This document shows, piece after piece, positions 1-64,000 of a stretch of 64,000 nt of DNA. The notes beneath the pieces are model-generated. The model did not search any database. It saw only the letters and a program-made list of their open reading frames with translations, and had not been told where the DNA came from. The stretch is from NCBI GenBank assembly GCA_038087875.1, contig JAXLNO010000618.1:62001-126000 (forward strand). Reading direction: 5' to 3'. This DNA is from Malacoraja senta. Its lineage: Eukaryota. A program made the translations under genes and the position numbers. Each line of letters opens with the position of its first letter. Positions within the stretch are counted from its first letter, which is position 1.

Positions 1-631
1 TAACACTGCCCCCCAGCTTCGTGTCATCCGCAAACTTGGAGATGTTGCATTCAATTCCCTCATCCAAGTCAATAATATATATTGTAAATAGCTGGGGTCC
101 CAGCAGTGAGCCTTGCGGTACCCCACTAGTCACTGCCTGCCATTCTGAAAAGGACCCGTTTACTCCTACACTTTGCTTCCTGTTTGCCAGCCAATTCTCC
201 ATCCACATCAATACTGAACCCCGAATACCATGTGCTTTAAGTTTGTATACTAATCTCTTATGAGGGACCTTGTCGAAAGCCTTCTGAAAGTCCAGATATA
301 ACACATCCACTGGTTCTCCCTTATCCACTCTACTAGTTACATCCTCGAAAAATTCTATAAGATTCGTCAGACATGATTTACCTTTCGTAAATCCACGCTG
401 ATATTGTCCAATAATTTCACCACTTTCCAAATGTGCTGCTATCCCATCTTTAATAACTGACTCTAGCAGTTTCCCCACTACTGATGTTAGACTAACTGGT
501 CTGTAATTCCCCGTTTTCTCTCTCCCTCCCTTTTTAAAAAGTGGGGTTACATTAGCTACCCTCCAATCCTCAGGAACTACTCCAGAATCTAAAGAGTTTT
601 GAAATATTATCACTAATGCATCCACTATTTC
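1..631 (-). mobile_element. CR1 LINE reverse-transcriptase fragment
   Basis: Reverse complement matches the CR1 ORF2 at 35.8-36.7 kb ([10 protein letters not shown]-type and FADD regions). Confidence 0.9.
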
Positions 632-639
632 TGCTTGCA

Positions 640-1328
640 GCTCTTGTTGTGTCTGCAGCAACTTAAATCAGTCTAAAGACTTCCTTAAAATCTATTGAAA
701 GCTATAGAAATAATACAATTTAATATCGAGTAGATGTAATAATCAAAATGCTGTATTTACTCAGTTATTCCAATGTTGTGTGTAATTATCTCCTGAGTTT
801 CACACAAGGTAAACCCACCAGTCACCATCCTCATGATCATCCAATTTCTTCTGCAACTTTCAGTTTTCTCCAAATCAAACCGCACAGTTTGCACCAAGAC
901 CTTCACAACCTCTGGGAATAAATCACGTCCCTTCCAGTTCAATTCAGTTTTGTTCAGTGTCACGATTCTGAGGTAAAGTGAAAAGCTTTTGCAGAATGCT
1001 AACCAGCCTGGAGAAAGACGAGTATAATGAATGCTATTCACAACTGAAGTTAGAATACTTTCCAGTAACACATATTCAAGCAGATGACTGTGTGATGTTT
1101 GAAATGTCTATGATAATGGCAAATGACAGAATCTGTTGTTTTGTCATAAATGGAACGGTCAATATTCTTGCCTGTTCATGCTGTAGTTGGTCCGATAGTT
1201 CAAACCAATATTCAATTGCATCAGATCATGGTGGAGCTTGGACTTAGGAGATCACCAGTGAGCTGCGTATGATAATCAAGCTACTACAATTTTTCAAAGT
1301 AAGTCCAATATTGAGAGCAATTTTCTCC

Positions 1329-1367
<39 letters not shown>

Positions 1368-2755
1368 ATTTATTAGAAGTACATTACATTACAACCACAT
1401 ACATTAATACTCGTCATTTATATCTTCTTACAATTAATGTACTCCCTTTATTTATTTTTTTACACTAGAAAAGGAAAAGATTGAAAGAAAGAAGAAAGTG
1501 AAGGAAAAAGTGCAAGTGTAGAAAAGTGTAGAAAATGTAACAACAAAAAAGGACGAAGACCCTATAAGAGCGAAATTAAAAACAAAAAGAAAAAGAGTTA
1601 AGAAATAGGCCCTAAGAAAAGAAAAGAGAAAGAGAAAAAAAGAGAAACAAATGTTTTTTTTTGAGCATCACGTAAATAGGACATACCAACTCTTCAACTA
1701 TCATCCCCCCTTACCTGACCTCAATTTTTTTATTTTTTTAAAGTACTTTTGCACCCTATGTTTGTAATAATTCTATAAATGCAGACCACGTCAGGTGGAA
1801 GTGATCTGGTTTACCTGCTAGGAGGAGTCTTATCTCTTCTAGGTGTAATGTTTCAAACATATTTGAAATCCACATATTTATAGTTGGTATTGGAGCCTTC
1901 TTCCAAAATTTTAGAATTAGCTTTTTTCCAGTTATTAACCCATAGTCCATTAATTTCTTTTGAAACACATTTAGTTCTGGATCATCTTCCGTTATTCCGA
2001 AGATAATCCATTCTGCTTTGGGTATCAGTCTTGTTTTAAATAACTTTGTAAAGATTTCAAAAATTTCATTCCAAAATTTTTGAATTTTTGTACAGAAGAC
2101 GAATGAGTGCGCTATAGTAGCTTCTTGGGATTGACATTTATCACAAATAGATGATAATCAAGCTACTACAATTTTTCAAAGTAAGTCCAATATTGAGAGC
2201 AATTTTCTCCTCAGTTCTGAATTTCACTCAAGGTAGAACCTCCAGCAAATATTTTCACAATCACAAGTTTTTCCCCATGTCATTTGGTGTTCTCCAAGTC
2301 CAACCTCACAGAGTTGCACCAAGATCTTCTCAGCCTAGAGATATAGACACGAGAGATACATTGTGTTCCAGGTGTACACTGGCCCTATCCCCGAACTCTA
2401 TCCCCATTACATTGATGACTGCATCGGTACTAGAAAATATATCCACAATATGCAAGCACAATCCATACCCAGAATTGTTTGGTCAAGTTAGTGGAGTGGC
2501 ACAAATTGACCCAGTTAGTCACCATCATAACTTGGAAATACATTGCTGATCCTTCGTTATTTGTGGGGCCTACTCCTATCATTTACGTCATTTACTAAAC
2601 ACGTCATTTACTAAACACGTCATTTATTAAACACTCGAAATTTAGTTGAGATAAAAAATAGGAAGCGAAACAGCCCAGAGCTTAGAATGGACAAATCATT
2701 GTGGTTAAACTGCAAGATAGTTCTTCATGCAGCCTTGCCCATTGCTCTGAATGAT
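640..2755 (-). repeat. Inverted paralogous copy of the gene 5' flank (matches 5130-5870, 61070-62040 and 2770-2880)
   Basis: For example, 2495-2580 is the reverse complement of 5165-5250; 700-990 is the reverse complement of about 61770-62030. Confidence 0.9.
1336..2150 (-). mobile_element. 5'-truncated L1 (fish L1-clade) 3' end with poly(A)
   Basis: T-run at 1336-1360; near-identical to 28790-29520; flanked by a 67-bp direct repeat. Confidence 0.92.
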
Positions 2756-2880
2756 TCAGGACCTGATGCAAAATTCAGAGCAATGGTCAAGGCTGCAGGA
2801 AGAGCTGTCTTGCAATTTAACCACAATGATTTGTTTTTTTAACCACAATGATTTGCTTCCTGTTTTTTATCTCGACTAAA
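2640..2880. repeat. Imperfect palindrome at the fold-back junction of the inverted duplication
   Basis: Left arm 2640-2750 is complementary to right arm 2772-2880, with a spacer of about 20 nt. Confidence 0.85.
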
Positions 2881-3049
2881 TATCACAATGTGTAAATAAA
2901 CATCAGAAGTGTGAAGGACAAAGACAATATCAAACCATCCCAAAACCTATTGAAACATGCAAAAGAGAATTAGGGGTGGATTATTTGTCACTTTGAGCCT
3001 GTTTAATCATTCCAAACAATCTCATATTCCAATTCTCTCCCGATAAATT

Positions 3050-3900
3050 TTGAAGCATTTTATGTGAAATAAATCTATCCCCTATTTAACAGGATTCAGT
3101 GACCTGCCATCTACCATTTTCTGTGGTGTAAATTTCAATGGCTCACCATATTCACAATGAAGAAATGTCTCAGCCCTAAATGTTTCACACCTTATCTTGA
3201 GTCCAAAACCCCTTGTTCCAGAACCTACAGTCACTGGAAATATCTTTATGTATCGAGTCTGTCTAGCTCTGCTTTGAATTGTGTTTAATTTAGAGAGGTC
3301 ATGTTTAAGTCTTCCAAACTCCAGTGGCTACTGGCTCAGTCAGCTCCTCCTCTCCTTACACATTATTCCTGCCATTCCAGGAATCAGTCTGGTCAGCCTT
3401 GGCTGCATTACATCTGTGGCTGAAAAACCCTTTCTCCGATAAGGAGAGCACAAAGACATGTTTGGAGAGACATGGGCCAGGCACAGCCAATTGTGATGGG
3501 GTCAGTTGGACATCTTGGTCAGCATGTGTGCGTTGGGTCGATGTGTCTATTTCCATGCTCTACAGCTCTATGACTCTCTGCTGCATCTGTGTATATTTGG
3601 CAAGTAACTCAACTGACTGACATCACCTGGAAACCTCTTTGCATCCTCTTTGCTTCTCCTACTTCCTCTCATTTTCATGTCATCAAACTTAGAAACATTA
3701 AATTTGTTTCCTTGTCAATACCATTGATGAACATTGAAAATAATGGACTCAAGAACTGGATTGATTCTGGATCATTCATCACCAACTGCCACCCTAATGA
3801 AGTCTTCTCTCTGTTTCCTGTCTGCCAAATAATTTTCAATTCATGCCTGTCTAATATTGTCTAATCCACATATTAAAAAATTCAAAGACTTTCTAAAAAT
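3050..3900 (-). mobile_element. Old, degenerate CR1 remnant (also at about 58980-59830)
   Basis: Minus strand gives MFINGIDKETN..., a decayed match to the CR1 RT YINDLDEGI/FADD region, plus CR1 3'-end sequence. Confidence 0.6.
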
Positions 3901-6089
3901 TTGTCACATCCTCTTGTTCTCCCTGAAACAAACAAAAACTATCTGCCGGAGGGACTCAGTGGGTCAGGCAGCATCTGTCGAGGAAAATGTGCAGATGACC
4001 CTGTATCGTGACCCTTCTTCAGTTGCCAATGGTCATCTGTCCATTTACTTCCACAGATGATTCCTGATCCACAAATTCCCTCCAGCAGTTTGCTCTTTGC
4101 TCGTGTTTCCAGAATCTGCTAACTCTTGGGTCTCCACATCTTCCCCCTTATCTATTCTACATGGTACATCACCATCATCTCCAATAGATTTGTTTGCCAT
4201 GATTTCACTTACATAAATTCAAAAAGACATTGTCTTATCGCATAAATTATTTTAAAATATCCAAACACTGTTTTGGAACCTGGAAACACCAAACTAGGTT
4301 GGAGATTGAAATATTTACATCCAGCAAGTAGCAAACTGGAAATTTAATATGTAGAAAACAATAAAGAGCAGTAATTTAGTAGAGAGAAACACCACAATAG
4401 ACAATAGACAATAGGAACAATAGAAACACCACTATTTTATTTTTTAATCAGTAGGAAGTAGCAACAATAATTTTAAAAATTATGCTTTTTGGTCAAGATA
4501 ACAACAATGCAATAGTTAGTTACTATCCTTATAATAAATGCATCCTCAGCACACATGCCCCATGTTCTGTTCTCATAGTAATTAAAAAAATTACATAAAT
4601 AGAATTACACGGAATTACTTTTAAATGTAAAGGGTAAATAGATAAGTTGTTTCTGAAGATAACATCAGCGTAAAAGAGGAAGGATCTGTGTTAGGTCCTG
4701 TTTACACTTCTGCTGTGAAACTCAGCAAGTGCCTCAACGGAGACATTTGCAGCAGTTAAGACAGGGGGTGATGTTTAAAATGTGAGAGTGACAGACAGTG
4801 TAGGTTGGAGGGGGTGATATGATGAATTACGAAGAGAAAGATTCAGGAGCTGGGGGGAAATATCAAAACAGAGGGTGAGCAGCAATAAAAATGAATTGTA
4901 TTTCTCTGCAAAATTCACACAATATGGGGGAAATGAGTTGTTAACCCGGATTAAGGAAGGAGCCTGATTAGATTTCTTGTCACAATGAGGACGACACTAA
5001 CTCCTGAGCTGATGATGAGCTGCACTTTGTGATTCCCTCCAGAATTGTTGCTTATAAATCTATGTTTTTGGATGTGGGCCTCAGTGCTTAGGCTTCCATT
5101 TTTAACCCATGAGGATGTGACCATCCTTATTTCACCACTGAGGTGTTTAGTAAATGATGTAAATTATAGGAGTAGGCCCCACAAATAACGAAGGATCAGC
5201 AATGTATTTCCAAGTTATGATGGTGACTAACTGGGTCAATTTGTGCCACTCGAATAACTTGACCAAGCAATTCTGGGTATGGATTGTGTTTGCATAATGT
5301 GGATATATTTTCTAGCACCGATGCAGTCATCAATGTAATGGGGATAGAGTTTGGGGATAGGGCCAGTGTACACCTGGAACACAATGTATCTCTCGTGTCT
5401 ATATCTCTAGGCTGTGAAGATCTTGGTGCAACTCTGTGAGGTTGGGCTTGGAGAACACCAAATGACAGAGGGAAAAACTAGTGATTGTGAAAATGTTTGC
5501 TGGAGGTTCTACCTTGAGTGAAATTCAGAACTGAGGAGAAAATTGCTCTCAATATTGGACTTACTTTGAAAAATTGTAGTAGTTTGATTATCATATGCAG
5601 CTCATTGGTGACCTCCTAAGTCCAACCTCCACCATGATCTGATGCAATGAATATTAGTTTGATCTATCGGACCAACTACAGCATGAACAGGCAAGAATAT
5701 TGACCGTTCCATTTATTACAAAACAACAGATTCTGTCATTTGCCATTATCATAGACCTTTCAAACATCACACAGTCATCTGCTTGAATATGTGTTACTGG
5801 AAACTATTCTAACTTCAGTTGTGAATAGCATTCATTATACTTGTCTTTCTCCAGGCTGGTTAGCACTCCCCAATGCCCTTGACATTTAATATCCTCCAAT
5901 AACCTTTAGAAAGATGAGGTTCCATGTCTCAACGCATCCAATGCATGCTTGAGCTCAGTAAATTCCCATTTTCGTTTGCCGAAATAAGGTTTTACAAGAT
6001 GGGTTTTACGCTGACACAAACGCTTTCAACAGAAGTGATGTCTGAACCATGAGCAGGAGAGGAAGAGGAAGGTCCTGTAGTTTCATAAG

Positions 6090-6182
6090 ACACAGAGTGA
6101 GACTGGGGAACTCAGTGTGTCGCCGTGCTTGGAGCTTTGCTGCCCAAGTCTCTGGACTCGTTCACCAGTCTCTTCCCACAAG
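6090..6182 (+). promoter_or_regulatory. Putative non-coding exon 1 (distal copy A); start approximate
   Basis: Homologous to 7980-8066, same cacaag|gtaggc donor. Confidence 0.4.
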
Positions 6183-6367
6183 GTAGGCGACCTTACTACA
6201 GGTTCACTTCAGGTAAAGGAGTGGTTTAAATGGGATCTAGAAAAGGAACTCCGTGTTCAATAATTTCTAACGTGTGATATTCCACTCCTACAACCATTTA
6301 TTAGACTGTTACAGTCTGTTCTGCTTTAGATTTTACAAGGACATTGAAACTTAATGAATAATGAAGA

Positions 6368-6590
6368 GAGACACAAAATGCTGGAGTAACTCAGCGGGAC
6401 AAGCAGCATCTCTGGAGAGAAAGAATGGGTGACGTTTCGTGTCGAGACCTTTCTTCAGACCCAGACTTCTTCAACCCGAAACGTCACCCATTCCTTCTTT
6501 CCAGAGATGCTGCCTGTCCCGCCCAGTTACTCCCGCCCAGTTACTTTAGTGTCTATATTCGGTATCAAGCAGCATCTGTAGTTCCTTCCA
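6368..6590. mobile_element. Penelope-derived inverted-repeat (hairpin) element; further copies near 15270, 16330, 23760, 45760-45845 and 47510-47595
   Basis: Arms aatgctggagtaactcagcggg...gggtgacgtttcg and cgaaacgtcaccc...agttact; carries a ctgaaga...gaaacgtc motif. Confidence 0.65.
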
Positions 6591-7979
6591 ACACGAAACT
6601 TTATCAATGTATTTTTGTCTCCATTGTTACCACTAGAAACTTAATGAAGCTAAATTACCAGCATCTTCCATTTTACCCATTTGGGCTTTCTTCTTTGTTG
6701 CCTGGTCAATCTAATGTATCCATGCTCATGTGGATTTTATTTTTCCCATTTCTCCGGCAATCCTCTGGGACTGGTTGAGGATGTTCAACGTCCTCGCCGT
6801 TCTGTTGCCCACTCAATTAATTGTCTGACTAGTGAGGTACAAATGAGTTTAAACCATTCTACCGAGAAGCAGGAAGTAAGTGGGTCAAGAATGAAAATGT
6901 CGGCGTACAGATGAGTCGTTTCAGTCAAGGCAAACCGACTGAATGTGGTTGTGAAATTCCAGATTACAGCAGTGACAATATTCCAGTGGCAGATTCCACA
7001 GAGGAATGGTCCTTCCCCGTGTAATTGTGTGCGGTTAATTCTCAAATGGTCCGGGCCCAGTGTTTTCAAAGTGGCTGTGTTCAATACAACACTTGCCAAC
7101 TAGCAATTTACTGCAGCATTTCCTTTGCAAATTATTTAGTGTCCCTGTTCCGTTCAAGATCACACGACGATCAAACATTCTTAAGTATGATTTTATAGAT
7201 CATCACCACTTCAAATGGTGACATTTGTTTTAGAGAAATGCAAGGTGGTTATGCGGGTTATTCTCAGAGGCTGTGAAGGTCTTGGTGCACTCTGTGAGGT
7301 TGAACTAGGAGAACACTGCAAGATGCAGGAACAATTTGGATGCGAATGAAAATATTGGGAGGAGGTTCCACCTTGAGTGAAATTAAAAGCTCGGGAGAAA
7401 ATTTGCATTCAATATTGTAGTAAGTTTGAAAATAATGTATGATCCTGATTCTCAAATGCACCTCATTTGTAACCCCCTAAACCCACCGTGATCTGATACA
7501 TTTGGATATATATTTAAACTGCAGGACCAGCTATAATGGTATATGGACATATAATGGTATATGGACACACTGATCTGTTTTGTAGTCAATGCCTACTATG
7601 TTCTGTTGTGCTGAAGCAAGAATTTCATTGTCCTATCAGGGACACATGACAATAAACTCACTTGAACTTGTGCTAAAGCTTTAACATCGCTGGAAGGCGT
7701 GAATATTGACCATGTTCCCTTCGTTACAAAACAACAGATTCCCTCGTTTGCCATTATCTTAGACATTTGCCACCCACTAATAGCATTTAATATAAGGAGG
7801 TTCCAAGTCTAAACTTATCCAATATATTTGTGATCTCAGGAAATTCCCGATTTGGTTTGTCCAAATTAGCTTTTACAAGATGATTTTTAATCTGAGGCAA
7901 ACATTATCAACACAAATGGTGTCTGAATCCTGAGCTGGAAAGAAAGAGGAAGGATGTTTGCCCTTCCAAAGAAACTGTG

Positions 7980-8066
7980 TGAGACTGTGAATCTCAGTGT
8001 GTAGCCGTGCTTGGAGCTTTGTTGCTCAGTCTCTGTACTCGTTCACCATCAGTCTCTTCTCACAAG
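7980..8066 (+). promoter_or_regulatory. Putative non-coding exon 1 (proximal copy B) with promoter just upstream; start approximate
   Basis: Ends in cacaag|gtaggc, conserved in three copies; the leader exon has an acceptor 3 nt before its ATG, so an upstream exon is required; GGAA-rich sequence upstream. Confidence 0.5.
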
Positions 8067-8291
8067 GTAGGCGACCTCACTGCAGTCTCACTTCATGTCA
8101 AAGAGTGGTTTAAAAGGTATCCACAAACTGAACAATGTTGGATGTCCTGTAAACTGTGGTTTATCACTCATTCAATCAGTTTGTTCCACTTTAGATTTGA
8201 CAAGGGCATACAAACTTTATTAACTTCGTTTTGTCTCCTTTATTTCTCACAGCTAAATGACCAGCATATGCCATTTTCCTACTGGTTTCAA

Positions 8292-8525
8292 TAGACAATA
8301 GACAATAGGTGCAGGAGTAGGCCATTCAATGTGATCATGGCTGATCTTCCCCAATCAGTTCCCCGTTCCTGCCTTCTCCCCATATCCCATGACTCCGCTA
8401 TCTGTAAGAGCCCTTAGCTCTCTCTTAAAAGCATCCAGAGAACCGGCTTCCACCGCCCTCTGAGGCAGAGAATTCCACACACTCACAACTCTCAGTGAGA
8501 AAAACTGTTTCCTCGTCTCCGTTTC
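8292..8525 (-). mobile_element. CR1 3'-end fragment
   Basis: (tagacaa)n tail followed by ggtgcaggagtaggcc, the reverse of the CR1 terminus at 38090-38130. Confidence 0.8.
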
Positions 8526-8967
8526 CAAGTCAATCTAAATTGAATACATTTTTCCCGTTTCGCTGACAACGTCCTGGGACCGTTTGAGAATATTGAATGT
8601 CCCTTGCCATTCTGTTGCCTTTTCTGTTCATTGACTCACTAGCGAGGTCTGATTTAGTTGAGAATATTTTACCGAGTGGTAGGAGGTAATTGAGTCAAAC
8701 ATTAAAAAAGGCAGAGTTCAGATGAATGATTTGGGACAAGGCAAACCGATAGCGGTTGAATATGGTGGTGAAATCCCTGATTACTGAAGTGACAATATTC
8801 TAGCGGCAGAGTCCACCAAGCGAATGTATTTTCCCCGTGTAATTGTGTGCGGCCAATTCTAAAGCGTCCCGGGGTCAGGAGTTTCAAACTGGCTGTACTC
8901 AATACAACATTTGCCAACTACCAATTTACTGATCCTTAGTCTAAAACTGCACCTTATTTCCAAACAG

Positions 8968-9067
8968 AGAATGCACAAAATGAGGCCGAGGTTTCTCTGC
9001 AGCAGTTTGCCACTTGGTTTGATGTTCGTTTTCTTTGTTTTCCTGCTTCGACCAGTTTCCACACAGA
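8968..9067 (+). CDS. Leader (signal peptide) exon, [32 protein letters not shown]
   Basis: Acceptor ttatttccaaacag at 8967; ATGs at 8971 and 8980; basic N-region plus hydrophobic core; phase-1 donor a|gtaagt at 9067. Confidence 0.85.
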
Positions 9068-12000
9068 GTAAGTGCTTTCTCTTCGCCGGTCACAATCACC
9101 TTGCATTAATTATCATTGTCCGTGTAAACCCACATCCATTGTCAATCTCGCTTTACTCTCAACATCCCTGAATGTGTTGCTGCCTCATAAATCCACACCA
9201 TCCTTCCTGGACCTCCATTCCACATCCCTGAATGTGTTGCTGCCTCATAAATCCACACCATCCTTCCTGGACCTCCATTCCACATCCCTGTATGTGTTGC
9301 TGCCTCACAAATCCACGCCATCCTTCCTGGACCTCCATTCCACATCCCCGTATGTGTTGCTGCCTCATAAATCCACACCATCCTTGCTGGACCTCCATTC
9401 CACATCCCTGTATGTGTTGCTGCGTCACAAATCCACACCATCCTTCCTGGACCTCCATTCCACATCCCTGAACGTGTTGCAGCCTCACAAGTCCACGCCA
9501 TCCTTGCTGGACCTCCATTTCTGAGCCCATCCCATCAACTCCCTCTCCTTCTCCAGCACCGACACGGTCCTTATCAAAGTCAGAAATGGCCTCCTGTGAG
9601 CTTGTTGCAGAGTTAAACTCTCCCTCCTCATCCCGCTCAGCCTCTGCAGCCTTTGACACGGTTGTCCACACCATCCTTCACCAACATCTCCTCACCACAG
9701 TCCAGGTGGGTGGAACTGCCCTCGACTTATCGATCCAGTCGCAGCCCGAGAACCACGCACAATGTCTTCACTTCACGCTCCCACAAAGTTCCTTCAAGAC
9801 CAGGTGGAGTTCCTCCACTACCCCAACACTACCCCCTATCCCCACCTCCGTCTCCCTCCCTCCCACTCACTCATTTCTCTCATGTGATGAAATATCCCTG
9901 CATCAATCAGGCCAGGTTATTCCACACACACATCTCTTCACAAACCGTGTCTTCCTCGCTGGGGTTTCCAAGGAAGATCACAACTGTCTGGAATTAAATT
10001 CAGTTCAAAATTAATGATTACAGATAAGGGGTGGGTGGGGAAAATGTGTATTAAATATTAATTCTTCATTGTTCGTATTTGCAACAGAAAACAGAAATCG
10101 AATGTATTTCTTGGATAACCGAGGCGGCATTGTGTTAAACGGAACAGACAATTCTGAGAAAGACGCTGTTGTTGTCTGGGAATGGAAACCACACTCAGGG
10201 AAGGAAATCGGAATATTGACGACTTTTAGAAGAACGAGGGACTATTGGAGCGAAGTGAAGGCCGCTGGCGAGAGTATAGTGGACTTGTACCCGGAGATGT
10301 ATGTGAATCCCTATACCCTTGATCTGACAATTGATAAACCCACATTTAAATGGGCGGGAATTTTCACTTTGGCTCAAACAGAACCGAGAAAGCAAATCCT
10401 GAAACAATATGAAATATTTGGGATGAAAGGTGAGTGGGTGCGATAAGGATCAATAATGTTTAATTTATCTCTGTAAATGTTGTCACCTATAATGATGAGA
10501 GATGGCGGGAATTGTGAGACTTCTTCCACCCGGTGAAAAGTTAAACAACTGTGGAAGTGTTTTTGTTCATTGATTCTGTAATGATCAGCAGGGGTGATAA
10601 TAGTTTGATGACTTCACTGGGAACAGCAAATCAATGAATCGACCCGCAGCGAATACCATGGTCTTCTTGCCTGCACACGGTAAGGTGATCGCAGCAAGGT
10701 GGTATGGAACCAATGTCTCCATGCAGTGGCCCCGGGGTGACACTGCTACTTAATGTTACCCTGTGACCAGGTGGATGGAAGTCCATCGCCTGTGGAACAT
10801 GGGCTCTGCCATAGAGTTCACCTCTTGAGAGCAATCAGATACACCTTGAAGGAGTGGAAATAGATGCATTTTCAACAGTTTGTGAATATTTGAAACAGAG
10901 CATGTGTAAATACAACAACACCTGAATGTTGCCGGTTCCACCTGCAGTCACACGGTAAACAGCCGGCATTTCGCTGCGTCAATGTGACCAGCCACGGGTG
11001 TCAGGGGTCTGAGAGCACTTGGGGAGAAGTTGTTCTGACTTTCAGCTACGTGTCAGATTTAAGCCCGGTTATTGGATGAACCATGACATCCGCACTCTTC
11101 TGAAGTCCAGATTCCGGGCATTCAGGTCTGGAGATGCAGAGGTCTACAAGACGTTCAGATACGACCTTGGTAAGGCCATCAAAAGTCCAAAAGGGACTTT
11201 GCTCCAAGCTGGAGGATGAGACAGATGTACGGCAACTGTGGCAGGGCTTGAATGCAATCACCTCATACAAGGCAAAATCAGGAGGCAGCTCAAATGTCAG
11301 CGAAGCATCACTCCCTGACGAGCTCAATGCGTTCTATGCACGCTTTGATAGGGAGAACACCGATGTGCCTTCTCGAGACCCCATTCGCTGTGATGGTATT
11401 TCAGTCTCAGTCACAGAGGCCAACGTCAGGAAATCCTTCAGAGGGGTGAACCCTCGAAAAGCGCCTGGACCTGATGGTATACCTGGTCGTGTTCTAAAAA
11501 CCTGTCTGGACCAACTGGCTGGAGTTTTTACGAACATTTTCAACCTCTCACTTCTGAGGTCTGAGGTTCCCACCAGCTTTAAAAGGGCATCAATTATACC
11601 AGTGCCCAAGAAGAGTAAGGTGACGTGCCTCAATGACTATCGACCTGTGGCACTAACACCTGTGGTGATGAAGTGCTTTGAGAGGTTGATCATGACGCAG
11701 ATCAACTCCTACCTCGACAAAAACCTGGACCCACTGCAGTTCGCTTACCGCCACAACAGATCAACGGTGGATGCGATCTCGCTGGCCCTCCACTCCGCTC
11801 TGGACCACTTGGACAACAAAAACTCATATGTCAGGCTGTTATTCATCGATTACAGCTCAGCATTTAACACAATCATCCCCTCCAAGCTGGTTACCAAACT
11901 CGCAGAACTGGGTCTCTGCGCATCCCTCTGCAATTGGATCCTCGACTTCCTCACTCTCAGACCACAGTCTGTTCGTGTTGGTGGAAATGTGTCAGCCTCA

Positions 12001-15000
12001 ATAACAATCAGCACGGGAGCACCTCAAGGCTGCGTGCTCAGTCCCCTGCTGCACTCACTCTATACTCATGACTGCGTAGCCGGTCACAGTGCGAACTCCA
12101 TCATCAAGTTCGCTGACGACACCGCTGTTGTGGGACGTATCACTGATGGGGATGAGTCAGAATATAGAAGAGAGATCGAGCAACTGTCCATATGGTGCCA
12201 GCACAATAACCTGGCCCTCAACACCAGCAAAACCAAGGAATTGATTGTGGACTTCGGAAGGGGTAGGATATTTCTGAAGATCTCTCCTGGTCCCAGAACA
12301 CTGATGCAATTATAAAGTAAGCACATCAGCGCCTCTACTTCCTGAGAAGATTACGGAGAGTCGGTTTGTCAAGGAGGACTCTCTCGATCTTCTACAGGTG
12401 CACAGTAGAGAGCATGCTGACCGGTTGCATCGTGGCTTGGTTCGGCAACTTGAGCGCACAGGAGCGGAAAAAGCTACAAAAGGTAGTAAACACTGCCCAG
12501 TCCATTTTCGGCTCTGACCTCCCTACCATCGAGGGGATCTATCGCAGTCGCTGCCTCAAAAAGGCTGGCAGCATCATCAAGGACCCACATCATCCTGGCC
12601 ACACACTTATCACTCCGCTGCCATCAGAGGATCCTGAAATCTGCAACATCCAGGTTCAGGAACAGCTGCTTCCCCACAGCCATCAGGCTATTAAAAACAA
12701 CTTCAAACAAACTGTGAACTACAACAGCCTATTGCACTTTATCTGTTTATTTATGTGTGTATATATATTCTACGATACATGGACACACTGATCTGTTCTG
12801 TATTTATGCCTACAATATTCTGTTGTGCTGCAGCAAGCAAGAATGTCATTGTCCCATCTGGGACTTGACTTGTACAAACCACTACTCACTCTGAATCTCA
12901 TTGATCTGTTTTTCACAGTTGAGGCAAGTCCACAGAGGCCTCTGCTGGGCAGTGACGTCACACTCAGCTGCACCATCTCCAGACTCTCAGATACAGTCAG
13001 TCTTCACTGGAGACCCATGGACTCATCCCAGCAGAACAGGAACAACACTGATCAGATCTGCCTGGATAACACGGTCTATCTGATGGTTCAACACGTTACA
13101 GTGGAGGATGGGAAGCTGTATGTGTGTGATGTGCAGGAAAACGGAAACATTGTTTACACAAGTAATGGAGATTTTACTGTATACAAGTGTAAGTGTAAAC
13201 ACCTCCCATTGGATATCAAGTAGACACTTGTATCACGGTGCTTCTTGTAATATTATGTGTGCGCCCTGTGAAGAACTGTGGCAGTGACCAACTGCTCTCC
13301 AGTATAAAATGCTGCAATGATCAGGGAGAAGTTTACAGAAAGTCTCTCTCTCTGTGGAGCAGCTGCCTGCTTGTCTCTGTGTGACAGACACACAGCACAG
13401 GAGGGGGATGTCTTTCTGTAACCATTGTTCAGTAAAGTATTTTGTCAGTTTATCTTGCCATCAATGCTCCAGTAGTGAGACTGAGATACTGATACAGGAC
13501 TCACGTCAAAGTGTCAGATAGAAAGTGTAGTCACCATGACAACCACCAGCACTTGCTGCTCACACTCACACTGGGGGTCCCGGCCCACACATCAGCACTG
13601 AACAACAATCCATCCCCTCTCCCCTCACTGACCCTTCTCTCCAAGTCTGGTGTTGCTTGAAGTGATTCCAGCTGCTGCAGACTCGGGCTTCTCATCAGCA
13701 TTCAGCTGGGAGCAGGACCCGGGAACAGGGAAGGACAGGGAATCAATGGGTGTGAATGGGAGAGGGATGGTGGGAATAATGGGAATGAAGGGACGGGAAG
13801 ACCCGACCCACTTGAAGTGCCAACCTGTCCGGGTCAGTCCCCACGCAGGCATCCTCTGGGCTGCTTCTGTCCGCAGCCTGAACCTGCACCACCTCCTGCA
13901 GACAGACTGACAGAGACATTCACCTCCCAGACCGCTCTCGGGAGTCTCCGGGAGGTTTCATTCCAACCCGGGAGATTCCCGGACAATCCGGGTGTGGGGG
14001 CGAACCTAATGTTGAAATGTAGAGTGGAATATCCAAACTTCACTGCAATTTACTGCCGTACAGGACATTGTATTTTATAAAGATCTGATGAGTTTAGTGC
14101 GGCATTCATGAAAGATGTTACATTTGAAACTTGATCAGCTGAACAAAACACCACGAATGTTTATAAGAATACGGTTGAGAATCTCTGTATGGCACGGTAA
14201 CTGTAATACTGAAAGGAGTTATCCTCTGTCTCTCTGATACAGATTTACAGAGATACAGACTTTACCGCTCCAGCACAGATCACAGTGAACTTCACCTGGT
14301 TTGTTCTGTGAGTGGTAGCTATTCCCGTGCTCAGTGGACCTGGATATCTCATGACCTTCAACAACACAAAGAAGTAGCATCTGCACACCGGTCTCAGCCC
14401 ATCAATGTCAAAGGAACCGACTTCGGGAATCGACTGGTGACCTCAGGGAAACCCTTCGATGGCAAGGATTTCAGTGTGAGGATTGTCCCCGTTTTGTTTC
14501 AAGATGCCGGAGTTTACACATGTTATCTGGAATCATATCGATTTCCCACCATTGATCTAATCACAGTGAAAGGTAGGAGACAGAATGTTGCCACTGAGTT
14601 TACTGATGAACTTATTGTTTAAAATGTAAACAACCTGCTTGTTTCCACAGTCACAGCTGAACCGTCTGATGCAGTGACTGAGGTAGACAACGTTACCCTG
14701 ACCTGCTCTGTGTCTCACGTCACTGGGTCAATGAGACTGGTTTGGATCAATGGCGATGGCAAAAGTGTTGGAGAAAAGACACTGACTGTGGAAGAGAAAT
14801 CACAGAGTCTGGTTATTCAGAAAGCTGAGAGAGGCAGAGGGAACTGGAGATGTGGTTTGTTTCATCAAGACCTGCCCCAGCTTGTTATCCCGTACTATCA
14901 GGAGCCCCGTGGTAAGTGATAAGGGTTTGTTCTTCATACTTAGAGTCATGATTGAGTTTTGATGTCGCTTATTGATCCTGAAATTTGAGTGGAATATTTT

Positions 15001-18000
15001 CTTCCAGTTTGAGTGGTCTAACTGTTATGATCAATGAATTCTCAAATTTGCTCTGTGTGTTTACTATAACAAACAACTTCTTCTTATGTATGGATCCTGT
15101 TATTACACATGTTTATACTGACAACCTTTTGTCTCCATTTCACCCCTCCATTTTGTCATTATCTCAATCCATCTACTCATCACCATTCCCCACCTGTATC
15201 CACCTATCACTCACCATGCTTTGTCTCATGCCTACTTCCCTTCCCCAGTTGTCACTCTCCCATTCCATCAGTCTGAGAATGCATCCTGACATGAAACGTC
15301 ATCAATCCATTCCCTCCACAGATGCTGCCTGACCCATTGAGTTTCTCCGACACTTTGCGTTTGATCAACATTCCACAATCTGCAGTTTCTTGTGTCTCCA
15401 TGGAGACCCACTGGTCAACGTGGACAGATTGCTGCAGAGGGCCTGTTTCCATGCTGTTCCATGATGATGAATTATAACGTACAACTTAGTAAAGATTAAT
15501 TCTCTGCAATATTGCTACTGACAAGGTCAGTGAAAAATTATTGTCCAACATTTACACATTTGTTCTCTTTTCCTACAGGAAGTGGACATTATATGTACTT
15601 TTTCCATCAGGAAGGCAACTTTGTATTGAAAGGACCAGACAGTCCTGGAAATGGCCCCATTGACTTGGAATGGAGGCCACACTCAGGGCAACAAACCACG
15701 AAGCGATTGGCCACTTTCCACAGAGAAGATCAGCAGTGGGACGTACAATGGAGTGATGAGTACAATCAAATACCAGGCATTTCCCAGAGGATGCATGCGG
15801 ACTGGGGTACCCTTAATCTGAGGATCAGGATGCCCACATTCAAACTTGCAGGACTGTTCACCTGGACTCAAACAGAGCCCGCTGGGAAAATCCTGAGACA
15901 GTGGGAACTATTTGGGATCAAAGGTAATAGAGTCATAGTGTCACACAGCACTGAAACAGGCCCTTTGGTCCAATTCATCCATACTGACCAACTACCCATC
16001 TAAACATCCCATTTGCCCTCATTTGGCCCATATCCATTCAACCTTTTTTCCATCTACCTGTTTAAATACCGTTTAAATGCTGTACCTGCATCAAACACTT
16101 CCTCTGCTCGATCTTTCCATAAAGTATGTTTAGGTACCACACTCTTTGTCAAAACTGCCCCTAATATTAAGGGGTATATCAAATCTGCCCCTCTCACCTT
16201 AAACATGTACTAACTAGTTGTTGATTCCCCAACCCTGGACAAAAGACCATGTGCGTTTACTGTAGATATGCCTCTCATGATTTTATTCACTCCCATATAA
16301 TCTCTGTTAAAGACATCCAAGAAATATAATGTCTGAAGAAGGGTCTCAACCTGAAACGTCACCTATCTATGTTCTCTAGAGTTCAAAGGTCTTTTATTGT
16401 CACGTGTACCAATTAAGGGGCAGTGATATTCATATTACCAGACCTGCTGAATTACTCCTGCACTTTATGTCCTTTTATATATTAACCAGCATCTGCAGTT
16501 CTGTGTTTCTACTATACTAAAAACATCCCTACCTGGAAGTGTTGATGTGGGAGACGAGGGGGCGAGGGGGACAGGTGGTCACTACCAGGAAGTGTTGATG
16601 TGGGAGACGAGGGGGCGAGGGGGACAGGTGGTCACTACCAGGAAGTGTTGATGTGGTAAACGAGGGGGTGAGGGGGACAGGTGGTCACTACCAGGAAGTG
16701 TTGATGTGGGAGACGAGGGGGCGAGGGGGACAGGTGGTCACGACCAGGAAGTGTTGATGTGGGAGACGAGGGGGCGAGGGGGACAGGTGGTCACTACCTG
16801 GAAGTGTTGATGTGGGAGACGAGGGGGCGAGGGGGACAGATGGTCACTACCTTCAAGTGTTGATGTGGGAGACGAGGGGGCGAGGGGGACAGATGGTCAC
16901 TACCAGGAAGTGTTGAAGACATCACTGAGCACGGTAGCTCAACATTCAGCCGACTGTCAGTCTGCAGGAAAAAGACAATTCTGCCCACAGTAGTTCAGAA
17001 AGCTGTTGGTGAACTGAACTACATGTGTCTGTTTCCACAGTTGAGGCCGACTCACCGAGGCCAGTGATGGGCAGTGACATCACCCTCAGCTGTACCATCT
17101 CCAGACTCTCAGATACCATCAGTCTTCACTGGAAACCAAGAGGCTCATCTCAGCAGAACAGGAGGAGCAACACTGATCAAATCCATCTGAATAACGCCGT
17201 CTATCTGATGATCCAACATGTTGGAGCAGGAAATCCCAATCTGTACACATGGGAAGTGCAGGAAAATACCTCCATTGTTCTCACTGGAGACACCAATGTC
17301 GAAGTGGATCAGGGTGAGTCCAAAGCTGCCTTGCAGCAGGTATTAAATAGATCTTGATATCAAACTGTTCCACATGTTGTATAGTGAGCACTGACTCCAC
17401 CCGTGGGCTTCCACACTGCAGGATGTGGACATTGCCTTTACCCTGGGACATGGTGTAAATATAAAATGGTGGCACTAAGATTGATGGAGCCACACAGGAG
17501 AACCAAGAGATTCATTTCAGTTCACCTGCATGAATCAAAGAGAATAATATCCAGTGATGGAAATAACATCTAGTTTTCAGTGTATAACAGAACAGGAAAA
17601 TATGAACTAATTCAAGTATAAATGCAGAGGAAATATCAGAATCAGAATCACATTTTATTGGCCACGTAATAATACACAGGGAATTTGACAGTGCTTTGCT
17701 CGCATAAGGTAAAAACACGATATACAACAGACAATTAAAAATAAAACATTATAATTTAAACATGTGAAAATAAAGTACCTGAGTAAAAAGAGGCTACCGA
17801 CTTTTGGCTGTTGAGTAGAGCTACGGCTCGTGGGAAGAAGTTGTTTTTATGTCTGGCTGTGGCTGCTTTGACAATCAGGACTCACCTGCCAGAGGGAAGT
17901 GATTCAAAGAGTTTGTGGCCTGGGTGAGAGGGGTCAGAGATGATCTTACCCGCTCGCTTCCTGGTCCTTGCAGTGTACAGTTCATCAATGGAGGGAATGT

Positions 18001-21000
18001 TGCAGCCAATAACCTTCTCTGCTGATCGGACGATTCGCTGCAGCCTCCAGGTATCGTGCTTGGTGGCTGAGCCAAACCAGACCATGATGGAGAAGGTGAG
18101 GACAGACTCTATGATGGTAGTGTAAAACTGGACCATCATTGCCTGTGGCAGGTTGTGTTTCCTCAGCTGCCGCAGGAAGTACATCCTCTGTTGGGACTTT
18201 TTGACTGTGGAGTCGATGGTGGCCTCCCAATTAAGGTTGCTGGAGATGATGATTCCGAAGAAATTAAATGACTCCACAGTTGTGACTGTGGTGTTGTTGA
18301 AGATGAGTGGGGGAGGGGAGGGGGAGCTCTACAATCAGGAGGGGAGGATTGAGTCTACAATCAATTCCACTGTCTATAGAGCACTGAGCTTCAGGTTGTT
18401 ACGATGTCAACAGGACACCAGCTTTATGATTAGGGTGACTTGGACATCTTGCTGAAGTAAGCATGCAGGTACAGCAGGCAATGGAGAAAGCAAATGGCAT
18501 GTTGGCCTTCATAGCGAGATGATTTGAGTATAGGAGCAAAGAGATCCTACTGCAGTTGTACGGGGCCCTGTTGAGACCACACCTGGAGTATTGTGTGCAG
18601 TTTTGGTCTCCTAGTTTGAGAAAGGACATTCTTGCTATCGAGGGAGTGCAGCATAGGTTCACCAGGTTAATTCCTGGAATGGCGGACGGACATATGATGA
18701 AAGAATGGATCGACTGGGTATATATTCACTGAAATTTAGAAGGATGAGAAGGGATCTTATAGAAACGTATAAAATTATTAAGGGATTGGGCAGGCTAGAT
18801 GCAGGAAAAATGTTCCCCATGTTGGGCGAGTCCAGAACCAGGGGTCCCAGCTGACATCCCAGAGCCGGGGGTTTGTCCCTGTGGAAACTCACAACATTGT
18901 ATCTCGGCGTGTGTGGAAACTAATTCTTTGTTCCCTGTCCCTCTCTTGCAGGTTTACATAACAAGACGTACACAGTTTATCGCTCAGTCACAGATCACAG
19001 TCAACTCGACCTGATTTGTGAAGCTTCTCCTGAGCTCAGTGAAACCAAATGGACTTGGAGATCACCACGTTTCCAGAATCAAGGGAAGGAAATAGCTTCT
19101 TCTCACAGGTCTGGGCCGATACATGTCAACAGGAGCTACTTTGGGAATCGACTGGAAACCATAGAGGGAAATGTGAATGGCAAGAATTTCCATGTGAGGA
19201 TTGTCCCCGTGCAGTTTGCAGATGCCGGAGTTTACACATGTTCCACGGGATCAAATATTTATGTGACCATTGAACTAATCACAGCTACAGGTAGGAGACT
19301 GGATGTTACTACTTTAAAGAATTAAGTTACTGGTGTAGAGTTTCTAATCTGAGTGCAGACTGCAATGTCAGCAGAAATTCCCAAGTTTGAAGAATTATTT
19401 TACCTCCAGAGCTTCCTCTTCAACTTATTTGTATTTTGCTGAACCCAAAATCTGCTCTAAACCAACATTATTGGGAAGCACATCAAATGTTATTTTCATT
19501 TATTTTGCTGAAAACACATTGTTTTATACATAAGAGAGGGAATATGATGAAATGTGATTCACAAAGGTGCAAATGAGCTTCTATCGAAAATATTTAAAAA
19601 TCATTCAACTTCTCTTAATACATTCCCCAAGTTTCTTTGACCCCAAACGACCCATCCTAATTTTTGAAGGCTCACTGGACGCTTAAAACTGAGTGTATTT
19701 TGTGGAATTTATCGATTAATATTTACCTGGATGAGTGTTGTGGCCAAAACTGTGGCCAGAGACAATGATGTGGGCATTGGTTGCTCTTTGTATAATTAGT
19801 TCAAACTGTTGTGAATGATTATGGAAAAGACACTTGGAGAGGTACATGGATGGGAAAGGTGCAGAGGGATATGGGCCCAATGTGGGAACATATTTTAGAT
19901 GGAGCATCTTGGTCCGCATGGATGAGTTGGGCTGAATGGACCGAATTGTTTCATGCTGTGTGACTATGCCTCTAACTCTTGTTGTGTAATATAATTTTCC
20001 ACACTTAGAACGCCAGATACTGGTGTCAAAGTACTGAGAAAAATACAACACAATCCAGACAAAATTCATTGTTTTACGATTTTCTTCTTTCCACAGTCAC
20101 AACTGAACCATCTAGTGCAGTGACTGAGGGAAGAAACATTACCTTGACCTGCTCTGTGTCTCATGTCACTGAGTCAATAAGACTGGTTTGGATCAATGAT
20201 GAAGGCAAAGTTGTAGAGCAGAAAAATCTCATTCAAACAAAGCAGGAGAACAATTCTTTGCAGCTGATTATTGCAATAGCTGATGGAGTAAGAAGTAAAT
20301 GGACATGTGGTTTGTTTCATCAAAGAACAGCCAAGGTTGTCATTCCATATAATCTGCAGGTGAACAGTAAGTTTCTTAGCTTCTGCTCTTCTTTATCTCG
20401 ACACAGAGTTCTTGTCACGTTGCTATTCTTTTTGGATAACTTTTAACATTCCATGTCTTACTGCAAGTAGAGCATAATCATAGACATTTCCTTCAAACCT
20501 CTTGTCCATGCCTATAAGGTCACTTCTATTGTAAGTAGTCCAGGTCTCTGAAGCACATGTGAGCACATGGATCACTACTGCTGGCAGACCACTGACCAAG
20601 ACCTGTGTTGGCCATCTCATTGAAGGTGATCGGGAATTTCATCATCAATGTCTGTCCTTGTTGATAAGTGTCTCCACAGGTATGAATACTGGTCCAGTAG
20701 TATGAACACCAGTGTGTCACTGTGAACCTTTTTGTCAGAGGTCAGTATAGTAAGGTGGGCAGCTTGGTGCAAGATCTTTGCCATAACACCCAAACTGTGC
20801 CACTTAAAGATCACAAACATAGTGAAAATCATCTTACAAATAGTTGTACAAGTTTCTTTCCCCTGTTCTGATGCTGCAAAACATTACAGCGGTTGAAGCA
20901 TCCACAGTAACTTCACCAAAGGCTGCCATGTGAGAACAGAAGATGTGGGGGAGGGAATACTGATGTCTTCACCTTGTCTGACCATGGCGGCTCAGTGGTA

Positions 21001-24000
21001 GGGTTGCTGCCTTACAGCGCCAGGGACCCGGGTTCAATCCTGACTACAGGTGCTGTCTGTATGGAGTTTGTACCTTCATCCCGTGCCCTGTGTGGGTTTT
21101 CTCCAGGATTTCCGGTTTTCTCCCAAATTCCAAAGATGTACAAGTCTGTAAGTTAATAGGCTTGGTTTAATTGTATGTTGTCCCTGGTGTGTGTAGGATA
21201 GTGCTAGTCTGTGGGAATCGCTGGTTGGTGTGGACTCGGCGAGCAGAAGGACCTGTTTCCGCTCTGTATCTCTAAACTAAACTAAACACGCCCATTCCTC
21301 CCAATCCCACCCATCCGTTAATCCCTGCCCTTCATGTGGCCCCAAGCCTCGGTGAAAGACATTTTGTACAATGCTGACATAAGGCAAAGCACTGATCCCT
21401 AACAGAGGAAGATCCTGTCAACACCCAGGCACAAAGAAACAATCTCCACCACACATAGATCAATGAAGAGTCAGTGAAGCACAAAGTGGAAAGTATCAAT
21501 GTCCCAACAGGAACATTTCAATTCCTCACAGATAATCACATCATCCAATCATAGAATTGTGGAATGGTTGTAGCACAGAAGGTGGCCATTTGACCCATCA
21601 TATCCATGCTAACTCTCATCCAGTGCAACTCGCTAATTCTACCCCCTCTCCTTTTGCCATTACATTGCAGCTTTTTAATCACTTTATATTTGTCCAATTA
21701 TCTCTGGAAAGCCACGATAGAACCCAGCTCCCCAACTGATGCAGATAGTACACTTCAGACTCCAACTACCTGCTGCCTAAAAAGATTGTCCTCAAGTCAT
21801 TCTAGCATTTTTTCCCCTTTATTTTAAACCAATACCTTTTTGTGCTCAGCCTTTCCACTGAAGGGAGCATCCTTCCACAATCCATTCTGGTCAGACTGAA
21901 TAAATGATGCATAAATGAACAATGATGCCATTGATGTGATGAAAGAGCATTATTGACTCTTGTCTTCAAACTCTCTCTTCAGTGTGCCATGGTAATAACT
22001 GGACAGAGAACAGCCATAAAAAGAATCTCAATTATACCAACCATGTTTACTGTTTAGTTTAGAGATACAGAGCGGAAACAGGCCCTTCGGCCCACCGGGG
22101 CCACGCCAACCAGCGATCCCCGCATATTAACACTATCCTACACCCACTAGGGACAATTTATACATTTACCAAACCAATTAAAGGGACGGAGATATCAATC
22201 AGTGAGTGAATAGATTAGTTGGTGTGTGGAATTAATGCATGGATCAACCATCTCCAATTTTACACTAACAACACAGGAAGATATGTTCATTAGGATTGCA
22301 ATAATAATGTGTTCAACCTCATTGACATCAGTAAGCAATGGTTACATGCACAGTACAGTTTTAGTACTTGAAGACCAAAGTTAATTTTTGGAGTTGAAAA
22401 TCGGAATGAAAAATCATAATAATAATCAGCAGGACAGATAGCAACTGTGAAAGAGGAACAACTGTGAAAGAGGAACAAAACCAAGGAACTGATTGTGGAC
22501 TTTGGAAGGGGTAGGATGGGGACCCACAGTCCCGTTTATATCAATGGGTTGATGGTGGAAAGGGTCAAGAGCTTCAAATTCCTGGGCGTGCACATCTCTG
22601 AAGATCTCTCCTGGTCCGAGAACACTGATGCTATTATAAAGAAAGCACATCAGCGCCTCTACTTCGTGAGAAGATTACGGAGAGTCGGTTTGTCAAGGAG
22701 GACTCTCTCTAACTTCTACAGGTGCACAGTAGAGAGCATGCTGACCGGTTGCATCGTGGCTTGGTTCGGCAACTTGAGCGCCCAGGAGCGAAAAGGACTA
22801 CAAAAAGATGTGACCACTGCCCAGCCCATCACCGGCTCTGACCTCCCTACCATAGAGGGGATCTATCGCAGTCGCTGCCTCAAAAAGGCTGGCAGCATCA
22901 TCAAGGACCCACATCATCCTGGCCACACACTCATCTCCCCGCTACCTTCAGGTAGAAGGTACAGGAGCCTGAAGACTGCAACGACCAGGTTCAGGAATAG
23001 CTACTTCCCCACAGCCATCAGGCTATGAAACTCAACTCAAACAAAACTCTGAACATTAATAGCCCATAATCAGTTTATTTCCACTTTATCTGTTTTATTT
23101 ATTCATGTGTGTATATATTTATACAATGGTATATGGACACACTGATCTGTTCTGTATTCATGCCGTCTATATTCTGTTGTGCTGAAGCAAAGCAAGAATT
23201 TCATTGTCCTAACTGGGACACACGACAATAAATTCTCTTGAATCTTGAATCTTGAGTCCAGCCATGATCGCATTAAATGGCGGTGCTGGCTCGAGGGGCT
23301 GAATGGCCTACCCCTGCACCTATTGTCTATTGTCAAAGATCCTTTCTTTGAATCTGACAACGTTTTTTTCATCATAAAACATGAACTCACTTCTTTCCCT
23401 TTCCACGGATACTGCTCAAACGGCTGAGTATTTCTAACGTTTACAGTTCTTGTGCTCCTGGTTATAGAGGATTGAAGCTGGAGGGCAATATCCACTCTGT
23501 TGTCAGCAGTGCTCATTCAACCATTGTTCCAGGCTTAGACTATGATAGACATTTGTCCACTGTACAGTGGGAAGTATCACAGCTGAATCAGCTACTTTAT
23601 CAACCATCAGCTCCCATCTCCTGCCTGAGAAATGTCAGCTGATTGTAACCAAGAAATAGAAACTTGTGTGAATGTTTACAGTCTCTAACTGATGGCTACT
23701 GAGGCAAGTTGTGGCTCTCTGATCTTTCTGAGTACGGTCAATTAATCTGGGGGAGAAAAGACACAATGTGCTGGAGTAACTCAACGGGTCAGGCGGAATC
23801 TCTGGAGAACATGGATAGGTGAGGTTTTGGGTCTCGACCCTACTTCAGACTAAAGGGCTGTGACCCGCAATGTCAACTGCCTAACCTGCTGAGTTTCTCC
23901 AACACTTTGTGTCTTTTATTGGTAAACTGTCATCTGCAGTACCTTATGTCTCAGTGAATCTGGATCACAAGTTAAACTCAAGACTTCTGATCTACATTAG

Positions 24001-25120
24001 TCAGTGTGGTTAATGCCTGGTCTTTGGGGGAGCTTTTGAACGATGCCCATTTATTCTACAAATGTGAACTGTGTTTATTATTTTGACAGGGAATCACCCT
24101 TTTATAATCAGATTTGTTGTAATTATCGGAGGTCTGGCTGTTCTCATCATCATTATACTGGCAGTGGAGTGCTGTCAAAGAAAGCGCAAGCCTACAGGTA
24201 AAGTACATGAAGACATCCTTAATGCAGCACAGATTCCCCACATTATCAATCACAATGTTATCTCTGTTACAAGGAGAAAAGAACAATATGTTTTGGATAA
24301 GAAAAGTATCTGTTTGTGCTTATGTTGTTGAGAAATTGATTTCAGACTTTTTGTGTTCAATTAAAGCATTATTTATGCAATGTGGATTGTCTACCTGTCT
24401 ACCTGCGTTGCCAGGAGGAGTCTGCTGTATGATTTCAGGTGCTGTTCTGCAATGATCTGACCACGTGGTGATTGTGTCACCATCCCCTGTGTAAACCATT
24501 ATCAAATAAACATGCCAGAAGTTGAAGTATAGCTAGTGTAGTCATGTAGAAAATATGGTCCTCAATTTGCCCTCAACAAGTTCCTATTTACTGAGGGATG
24601 AATATTGGCCAGGAAACCAGGAGACCAAGGTATCTCCACTGCACTTTGGTGATTCACGTTCCTAAATCTATTGTGTCCCAAGAGGCCAGAAGGGGCCTCA
24701 GTTAAACAAATAATCTTTAATCTGGTGAGGCCAATGCTGCAGCAATCCCACATGGCAACAGAGAGTTTGGCTCAACTGTGTTCAAATTTGGGGTTGTGCC
24801 TGAGGGTTTATTCTGTGTTGTTGAACAAACTGATCAGACGGGTATCGGGCTAGTACAACAGTTCATCAAGGTCACTAACACATGGAATACTCAGTTCTTA
24901 AAGCTTCCCTTATATTTATATAAATCAACATTTTTTTTCCATGAAAAAAATAAACCATTCCAATAACTGATCATTAGAAATATAAAATTACACATTGAAT
25001 ATATTAACTGTATGTACAATTATAAATTCAGTTGCTTCTTTACTTGTCATCTTGACTTGTGAAAACTCTGCAGTGCAAAGATGCATTTGTCCATTCTCCA
25101 GATATTTTCAACTCTGCTAG
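8971..25120 (+). CDS. Spliced gene for a type I membrane IgSF receptor with 8 Ig domains (V-C2-V-C2)x2, CD4/LAG-3/G6F-like family (family call tentative)
   Basis: 11 exons (8971-9067, 10088-10429, 12919-13188, 14243-14572, 14651-14911, 15579-15923, 17041-17313, 18952-19290, 20097-20366, 24090-24197, 25074-25120), all with AG/GT ends and phase-1 junctions, join into one open frame of 2682 nt (893 aa + stop). An unseen small stalk or tail exon cannot be excluded. Confidence 0.8.
9157..9520. repeat. 60-bp minisatellite, about 6 copies, in the leader-D1 intron
   Basis: Unit ccattccacatccctgaatgtgttgctgcctcataaatccacaccatccttcctggacct. Confidence 0.95.
10088..10429 (+). CDS. Exon D1: V-like Ig domain with no cysteines
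   Basis: gcaacag| acceptor and g|gtgagt donor; 342 nt open; VVWEWKPH (C strand), LDLTI (E strand), WAGIFTL (F strand); clearly paralogous to D5. Confidence 0.85.
11040..12872 (+). mobile_element. Rex1/Babar-type non-LTR retrotransposon (disrupted RT) in the D1-D2 intron
   Basis: ORF 11134-12315: [38 protein letters not shown]; C-terminal [12 protein letters not shown] region; internal deletion near 12270. Confidence 0.9.
12919..13188 (+). CDS. Exon D2: C2-type Ig domain
   Basis: tttcacag| acceptor and t|gtaagt donor; DVTLSC...SLHW...KLYVC. Confidence 0.9.
14243..14572 (+). CDS. Exon D3: V-set Ig domain
   Basis: tgatacag| acceptor and g|gtagga donor; LHLVC...QWTW...GNRL...FSVRI...DAGVYTC. 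Confidence 0.92.
14651..14911 (+). CDS. Exon D4: C2-type Ig domain with WxC F-strand
   Basis: ttccacag| acceptor after a 78-nt intron and g|gtaagt donor; NVTLTC...RLVW...GNWRC. Confidence 0.92.
15579..15923 (+). CDS. Exon D5: cysteine-free V-like Ig domain (paralog of D1)
   Basis: tcctacag| acceptor and g|gtaata donor; DLEWRPHSG...LNLRI...[12 protein letters not shown]...WELFGIK matches D1. Confidence 0.85.
16533..16915. repeat. 53-bp G-rich minisatellite, about 7 copies, in the D5-D6 intron
   Basis: Unit caggaagtgttgatgtgggagacgagggggcgagggggacaggtggtcactac. Confidence 0.95.
17041..17313 (+). CDS. Exon D6: C2-type Ig domain (paralog of D2) lacking the F-strand Cys
   Basis: ttccacag| acceptor and g|gtgagt donor; DITLSC...SLHW...NLYTW; about 55/91 identical to D2 by manual alignment. 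Confidence 0.88.
17637..18310 (-). mobile_element. Rex1/Babar-like 3' fragment (second subfamily)
   Basis: ORF 17882-18277: [13 protein letters not shown]...[10 protein letters not shown]...SDPSHPGH; (attctg)n-type tail. Confidence 0.85.
18447..18845 (+). mobile_element. CR1 ORF2 C-terminal fragment
   Basis: [13 protein letters not shown] region. Confidence 0.85.
18952..19290 (+). CDS. Exon D7: V-set Ig domain (paralog of D3); not shown as a full ORF in the supplied track
   Basis: ctcttgcag| acceptor and g|gtagga donor; manual translation is open: [23 protein letters not shown]...KWTW...GNRL...[18 protein letters not shown]...IELITAT. Confidence 0.92.
20097..20366 (+). CDS. Exon D8: C2-type Ig domain with WxC (paralog of D4)
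   Basis: ttccacag| acceptor and a|gtaagt donor; [12 protein letters not shown]...RLVW...SKWTC. Confidence 0.92.
20480..20960 (-). mobile_element. Degenerate RTE/BovB-like LINE remnant
   Basis: Decayed [16 protein letters not shown] and ASETWTTY motifs. Confidence 0.55.
20978..21290 (+). mobile_element. tRNA-derived SINE (V-SINE/HE1-like); related copies at 53350-53645, 62100-62365 and 41930-42130
   Basis: A-box-like ggcggctcagtggt, B box ggttcaatcc, central gagtttg...ctcc...gggttttctcc domain, (ctaaa)n tail. Confidence 0.8.
22484..23240 (+). mobile_element. Rex1/Babar 3' fragment
   Basis: ORF 22495-23028 is the same family as 12200-12870; tgacaataaa tail. Confidence 0.9.
24090..24197 (+). 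CDS. Transmembrane exon ([36 protein letters not shown])
   Basis: ttttgacag| acceptor in matching phase; hydrophobic helix followed by CC and a basic stop-transfer run; g|gtaaag donor. Confidence 0.85.
25074..25120 (+). CDS. Candidate terminal cytoplasmic exon ([15 protein letters not shown])
   Basis: ctctgcag| acceptor with an upstream pyrimidine tract; the phase-1 reading gives CxCP and SxYxxL, then TAG at 25118-25120. Exon choice is inferred. Confidence 0.55.
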
Positions 25121-25899
25121 ATACCTCCACATGTTGGCCTTACCTCATTCATGGTCTCCTGTGACCTTCCCATCCATGTTCTGTCCAGCAATGGCTCTAT
25201 CGTGGAATCCATACCGTAACTCAAATCCATGCTCATCCTGTGCCTCATATTCTCCATCACCATCTTCTTGGGCATCCTGTCCATGTAACACATGATCTAT
25301 CCATGTAATTTGACTTCTGTCACTTATTCCCATCATTGCACCACCATTTTATTCACAATATTTTTCCTGAACTGAATCCAAATTCTTGGATTATCAAATA
25401 AGATTTAAACCTGTGCTTCTGGACTATTAATCTCAAAGAGTCTTGGATTAATATCCAGTTAACCTATGACAATCCAAAAGTACATCAAAATAAGCAAACT
25501 AAATATGTACCCATTAACAGGAGTCAGCACAACACATTTGAAAGTAAGTTGGAGAGAAACACATCACCAATTCTGAATATGGTAATGTTGGGAAAAATTA
25601 ATTACATATTGTGTTTATCATATTTGTGGAAAACGGAGTTAATGGAATCTCTATTGCGTTTTGTTCAATGTGTGAAATTAAATTGTGTAAAATCATGAGG
25701 GGAATAGATAGGGTGAGTGTGCAGAGTCTTTGACCCAGTATAAAGTAATCAAAAACTAGAAGACATAGGTTTAAGTTGAGAGGAACCTGAGTGGCAGCTT
25801 TTTCACTCAGATGATGGTGGTTATATGGAACAAGCTGACAGAGAAGGTCGTTGAGGAAGGAACTATAACTGCATTTAAAAGAACTTAGGTAGGTACATG

Positions 25900-26812
25900 A
25901 ACCACCGGGTGGCGTCGCAATGGCTGCCTCGCCAACAGTCTGTCTCGTCCTTTTCCTTCTTTGATGTTTTTTAGTATGTGTTAAATGGATGTTTTAGTGT
26001 TCTTTAGCTTTATTTTATGTGGGGGGTGGAGGGAGGTTGGGGGAACCTTTTTAAATCTCTTACCTCGACGAAGATGCATTTTTTTCCGTATCGTATCTCC
26101 ATCTGCACTGTGGCCTAACATCGAGGTGCTGGCGGCCTCTTGCTGGGGATTGACTTTGGGAGTTCCAACCGCGGGAGCCTGCAGGACTTAACATCATGGA
26201 GCTGATGGTCCCTGTCGGGGATCGACCTTGGAGCTCCAACCGTGGGAGCCTGCAGGATATAACATCGTGGAGCACGTGGTCCCTTGGTTAGGGATCGACT
26301 ACGGGAGCTCCAACCGTGGGAGCCTGCAGGATATAACATCGTGAAGCACGTGGTCCCTGTCGGGGATCGACTACGGGAGCTCCAACCGTGGGAGCCTGCG
26401 GATTTAGCATCGTGGAGCACGTGGTCCCTTGTTTAGGGATCGACTACGGAAGCTCCAACCGTGGAGCCTGCGGATTTAGCATCGTGAAGCACGTGGTCCC
26501 TTGGTTAGGGATCAACTTCGGGAGCTCCAAGCCGCACGAGCTTCGACCGCCCTGACCTGGGGGCTTCAATCGTCAGCTGTGGGAGCTTCCATCACCCCGA
26601 CTGCGAATGGTTCGACTGCCCCAACCGCGGGAGAATAAAGAGTGAAGAAGATTAGAATTTATCGCCTTCCATCACAGTGAGGAATGTGGAGAATCCACTG
26701 TGGTGGATGTTTATATTAACTTTTCTGTAGTTGTGTGTCTTGTTGCTTTTTCTAGTATGACGATGATAAATTGAGTTTAATTGCACCTTAATTGGTGCAC
26801 ATGACAATAAAA
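25900..26812 (+). repeat. Interspersed SINE-like element with an internal tandem array of about 61 bp (26130-26560)
   Basis: Repeated gggatcgactacgggagctccaaccgtgggagcctgc units; Rex1-type tgacaataaa 3' tail. Confidence 0.55.
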
Positions 26813-26851
26813 TACATTTGAAGCTTTGGAGAAGAAAGGTTAAGGTCATGG

Positions 26852-27078
26852 TGTAGCGGAGCCTGCTGGCGCACGTAGATACCGAACCCGGCGTTGGGAA
26901 GCCACGGTCACGTGACTCGGGAGGGGCTGCTGTTTTCGTGCGGTTTCGTTTTTGCGCCACAGTTGGTTTGCTGACCACCGTTGTGATCAGACGTGTATGC
27001 AGAGACCTGTTTGCTAAGGAGCGAGTGTTCAATAAAAACCGTTCAGAAAACGTAGTCGTCGTTTCTGCATCCGCTAAA
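26852..27078 (+). mobile_element. Solo LTR (Gypsy-like), 227 bp
   Basis: Termini tgtagcgg...ccgctaaa (one mismatch from a perfect inverted repeat); 4-bp TSD atgg on both sides; internal aataaa. Confidence 0.8.
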
Positions 27079-28784
27079 ATGGGTCAATTGCAGGCACATG
27101 GGACTATCTTGGATGGGGCAACTTGGATGGTATAGACTAGTTGAGCCAAAGGACATGGTTCTGTGCTGTATGACTCTATGACTCTTTGACTTTATAAAAG
27201 GTGAAAACAATTTATATTGTGCCCTCTCTCTGAACAGGTTTGGGCAATCAAAGACAGACAGCTCCACCATCAAAAAGAAACACAGAAGGTGAATCTCACC
27301 TTTAAGGCAACCTTGAAGAAATTCAGCAGATGGCAGGTGTAGTGGCCATTTGGCCTGTTTTGCATGTCATTGATGATGGCATGTGCCTTTAAATTTTAGA
27401 CTGCCCGTTGTACTGTGGATGGGATTTATGGCGTGTTTTGGGGCGTGTTTGGAACTTAGATGCTTGCGCAGAAGTCTAGTTTTTAGATTAGTTTGGAGAG
27501 ACGACGGAGAAGGTCAATCCTTCGACCATGTCAATGTTACGGAGACACGAGGAGTTTTGTAATGTTTAAAGTTGCAAGTTGGAATTGAAGGAAGATTGCA
27601 GTAACGAGTCGGAAGAAACTTGGATGTATCTTGCTGTTTACCTTCAACAATAAAGCATTTATTCAACAAAAGACTGTGTGTTGAAGCTTTATGAGTGAAG
27701 AAGCTCTGAAGGTCTCTGAGGAAGCTTGCATGCGTATCGAAGATATTCCCTTATCCATTCTCATCCAAATAGCGGCTAGAGAATTCGTTTCTCGAAAGAT
27801 AAGAAAAATCTGCCGTTACAATAAGTCGAAGGGAACCTCCGGCAGGGGGGTTAAATACTAGTCCCAGAGAGTGGGACAGAAGATTAAATCGAAGGGAACC
27901 TCCGGCAGGGGGGTTAAATACTAGAAAGGGACATTGAGTGTGGTCTTTGACTGTGCTGCAGTCTTTAAAGGTACATCGCTTAACGGTGAACTACTGCAAG
28001 GTCCAGACCTTACCAACTCACTCATTGGAGTTCTCATCAAATTTAGGCAAGAACCGATTGCTTTAATGGCTGACATCAGATCGATGTTTCATCAAGTGAA
28101 AGTAGCTGGTGAACATATTGATTACCTGCGATTCTTATGGTGGCCTGAAGGGGATGTGCAGCAAGATCTTGTTGATTACCGGATGAAAGTACATCTCTTT
28201 GGAGCAGTGTCATCTCCAAGTTGTGCGAACTTCGCTTTAAGGAACACCACAGAGGATAATAAAGATTATTTCCCAGAGGAGGTAATTTCCACTTTGAAAA
28301 ATAATTTCTACGTGGACGATTGCCTAAAATCCATATCTACTGAGCAGAAAGCAATTCAAATGGTAAAACACCTGACCTCTCTCTGCAATAAGGGAGGATT
28401 TGTACTTTCCAAGTGGATCAGCAACAATCGTGTTGTATTGGAAAGCATTCCACCAGATGACAGAGCTGAAGAAACCAAGGAGTTGGATTTAGTTAAAGAC
28501 AATTTGCCAATGGAAAGGGCACTGGGACTGCACTGGTGCATGGAGACGGATGTGTTTAAGTTTAAATTGTCGATTCAGGAGCGACCATGTACAAGAAGGG
28601 ATATCTTTTCTGTGATTGGCTCAGTATACAACCCTTTGGGATTTCTTGCACCATTTACACTGCCAGCCAAGTTAATTTTACAAAACCTTTGTAAGGAAAA
28701 ACTTGGATGGGATGAGAGTATAACTCAAACATCCTCGCACCGTTGGCCAGAATGGTTAACGGACTCCATAAAATGTCAAAGTTT

Positions 28785-31700
28785 TTTTTTTCTTACAATT
28801 AATGTACTCCCTTTATTTATTTTTTTACACTAGAAAAAGAAAAGATTGAAAGAAAGAAGAAAGTGAAGGAAAAAGTGTAAGTGTAGAAAAGTGTAGAAAA
28901 TGTAACAACAAAAAAGGACGAAGACCCTATAAGAGCGAAATTAAAAACAAAAAGAAAAAGAGTTAAGAAATAGGCCCTAAGAAAAGAAAAGAGAAAGAGA
29001 AAAAAAGAGAAACAAATGTTTTTTTTTGAGCATCACGTAAATAGGACATACCAACTCTTCAACTATCATCCCCCCTTACCTGACCTCAATTTTTTATTTT
29101 TTTAAAGTACTTTTGCACCCTATGTTTGTAATAATTCTATAAATGCAGACCACGTCAGGTGGAAGTGATCTGGTTTACCTGCTAGGAGGAGTCTTATCTC
29201 TTCTAGGTGTAATGTTTCAAACATATTTGAAATCCACATATTTATAGTTGGTATTGGAGCCTTCTTCCAAAATTTTAGAATTAGCTTTTTTCCAGTTATT
29301 AACCCATAGTCCATTAATTTCTTTTGAAACACATTTAGTTCTGGATCATCTTCCGTTATTCCGAAGATAATCCATTCTGCTTTGGGTATCAGTCTTGTTT
29401 TAAATAACTTTGTAAAGATTTCAAAAATTTCATTCCAAAATTTTTGAATTTTTGTAGAGAAGACAAATGAGTGCGCTATAGTTGCTTCTTGGGATTGACA
29501 TTTATCACAAATAGATGATACGTTTGGGAAAATTTTATGAATTTTAGTTTTCGAATAATATAATCTATGTAAAATTTTAAATTGTATTAAAGTGTGTCTT
29601 ACATTAATCGAGCATTTATGCACGTTTAATAAGTATTCATTCCAACTTTCCTTTGACATTTTAATAGCTAACTCTTGTTCCCAGTCTCTTCTGATACCCT
29701 CCGTAGGTGGTATTTGTACATTTAAAATAATATTATACAAATATGATATTAAGTTTGCTGATTCCGCTTTTATCTGCATTGCCTCGTCCAATACATCTAC
29801 TGGATTATTATAATGATCTTTTGTATATTTTTTCAAATAGTCGCATATTTGAAAATATTTAAAATATTGATTATTTCCGAGTTTATATTTTATTTGTAAT
29901 TGTTGAAATGAAAGTAATTTTCCAGTTTCATACAAGTCACCAAGCGTTTTAATTCCTAGTCTATCCCATTGTGTATAAGCTTTATCTATAATAGAAGGAC
30001 TAAACGAAGGGTTATTGACTATAGGTAATAAAAGTGATAAGTTTCTTAATTTTAAATTTTGTTTTATTTGTTTCCAAATACGGATTGTACTATGAATAAT
30101 TGGGTTCTTATTATAGTTTATGTTATTCAGTTTCATTGGAGAGAGGAGGATCGCTCCAATGTTTCTAGAGGAGCAATCCTCTTTCTCCATTACAATCCAG
30201 TCTACTTGCTGGGCGGAGTTATCCATCAGTTGAATCATGTTTTTAATATTTACTGACCAATAATAATACATAGAATTAGGTAGTGCTAGACCCCCCAATA
30301 CTTTAGGTTTATTCAGATGGTTTTTTTGTATTCTATGTGATTTATAGTCCCATATAAAATTAGTGATATCTGAGTCGAGTTTTTTAAAAAACTTCTTAGG
30401 TAAGTATATAGGAATTGATTGAAATAGGTATAAAATTTGTGGTTAAAAAGATCATTTTTATTGCGTTTATTCGGCCTATTAAAGACATCGGGAGCGTTTT
30501 CCAGAATTTAATTAATGTATTTAGTTTATTAAGTAGGGGGTCAAAATTTGCCCTGAACATACCTTGATATGTTCTGGTAATTTCGATTCCCAAATATTTA
30601 AATTTTTCTGTAGCTATTTTAAAAGGGAATTTTAAAAGATGTGTTGAATCTTTCGGTTTTATTGACATAATTTCACTTTTATTCCAATTTATTCTATATC
30701 CAGAAAAAGATCCGAAGTCTTCAATTAAATTTAATATATTTGGTATAGTGATTTGAGGTTTTGTAATATACAATAATATATCATCCGCGTATAAAGATAT
30801 TTTATTATATGAGTCTTTAGTATTATATCCATGAATATCAGGGTGTATTCTAATTTTTTCTGCTAGCGGTTCAATAATGAGAGCAAACAGCTGTGGTGAT
30901 AATGAGCATTCTTGTCTATTTCCCCTTGATAGTTGAAATTTCGAGGATAATATGTTATTAGTAAGTATTCTAGCTGTAGGTTTGTTATATAGTAACTTAA
31001 TCCATAAAATAAAATTCTCTCCCAGTTGAAATTTTTGTAATACTTTATCCATATAATTCCATTCTACTTGATCAAATGCTTTTTCAGCATCCAGCGAAAT
31101 AATTGATAATTCTTGATCTTCAGATTTGTGTGAGTGCATTATGTTGAGTAGACGTCTCATATTATTAGAAGAGTATCTCTTAGGGATAAACCCCGTCTGA
31201 TCTGGGTTTATTAATTTACTAATGTATTTACTTAATCTTCTAGCTAATGTTTTCGCTAATATTTTTTGATCTGTGTTTAACAATGCTATCGCTCTATATG
31301 AGCCAGGTTCTTCTAAATCTTTATTTTTCTTAGGTATTAATGTAATCGTTGATTCCGCTAATGTATCAGGTAGTATTCGTTTTTTAAAAGCGTATTGGTA
31401 CATTTTTTGTAATCTTGGTATTATTTTATCATAAAAGCTTTTATAAAATTCATTAGTAAATCCATCAGGGCCTGGTGTTTTTCCATTTTTTAATGAGTTT
31501 ATTGTATCTTCTAATTCCTTAATTGAGATTTGTGCACCCAGTTCCTCTTGTTCCTTCAGCTCTAACTTTGGAAGATTACAGGTATCCAAGAACTTTGTGA
31601 TATTATTGGAATCAATTATCGTTTTAGATGTATACAAATTCTCGTAAAATTGCGCAAATCTTTTATTAATATCCTTCGGTGTTGTTAATAATTCCCCTTT

Positions 31701-32187
31701 ATCTGATTTGATCTTTGGTATAGTATGTTCCTTTTCTCGTTTTTTTAGCTGGCGAGCCAAAAGTTTATGCGGTTTATCCCCAAATTCAAAGTGCTCTTGT
31801 TTTGTAATTTGAAAAAGTCTTATAAGTTTGGCAGATAATAATTTATTTAATTTAAATTTTAAAATTATTATTTTATTATGTTTATCTATTGATGGATCTT
31901 TAGCATTATCTATATTCATTTGTCTAATAAGTTCTTCTAATTGTCTTTGTTCATTCTTATTCTTTTTATTTTGAAAAGCTTGATATGAAATTATAATACC
32001 CCTAATGTATGCTTTAAAAGATTCCCAAAGTAAAGTAGGCGATATATCTGAAGTATCATTTGTTTGAAAAAATACCTCCATTTGTTCTTTTAAATATATA
32101 CTCGCTTGTGGATCTTTTAAAATTTGAGAGTTAAATCTCCAGAATGATTTATTCTTAGACAATCCTTCCAGTTTTAAAAAGAAAGTT
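28785..32187 (-). mobile_element. 5'-truncated L1 (ORF2 RT plus C-terminus and 3' UTR) inserted in BEL pol
   Basis: ORFs 30396-32162 (KTPGPDGF, LDAEKAFD, LYADD) and 29120-30298; one frameshift; flanked by a 373-bp direct repeat. Confidence 0.95.
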
Positions 32188-33934
32188 AGTGGATCAGCAA
32201 CAATCGTGTTGTATTGGAAAGCATTCCACCAGATGACAGAGATGAAGAAACCAAGGAGTTGGATTTAGTTAAAAACAATTTGCCAATGGAAAGGGCACTG
32301 GGACTGCACTGGTGCATGGAGACGGATGTGTTTAAGTTTAAATTGTCGATTCAGGAGCGACCATGTACAAGAAGGGATATCTTTTCTGTGATTGGCTCAG
32401 TATACAACCCTTTGGGATTTCTTGCACCATTTACACTGCCAGCCAAGTTAATTTTACAAAACCTTTGTAAGGAAAAACTTGGATAGGATGAGAGTATAAC
32501 TCAAACATCCACGCACCGTTGGCCAGAATGGTTAACGGACTCCATAAAATTTCAAAGTTTAAGGTGGATCGGTGCATAAAGCCTAAAAACTTTGGTAAGA
32601 TCAGTAGTGCACAATTGCATCATTTTTCGGATGTCAGTGAAAGTGGTTACAGGACTGTTTCATATTAAAGACTGCAAAATGTTAGCAAAAGAGTGCATGT
32701 TGCATTCTTAATGAGAAAAGCCAGAGTGGCACCACTGAAACAAATGACGATTCCCAGAATGGAACTTACAGCAGCAGTCTTAGCTGTTAAAATTGACATA
32801 ATGCTGCAAAAGGAACTACAATTTCAACTGGAAGAATCTATCTTCTGGACCGATAGCACTACGGTTCTGAAATACATCAATAATGAAAACAAACGCTTTA
32901 TGACATCTGTAGCAAATAGAGTCTCCTTTGTATTGGGAGCTACTAATGTTTCTCAATGGAGATATGTTAGCACCAAAGAAAATCCTGCGGATGAAGCCTC
33001 TAGAGGACTAACAGCAAATTGTTTTCTAAACAACAGGAGATGGATCAATGTGCCCAAGTTTCTTTGTGAACAAAGCAGAGAATGGCCAAAGCTTGAACTC
33101 GGATATGAAATCTCTGTAAATGAACCGGAAATTAAACAAAACATTTCGGTGATTGTGATTGCTAAAGACTCATATGACACCGTGAACAATTTAATTACCC
33201 ACTTTTCATCATGGAATAAATTGATAACTTCTTAAGATAAATTGATAATTGTTCTTAAAATAAAAACAAGAATATTGCTGGCGGCTCGGGAAATGAGACA
33301 AATTACAGAGTATCCTGAGAGAGAATCCTGATAAACGGAAAGGAGAGATTGAAGGCCAGATGCAAGTTTTTGAAGGATTTACGTCTTGATGATGTCCTCA
33401 AGGCGGAAAATGCGATCATCTCTTTCTGTCAAAGACAGAAATACAAAGAAGAAATATTAACATTGGAAGCTGGAGGACAGGGGGTAAAAAGAAACAGTCA
33501 ATTGTACAAGCTCGACCCAGTCTGGGAGGAAGGTCTTCTGCGGATGGGTGGTCGCCTAAACAAATTGGCAATGCCCGTAAAAACTAAACATCCTATCATT
33601 CTCTCAAAGGACTTTTACATAACGACATTATTTTTACGACATATTCATGAACAAGTTAGACATGGAGGAAGAAATTATATGTTGTCCCAACTTGGTAACA
33701 AATATTGGGTTATCAAGGCTGATTCTGCAGCATCACGAGGTTCTTGGTTGATGGGAAGAATACTAGAAATCATGCCTCACGTTCGGGGTTTGGTGCGTAT
33801 GGTACGTCTTAAAACAAAAAACTATGTTTTAATAAGACCAATAACCAAGTTGTGTTTGCTTCTAGAAGGCGAAGGTGAAGATGGAAGAGTCGATGAAGGG
33901 CCATGATTGCGGATATATAGTGCATGCAATTTTT

Positions 33935-34009
33935 TCCTCGTTAGTATCGTGTTTAGTATCCCTGCCTGTCACGCGTTAGACCGGGGTTCAATTTGCCGAC
34001 GAGGAGCCA
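33935..34009 (+). pseudogene. Decayed tRNA-Asp(GTC) copy followed by CCA, inside the BEL 3' internal region
   Basis: 72 nt colinear with the canonical vertebrate tRNA-Asp(GTC) as I recall it (about 10 mismatches); anticodon at 33968-33970; acceptor stem perfect; anticodon and T stems damaged. Confidence 0.8.
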
Positions 34010-34378
34010 CATGGTTTAATTCCCTGACCTTTTGCTTTTGATATATGTATAGCCTTTATGGCCATTTTTTAAATGTTTATTAGTAATTGCCTCATTAGAT
34101 ACTCGGAACAATTAGGAGCCGGTATGTAGTGGCCATTTGGCCTGTTTTGCATGTCACTGATGATGGCATGTGCCTTTAAATTTTAGACTGCCCGTTGTAT
34201 TGTGGGTGGGATTTATGACGTGTTTTTAGGCGTGTTTGGAGCTTAGATGCTTGCGCAGAAGTCTAGTTTTTAGATTAGTTTGGAGAGACGATGGAGAAGG
34301 TCAATCCTTCGACCATGTCAATGTTACGGAGACACGAGGAGTGTTGTAATGTTTAAAGTTGCAAGTTGGAATTGAAGG

Positions 34379-37300
34379 GACTCAAATAGAGAATGCTATT
34401 AGTCAGTGTGTGAGGCAGGAGGCAGAGAAGGAAAGCACTCAGACCCAACATGTAGGGGGGAAAGAAGAAAACAATAATAAACAGAGAATAAGAGGTGGTG
34501 GGGTTCTTAAACGGGTGAGCAGAGAAACAGAGGGGTGTAAAATGCGGGCGGAAGCAATACGAAGCAAGGTGAAAAGTAAAAGTGGCAGGCAGACAAATCC
34601 ACGGCAAAAATCAAAAAGAGTCACTTTTCAACATAATTGTATAAGGGGTAAGAGCGTTGTAAAAACAAGCCTGAAGGCTTTGTGTCTCAATGCAAGGAGC
34701 ATTCGTAATAAGGTGGATGAGTTGAACGTGCAGATAGCAATTAATGATTATGATATAGTTGGGATCACGGAGACATGGCTCCAGGGTGACCAAGGCTGGG
34801 AGCTGAACATCCAGGGATATTCAATATTTAGGAGGGATAGAGAGAAAGGAAAAGGAAGTGGGGTAGCGTTGCTGGTTAGAGAGGAGATTAACGCAGTGGA
34901 AGGGAAGGACATTAGCTTGGAGGATGTGGAATCGGTATGGGTAGAGCTGCGAAACACTAAGAGGCAGAAAACGCTGGTGGGTGTTGTGTACAGGCCACCT
35001 AGCAGCAGTAGTTAAGTTGGGGATGGCATCAAAGAGGAAATTAGAAATGCGTGCAACAAAGGCAAAACAGTTATAATGGGTGACTTCAATCTACATATAG
35101 ATTGGGTGAATCAAATTGGCAGGGGTGCTGAGGAAGAGGATTTCTTGGAATGTATGAGGGATAGTTATCTAAACCAACATGTAGAGGAACCAACGAGAGA
35201 GCAGGCTATTCTAGACTGGGTATTGAGTAATGAGGAAGGGTTAGTTAGCAGACTTGTTGTGCGTGCCCCCTTGAGCAAGAGTGACCATAATATGGTTGAG
35301 TTCTTCATTAGGATGGAGAGTGACATTGTTAATTCAGAAACAACGGTTCTGAACTTAAAGAAAGGTAACTTTGAGGGTATGAGACGTGAATTGGCCAAGA
35401 TTGACTGGCAATTCGTTCTAAAAGGGTTGACGGTGGACATGCAATGGAAGGCATTTAAAGACTGCATGGATGAACTACAAAAATTGTTCATCCCAATTTG
35501 GCAAAAGAATAAATCAGGGAAGGTAGTGCATCTGTGGATAACAAGGGAAATCAGGGATAGTATCAAAGCAAAAGATGATGCGTACAAATTAGCCAGAAAA
35601 AGCAGCATACCAGAGGACTGGGAGAAATTCAGAGACCAGCAGAGGAGGACAAAGGGCTTAATTAGGAAAGGGGAAATAGATTATGAAAGGAAACTGGCAG
35701 GGAACATAAAAACTGACTGCAAAAGTTTTTATAGATATGTGAAGAGAAAGAGATTAGTTAAAACAAATGTAGGTCCCTTGCAGTCATAAACAGGTGAATT
35801 GATCATGGGGAACAAGGATATGGCGGACCAATTGAATAACTACTTTGGTTCCGTCTTCACTAAGGAAGACATAAATAATCTGCCGGAAATAGCAGGGGGC
35901 CGCGGGTCAAAGGAGATGGAAGAACTGAGTGAAATCCAGGTTAGTCGGGAAGTGGTGTTGGGTAAATTGAATGGATTAAAGGCCGATAAATCACCAGGGC
36001 CAGATAGGCTGCATCCCAGAGTACTTAAGGAAGTAGCTCCAGAAATAGTGGATGCATTAGTGATAATTTTTCAAAACTCTTTGAATTCTGGAGTAGTTCC
36101 TGAGGATTGGAGGGTAGCAAACGTAACCCCACTTTTTAAGAAGGGAGGGAGAGAGAAAACGGGGAATTACAGACCAGTTAGTCTAACATCGGTAGTGGGG
36201 AAACTGCTAGAGTCAGTTATTAAAGATGGGATAGCAGCACATTTGGAAAGTGGTGAAATCATTGGACAAAGTCAGCATGGATTTACGAAAGGTAAATCGT
36301 GTCTGACGAATCTTATAGAATTTTTCGAGGATGTAACTAGTAGAGTGGATAGGGGAGAACCAGTGGATGTGTTGTATCTGGACTTTCAGAAGGCTTTCGA
36401 CAAGGTACCACATACGAGATTAGGATACAAACTTAAATCACACGGTATTGGGTTTTCAGTATTGATGTGGATAGAGAACTGGCTGGCAAACAGGAAGCAA
36501 AGAGTAGGAGTAAACGGGTCCTTTTCACAATGGCAGGCAGTGACTAGTGGGGTACCGCAAGGCTCAGTGCTGGGACCCCAGCTATTTACAATTTATATTA
36601 ATGATCTGGACGAGGGAATTGAAAGCAACATCTCCAAGTTTGCGGATGACACGAAGCTGGGGGGCAGTGTTATCTGTGAGGAGGATGCTAGGAGACTGCA
36701 AGGTGACTTGGATAGGCTGGGTGAGTGGGCAAATGTTTGGCAGATGCAGTATAATGTGGATAAATGTGAGGTTATCCACTTTGGTGGCAAAAACGGGAAG
36801 GCAGACTATTATCTAAATGGTGGCCGATTAGGAAATGGGGAGATGCAGCGAGACCTGGGTGTCATGGTACACCAGTCATTGAAAGTAGGCATGCAGGTGC
36901 AGCAGGCAGTGAAGAAAGCGAATGGTATTTTGGCCTTCATAGCAAGAGGATTTGAATATAGGAGCAGGGAGGTTCTACTGCAGTTGTACAGGGTCTTGGT
37001 GAGACCACACCTGGAGTATTGCGTACAGTTTTGGTCTCCAAATCTGAGGAAGGACATTATAGCCATAGAGGGAGTGCAGAGAAGGTTCACCAGACTGATT
37101 CCTGGGATGTCAGGACTTTCATATGAAGAAAGACTGGATAGACTTGGCTTATACTTGCTAGAATTTAGGAGATTGAGAGGGGATCTTATAGAAACGTACA
37201 ACATTCTTATGGGGTTGGACAGGCTAGATGCAGGAAGATAGTTCCCGATGTTGGGGAAGTCCAGGACAAGGGGTCACAGCTTAAGGATAAGGGGGGAAAC

Positions 37301-37578
37301 CTTTAAGACCGAGATGAGGAAAAACGTTTTCACACAGAGAGTGGTGAATCTCTGGAACTCTCTGCCACAGAGGATAGTTGAGGCCAGTTCATTGGCTATA
37401 TTTAAGAGGGAGTTAGATGTGGCCCTTGTGGCTAAAGGGATCAGGGGGTATGGAGAGAAGGCAGGTATGGGATACTGAGTTGGATGATCAGCCATGATCA
37501 TATTGAATGGCGGTGCAGGCTCGAAGGGCCGAATGGCCTACTCCTGCACCTATTTTCTTTGTATCTATGTATCTATGT
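34379..37578 (+). mobile_element. CR1 LINE with near-complete ORF2 (APE endonuclease plus RT, interrupted by stops), inserted in the BEL 3' LTR
   Basis: [60 protein letters not shown]; (tatctatg)n tail. Confidence 0.95.
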
Positions 37579-37804
37579 ATTGCAGTAACGAGTCGGGAAG
37601 AAACTTGGATGTATCTTGCTGTTTACCATCAACAATAAAGCATTTATTCAACAAAAGACTGTGTTGAAGCTTTATGAGTGAAGAAGCTCTGAAGGTCACT
37701 GAGGAAGCTTGCATGCGTATCGAAGATATTCCCCTCATCCATTCTCATCCAAATAGCGGCTAGAGAAATCGTTTCTCAAAAGATAAGAAAAATCTGCCGC
37801 TACA

Positions 37805-38130
37805 CCGATGTTGGGTGAGTCCAGAACCAGGGGCCACTGTTTAAGAATAAAGGGTAAGCCATTTAGAACGGAGACGATGAAACACTTTTTCTCACGGAGA
37901 ATTGTGAATCTGTGGAATTCTCTGCCTCAGAGGGCGATGGAGGCAGGTTCACTGGATGCTTTCAAGAGAGAGCAAGATAGGACTCTTAAAGATAGCGGAT
38001 TCAGGGCATATGGGGAGAAGGCAGGAATGGGTACTGATTGGGAATGATCAGCCATGATCACATTGAATGGCGGTGCTGGATCGAAGGGCCGAATGGCCTA
38101 CTCCTGCACCTATTGTCTATTGTCTATTGT
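37805..38130 (+). mobile_element. CR1 3' fragment
   Basis: SRTRGH...NLWNSLP region and (tattgtc)n tail. Confidence 0.85.
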
Positions 38131-38860
38131 AGGCTAACAAAGTAGTCGAAGTGTTTACAATACATTCGGCATTTCTGATCTGTTTAAATTCGGATAATGA
38201 CATGATGTTGCATTTGGCTCCAGTGTCGATCTTTGCAACAGTAATGGTGTTGACATGAAGTGAAACTTCAGGGTTGAGTTGCTTGTTAGTGGAAGCAACC
38301 AAGGAGTGTATGTTATGGCTGCTATCTACATGCTCAGGGAGTAGAGCTGGAGGTGGCGCTGCTAGCTCTTCGTACTTACTATCAGCAGCTTCATGTTTTA
38401 ACCAGTGTACAGACTGCCTTGGGAGTGATCGGATTCCACGAGCACTGCAACATTTTGAGAAATTATTTCTTCTTTTGCAAAAATGGCATATTTTTCCGAG
38501 AGCAAAGCAAAGTTTGCGATCTGCAGGGTGGGAGCCGCTACAGTTAGAACACTTTCCAATAATCTTTGAGATTGTCGAGATGATGTGTGGGGTTGTGAGC
38601 GCTATTTATGGTAGGAAGTGTCGATAGCATCGACATGGTATGAGGAATGCGGTCTGGGTCCCAATGACCTGGTGTGAGAGGTCATGATCTCATTAATACG
38701 ACAGGCATGTTCAGCTTGGGCAAGTGTCAGTTCAGTATCACAAAGTAATTCATCGCATACTTTATCACTGAGAATTCCACCCATAGGCTGTGGACCGAGC
38801 ATCAAAAATGTGTCTAGAAATCCATTTTCGTGACCCACGTCACGGAACTACATGAAATTT
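38130..38860 (-). mobile_element. Ty3/Gypsy gag-protease remnant
   Basis: Aspartic protease motif KIDTGAKCN; gag-like ELL...ELTL.QA...CR. Confidence 0.7.
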
Positions 38861-38968
38861 TCCACAGTTTTGGTTTAATATAATTGAGAAGGATGTCATA
38901 ACTCGTCATTCCCAAAAGTTGCACATTAATTAATTAAACTAATTAGAAAATGAGATAGGGAAAGTACA

Positions 38969-38970
<2 letters not shown>

Positions 38971-39032
<62 letters not shown>
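38971..39032. repeat. (AT)n microsatellite
   Basis: About 31 perfect AT units. Confidence 0.98.
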
Positions 39033-39034
<2 letters not shown>

Positions 39035-39350
39035 CTTGTAAATATGACTGTAATCATATATAATTAAGTATAATTATATCATAAAAAATAATATGATGAA
39101 TATAATTGTGAGTGTTTTTTTAATGACACTGTCGCAGAGGTCCTGCTCCTGAACCAGCCTAATTAATGGGTGAGGGCAGTTCTTGTGGGTTCCTCCCTTT
39201 ACTGAACCCCACTGACTGCCAATGTGCAGAGTGGGGGTCACGGCCATAGTGGGACAGGGGCAGTTCCAGGCTGGGGGACAGCCCTTCAAGGCATCTTCCA
39301 GTTGTTTTAATAGGAAATTTAATGAGACTGCAGCAGAGGTCCCAGGTTTT

Positions 39351-41009
39351 TTAAATTTTATTTTATTATTTTTTAAAATTATTTTTATTAGAAGTACGGT
39401 AAATTACAGTAATACACAACACTTATATCTTAATACATTTTTTATACCGCTTCATTTTTTTGAGCTTTAAGAGAAAGATAGAAGTAAGAAAAGTAAAGAA
39501 AGTGCGCAAGAGTCGTGAGGTGCAAGAGAGTGTTGTGAAAAGAAAGCCCCTTAGAAAAGAAGTTAGAGAAGGAAGTAAAGTAAGAAAGTAGATCCTAGAA
39601 AAGAAAGAAAAAGAAAGTAGGAACAATCGCAGAAAGGGAACCACCAACCAAGTCTGTTTTTATTGTTTTACCTCCCATTACCAGGTCCTGATACCATTTC
39701 TTTATTTATTTATTTTTTAAATTACTATTGCACCTCATGCTTGTAATAGGTCCAAAAACGTAGACCACGTCTTTTGGAATTGGTCTGCTTTCCCTGCTAA
39801 GAGGAATCTCATCTCTTCCAGATGTAATGTTTCCAACATATTTGATGTCCACATTTTTATTGTTGGTGTGGGCGCATTTTTCCAGAATTTAAGTATGAGC
39901 CTTTTTCCCATTATTAGCCCGTAATTGAATAAGTTCTTCTGATACACGTTTAATTCAGGGATACCTTCCGATATTCCAAAAATGATCCATTCTGGTTTTG
40001 GTACCAGTTTTATTTTAATTAATTTTGAGAAAATATCAAATATTTCATACCAAAAATTTTAGATTTTTGTACACAAAACAAAAGAATGCGCTATGGTAGC
40101 TTCTTGACATAGACATTTATCACAGATTGGTGAAACATTAGGAAAGATTTTATTTTATTTAGTTTTTGAATAATATAGTCTATGTAATGTTTTGAATTGG
40201 ATGAGCATATATACGTTGATCGAACATTTATGCACCTGTAGTAAGTGGTTATCCCAGCTCTCTTTTGAAATTTTTATAGCTAATTCTTGTTCCCAGTCTC
40301 TTCTAATTCCTTCTGTTGTGGGTATTTCTATGTTTAAAATGAGATTATATAAGTACGATATTAGATTAGCTGATTCCGCCTTTGTCTTCATTGCTTCATC
40401 TAGTAAGTCGGAAGGCATATTATGATAGTCTTTTGTGTATTTTCCCAGGTAATCACGAATTTGTAGATATTTAAAATATTGATTATTTTTCAGATTATAT
40501 TTCAGTTGTAGTTGTTGAAATGATAGTAATTTTCCCAATTCATACAGATCTTCGAGCGTTTTGATTCCCATTCTTTCCCATTGTATAAATGATTTGTCTA
40601 TGGTTGAAGGTTTAAACGATGGGTTATTAACTATTGGTATTGAGAGAGATAGGTTTCTTAATTTTAGATTCTGTTTTATTTGTTTCCATGTTCTAATTGT
40701 GCTATTTATAATTGGGTTTTTATTATAATTTTTATTATTCAAATTTATTGGAGAGAGAATAATCGCTCCTATATTACTCGGGGAACAGTCCCCTTTTTCC
40801 ACTATAATCCAGTCCACCTGCTGGGCAGAATTGTCCAGCAGGTGAATCATATTTTTAATATTTACTGCCCATTTATAATACATAAAGTTAGGGAGCGCGA
40901 GACCCCCCAACTCTTTTCGTTTATTAAGGTGTGCTCTTTGTATTCTATGGGATTTATAATCCCATATAAAATTTGTAATGTCTGAGTCCAATTTTTTGAA
41001 AAACTTTTC
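39351..41009 (-). mobile_element. 5'-truncated L1 of a second, related subfamily
   Basis: ORFs 40155-40991 and 39735-39947 are homologous to 29120-30298; TSD cccaggtttt at 39341-39350 and 41010-41019 with a TTTT/AA site. Confidence 0.9.
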
Positions 41010-42619
41010 CCCAGGTTTTAAGGGCTCATGAACCTGCCTAATTAAAGGGTCAGGACAGATCCTCTGTGTTCCCCCGTTTACTGAACCCCACTGACTGCCA
41101 TAGTGGGGAGAGTGGGGGTAACGGCCATAGTGGGACTGGGGCAGTGCCAGGCTGGGTGACAGACCTGTAAGAGGCCTGTCTTATTTCTGATGTAAATGCC
41201 ACATCCTGACCAAGAATCGAATGATCTGATGTTTTACCCCAGACCGGGTTTATTCCGCTCCCCTGTGTGTTTATAACATTATTTACCTCAGTTTTACCCC
41301 AGACCGGGTATATACAAGATTCAAGAGAGTTTATTGTCGTGTGTCCCAGATAGGACAATGACATTCTTGCTTTGCTTCAGCACAAAAGAATATAGACGGC
41401 ATGAATACAGAAAAGATCAGTGTGTCCATATACCATTGTATAAATATATACACACATGTATAAATAAAACAGATAAAGTGCAAATAAACTGATAATGGGC
41501 TATTAATGATCAGAGTTTTGTTTGAGTTGAGTTCAATATCCTGATGGCTGTAGGGCTGTTTGTGTATTTTGTTCCCCTGTGTGTTTATAACATTATTTAC
41601 TGTATTATACTGTATTATAACATTATTTACTGTCACTACGTCATGTTGTTACTTGTGGGCGGAGCACCAATGCAAATTCCTTGTATGTGAATACTTGGCC
41701 AATAAACTTACTTTACCTCAGTTTTACCCCAGACCGGGTTCATTCCACTCCCCTGTGTGTTTATAACATTATTTACTGTCACTGTATGTCATGTTGTTAT
41801 TTATGGGCAGAGCACCAAGGCAAATTCCTTGTATGTGAATACCTGGCCAATAAACATACTTAACCTCAGTTTTACCCCAGACCGGGTTTATTTTGTTCTC
41901 CTGTGTGTTTATAACATTATTTACCCCAGCCCAGTGACTAAGTGGGTTTTCTCAGAGATCTTCACTTTCCTCCCACACTCCAAAGAAGTGCATGTTTGTA
42001 GGTTAATTGACTTCGTATAAATGCAACATTGTCCCTATTGTGTGTAGGATAGTGTTAATGTGCGGGGATCGCTGGTCGGTGCAGATTCGTTGGGCCAAAG
42101 GGCCTGTTTCCGCGCTGTTTCCCCAAATGTGAAACGTACCATGACACATGAAGTGTTCTCCCCGACACTGCTCCTGATACTGTGCCCTTTACCATGGACA
42201 TTGAAACCCTGTACACAAACAGAAACAGATAGGAGCATGCAGGCAGTTCAAATATCTGGAGAAACACACCATGACAAACTAGATACTACTTTAACTGACA
42301 AAGAAATACTTTGAATTAAATGAGACGTACAAGTAAAGGAACAGTAGTGAAGTTTGGCCCAGTTTATGCAACATTCGGCAGAATGGGGTAGACAGTCTAA
42401 CCCTGGCAGACTCTTCCTGCATCAGAGGACCCAGTCTTTGGAGATCCTGGGTGGAAACTAACACTAATTGGTCACCCCTTTAGAAAGGAGCAGAGAGGAG
42501 AGGAAATGGATTCTGGCAACAGACACAAACAGACTAAACCAATTATAGATTTAGATCAATTCCAAACAAAGCTACAGTTGGGTGAATGGAAGGGGCAAGA
42601 TTACTTAATTGTAATGAGT

Positions 42620-43390
42620 TAAACACAAGTGTCATGAACATTAAACTACTTTCCCTGCAACAGCAGCCAACTAGGATGACTTTAACCAGGGAATGTAACC
42701 TGGTCCAAAACAAAGTGCTGGAGGTACTTGGCAGATCAGGCACCATCTACCCGACCACAAAGGGAATGGACAGATGCTGTCGTTTCCTGTTGGGGATCCT
42801 TTAAGACTGATGGAGTCGGGTAGAGAAAGTGGGAAAGAGGTGGGAGCAGGACAAAGCCTGTTATGTGATTAGTGGATACAGGGGAGAGGGTGATGGGTTG
42901 TGACAATGGCTAGGGGTGACAAGGAGACAAAAGGTGCAACAGATGAGAAGAGTGAAACGTAAAGCTGGAGGGAGGGATACGGGTGGAAGGGGATAGAGTG
43001 AAATATGAGACTGGTTTGGGAGGTGAGCATACACAGGGAAGGAGCAGAGTGACCAAGTTGTTGGGGGAAGTGTTCAAACCAGGGTGGGGGGTGCAGGGAA
43101 AGAGGGGGTTCCCATTACCAGGGTGGGGGGTGCAGGGAAAGAGGGGGTCCCCATCACCAGGGTGGGGGGTGCAGGGAAAGAGGAGGTTCCCATCACCAGT
43201 GTGGGGGGGTGCATGGAAAGAGGGGGTTACCATCACCAGTGTGGGGGGGGTGCAGGGAAAGAGGGGGTTCCCATCACCAGGGTGGGGGGGGGGGTCAGGG
43301 AAAGAGGGGGTTCCCATCACCAGGGTGGGGGGGATGCAGGGAAAGAGGGGGTTCCCATCACCAGTATGCTGATTTCCCACCTCAATGCCA
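42620..43390 (+). repeat. Dispersed duplicate of 58070-58620, including a G-rich minisatellite of about 43 bp (43070-43365)
   Basis: Shared tgaacattaaactactttccctgcaacagcagcc...; minisatellite copy number differs between the two. Confidence 0.9.
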
Positions 43391-43409
43391 CATTTCCCTT
43401 TTATCCTGG

Positions 43410-44005
43410 GTTAGCCTCTACTTCCTGAGAAGATTACCGAGAGTCGGTTTGTCAAGGAGGACTCTCTCTAACTTCTACAGGTGCACAGTAGAGAGCATGC
43501 TGACCGGTTGAATCGTGGCTTGGTTCAGCAACTTGAGCGCCCTGGAGAGGAAAACACTGCAAAAATTAGTAAACACAGCCCAGTCCATCATCGGCTCTGA
43601 CCTTCCTTCCATCGAGGGGATCTATCGCAGTCGCTGCCTCAAAAAGGCCGGCAGCATCATCAAGGACCCACACCATCCTGGCCACACACTCATCTCCCCG
43701 CTACCTTCAGGTAGAAGGTACAGGAGCCTGAAGACTGCAACATCCATGTCAGGAATAGCTACTTCCCCACAGCCATCAGGCTATTAAACCTGGCTCGGAC
43801 AAAACTCTGAACATTAATAGCTCATTATATGTTATTTGTACTTCATCAGTTTATTTATTCATGTGTGTATATATTTATATAATGGTATATGGACGCACTG
43901 ATCTGTTTTGTAGTCAATGCCTACTATGTTCTGTTGTGCTGAAGCAAAGCAAGAATGTCATTGTCCTATCAGAGACACATGACAATAAACTCACTTGAAC
44001 TTGAA
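43410..44005 (+). mobile_element. Rex1/Babar 3' fragment
   Basis: Same family as 22484-23240. Confidence 0.88.
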
Positions 44006-45129
44006 CTATCCCCTCCCATGTCCCATTCACCCATAAACCTCCCTCTGGCTTCATCTTCCACACCTCTCCCCTTCTTATCCAACATGTTTTATCACTTTCA
44101 CCTCTGGCCTTTGTTACTTTTTCCATCCATCTGCCAATCACCCACCCCCACATGCCAGGCTTTGTCCCATCCCCACTTTCCATCTATCTCCCCCTACTCC
44201 AGTCTGTAGGTTTCCAACCCAAATGCCATCTGCCTATTTCCCCCACAGATGCTGCCTGACCCTCAGAGTTCCTCCAGCACTTCTGCTCAACATTCCAGCA
44301 CCCTGAAATACAAGGAACGTGACCACAAAGCAATTAGGAAAAGACATTGTTAATCTTTCTCAAAGATTTATCCCCATTGAAACCACGAGAACGTCTAAAC
44401 AAGGGCCTCCTCAAATTGTTTCTGATTTTCTTTTTTTTTGTGTTTTTGGAAGGAATTCTGTCCCTGATTTATGTATTGGTCTTTATAACCTATTTTTTTT
44501 TAATTCTGATTATATGTTTTCTATAAATCTCTGTATGGTGTCCTTGAGACCTCGGTATAAGGCGCCCGTAAATAAAATCCATTATTATTATTATTATTAT
44601 TATATCATCTCCACAAAGACTAGATTAGATAGACTTGGTTATAGCAAAATAAAATCACGTTAATGATTGAAATCTCCTGACATCCTTGATCACACCCTCT
44701 TTGACAATCAGTACTTGGAACAGCAAGTTGACAAAGCCCATCTATCACAAACCATAGAAAACTGGGGACATTAGAAGATCTCCAAAGACCTTAGCACATC
44801 AACCAGAAACAAGTAGAATAACTGTAGAGGGAGAAACAGCAGCAGGTGAGAAAATTCTACATTCACCTCAAAATATCAAACACTGGGTGGACAGGGCCTG
44901 GAAAAATAACTCTAGTCCCAATGTTTCAAGGTCATTTTATCGTCACATGTACCAATTAAGGTCCAGTGAAATTCAAATGTGTCTGCAGTAGTGAATCCTA
45001 CAGGGTAGAAGAATACATTGACTATTATCATAATCAAACTGGCACAGCAACATGCCAGCCATATCAAACACAACACTTCACACAAACAGTAAACTCCCTG
45101 AATGAGCTGCCCAATGCTGTAACTCTTAC

Positions 45130-47800
45130 TATGGGCATCAAACGTGACACTCTGTGAAATGTCACGTATCCATGTTCTCCACAGATGCTGCCTGACCCGC
45201 TGAGTTACTCCAGAACTCTGTGAAACGGCACCTATCCATGTTCTCCACATATGCTGCCTGACCCGCTAAGTTACTCCAGCACTCTGTGAAACGGCACCTA
45301 TCCATGTTCCCCACAGATGCTGCCTGACCCGCTGAGTTACTCCAGCACGTTGTGCCTTCTTTTGTAAATCAGCACCTGCAGTTCCTTGATTTTCATCCCA
45401 AATCTTGCTTGGTTTCAGGGTTTTCACTAAATTTGGTATCTGTCCAATGGGTGCATTACGGGGAAAGGTAAAGGGTCACAGAGCAATAGAGAACCATTTT
45501 GCAGTAAAGAACACAATACCTAATTTGTAGACAGCGCTCCCAATGTGCAGTGAATTCACATATCAGGTCGCTCCAATTTGTGGTCAACACTCCCACCGTG
45601 TGGTGATCCGCCGCACTGCAGGCCCGTCCAATGTGTGGTCAACACTCCCACCGTGTGGTGATCCGCCGCACTGCAGGCCCGTCCAATTTGTGGTCAACAC
45701 TCCCACCGTGTGGATTAAGAAAATAATGCAGATGCTGGAAAAATCGAAGGTTGCCAAAAATGCTGGAGTAACTCAGCGGGTGAGGCAGCATTTATGGAGA
45801 GAAGGAATAGGTGGCGTTTCAGGTCGCGACCCTTCTTCAGACTGAAGTTGGTGGGGTTCGGGAAACAGAAAGGAAGAGGCAGAGACAGTAGGCTGTGGGA
45901 GAGCTGGGAAGCGAAGGGGAACGAGGAAGAAAATAAGGACTATCTGAAATTGGAGAATGGGAAGATGAGGCAGGTGGTGGGATCCCGTTGGAGGTGGCAA
46001 AAATCTCAGAGGATTATCTGTTGTATGTGACGGCTGGTAGGGTGGAAGGTGAGGACAATAGACAATAGACAATAGGTGCAGGAGTAGATGCTATTTGGCC
46101 CTTCGAGCCAGAACCGCCATTCAACGTGATCTTGGCTGATCATCCCCAATCAGAACCCCGTTCCTGCCTTCTCCCCATATCCCCTGACTCCGCTATTTTT
46201 AAGAGCCCTATCCAGCTCCTTCTTGAAAATATCCAGAGAACCTGCCTCCACCGCCCTCTGAGGCAGAGAATTCCACAGACTCACAATTCTCTGTGAGAAA
46301 AAGTGTTTCCTCGTCTCTGTTCTAAATGGCTTACTCCTTATTCTTAAACTGTGTGTGGCCCCTGGTTCTGGGCTCCCCCAATATTGGGAACACGTTTCCT
46401 GCCTCTAGTGTGTCCAACTCCTTAACAAACGTATATGTTTCAATGAGATTCCCTCTCATTCTTCTAAACTCCAAAGTATACAAGCCCAGCCGCTCCATTC
46501 TCTCAGCATATGACAGTCCCGCCATCCCAGGAATTAACCTGGTGAACCTACGCTGGGCTCCCTCAATAGCAAGAATTTCGTTCCTCAAATTAGGGGACCA
46601 AAACTGTACACAATACTCCAGGTGTGGTCTCACTAGGGCCCTGTACAACTGCAGAAGGACCTCTTTGCTCCTATACTCAACTCCTCTTGTTATAAAGGTC
46701 AACATGCCATTGGCTTTCTTCACTGCCTGCTGTACCTGCATGCTTACTTTCAGTGACTGATGAACAAGGACCCCCAGAACCCGTTGTACTTCCCCATTTC
46801 ACACAAGAGGTTAACAACTAGTTCACGTTAACTTTCCTCAACCAAGTACAACGTAGAACCACTTTAAATTCCTCACTGTCTTCTTAATCATAACAATTAG
46901 TCATCAACTGAAAACCAGTCTTCATAAAGGGCCCCAATTAAAACACAATTGGACATCTATCCAGGAGACAAATTCATTCTTGCCATTGCCTTCATGAAGT
47001 AAATGGAACCACACCCAGAAATCAGTCTGAGGCTCCCAACCCAAGATCTCACCTATCCATGTTCTCCACAGATGCTGCCTGACCCGCTGAGTTACTCCAG
47101 CACTTTGTGTCTTGTTTTGTTAACCAGCACCTGCAGTTCCTTGATTTTCATCCCAAATCTTCCCTGGTTTCAGGGCTTTTACTAAATTTGGTATCTGTGC
47201 AATGGGTGCATTACGGGGAAAGGTAAAGGGTCACAGACCAACAAAGACCCATTTTGCAGTAAATAGCACAATATCTAATTTGTAGACAGCGCTCCCAATG
47301 TGCAGTGAATTCACGAACAGGTCGCTCCAATTTGTGGTCAACACTCCCACCGTGTGGTGATCCACCGCACTGCAGGCCCATCCAATTTGTGGTCAACACT
47401 CCCACCGTGTGGTGATCCACTGCACTGCAGTCCCATCCAATTTGTGGTCAACACTCCCACCGTGTGGATTAAGAGAGAACTGCAGAAGCTGGAAAAATCG
47501 AAGGTAGACAAAAATGCTGGAGTAACTCAGCGGGTGAGGCAGCATCTATGGAGAGAAGGAATAGGTGACGTTTCAGGTCGAGACCCTTCTTCAGACTGAA
47601 GTTGGGGTGGGGGAGCGGGAAAAAGGACGGAAAAGGCCGACAGAAGACTGTGGGAGAGCTGGGAAGGGGAAGGAGGGAGAAACCACTGAAATTGGAGGAT
47701 GGGAAGATGAGGCCAGTGGTGGGATCCCGTTGGAGGTGGCAATAATGTTGGAGGATTATCTGTTGTATGTGACGGCTGGTAGGGTGGAAGGTGAGGACAT
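45130..47800 (+). repeat. Local direct duplication (about 45200-46065 vs 47040-47800, offset about 1754 bp) flanking a minus-strand CR1 fragment (46066-46790)
   Basis: For example, ttgtagacagcgctcccaatgtgcagtgaattcac occurs at about 45526 and 47280. Confidence 0.85.
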
Positions 47801-48431
47801 GGGGGACTGTGTCCTTGTTACGAGTAGGGGGGTGGGGAGTAAGAGCAGAGTTGCGGGATATAGAGAAGATTATGATAAGAGTGCTGGAGAAACTCAGCAG
47901 GTCAGGCACCATCTCTGGAGGAAAAGGATGGGTGATATTTTGGGTAAGAACCCTTCTTCTATTCCATCCCAAAATCACTTGTTTCTCCAGAGATGCTGCC
48001 TCACCCACTCAGTCACTCCAGCAATGTGTCTATCTTTGGTATAAACCAGCATCTACAGGTCTTGGTTTCTACACTTTACATCAGCCAGATTCAATTTCAG
48101 TTGTGATAAGGTTAGGGTATCATCACTTTAATAAAGATACATCCTTTTATTCTGACACTGTGCCCTCTGGTCCGAGACTCTCCCGCTAGTAGAAACATCC
48201 TTTTAGTTCGGAGATACAGCACAGAATCAGCACAATTCAAGTTGCACCAGAAAAAAATAATCATTAAAAACCCTGGACACTTCAAATGACAACAATGAAA
48301 GGAAAAGTCAGCAGAATTAATCAAAGAAGCAAACACAATTCAGTAGAGAGCGATAGTGTTCTCACCAACCTCATGCCCTGGAGATGTTGATCCACATTAG
48401 ACACAAGGGGAGACTCCCTGTCTCTACCCTG

Positions 48432-49610
48432 AGCACTGCTCCCATCCACAGCCCAGGACCACAGCTCCCATCCACAGCCCAGGACCACTGCTCCCATCCA
48501 CAGCCCAGGACCACTGCTCCCATCCACAGCCCAGGACCACTGCTCCCATTCACAGCCCAGGACCACTGCTCCCATCCACAGCCCAGGACCACTGCTCCCA
48601 CCCACAGCCCATGACCACTGCTCCCATCCACAGCCCAGGACCACTGCTCCCATCCACAGCCCAGGACCACTGCTCCCATCCACAGCCCAGGACCACTGCT
48701 CCCATCCACAGCCCAGGACCACTGCTCCCATCCACAGCCCAGGACCACTGCTCCGATCCACAGCCCAGGACCACTGCACCCATCCACAACCCAGGACCAC
48801 TGGTCCCATCCACAGCCCAGGACCACTGCTTCCATCCACAGCCCAGGACCACTGCTCCCATCCACAGCCCAGGACCACTGCTCCCATCCACAGCCCAGGA
48901 CCACTGCTCCCATCCACAGCCCAGGACCACTGCTCCGATCCACAGCCCAGGACCACTGCTCCCATCCACAGCCCAGGACCACTGCTCCCATCCACAGCCC
49001 AGGACCACTGCTCCCATCCACAGCCCAGGACCACTGCTCCCATCCACAGCCCAGGACCACTGCTCCCATCCACAGCCCAGGACCACTGCTCCGATCCACA
49101 GCCCAGGACCACTGCACCCATCCACAACCCAGGACCACTGGTCCCATCCACAGCCCAGGACCACTGCTTCCATCCACAGCCCAGGACCACTGCTCCCATC
49201 CACAGCCCAGGACCACTGCTCCCATCCACAGCCCAGGACCACTGCTCCCATCCACAGCCCAGGACCACTGCTCCCATCCACAGCCCAGGACCACTGCTCC
49301 CATCCACAGCCCAGGACCACTGCTCCCATCCACAGCCCAGGACCACTGCTCCCATCCACAGCCCAGGACCACTGCTCCCATCCACAGCCCATGACCACTG
49401 CTCCCATCCACAGTCCAGGACCGCTGCTCCCATCCACAGCCCAGGACCGCTGCTCTCATCCACAGCCCAGGATCGCTGCTCCCATCCACAGCCCAGGACC
49501 GCTGCTCCCATCCACAGCCCAGGACCACTGCTCCCATCCACAGCCCAGGACCATTGCTCCCATCCACAGCCCAGGACCACTGCTCCCATCCACAGCCCAG
49601 GACCACTGCG
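48432..49610. repeat. 26-bp minisatellite, about 45 copies
   Basis: Unit cccatccacagcccaggaccactgct; explains the long repetitive ORFs on both strands. Confidence 0.97.
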
Positions 49611-49844
49611 CTCAGACACTCCCACAACTCCCCCTTTTATACACAGCAGCTGACAATTTTCTAATCAGCTTCAATCAAGCTGATTACCACATTCACCAAT
49701 CGCCCACCAGTGGCTAATCAATGTTTGTTGCACACATCATGATATCCACCTGGGGCAGTAGTTGTCTGCAGGACAATAATTCCCTCCGACTTGTTGCTTT
49801 TTACACAAAGTGGCTGCTTGCATTTCCTTAAGTCAGAGACGACA

Positions 49845-50325
49845 CACAGAAATAGAATTAGGCCATTCGGCCCATCGAGTCTACCCCACCATTCAATCAT
49901 GGCTGATCTATCTCTCCCTCCTAACCCCATTCTCCTGCCTTCTCCCCATAACCCCTGACACCCGCACTCATCAACAATCTATCTATCTCTGCCTTAAATA
50001 TATCCACTGACTTGTGGCCTCCACCGCCGTCTGTGGCAATGAATCCCACAGATTCACCACCCTCTGGCTAAAGAATTTCCTCCTCATCTCCTTCCTAAAG
50101 GAAAGTCCTTTAAATCTGAGGCTGTGCCCTCTGGTCCTAGACTCTCCCACTAGTGGAAACATCCTCTCCACATCCACTCTCTCTGGGCCTTTCACTGTTC
50201 AGAGAAGTTTCAATGAGGTCCCCCCCCACCCAATCTTCTAAACTCCAGCGCGTACAGACCCAGCGCCGACAAACGCTCATCGTACGTTCACCCACTCGTT
50301 CCTGGGATCGTTCTTGTAAACGCTA
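49845..50325 (-). mobile_element. CR1 3' fragment
   Basis: ORF 49983-50195, ESRTRGHSL...NLWDSLP. Confidence 0.85.
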
Positions 50326-50814
50326 ACTCTTTTGTCTTGCTGATGTTGAGGGATGGATTGTTATCCTGACCATAGGTGCAGGAGCAGGCCATTCGGCCAT
50401 TCACGACAGAAGGTTCTCAATGTCTTTCCCATATTCTATCTCATAGTTGCTGCTCATGTGGCTGAAATACTGTTCTGACCAGTGGACGGACGTCTGGATC
50501 GCACTGGCCTGAGACCCGGCCACAAGTTGTGGGTGGCAAGGTCATGACCCCGAGGGACATTGGTGTCAAGGGTCACGGTGGAGGGAATGTTCTGACCAAT
50601 TCTATCGTCTGAGCAGTGAATAGTGATGATTTGTTAATTCATCATGGCTGAAGCAGGTGGGCTCACTTCTGACTAGACTTTACTGTGGACATTTAAACAG
50701 GAACAGTAAACTTTCTTTATTAACAATGAATGACCCAGAGAAAGGAGAATGTTACTCTTGGAAGTTCATAGTCACAGCATGGAAACAGGCCCTTCCTTCG
50801 GCCCAACTTGTCCT

Positions 50815-53130
50815 CCCCGACCAACATACCCCATCTACACTAGTCCCACCCCGACCAACATGCCCCGTCTACACTAGTCCCACCCCGACCAACACGCTCC
50901 ATCTACACTAGTCCCACCCCGACCAACATGCCCCATCTACCCTAGTCTCACCCCGACCAACATGCCCCATCTACACTAGTCCCACCCTGACCAACATGCC
51001 CCATCTACACTAGTCCCACCCCGACCAACATGCCCCAGCTACACTAGTCCCACCCCGAACAACATGCCCCATCTACACCAGTCCCACCCTGACCAACATG
51101 CCCCATCTACACTAGTCCCACCCCGACCAAGATGCCACATGTACACTAGTCCCACCCCGACCAACATGCCACATGTACACTAGTCCCACCCCGACCAACA
51201 TGCCCCATCTACACTAGTCCCACCCCGACGAACAAGCCCCATCTACACTAGTCCCACCCCGACCAACATGCCACATCTACACTAGTCCCAGCCCGACCAA
51301 CATGCCCCATCTACACTAGTCCCACCCCGACCAACATGTCCCATCTACACTAGTCCCACCCCAACCAACATGCACGATCTATATTAGTCCCACCCTAGAC
51401 CATCATGCCCCGTATACACAAGTCCCACCCCGACCAACATGCCCCATCTACACTAGTCCCACCCGACCAACATGCCCCATCTACACTAGTCCCACCCCGA
51501 CTAACATGCCCCATCTACACTAGTCCTACCCCGACCAACATGCCCCATCTACACTAGTCCCACTCCGACCAACATGCCCCATCTACACTAGTCCCACCCC
51601 GACCAACATGCCCCATCTACACTAGTCCCACCGCGACAAACATGCCCCATCTACACTAGTCCCACCCCGACCAACATGCCCCATCTACACAAGTCTCACC
51701 CCGACCAACATGCCCCATCTACACTGGTCCCACCCCGACCAACATGCCCCATCTACACTAGTCCCACCCCGACCAACATGCCCCATCTACACTAGTCCCA
51801 CCCCGACCAACATGCCCCATCTACACTAGTCCCACCCTGACCAACATGCCCCATCTACACTAGTCCCACCCCGACCAACATGCCCCATCTACACTAGTCC
51901 CACCCCGACCAACATGCCCCATCTACACTAGTCCCACCCCGACCAACATGCCCCGTCTACACTAGTCCCACCCCGACCAACATGCCCCATCTACACTAGT
52001 CCCACCCCGACCAACATGCCCCATCTACCCTAGTCTCACCCCGACCAACATGCCCCATCTACACTAGTCCCACCCTGACCAACATGCCCCATCTACACTA
52101 GTCCCACCCCGACCAACATGCCCCAGCTACACTAGTCCCACCCCGAACAACATGCCCCATCTACACCAGTCCCACCCTGACCAACATGCCCCATCTACAC
52201 TAGTCCCACCCCGACCAAGATGCCACATGTACACTAGTCCCACCCCGACCAACATGCCACATGTACACTAGTCCCACCCCGACCAACATGCCCCATCTAC
52301 ACTAGTCCCACCCCGACGAACATGCCCCATCTACACTAGTCCCACCCCGACCAACGTGCCACATCTACACTAGTCCCAGCCCGACCAACATGCCCCATCT
52401 ACACTAGTCCCACCCCGACCAACATGCCCCATCTACACTAGTCCCACCCCAACCAACATGCCCGATCTACATTAGTCCCACCCTAGACCAACATGCCCCG
52501 TATACACAAGTCCCACCCCGACCAACATGCCCCATCTACACTAGTCCCACCCGACCAACATGCCCCATCTACACTAGTCCCACCCCGACTAACATGCCCC
52601 ATCTACACTAGTCCTACCCCGACCAACATTCCCCATCTACACTAGTCACACTCCGACCAACATTCCCCATCTACACTGGTCCCACCCCGACCAACATGCC
52701 CCATCTACACTAGTCCCACCCCGACCAACATGCCCCATCGACACTAATCCCACCCCGACCAACATGCCCCATCTACACTAGTCCCACCCCGACCAACATG
52801 CCCCATCTACACTAATCCCACCCCAACCAACATGCCCCATCTACACAAGTCCCACCCCGACCAACATGCCCCATCTACACTAGTCCCACCCCGACCAACA
52901 TGCCCCATCTACACTAGTCCCACCCCGACCAACATGCCCCATCTACACTAGTCCCACCCCGACCAACATGCCCCATCTACACTAGTCCCACCCCGACCAA
53001 CATGCCCCATCTACACTAATCCCACCCCAACCAACATGCCCCATCTACACAAGTCCCACCCCGACCAACATGCCCCATCTACACTAGACCCACCCCGACC
53101 ATCATGCCCCATCTACACTAGTCCCACTTG
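50815..53130. repeat. 34-bp minisatellite, about 68 copies, continuous with a LINE/SINE 3'-tail sequence
   Basis: Unit ccccgaccaacatgccccatctacactagtccca; runs into cccgcgtttgacccatatccctc at its right end. Confidence 0.97.
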
Positions 53131-54009
53131 CCCGCGTTTGACCCATATCCCTCCAAACCTGTCCTATCCAAGTGTCTCTTAAACGTTGTGATAGTCCCTG
53201 CCTCAACTACCTCCTCCAGCAGCTCATTCCATACACCCACCATCCTCTGTGTGGAAATGTTGCCCCTCAGATTGACATTATTAATGTGGACCATTTGTGC
53301 ACAACTCTGCTGGTGTGAGTAATAAATGAAATGATAGATAGCAAAAATACACAGTTGTGCAGCGGTAGAGTTGCTGCCTCACAGCGCCAGAGACCCGGGT
53401 TCCATCCTCAATACGGGTGCTGTCTGTACGGAGTTTGCACGTTCTCCCCGTGACCTGCGTGGGTTTTCTCCGGGTGCTCCGGTTTCCTTCCGCATTCGAA
53501 AGACCTGCTGGTTTGTAGGTTAATTGGCTTCTGTAAAATTGTCCCTAATGTGTGTAGGATGGAGCTAGTATACGGGGTGATCACTGGTCGGCGATGACTT
53601 GTTGGGCCGAAGGGCGTGTTTCTGCGCAGTATCTCTAAAATCTAAACAATACCCGGTGACTTGGCCTCCACCGCCCTCTGTGGCAATGAATTCCACAGAT
53701 TCACCACCCTCTGGCTAAAGAAATTCCTCCTCATCTCCTTTCTAAAGGCATGAGTGGGAAAGGCAGAGAGGGTGAGGGGCCAGACGTGGGCATGTGGGAC
53801 TAGCTTCGATAGGCATGGCTGTGTGTTTCTGTGCTGTGGGACTGACGGGGCTACACAGGGTAGTAGTTTGATGCTTCAGCCTGCAGCAACCCAGGAGAAC
53901 TGTGTTCCAGATGTTTCATTAGTTTGTTGTTCTGCACATCGATCGGGAGACGATGAAATCTCTCGTTCACACGCAGCGGCCAGAGCAAACAGTGTACATA
54001 CAGTGATGA

Positions 54010-55645
54010 CCAGCCGCTCCATTCTCTCAGCATATGACAGTCCCGTCATCCCGGGAATTAACCTTGTAAACCTACGCTGCACTCCCTCAATAGCAAGAAT
54101 GTCCTTCCTCATATTAGGGGACCAAAACTGCACACAATACTCCAGGTGTGGTCTCACTAGGGCTCTGTACAAATGCAGAAGGACCTCTTTGCTCCTATAT
54201 TCGATTCTTCTTGTTATAAAGGCCAACATGCTATTCGCTTTCTTCACTGCCTGCTGTACCTGCATGCTTACTTTCATAGCCTGATGAACAAGGACCCCCA
54301 GATCCCGTTGTACTTCTCCTTTTCCCAACTTGACACCATTTAGATAGCAATCTCCCTTCCTGTTTTTGCTACCAAAGTGGATAACCTCACATTTATCCGC
54401 ATTAAACTTCATCTGCCATGCATCTGCCCACTCCCCCAACCTGTCCAAGTCACCCTGCATTCTCATTGCATCCTCCTCACAGTTTACACTGCCACCCAGC
54501 TTTGTGTCATCTGCAAATTTGCTAATGTTACTTTGAATCTCTTCATCCAAATCATTGATGTATATTGTAAATAGCTGCGGAACCAGACCGAGCCTTGCCG
54601 TACCCCAGTAGTCACTGCCTGCCATTCTGAAAGGGACCCATTAATCCCTACTCTTTGTTTCCTGTCTGCCAATCACTTCTCTATCCATGTCAGCACTCTA
54701 CCCCCAATACCATTTGCCCTAATTTTGCCCACTAATCTCCTATGTGGGACCTTATCAAATGCTTTCTGAAAGTCCAGGTACACTACATCCACTGGCTCTC
54801 CCTTGTCCATTTTCCTAGTTACATCTTAAAAAAATTCCAGAAGATTGGTCAAGCATGATTTCCCCTTCGTATATCCATGCTAACTCAGACCGATCCTGTT
54901 ACTGCTATCCAAATGTGCGGCTATTTCATCTTTTATAATTGACTCCAGCATCTTCCCCACCGCCGATGTCAGGCTAACTGGTCTATAATGCCCTGTTTTC
55001 TCTCTCGCTCCTTTCTTGATAAGTGGGATGACATTAGCTATCCTCCAATCCACAGGAACTGATCCTGAATCTATTGAACATTGGAAAATGATCACCAATG
55101 CGTCCACTATTTCTAGACCCACCTCCATGAGGACCTTGGGATGCAGACCATCAGGCCCAGGGGATTTATCATCCTTCAGTCTCATTAGACTACCCAATAC
55201 TATTTCTCGCCTAATGAACATTTCTTTCAGTTCCTCTACCCCCTTAGATCCTCTGTCCTCCAGTATTTCTGGGAGATTGTTTGAGTCTTCCTTAGTGAAG
55301 ACAGATCGGAAGTACCTATTCAACTCTTCTGCCATTTCCTTGTTGCCCATAATAATTTCACCCACATCTGCCTTCAAGGGACCCACATTTGACTTTGCTA
55401 CTCTTTTTCCCTTAACATATCTAAAGAAGCTTTTACTGTCCTTCTTTATATTCCTGGCCAGCTTCCCTTCGTACTTCATCTTTTCAGCCCGTATTGCCCG
55501 TTTTGTTTCCTTCTGTTGTCCTATGAAAGTTTCCCAATCCTCTGGCTTCCGGCTACTCTTTGCTGTGTTGTACAACTTTTCTTTTAGTTTTATTCTATCC
55601 CTAACTTCTCTTGTCAGCCACGGTTGCCTCCCACTCCCCTTAGTT
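54010..55645 (-). mobile_element. CR1 ORF2 fragment
   Basis: ORFs 54880-55575 ([15 protein letters not shown]) and 53876-54625 (FADD, RPHLEYC). Confidence 0.92.
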
Positions 55646-56208
55646 GTGAAAAAATCAGGAAGTAAAACAGCCCAGAGATCAAAATAGACGAATCATTGTG
55701 GTTGAATTGCATAAAAGCTCTTAATGCAGCCTTAACCATTGCTCTGAATTTTGCTTCAGGTCCTGAATGTGATATCAGTTTGTATGTTGGTTACACCAAG
55801 CTTCAGTGCGTCCTTCAACACGTTTTCCTGCAGTCTGGAGTGGGTCAAGTGGCAACATTCCCTGATGGACCACACTTTGACATATCGTTGCTTCATCCCT
55901 CAGCACAGTAACAGTGTGTGGGAGATGGGACAATGTTCCTGTCCTTATAATCCAGCCTTTGACCCACAGTGAGCAGCACCAGAACAGAAGTATTGCAATT
56001 GAAGTTTTATCTTTAGAAACAAAATAGACACTTCCTCACTCTTACATTCAATGGCCTTAGCATTGAAGGCAAGCATACCATACGCCTTCTTCACTACCCT
56101 AACTACTTGTGCTGCCACCTTCCGTGAGCTATCAACTTGGACTCCAAATGCACTGAAGACATGTGTCTCAAACTGGCTCAGTCTAAAATTCTATGTTATT
56201 TCCCACAG

Positions 56209-56282
56209 GTAATCCACAAAATGAGGCCCAGGTTTTTCTGCAGCAGTTTGCCAGCTGGTTTGATGTTTGGTGTCTTTGTTTT
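56209..56282 (+). pseudogene. Truncated paralog of the leader exon (MRPRFFCSSLPAGLMFGVFV...)
   Basis: Acceptor ttatttcccacag and ATG at 56221 match 8968-9067; homology stops where an LTR starts; no Ig exons follow. Confidence 0.8.
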
Positions 56283-57642
56283 TATCAGAACTGAACGAGG
56301 AGGAGGACTCAAATGCAGGCTCAGACACAGGGCAGATCAGTTTCCAGAGTTTAATCGGTCCAAGTCAGTACACAGGTAAGCAAAAACGGAGACAACGGTA
56401 CAATCTAGGAGCATGCAAAAACAGTGGTTGAAGACAGGCACTGGTGGAGATAATAAGGTCAACAGATTTGTAGAGCTGGCACGAGGTGATACAAATTAAC
56501 ATACACAACGAACTGGCAATGAGAACTAAAACACAAAGGGCTTAAATACACAGCCTAAAGGCTCTGTCTCACGGTGTTGCGGTCATCGGCGGCGAAGCGC
56601 GGCTTCGCCTGTAGAGGGGACCGCACGGCAACGGCGAGAGCGCCGAGCCTATGCCACGGGAGCGGCGCACGGGTGCTACACTGGGGCCGAGTGATTTAAA
56701 TACGGCTGGTCCCACGAGCTTGCGGTAAGTAAAAAAAAAGGGCGGGCCGACTGCGATTACGTCATTTTGGATCTGCGGGGCTGTGGCGGCGGCCGTGCTG
56801 ATCGCGGCGCCGTAGCGGTGGCTGTGGCGGCGGCCGTGCCGCACACGTGTCTCACTAGCGGAGGCTGTGGCGGCGGCTATGCTGATCGCGGCGCTGTAGC
56901 GGTGGCTGTCGCGGCGGCCGTGCCGCACACGTGTCTCACTAGCGGCGGCTGTGGCGGCGGCTGTGCTGAGCGCGGCGCTGTAGCGGTGGCTGTGGCGGCG
57001 GCTGTACCGCACACTTGTCTCACTAGCGGCGGCTGTGCTGAGCGCGGCGCTGTAGCGGTGGCTGTGGCAGCGGCCGTGCCGCACACGTGCCTCACTGGCG
57101 GAGGCTGTGGCGGCGGCTGTGATGAGCGCGCCGCTGTAGCGGTGGCTGTGGCGGCGGCCGTGCCGCACACGTGCCTCACTGGCGGAGGCTGTGGCGGTGC
57201 AAGTTCGACGCACGGCGCTCGTGCCACACTGGCGGCGGCCGTGCTGCACTCGTGCCTCACTGGCGGAGGCTGTGCGGTAGGGACATATTTTTGAACAGTG
57301 TTGGTTTTATTTTAGCACCGTGCGGTGTTGGGAACAACGCCGCACGGCCCCGGAATTATGCGTTTGACCGAGTGCGCGGTCTATGGCAGCCCAGGAGCGG
57401 TAGATTCTTCCTGTTTCGCCGCCAATGACCGCAGACTCGTGAGACAGGCGTTTAACAGGGGATAACGAGACACAGGTGAAACACATCAGGGCGGGGCCTA
57501 CAATCACACGAGGGGAAAGGACATGACAGGAAATGGGACCTGAAACGAGAGGAGATGTGAGACACCAAAATAAAACAAGCATGCAACCAATAATATTAAA
57601 AACAATAAGAAACAGAAACTAGATCAAACGTGAGACCTGACA
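56283..57642. mobile_element. Solo LTR-like element with a nested TIR element
   Basis: Termini tatcag.../...ctgaca (TGTCAG-type inverted ends, one mismatch); flanks do not form a TSD. Confidence 0.6.
56559..57452. mobile_element. Non-autonomous PIF/Harbinger-like TIR element with an internal GC-rich 84-bp tandem array
   Basis: Imperfect TIRs of about 38 bp (aggctctgtctcacggtgttgcggtcatcggcggcgaa vs the reverse complement of the right end); TAA on both flanks. Confidence 0.75.
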
Positions 57643-58688
57643 CAGTGAGAACTAGAATGCAACAAGAGACACAACAATAAATAACTGAACTGAATAAATC
57701 TCATCTTTAACGTTCAAATTGTTGCTGCATTTTAAGAGTTATTCACATTTTAGGCATTGATATCCCTTTTCCACTTGCCATGCCCGTCAGCTGTGCCTGC
57801 GCAGTAATGCCTGCATATTCTACATCACAATGGGAACCCAATGGGCGGGAATGGATGCTCTGTCGGAGAGCCGCTAATAATGGATGCGGGAAGGGGGATG
57901 GAGTGAGTACGTGGGGGGGGGAGGAAGGGCAAGGAGCGGAGTGGGGGTGAGATCAGGAGCGTCACAACCAGAATACGTCAGCCACGCCTGCGTAGTTGGG
58001 GCTATGGGTGAGTGGTGGAATATTGCGTTGGGGGACCAGGCCTCCTGTGTCTGAATGAACTTAGTCGAGTGAACATTAAACTACTTTCCCTGCAACAGCA
58101 GCCAACTAGGATGACTTTAACCAGGGGATGTAACCTGGTCCAAAACAAAGTGCTGGAGGTACTTGGCAGATCAGGCACCATCTACCCGACCACAAAGGGA
58201 ATGGACAGATGCTGTCGTTTCCTGTTGGGACCCTTTCAGACTGATGGAGTCGGACAGAGAAAGTGGGAAAGAGGTGGGAGCAGGACACAGCCTGTTACGT
58301 GATTAGTGGATACAGGGGAGCGGGTGATGGGTTGTGACATTGGCTAGGGGTGACAAGGAGACAAAAGGTGCAAGAGATGAGAAGAGCGAAACGTAAAGCT
58401 GAAGGGAGGGATACGGGTGGAAGGGGATAGAGTGAAATATGAGACTGGTTTGGGAGGTGAGCATACACAGGGAAGGAGCAGAGTGACCAAGGTGTTGAGG
58501 GAAGTGTTCACACCAGGGGGGGGGATGCAGGGAAAGAGGGGGTTCCCATCACCAGGGTGGGGGTGCAGGGAAAGAGCGGGTTCCCATCACCAGGGTGGGG
58601 ATTCAGGGAAAGAGGGAGCTCTTAGCCAAGGAAAGGTGAAGGAAAATGTCAATGTGTGAGAGTTGGCAGCCCTGTATTCAGGCCCTGT

Positions 58689-61600
58689 ATTCAGGACCTG
58701 ATGCAAAATTCAGAGCAATGGTCAAGGCTGCAGGAAGAGCTGCCTTGCAATTTAACCACAATGATTCGTCTATTATGAGCTCTGGGCTGTTTCACTTCCT
58801 GTTTTTTATCTCAACTAAATTTCACAATGTGTAAATAAACATCAGAAGTGTGAAGGACAAAGAAAACATCCCAAAACCTATTGAAACATGCAAAAGAGAA
58901 TCAGGGGTGGATTATTTGTCACTTTGAGCCTGTTCAATCATTCCAAACAATCTCATATTCCAATTCTCTCCCGATAAATTTTGATGCATTTTACGTCAAA
59001 TAAATCTATCCCCTACTTAACAGGATTCAGTGACCTGCCATCTACGATTTTCTGTGGGGTGGATTTCAATGGCTCACCATATTCACAATGAAGAAATGTC
59101 TCAGCCCTAAATGTTTCACCCCTGATCTTGAGTCCAAAACCCCTTGTTCCAGATCCTACAGTCACAGGAAATATCTTCATGTATCGAGTCTGTCTAGCTC
59201 TGCTTTGAATTTTGTTTAATTTAGAGAGGTCATGTTTAAGTCTTCCAAACTCCAGTGACTACTGACTCAGTCAGCTCTTCCTCTCCTTACACATTAGTCC
59301 TGCCATTCCAGGAATCAGTCTGGTCAGCCTTGGCTGCATTACATCTGTGGCTGAAAAACCCTTTCTCCGGTAAGGAGAGCACAAAGGCATGTTTGGGGAG
59401 ACATGGGCCAGGCACAGCCAGTTGTGATGGGGTCAGTTGGACATCTTGGTCAGCATGTGTGCGTTGGGTCGATGTGTCTATTTCCATGCTCTACAGCTCT
59501 ATGACTCTCTGCTGCATCTGTGTATATTTGGCAAGTAACTCAACTGACTGACATCACCTGGAAACCTCTTTGCATCCTCTTTGCTTCTCCTACTTACTCT
59601 CAGTTTCATGTCATCAAACTTAGAAACATTAAATTTGTTTCCTTGTCAATACCATTGATGAACATTGAAAATAATGGACTCAAGAACTGGATTGATTCTG
59701 GATCATTCATCACCAACTGCCACCCTAACGAAGTCTTCTCTCTGTTTCCTGTCTGCCAAATAATTTTTAATTCATGCTTGTTTAATATTGCCTAATCCAC
59801 ATATTAAAAAATTCAAAGACCTTCTGAAAATTGGACACATCCTCTTGTTCTCCCTGAAACAAACAAAAACAATCTGCTGGAGGGACTCAGTGGGTCAGGC
59901 AGCATCTGTCGAGGAAAATGTGCAGATGACCCTGTATCGTGACCCTTCTTCAGTTGCCAATGGTCATCTTTCCATTTACTTCCACAGATGATTCCTGATC
60001 CACAAATTCCCTCCAGCAGTTTGCTCTTTGCTCGTGTTTCCAGAATCTGCAAACTCTTGGGTCTCCACATCTTCTCCCTTATCTATTCTACATGGTACAT
60101 CACCATCATCTCCAATAGATTTGTTTGCCATGATTTCACTTACATAAATTCAAAAATACATTGTCTTATCGCATAAATTATTTTAAAATATCCAAACACT
60201 GTTTTGGAACCTGGAAACACCAAACCAGGTTGGAGATTGAAATATTTTCATCCAACAAGTAGCAAACAGGAAATTTAATATGTAGAAAACAATAAAGAGC
60301 AGTAATTTAGTAGAGAGAAACACCACAATAGACAATAGACAATAGGAACAATAGAAACACCACTATTTTATTTTTTAATCAGTGGGAAGTAGCAACAATA
60401 ATTTTAAAAATTACCCTTTTTCGTCAAGATACCAACAATGCAATAGTTAGTTATTATCCTTATAATAAATGCATCCTCAGCACACATGCCCCATGTTCTG
60501 TTCTCATAGTAATAAAAAAATTACATAAATAGAATTTCCACGGAATTACTTTAAAATGTAAAGGGTAAATAGAGACGTTGTTTCTGAAGATAACATCAGC
60601 GTAAAGGATGAAGGATCTGTGTTAGGTCCTGTTTACACTTCTGCTGTGAAACTCAGCAAGTGCCTCAACGGAGACATTTGCACCAGTTAAGACAAGGGGT
60701 GATGTTTAGAATGTGAGAATGACAGACAGTGTGGGTTGGAGGGGCAATGAGATGAATTACGAAGAGACAGATTCAGGAGCTGGGGGGAAATATCAAAACA
60801 CAGGGTGAGCAGCAATAAAAATGAATTGTATTTCTCTGCAGAATTCACACAATATGGGGGGAATGAGTTGTTAACCCGGATTAAGGAAGGAGCCTGATTA
60901 GATTTCTTGTCACAATGAGGACGATACTAACTCCTGAGCTGATGATGAGCTGCACTTTGTGATTCCCACCAGAATTTTTGCTTATAAATCTATGTTTTTG
61001 GATGTGGGCCTCAGTGCTTAGGCTTCCATTTTTAACCCATGAGGATGTGACCATCCCTATTTCACCACTGAGGTGTTTAGTAAATGATAGGAGTAGGCCC
61101 CACAAATAACGAAGGAGCAGCAATGTATTTCCAAGTTATGATGGTGACTAACTGGGTCAATTTGTGCCACTCCACTAACTTGACCAAGCAATTCTGGGTA
61201 TGGATTGTGGATATATTTTCTAGCATCAATGCAGTCATCAATGTAATGGGGATAGAGTTCGGGGATAGTGCCAGTGTACACCTGGAACACAATGTATCTC
61301 TCGTGTCTATATCTCTAGGCTGTGAAGATCTTGGTGCAACTCTGTGAGGTTGTGCTTGGAGAACAACAAATGAGAGAGGGAAAAACTAGTGATTGTGAAA
61401 ATGTTTGCTGGAGGTTCTACCTTGAGTGAAATTCAGAACTGAGGAGAAAATTGCTCTCAATATTGGACTTACTTTGAAAATTTGTAGTAGTTTGATTATC
61501 ATATGCAGCTCATTGGTGACCTCCTAAGTCCAACCTCCACCATGATCTGATGCAATGAATATTGGTTTGATCTATCGGACCAACTACAGCATGAACAGGC

Positions 61601-64000
61601 AAGAATATTGACCGTTCCATTTATTACAAAACAACAGATTCTGTCATTTGCCATTATCATAGACCTTTCAAACATCACACAGTCATCTGCTTGAATATGT
61701 GTTACTGGAAACTATTCTAACTTCAGTTGTGAATAGCATTCATTATACTTGTCTTTCTCCAGACTGGTTAGCACTCTGCAAAAGCTTTTCTCTTTACCTC
61801 AGAAACGTGACACTGAACTTAACTGAATTGAACTGGAAGGGACGTGATTTATTCCCAGAGGTTGTGAAGGTCTTGGTGCAAACTGTGCGGTTTGATTTGG
61901 AGAAAACTGAAAGTTGCAGAAGAAATTGGATGATGATGAGGCTGGTGACTGGTGGGTTTACCTTGTGTGAAACTCAGGAGATAATTACACTCAACATTGG
62001 AATAACTGAGTATATACAGCAATGTTATTATTACATCTGCTCGTTTGCGTTCTCCTCAACCCAAAACTCACATCGTTTTAAACTGCCAAACTACCCAAAT
62101 CACAGTGGCACAGATGTTAGAGCTGCTGCCTCACAGAGGCGGAGACCAGGGTTCAATCCTGACCTCGGGTGGTCTCTGGGTGGAGATAGCACGCTCCCTG
62201 TGGCCACGAATGAGTGGGGTTGTAGGGTACTTAACCTCCATAAATTGCCTGTAGTGTGTAGGGAGCGGACGGGAAAGTGAGATAACAGAACGAGTCAAAC
62301 GGGTGATCAGAGGTCGGCACGGACAGAGGGCTGAACGGCAACTTTCCATGCTGTGTCTCAAAACTAAACTCAATCAGAACATCACTATACATGTAAGAAG
62401 ATTGACACCTACTCATCATTACAAAACAATAGATACTCTCATTCCCCAATGCCCTTGACATTTGTTATCCTCCAATAACCTTTAGAAAGATGAGGTTCCA
62501 TGTCTCAACGCATCCAATGCATGCTTGAGCTCAGTAAATTCCCATTTGCCTTTGCCGAAATAAGGTTTTACAAGATGGATTTTACGGTGACACAAACGCT
62601 TTCAACAGAAGTGATGTCTGAACCATGAGCAGGAAAGGAAGAGGGAGGTCCTGTAGTTTCATAAAACACAGAGTGAGACTGGGGAACTCAGTGTGTCGCC
62701 GTGCTTGGAGCTTTGCTGCCCAAGTCTCTGGACTCGTTCACCAGTCTCTTCCCACAAGGTAGGCGACCTTACTACAGGTTCACTTCAGGTAAAGGAGTGG
62801 TTTAAATGGGATCTAGAAACGGAACACCGTGTTCAATAATTTCTAACGTGTGATATTCCACTCCTACAACCATTCATTAGACTGTTCCAGCCTGTTCTGC
62901 TTTAGATTTTACAAGGACATAGAAACGTAATGAATAATGAAGAGAACACAAAATGCTGGAGTAACTCAGCGGGACAGGCAGTTACTCCCGCCCAGTTACT
63001 TTAGCGTTTATATTCGGTATCAAGCAGCATCTGTAGTTCCTTCCAACACGAAACTTTATCAATGTATATTTGTCTCCATTGTTTCCACTAGAAACTTAAT
63101 GAAGCTAAATTACCAGCATCTGCCATTTTACCCATTTGGGCTTTCTTCTTTGTTGCCTGGTCAATCTAATGTATCCATGCTCATGTGGATTTTATTTTTC
63201 CCATTTCTCCGGCAATCCTCTGGGACTGATTGAGGATGTTCAACGTCCTCGCCGTTCTGTTGCCCACTCAATTAAGTGAGGTACAAATGAGTTAAAACCA
63301 TTCTACCGAGAAGCAGGAAGTAAGTGGGTCAAGAATGAAAATGTCGGCGTACAGATGAGTCGTTTCAGTCAAGGCAAACCGACTGAATGTGGTTGTGAAA
63401 TCCCAGATTACAGCAGTGACAATATTCCAGTGGCAGATTCCACAGAGGAATGGTCCTTCCCCGTGTAATTGTGTGCGGTTAATTCTCAAATGGTCCGGTC
63501 CCAGGGTTTTCAAAGTGGCTGTGTTCAATACAACACTTGCCAACTAGCAATTTACTGCAGCATTTCCTTTGCAAATTATTTAGTGTTCCTGTTCCGTTCA
63601 AGATCACACGACGATGAAACATTCTTAAGTATGATTTTATAGATCATCACCACTTCAAATGGTGACATTTGTTTTAGAGAAATGCACGGTGGTTATGCGG
63701 GTTATTCTCGGAGGCTGTGAAGGTCTTGGTGCACTCTGTGAGGTTGAACTAGGAGAACACGGCAAGGTGCAGGAACAATTTGGATGCGAATGAAAATATT
63801 GGCTGGAGGTTCCTCCTTGAGTGAAATTAAAAGCTCGGGAGAAAATTAGCATTCAATATTGTACTAAGTTTGAAAATAATCTATGATCCTGATGATCAAA
63901 TGCACCTCATTTGTAACCCCCTAAACCCACCGTGATCTGATACATTTGGATATAGATTTAAACTGCAGGACCAGCTATAATGGTATATGGACATATAATG
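58689..64000 (+). repeat. Segmental duplicate of 2754-7556 (5' flank and promoter cassette of the Ig gene)
   Basis: Colinear, high identity by eye, with scattered substitutions and several indels; runs off the window end. Confidence 0.95.
62665..62758 (+). promoter_or_regulatory. Putative non-coding exon 1 of a downstream paralog; start approximate
   Basis: Near-identical to 6090-6182, with the donor at 62758|62759. Confidence 0.4.

Follow-up and report, generated by a model that had tools for sequence, protein, structure and literature searches.

A tail-less eight-domain immunoglobulin-type gene of the skate Malacoraja senta, probably a copy from an ancient family of fish paired receptors with a predicted CD4/LAG-3-like module build

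The receptor gene in the analysed window (the whole stretch of 64,000 nucleotides from Malacoraja senta) is probably a tail-less copy from a large and ancient family of fish paired receptors, whose four-domain module is predicted to be built in the way known from CD4, LAG-3 and G6f-like proteins. According to structure prediction, this module has the rod-like V-C2/V-C2 build of CD4, LAG-3 and teleost G6f-like, and this likeness may well reflect a true kinship with them. It is the only member of the family in the window, which holds no other gene.

Gene structure and the two modules

The locus (8971-27305, + strand) consists of 11 exons with 900 codons and is predicted to encode a type I membrane protein in which the leader is followed by two four-domain modules, a transmembrane helix and a tail of 30 residues (Table 1). 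The leader exon, the eight Ig exons and the membrane-anchor exon, ten in total, are all in phase 1, all Ig exons have AG acceptors and GT donors, and the spliced frame contains no internal stop. The intact frame for leader and Ig domains that a sequence-only reading of this DNA had claimed is indeed open after splicing and translation, with every Ig exon at the place assigned to it. The leader is 87.5% identical to that of the Leucoraja locus L001, in which every exon of the window gene is present in the same order.

Table 1. Features of the window, with positions counted from its first nucleotide; a slash marks an exon border
Feature	Position	Strand	Remarks
Exon 1, leader	8971..9067	+	ATG at 8971; hydrophobic; 32 codons + 1 base; donor A/gtaagt
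D1, V-type Ig, module A	10088..10429	+	no cysteine at all; no Pfam match
D2, C-type Ig	12919..13188	+	C...W...YxC (YVC); generic Ig Pfam matches
D3, V-set Ig	14243..14572	+	C...WTW...DAGVYTC; Pfam V-set 2.8e-6
D3-D4 intron, 78 bases	14573..14650	+	conserved read-through frame GRRQNV..F.DEL..stop
D4, C2-type Ig	14651..14911	+	WxC (NWRC)
D5, V-type Ig, module B	15579..15923	+	cysteine-less; 42% identity to D1
D6, C-type Ig	17041..17313	+	second cysteine replaced (YTW)
D7, V-set Ig	18952..19290	+	Pfam V-set 1.3e-6
D8, C2-type Ig	20097..20366	+	WxC (KWTC)
Transmembrane exon	24090..24197	+	basic stop-transfer stretch CCQRKRKPT; donor ACAG/gtaaag
CxCP/SxYxxL ORF, formerly read as last exon	25062..25120	+	rejected: chance ORF in the intron between transmembrane exon and CY1
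CY1, first cytoplasmic exon	27238..27341	+	TAA at 27303-27305 where relatives have the YxN tyrosine codon
End of collinear homology to related skate loci	27339..27340		window aligns to neither L001 nor L002 beyond 27338/27339
Leader-like relic of another family gene	56212..56286	+	76% identical to leader over 25 codons, E 1.5e-9
Repeat of upstream region	58689..64000	+	~96% identical to 2754-7556 (self-BLAST)

Within each of the two modules, the order of domains is a cysteine-less V, a C-type, a V and a C2 domain with WxC. The WxC of D4 and D8 had been recognized correctly (NWRC and KWTC), but the cysteine pattern has to be amended in two respects, as D1 and D5 are free of cysteines and D6 is without the second cysteine. 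The YTW that D6 has in its place is also found in Leucoraja, Amblyraja and Mobula and is therefore a family trait and not a sign of decay. D2 has YxC, and WxC is thus confined to one C-type domain per module, a pattern (D4/D8 but not D2/D6) that holds across the family alignment. Pfam gives generic C-type matches for D2, D4, D6 and D8, V-set for D3 and D7, and no family for D1 and D5, but the AF2 model of D1 is a V-type sandwich (pLDDT 76). In comparison with Leucoraja, D1 has a dN/dS of 1.3; a dN/dS of 0.70 is compatible with a fast-evolving receptor and with a decaying gene alike.

The pairing of D1 with D5, D2 with D6, D3 with D7 and D4 with D8 was confirmed, the cognate identities being 42%, 64%, 55% and 57% (tblastn E 2e-20 to 8e-32), with local scores of 190-271 for cognate and at most 60 for non-cognate pairs. 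The intron bases that had been noticed as shared, 'gtaggagac' after D3 and D7 and 'ccacag/tcaca' before D4 and D8, are likewise real, and they belong to a read-through segment that is conserved: the frame of the D3-D4 intron and its stop recur in Leucoraja L001, and two database proteins, P0014 from Rhinoraja and P0103 from Cetorhinus, have the read-through peptide as their C-terminus. As to the proposed duplication of a four-exon cassette, the doubled (V-C-V-C2)x2 architecture stands, but the duplication is not recent. Modules A and B form separate, well-supported clades that each contain sharks and rays, and the two modules therefore diverged before sharks and rays split.

The RNA evidence comes from public runs in the form of short assembled Logan contigs that are 91-99% alike to the locus and derive from close relatives or paralogues; a contig identical to the window copy was not seen among these runs. 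One contig terminates exactly at the D5 exon border (15923) and others also end at exon borders, one retains the D3-D4 intron, and D8 is nearly absent from the contigs. The mapping was dominated by repeats, and the contig ends at exon borders and the retained intron are hints only.

Predicted structural likeness to CD4, LAG-3 and G6f-like

The modelled protein is P0075, which is 79% identical to D1-D4 of the window gene, and the values below belong to this relative and not to the window's own protein. Its AF2 model (pLDDT 84, pTM 0.80) has predicted continuous strands across both V-to-C junctions (residues 135-150 and 340-354) and aligns domain by domain with CD4 and LAG-3. In a Foldseek search of the PDB, LAG-3 (4e-19) and CD4 are the first matches, and in Swiss-Prot the best 18 entries are all LAG-3 or CD4 (LAG-3 1e-21). 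A shape search of the ESM Atlas lists 'g6f-like' clusters first and CD4 within the top six. By VIA-align, CD4 reaches Z-scores of 15-17, and D3D4 of rat CD4 superposes with 2.5 Å over 170/177 residues.

The relation to CD4 and LAG-3 that had been suggested from the DNA is supported by structure searches, which rank CD4, LAG-3 and g6f-like at the top, but no kinship is shown at the sequence level. The CD4-specific Pfam families PF05790 and PF09191 gave no match at E-values up to 10, neither in 12 family members nor in the window domains, and family profile searches as well as the exhaustive D1 profile retrieved no named relative (CD4, LAG-3 or g6f). PDB profile searches with the domain pairs found generic Ig proteins only (MXRA8, PD-L1, antibody V, PD-1, titin); D2/D6 matched D1 of CD4 only at E 0.05-0.2, and D1/D5 matched nothing. 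In a protein-language-model atlas, all neighbours were generic ALCAM- and CEACAM-like proteins. CD4 orthologues themselves share less than 20% identity.

Could the likeness to CD4 be convergent, or simply a matter of generic Ig geometry? The family would then have no special kinship with CD4, LAG-3 and G6f-like and would represent another V-C repeat receptor, such as a CD2/SLAM-type (e.g. Ly-9), CEACAM-like or nectin-like protein. We regard this as rather unlikely, but several observations are in line with it. Besides the absent sequence signal, a cysteine-less N-terminal V domain is typical of CD2/SLAM too, and WxC is found in just one C domain per module. Ly-9 and IGSF2/3/8 follow CD4 and LAG-3 closely in the Swiss-Prot Foldseek search (4e-16 versus 3e-16 for the last CD4), V domains taken singly from MPZ, nectin and JAML equal CD4 D3D4 in Z, global TM-scores are below 0.5, and NCBI has given family members automatic names such as CEACAM5-like, VCAM1-like and CD276 homolog. 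What argues against generic geometry is that all 18 CD4 and LAG-3 entries outrank every other Swiss-Prot protein, that the independent Atlas search is led by g6f-like and CD4 clusters as well, and that the WxC of D4/D8 and the continuous V-to-C strands are rare traits of the CD4/LAG-3/G6f-like group. Moreover, two-domain pairs of CD4 superpose at 2.5-3.8 Å, whereas the pairs of the SLAM-family proteins NTB-A and CD48 superpose at 9 Å. This poor fit of SLAM-type pairs also sets Ly-9/SLAMF3 apart, which otherwise resembles the family in having V-C2-V-C2 by V-C2 doubling and a disulfide-less V domain. The only SLAM-like sequence match, the Triplophysa protein P0026, is a weak and partial V-domain match, and we rejected it as a family member.

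Common to the family and CD4 are the four-domain V-C2-V-C2 module with WxC in the membrane-proximal C2 domain and, in the predicted model, a strand that runs on from V into C2 and makes the two a rigid rod; V domains without cysteines are also known from CD4. The differences are that sequence similarity is not detectable, that D2/D6 lack the WxC which CD4 and LAG-3 have in both C2 domains, that CD4 is a single gene whereas the family is multigene, with the module doubled to eight domains in the gene described here, and that CD4 carries the Lck motif Cx(C/H) in its tail, whereas the family has tails with YxN and ITIM-like motifs or a lysine anchor. With LAG-3, which comes first in both Foldseek searches, the family shares the ectodomain plan and, as may be assumed for the long-tailed members, inhibition. 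LAG-3 is however single-copy and adjoins CD4, has no sequence-level link to the family, and has the motif (F/Y)xxL(D/E) where the family has YxN and I/VxYxxI/L. Teleost G6f-like, which Ohashi et al. in 2010 reportedly found to resemble CD4 and LAG-3, agrees with the family (as does G6F) in four Ig-like domains per module and a transmembrane anchor. Its YxN tail motif is also present in relatives of the window gene, in which the tyrosine codon is TAA. In contrast, G6fL acts as a collagen receptor of thrombocytes and has an ITAM divided between two exons, and no g6f-named protein is among the family profile matches, as compared by their names.

If the kinship is taken further, the family could be an ancient third branch of the CD4/LAG-3 lineage, or one allied to G6f-like. 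Rather than turning into one T-cell co-receptor, it would have radiated into paired receptors of inhibitory, activating and decoy type, with a single module, two modules or more. Cartilaginous fishes and early ray-finned fishes would have retained it, whereas most teleosts and the tetrapods would have lost it or would have nothing left of it but G6f-like/G6F. We put this forward as a tentative scenario. In the current view, CD4 and LAG-3 form a family of two genes, obscure in origin and with teleost G6f-like as a remote relation; the present results point to a large unnamed family from chimaera to eels that combines the rare rod-like V-C2 build, as predicted, and WxC with paired inhibitory and activating forms and can be stacked to eight or more domains. 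With true kinship, the ancestral CD4/LAG-3/G6F molecule could be reconstructed with this family as outgroup, the family would be a candidate innate receptor system of cartilaginous fish in the role that KIR/LILR-like families have in mammals, and it would offer natural tail-less variants for study. As a third branch, its ligands could be MHC class II-like molecules, which would bear on the origin of the axis between CD4/LAG-3 and MHC class II.

The family in fishes and its tail types

The family comprises more than 150 'uncharacterized' proteins of sharks, rays, chimaera, bichir, sturgeons and eels, and their genes form tandem clusters; in 89 chondrichthyan matches, the LOC numbers run consecutively along shared chromosomes. 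The family is not restricted to cartilaginous fish, as had been thought from the window, since bichir, sturgeon/paddlefish, eels and Albula have members too. A profile of these bony-fish members matched only eels, Conger, bichir and sturgeons, and a D1/D5 profile run against 1.84 billion proteins gave 35 clusters, all of them 'uncharacterized' fish proteins of the same family. Relatives with eight domains exist in Mobula (58% over the whole length) and Leucoraja (P0151, 74%), and NCBI already predicts the eight-domain form in both genera as 'uncharacterized protein'. Its models split or truncate family genes, the Leucoraja gene, for example, being represented by two models. Apart from these predictions, the suggestion that the family is undescribed agrees with the literature that we searched, also by LOC identifiers, in which we met no description.

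In case of the cytoplasmic parts, three types can be distinguished, namely inhibitory-type tails, lysine-bearing membrane anchors and YxN tails, and all three are present in sturgeon. The YxN motif of the relatives appears as HLYSN, HLYGN, AVYSN or IYEN, the members from bichir and sturgeon have YxN motifs at their C-terminus, and the long tails combine YxN with ITIM-like I/VxYxxI/L. Some members are short-tailed or secreted, and among the tails examined only P0023 has a TxYxxV/I (ITSM) sequence, TEYMSV. An ITAM (YxxL/I-x6-12-YxxL/I) was neither found by scanning the ray-finned-fish members nor by eye in the chondrichthyan tails. Once phosphorylated, the YxN and ITIM-like tyrosines would likely recruit Grb2 and SHP-type phosphatases, while the lysine-anchored, short-tailed members would be expected to pair with ITAM adaptors, and ligand binding is probably the role of the cysteine-less V domain, which lies farthest from the membrane.

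Paired receptors are characterized by closely related genes in tandem clusters, some of them with ITIM-type tails and others with a basic transmembrane residue. In this respect the family resembles KIR/LILR, SIRP, Siglec/CD33, CEACAM and the fish NITR/LITR, where long tails with ITIMs also occur in tandem clusters beside short tails with a basic anchor residue, and the fast-evolving distal domain and the tail-less or soluble variants are further points of agreement with KIR/LILR-type families. The types and order of domains are different, and the resemblance is one of working that implies no homology.

A fish family of a comparable kind has reportedly been described by Cannon et al. in 2006, the skate MDIRs, which are said to be modular multigene receptors with four subfamilies of Ig domains and with lysine-anchored and ITIM forms. 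These properties would fit, and one may ask whether the window gene simply belongs to the MDIRs, or to another known family such as the teleost DICPs. This appears very improbable. The outline of MDIRs as modular multigene receptors of skates is confirmed by PMC3031540, and their domains are said there to resemble CD300, pIgR and TREM, none of which ranks among the top matches when the whole module is compared by structure. Not one of the more than 150 named matches is called MDIR or DICP, and skate sequences that are 70-80% alike would have been detected.

The lost tail and the surroundings of the window copy

The transmembrane exon of the window gene is of the type that is found in the inhibitory lineage, as in P0028, P0077 and P0064. 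In RNA from a close relative, a contig joins its end (24197) to 27238, and two related skate loci agree with this splice. The exon thus reached, CY1, shares 72-75% identity with its counterparts in P0077 and P0064, where the motif reads HLYGN and RLYAN, but in the window the frame stops at a TAA that replaces the tyrosine of the YxN motif, whereas the contig of the close relative has T at 27305 and thus reads TAT. The gene does not end at 25120, as the sequence-only reading had it, but at 27305. A previous model of 922 codons, in which the transmembrane exon was read through to 24331, was replaced by the splice from 24197 to 27238.

The exon formerly placed at the 3' end, an ORF with CxCP and SxYxxL, would have made the gene a CD4-type co-receptor, with a tail that binds an Lck-like kinase via CxCP, an inhibitory SxYxxL, and an ectodomain that binds MHC class II. 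The ORF has an acceptor (ctgcag/TG) and is in phase up to its stop, CD4 tails use Cx(C/H), and the ectodomain is CD4-like in its predicted shape. However, RNA depth at 25062-25120 is zero in four runs, the contig mentioned above passes directly from the transmembrane exon to 27238, and the mRNAs of relatives skip the region. The Rhinoraja counterpart reads QRCICPLSRCFQLW-stop, has lost the tyrosine and lies outside the annotated mRNA; its nucleotide identity of ~90% equals that of the flanks, so that it changes at the rate of the flanking intron, and the changes are mostly amino-acid-changing. No family tail that we examined contains CxC; what the relatives carry is either YxN with ITIM-like motifs in the tail or a membrane anchor with a lysine, which speaks against CD4-like signalling. 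The co-receptor reading is therefore largely refuted, and hardly any likelihood is left for it. The segment 24461-26059 had also been considered as an insertion specific to the window, but it is present in Rhinoraja, and its absence in Leucoraja is thus a Leucoraja deletion.

Downstream of CY1, L001 and L002 remain alignable to each other for ~9 kb more, whereas the window no longer aligns to either of them. Exons for EYMSV, IHYGSISF and VIYAQI were not found by tblastn and motif scan between 27339 and 64000. As the YxN tyrosine is replaced by TAA and the ITIM-like exons are absent, the window copy, if expressed, would be unable to signal. It would be a member of the inhibitory lineage that is left without its signalling part and that could still bind the ligand, acting as a decoy or competitor; otherwise it would be a young pseudogene.

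Alternatively, the gene may encode an inhibitory receptor that is complete and functional, in which case the TAA would be an allele or an assembly error, and the tyrosine exons would be located beyond the window or hidden by misassembly. The intact leader, eight Ig exons and transmembrane exon with their good splice sites are compatible with this, as is the TAT at 27303-27305 in the transcript of the close relative, and the region downstream of the gene is rich in repeats, which complicates assembly. We nevertheless consider a complete receptor improbable, because homology to L001 and L002 stops at 27339 despite the extended alignment of these two loci, because the next 36 kb contain no tail exon, and because the upstream region of a next gene begins by about 58.7 kb.

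The multigene cluster that had been read from this stretch applies to the expanding family, but within the window it is represented only by the leader relic, which is not followed by Ig exons, and by the second copy of the DNA upstream of the gene, which is about 96% identical. In the flanks of L001 and L002 that were examined, the receptor gene is likewise the only one seen.

Domain plan and age of the module doubling

The stop-free stretches at 8.9-24.4 kb of the plus strand comprise one leader, eight Ig-like exons (D1-D8) and one hydrophobic exon. All internal exons have an AG acceptor, a GT donor and phase 1, and the spliced frame is uninterrupted, which confirms the intact leader-plus-eight-Ig frame that a sequence-only reading had proposed. 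That reading also regarded D1/D5, D2/D6, D3/D7 and D4/D8 as pairwise paralogs, and the identities of 42%, 64%, 55% and 57%, respectively, bear this out (tblastn E 2e-20 to 8e-32, with non-cognate domains at background score). D4 and D8 indeed have the WxC it had noted, D2 has an ordinary YxC, and D1 and D5 contain no cysteine at all. In D6, the second cysteine is replaced (YTW), and as the same YTW occurs in Leucoraja, Amblyraja and Mobula, this is not decay.

The matching intron bases after D3 and D7 and before D4 and D8, which had been taken to indicate genomic duplication of a four-exon cassette, are present in the window, and those common to the introns downstream of D3 and D7 are part of a conserved segment. 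The paired paralogy is real, but the duplication is not recent: in a tree of four-domain modules, window module 1 (D1-D4) and module 2 (D5-D8) belong to separate clades (SH-aLRT 95 and 97), and as both clades include sharks and rays, the module types split before the shark-ray divergence. The order of the two modules is common to window, Mobula and Leucoraja, and partly to a sawshark protein, which together with the composition of the clades argues against a recent event.

The D3-D4 intron has an open read-through that is kept in Leucoraja, and in the databases one protein each of the basking shark and Rhinoraja terminates in the resulting peptide. Retention of this intron may generate an isoform that is soluble and has three domains. 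A similar start is seen in the intron after D7.

Features of the window gene and its surroundings
Feature	Coordinates	Strand	Remark
D3-D4 intron	14573-14650		78 bases; GRRQNV..F.DEL..stop
Intron after D7	19291-19325		GRRLDVTT..
Hydrophobic (transmembrane, TM) exon	24090-24197	+	good donor ACAG/gtaaag at 24197/24198
Formerly proposed last exon	25062-25120		rejected
First cytoplasmic exon (CY1)	27238-27341	+	acceptor aacag/GT, in phase
Stop codon TAA	27303-27305	+	in CY1
Tandem repeat	9072-9521		~60-base units, intron 1
Tandem repeat	16526-16916		~53-base units, D5-D6 intron
Tandem repeat	26060-26722		~72-base units, TM-CY1 intron; expanded vs Leucoraja
Tandem repeats	48431-49609; 50806-53127		26-base and 34-base units; GC-rich, strongly skewed block, 48-53 kb
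Reverse-transcriptase-bearing retroelement fragment	11104-12790	+	intron
Same	17882-18277	-	intron
Same	22468-23025	+	intron
Same	28412-32560		downstream of gene
Solitary leader-like exon	56212-56286		no Ig exons behind
Direct repeat	2754-7556; 58689-64000		~96% identical, ~5 kb, ~56 kb apart

Loss of the tyrosine-bearing tail

The exon CY1 was located via the tails of relatives; Leucoraja P0077 and Rhinoraja P0064 match it at 72-75% identity with their own first cytoplasmic exons. In RNA run X5, a 227-base contig splices 24100-24193 straight to 27234-27336; the two parts mismatch the window in 4/94 and 9/103 bases, and the contig therefore stems either from a closely related paralogue or from a sister species. 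This contig of a close relative shows that the splice from TM to CY1 is the one used by the family. The different last exon of the sequence-only reading is rejected, as it has zero coverage in four RNA runs. It is also skipped in the annotated mRNAs of both related skate loci (L001, Leucoraja; L002, Rhinoraja), its conservation is no higher than that of the surrounding intron, and its tyrosine is Cys in Rhinoraja.

The window TAA lies exactly at the site of the tyrosine in the relatives' HLY(S/G)N motif, and the X5 contig has a T at 27305. The window product therefore ends with ...KPTGLGNQRQTAPPSKRNTEGESHL, comprises 900 residues and has a tail without tyrosine. At L001, the entire eight-domain gene has the exon order of the window and continues with cytoplasmic exons that encode HLYGN (CY1), EYMSV (CY2), IHYGSISF (CY3) and VIYAQI (last exon), and L002 has the same tail exons. 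L001 and L002 are alignable for ~9 kb past CY1, whereas the window alignment to both halts at 27338/27339, and neither tail exons nor ITIM-like motifs were found in the window up to 64000. The window copy thus carries a nonsense codon plus a 3' truncation or rearrangement. Relative to L001, dN/dS of the Ig exons is 0.70 overall, 1.30 in D1 and 0.40-0.50 in D2, D5 and D6, and the overall value would fit a fast-evolving immune receptor as well as early decay and cannot separate them. Natural short-tailed variants, such as P0073, occur elsewhere in the family.

In the NCBI annotation, the gene at L001 5179-40691 (Leucoraja erinacea CM054017.1), a single eight-domain gene with full ITIM-like tail, is divided between the two protein models P0061 and P0077. 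Public annotations often break up or fuse genes of this family, and Scyliorhinus P0001, with 1710 residues and several modules, may be another example.

A family with a paired-receptor pattern and its probable kinship to CD4, LAG-3 and G6f-like

A D1+D5 profile matched 35 clusters among 1.84 billion representative proteins. Names were looked up for 20 of them, and 19 were unnamed proteins of sharks, rays, skates, chimaera, sturgeons, eels and Albula; the remaining one, Triplophysa P0026, matched only weakly and in part. Family profiles added paddlefish, bichir (Polypterus P0134), Anguilla and Conger. With one skate member, 89 chondrichthyan proteins were found, many of which carry successive LOC numbers within a single chromosome and hence form tandem clusters. 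Annotated proteins with eight domains exist in Mobula, at 58-63% identity across the full length, and in Leucoraja, at 74-82%.

Members have either a long tail with YxN, EYMSV, (I/L)HYxS(I/L)xF and V(I/V)YxxI, or a lysine in the membrane anchor and a short tail, or a tail that ends in YxN motifs. All three types are present in sturgeon (Acipenser P0131, P0132/P0133, P0031) and, by their motifs, correspond to what is seen in receptor families that pair inhibitory with activating members. The tail ending in YxN (..IYDNVENIYENC) is common to sturgeon, paddlefish and bichir and is a candidate missing link to teleost G6f-like.

The relation to CD4 and LAG-3 suggested by the sequence-only reading finds its support in structure, where these proteins and g6f-like rank first, and not in sequence. 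Pfam gave generic Ig families only, and none for D1/D5; PDB profile searches with the window domains gave generic matches only; and no CD4, LAG-3, G6f-like, MDIR or DICP names occurred among family matches in protein searches. This is unsurprising, as CD4 and LAG-3 orthologues themselves diverge to <20% identity and lose cysteine pairs. An AF2 model was made from a 50-row alignment for Rhinoraja P0075, which is 79% identical to window D1-D4 (pLDDT 84.3, pTM 0.80), and in this model long strands cross from each V domain into the next C domain. Foldseek ranked LAG-3 first and CD4 second and third in the PDB, and among Swiss-Prot models the first 18 ranks were all LAG-3 or CD4 (1e-21 to 3e-16), followed by IGSF2 and Ly-9. 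In a second look with VIA-align, four-domain CD4 reached Z 15-17 and rat CD4 D3D4 Z 13.7 (2.5 A, 170/177 residues). The wide VIA-align search gave 2.5-3.8 A for CD4 pairs and 9 A for the SLAM-family proteins NTB-A and CD48, and single V domains of MPZ, nectin and JAML had Z values equal to CD4 pairs. In the ESM Atlas, two 'g6f-like' clusters came out on top and CD4 clusters were within the top six. Taken by itself, D1 has a generic V fold, and the lowest rmsd values were obtained with G6f and with D3 of rodent CD4, which lacks cysteines. The modelled structure thus points consistently toward CD4/LAG-3/G6f-like, and on this moderate evidence it is somewhat more probable than not that the four-domain module is a true relative of that group. 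However, of the two C domains in each module only a single one has the WxC that defines CD4/LAG-3, and the CD4 and LAG-3 tail motifs are absent; therefore we do not file the family under CD4/LAG-3 proper.

According to the sequence-only reading, such a family is not known to have been described, and in line with this, no publication was found in the literature searched, whose coverage leaves out most subscription journals. Databases list the family solely as 'uncharacterized protein', with inconsistent automatic names (VCAM1-like, CD276 homolog, CEACAM5-like). What is new is the CD4/LAG-3/G6f-like architecture deployed, with modules stacked, in a multigene family of paired receptors.

Proposed working and genomic surroundings

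The domain plan of the protein, the occurrence of three tail types among relatives and the tail loss here are established for the window gene and its relatives, and a working of the receptors can be proposed by analogy. As in ITIM/YxN receptors, long-tailed members would become tyrosine-phosphorylated and recruit Grb2 and SHP-type phosphatases, while lysine-anchored members would signal via ITAM adaptors like other basic-anchor receptors. The distal cysteine-less V domain, which is the fastest-evolving, would bind the ligand; that this might be MHC class II or collagen is a guess borrowed from CD4/LAG-3 and G6fL. Rigid V-C2 rods and the intervening hinge would set the reach, so that the eight-domain form might extend ~2x farther from the membrane. 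The window locus itself is a truncated copy, and its product, if made, would bind but could not signal.

The introns of the window gene are filled with retroelement fragments and tandem repeats. The solitary leader-like exon is 76% identical to the leader of the window gene and nearer to that of Leucoraja P0151; it is probably what remains of a further gene of the family. The direct repeat represents the upstream region of the window gene and, for the second copy, presumably that of the next paralogue, and its high identity indicates a young segmental duplication. Some window repeats are ~95% identical to copies at the Leucoraja locus (e.g. 35478-37582 and L001 48086-50192) and thus exceed the identity of the gene's own exons, a hint that the window species is very near Leucoraja and that the window and L001 genes are paralogous.
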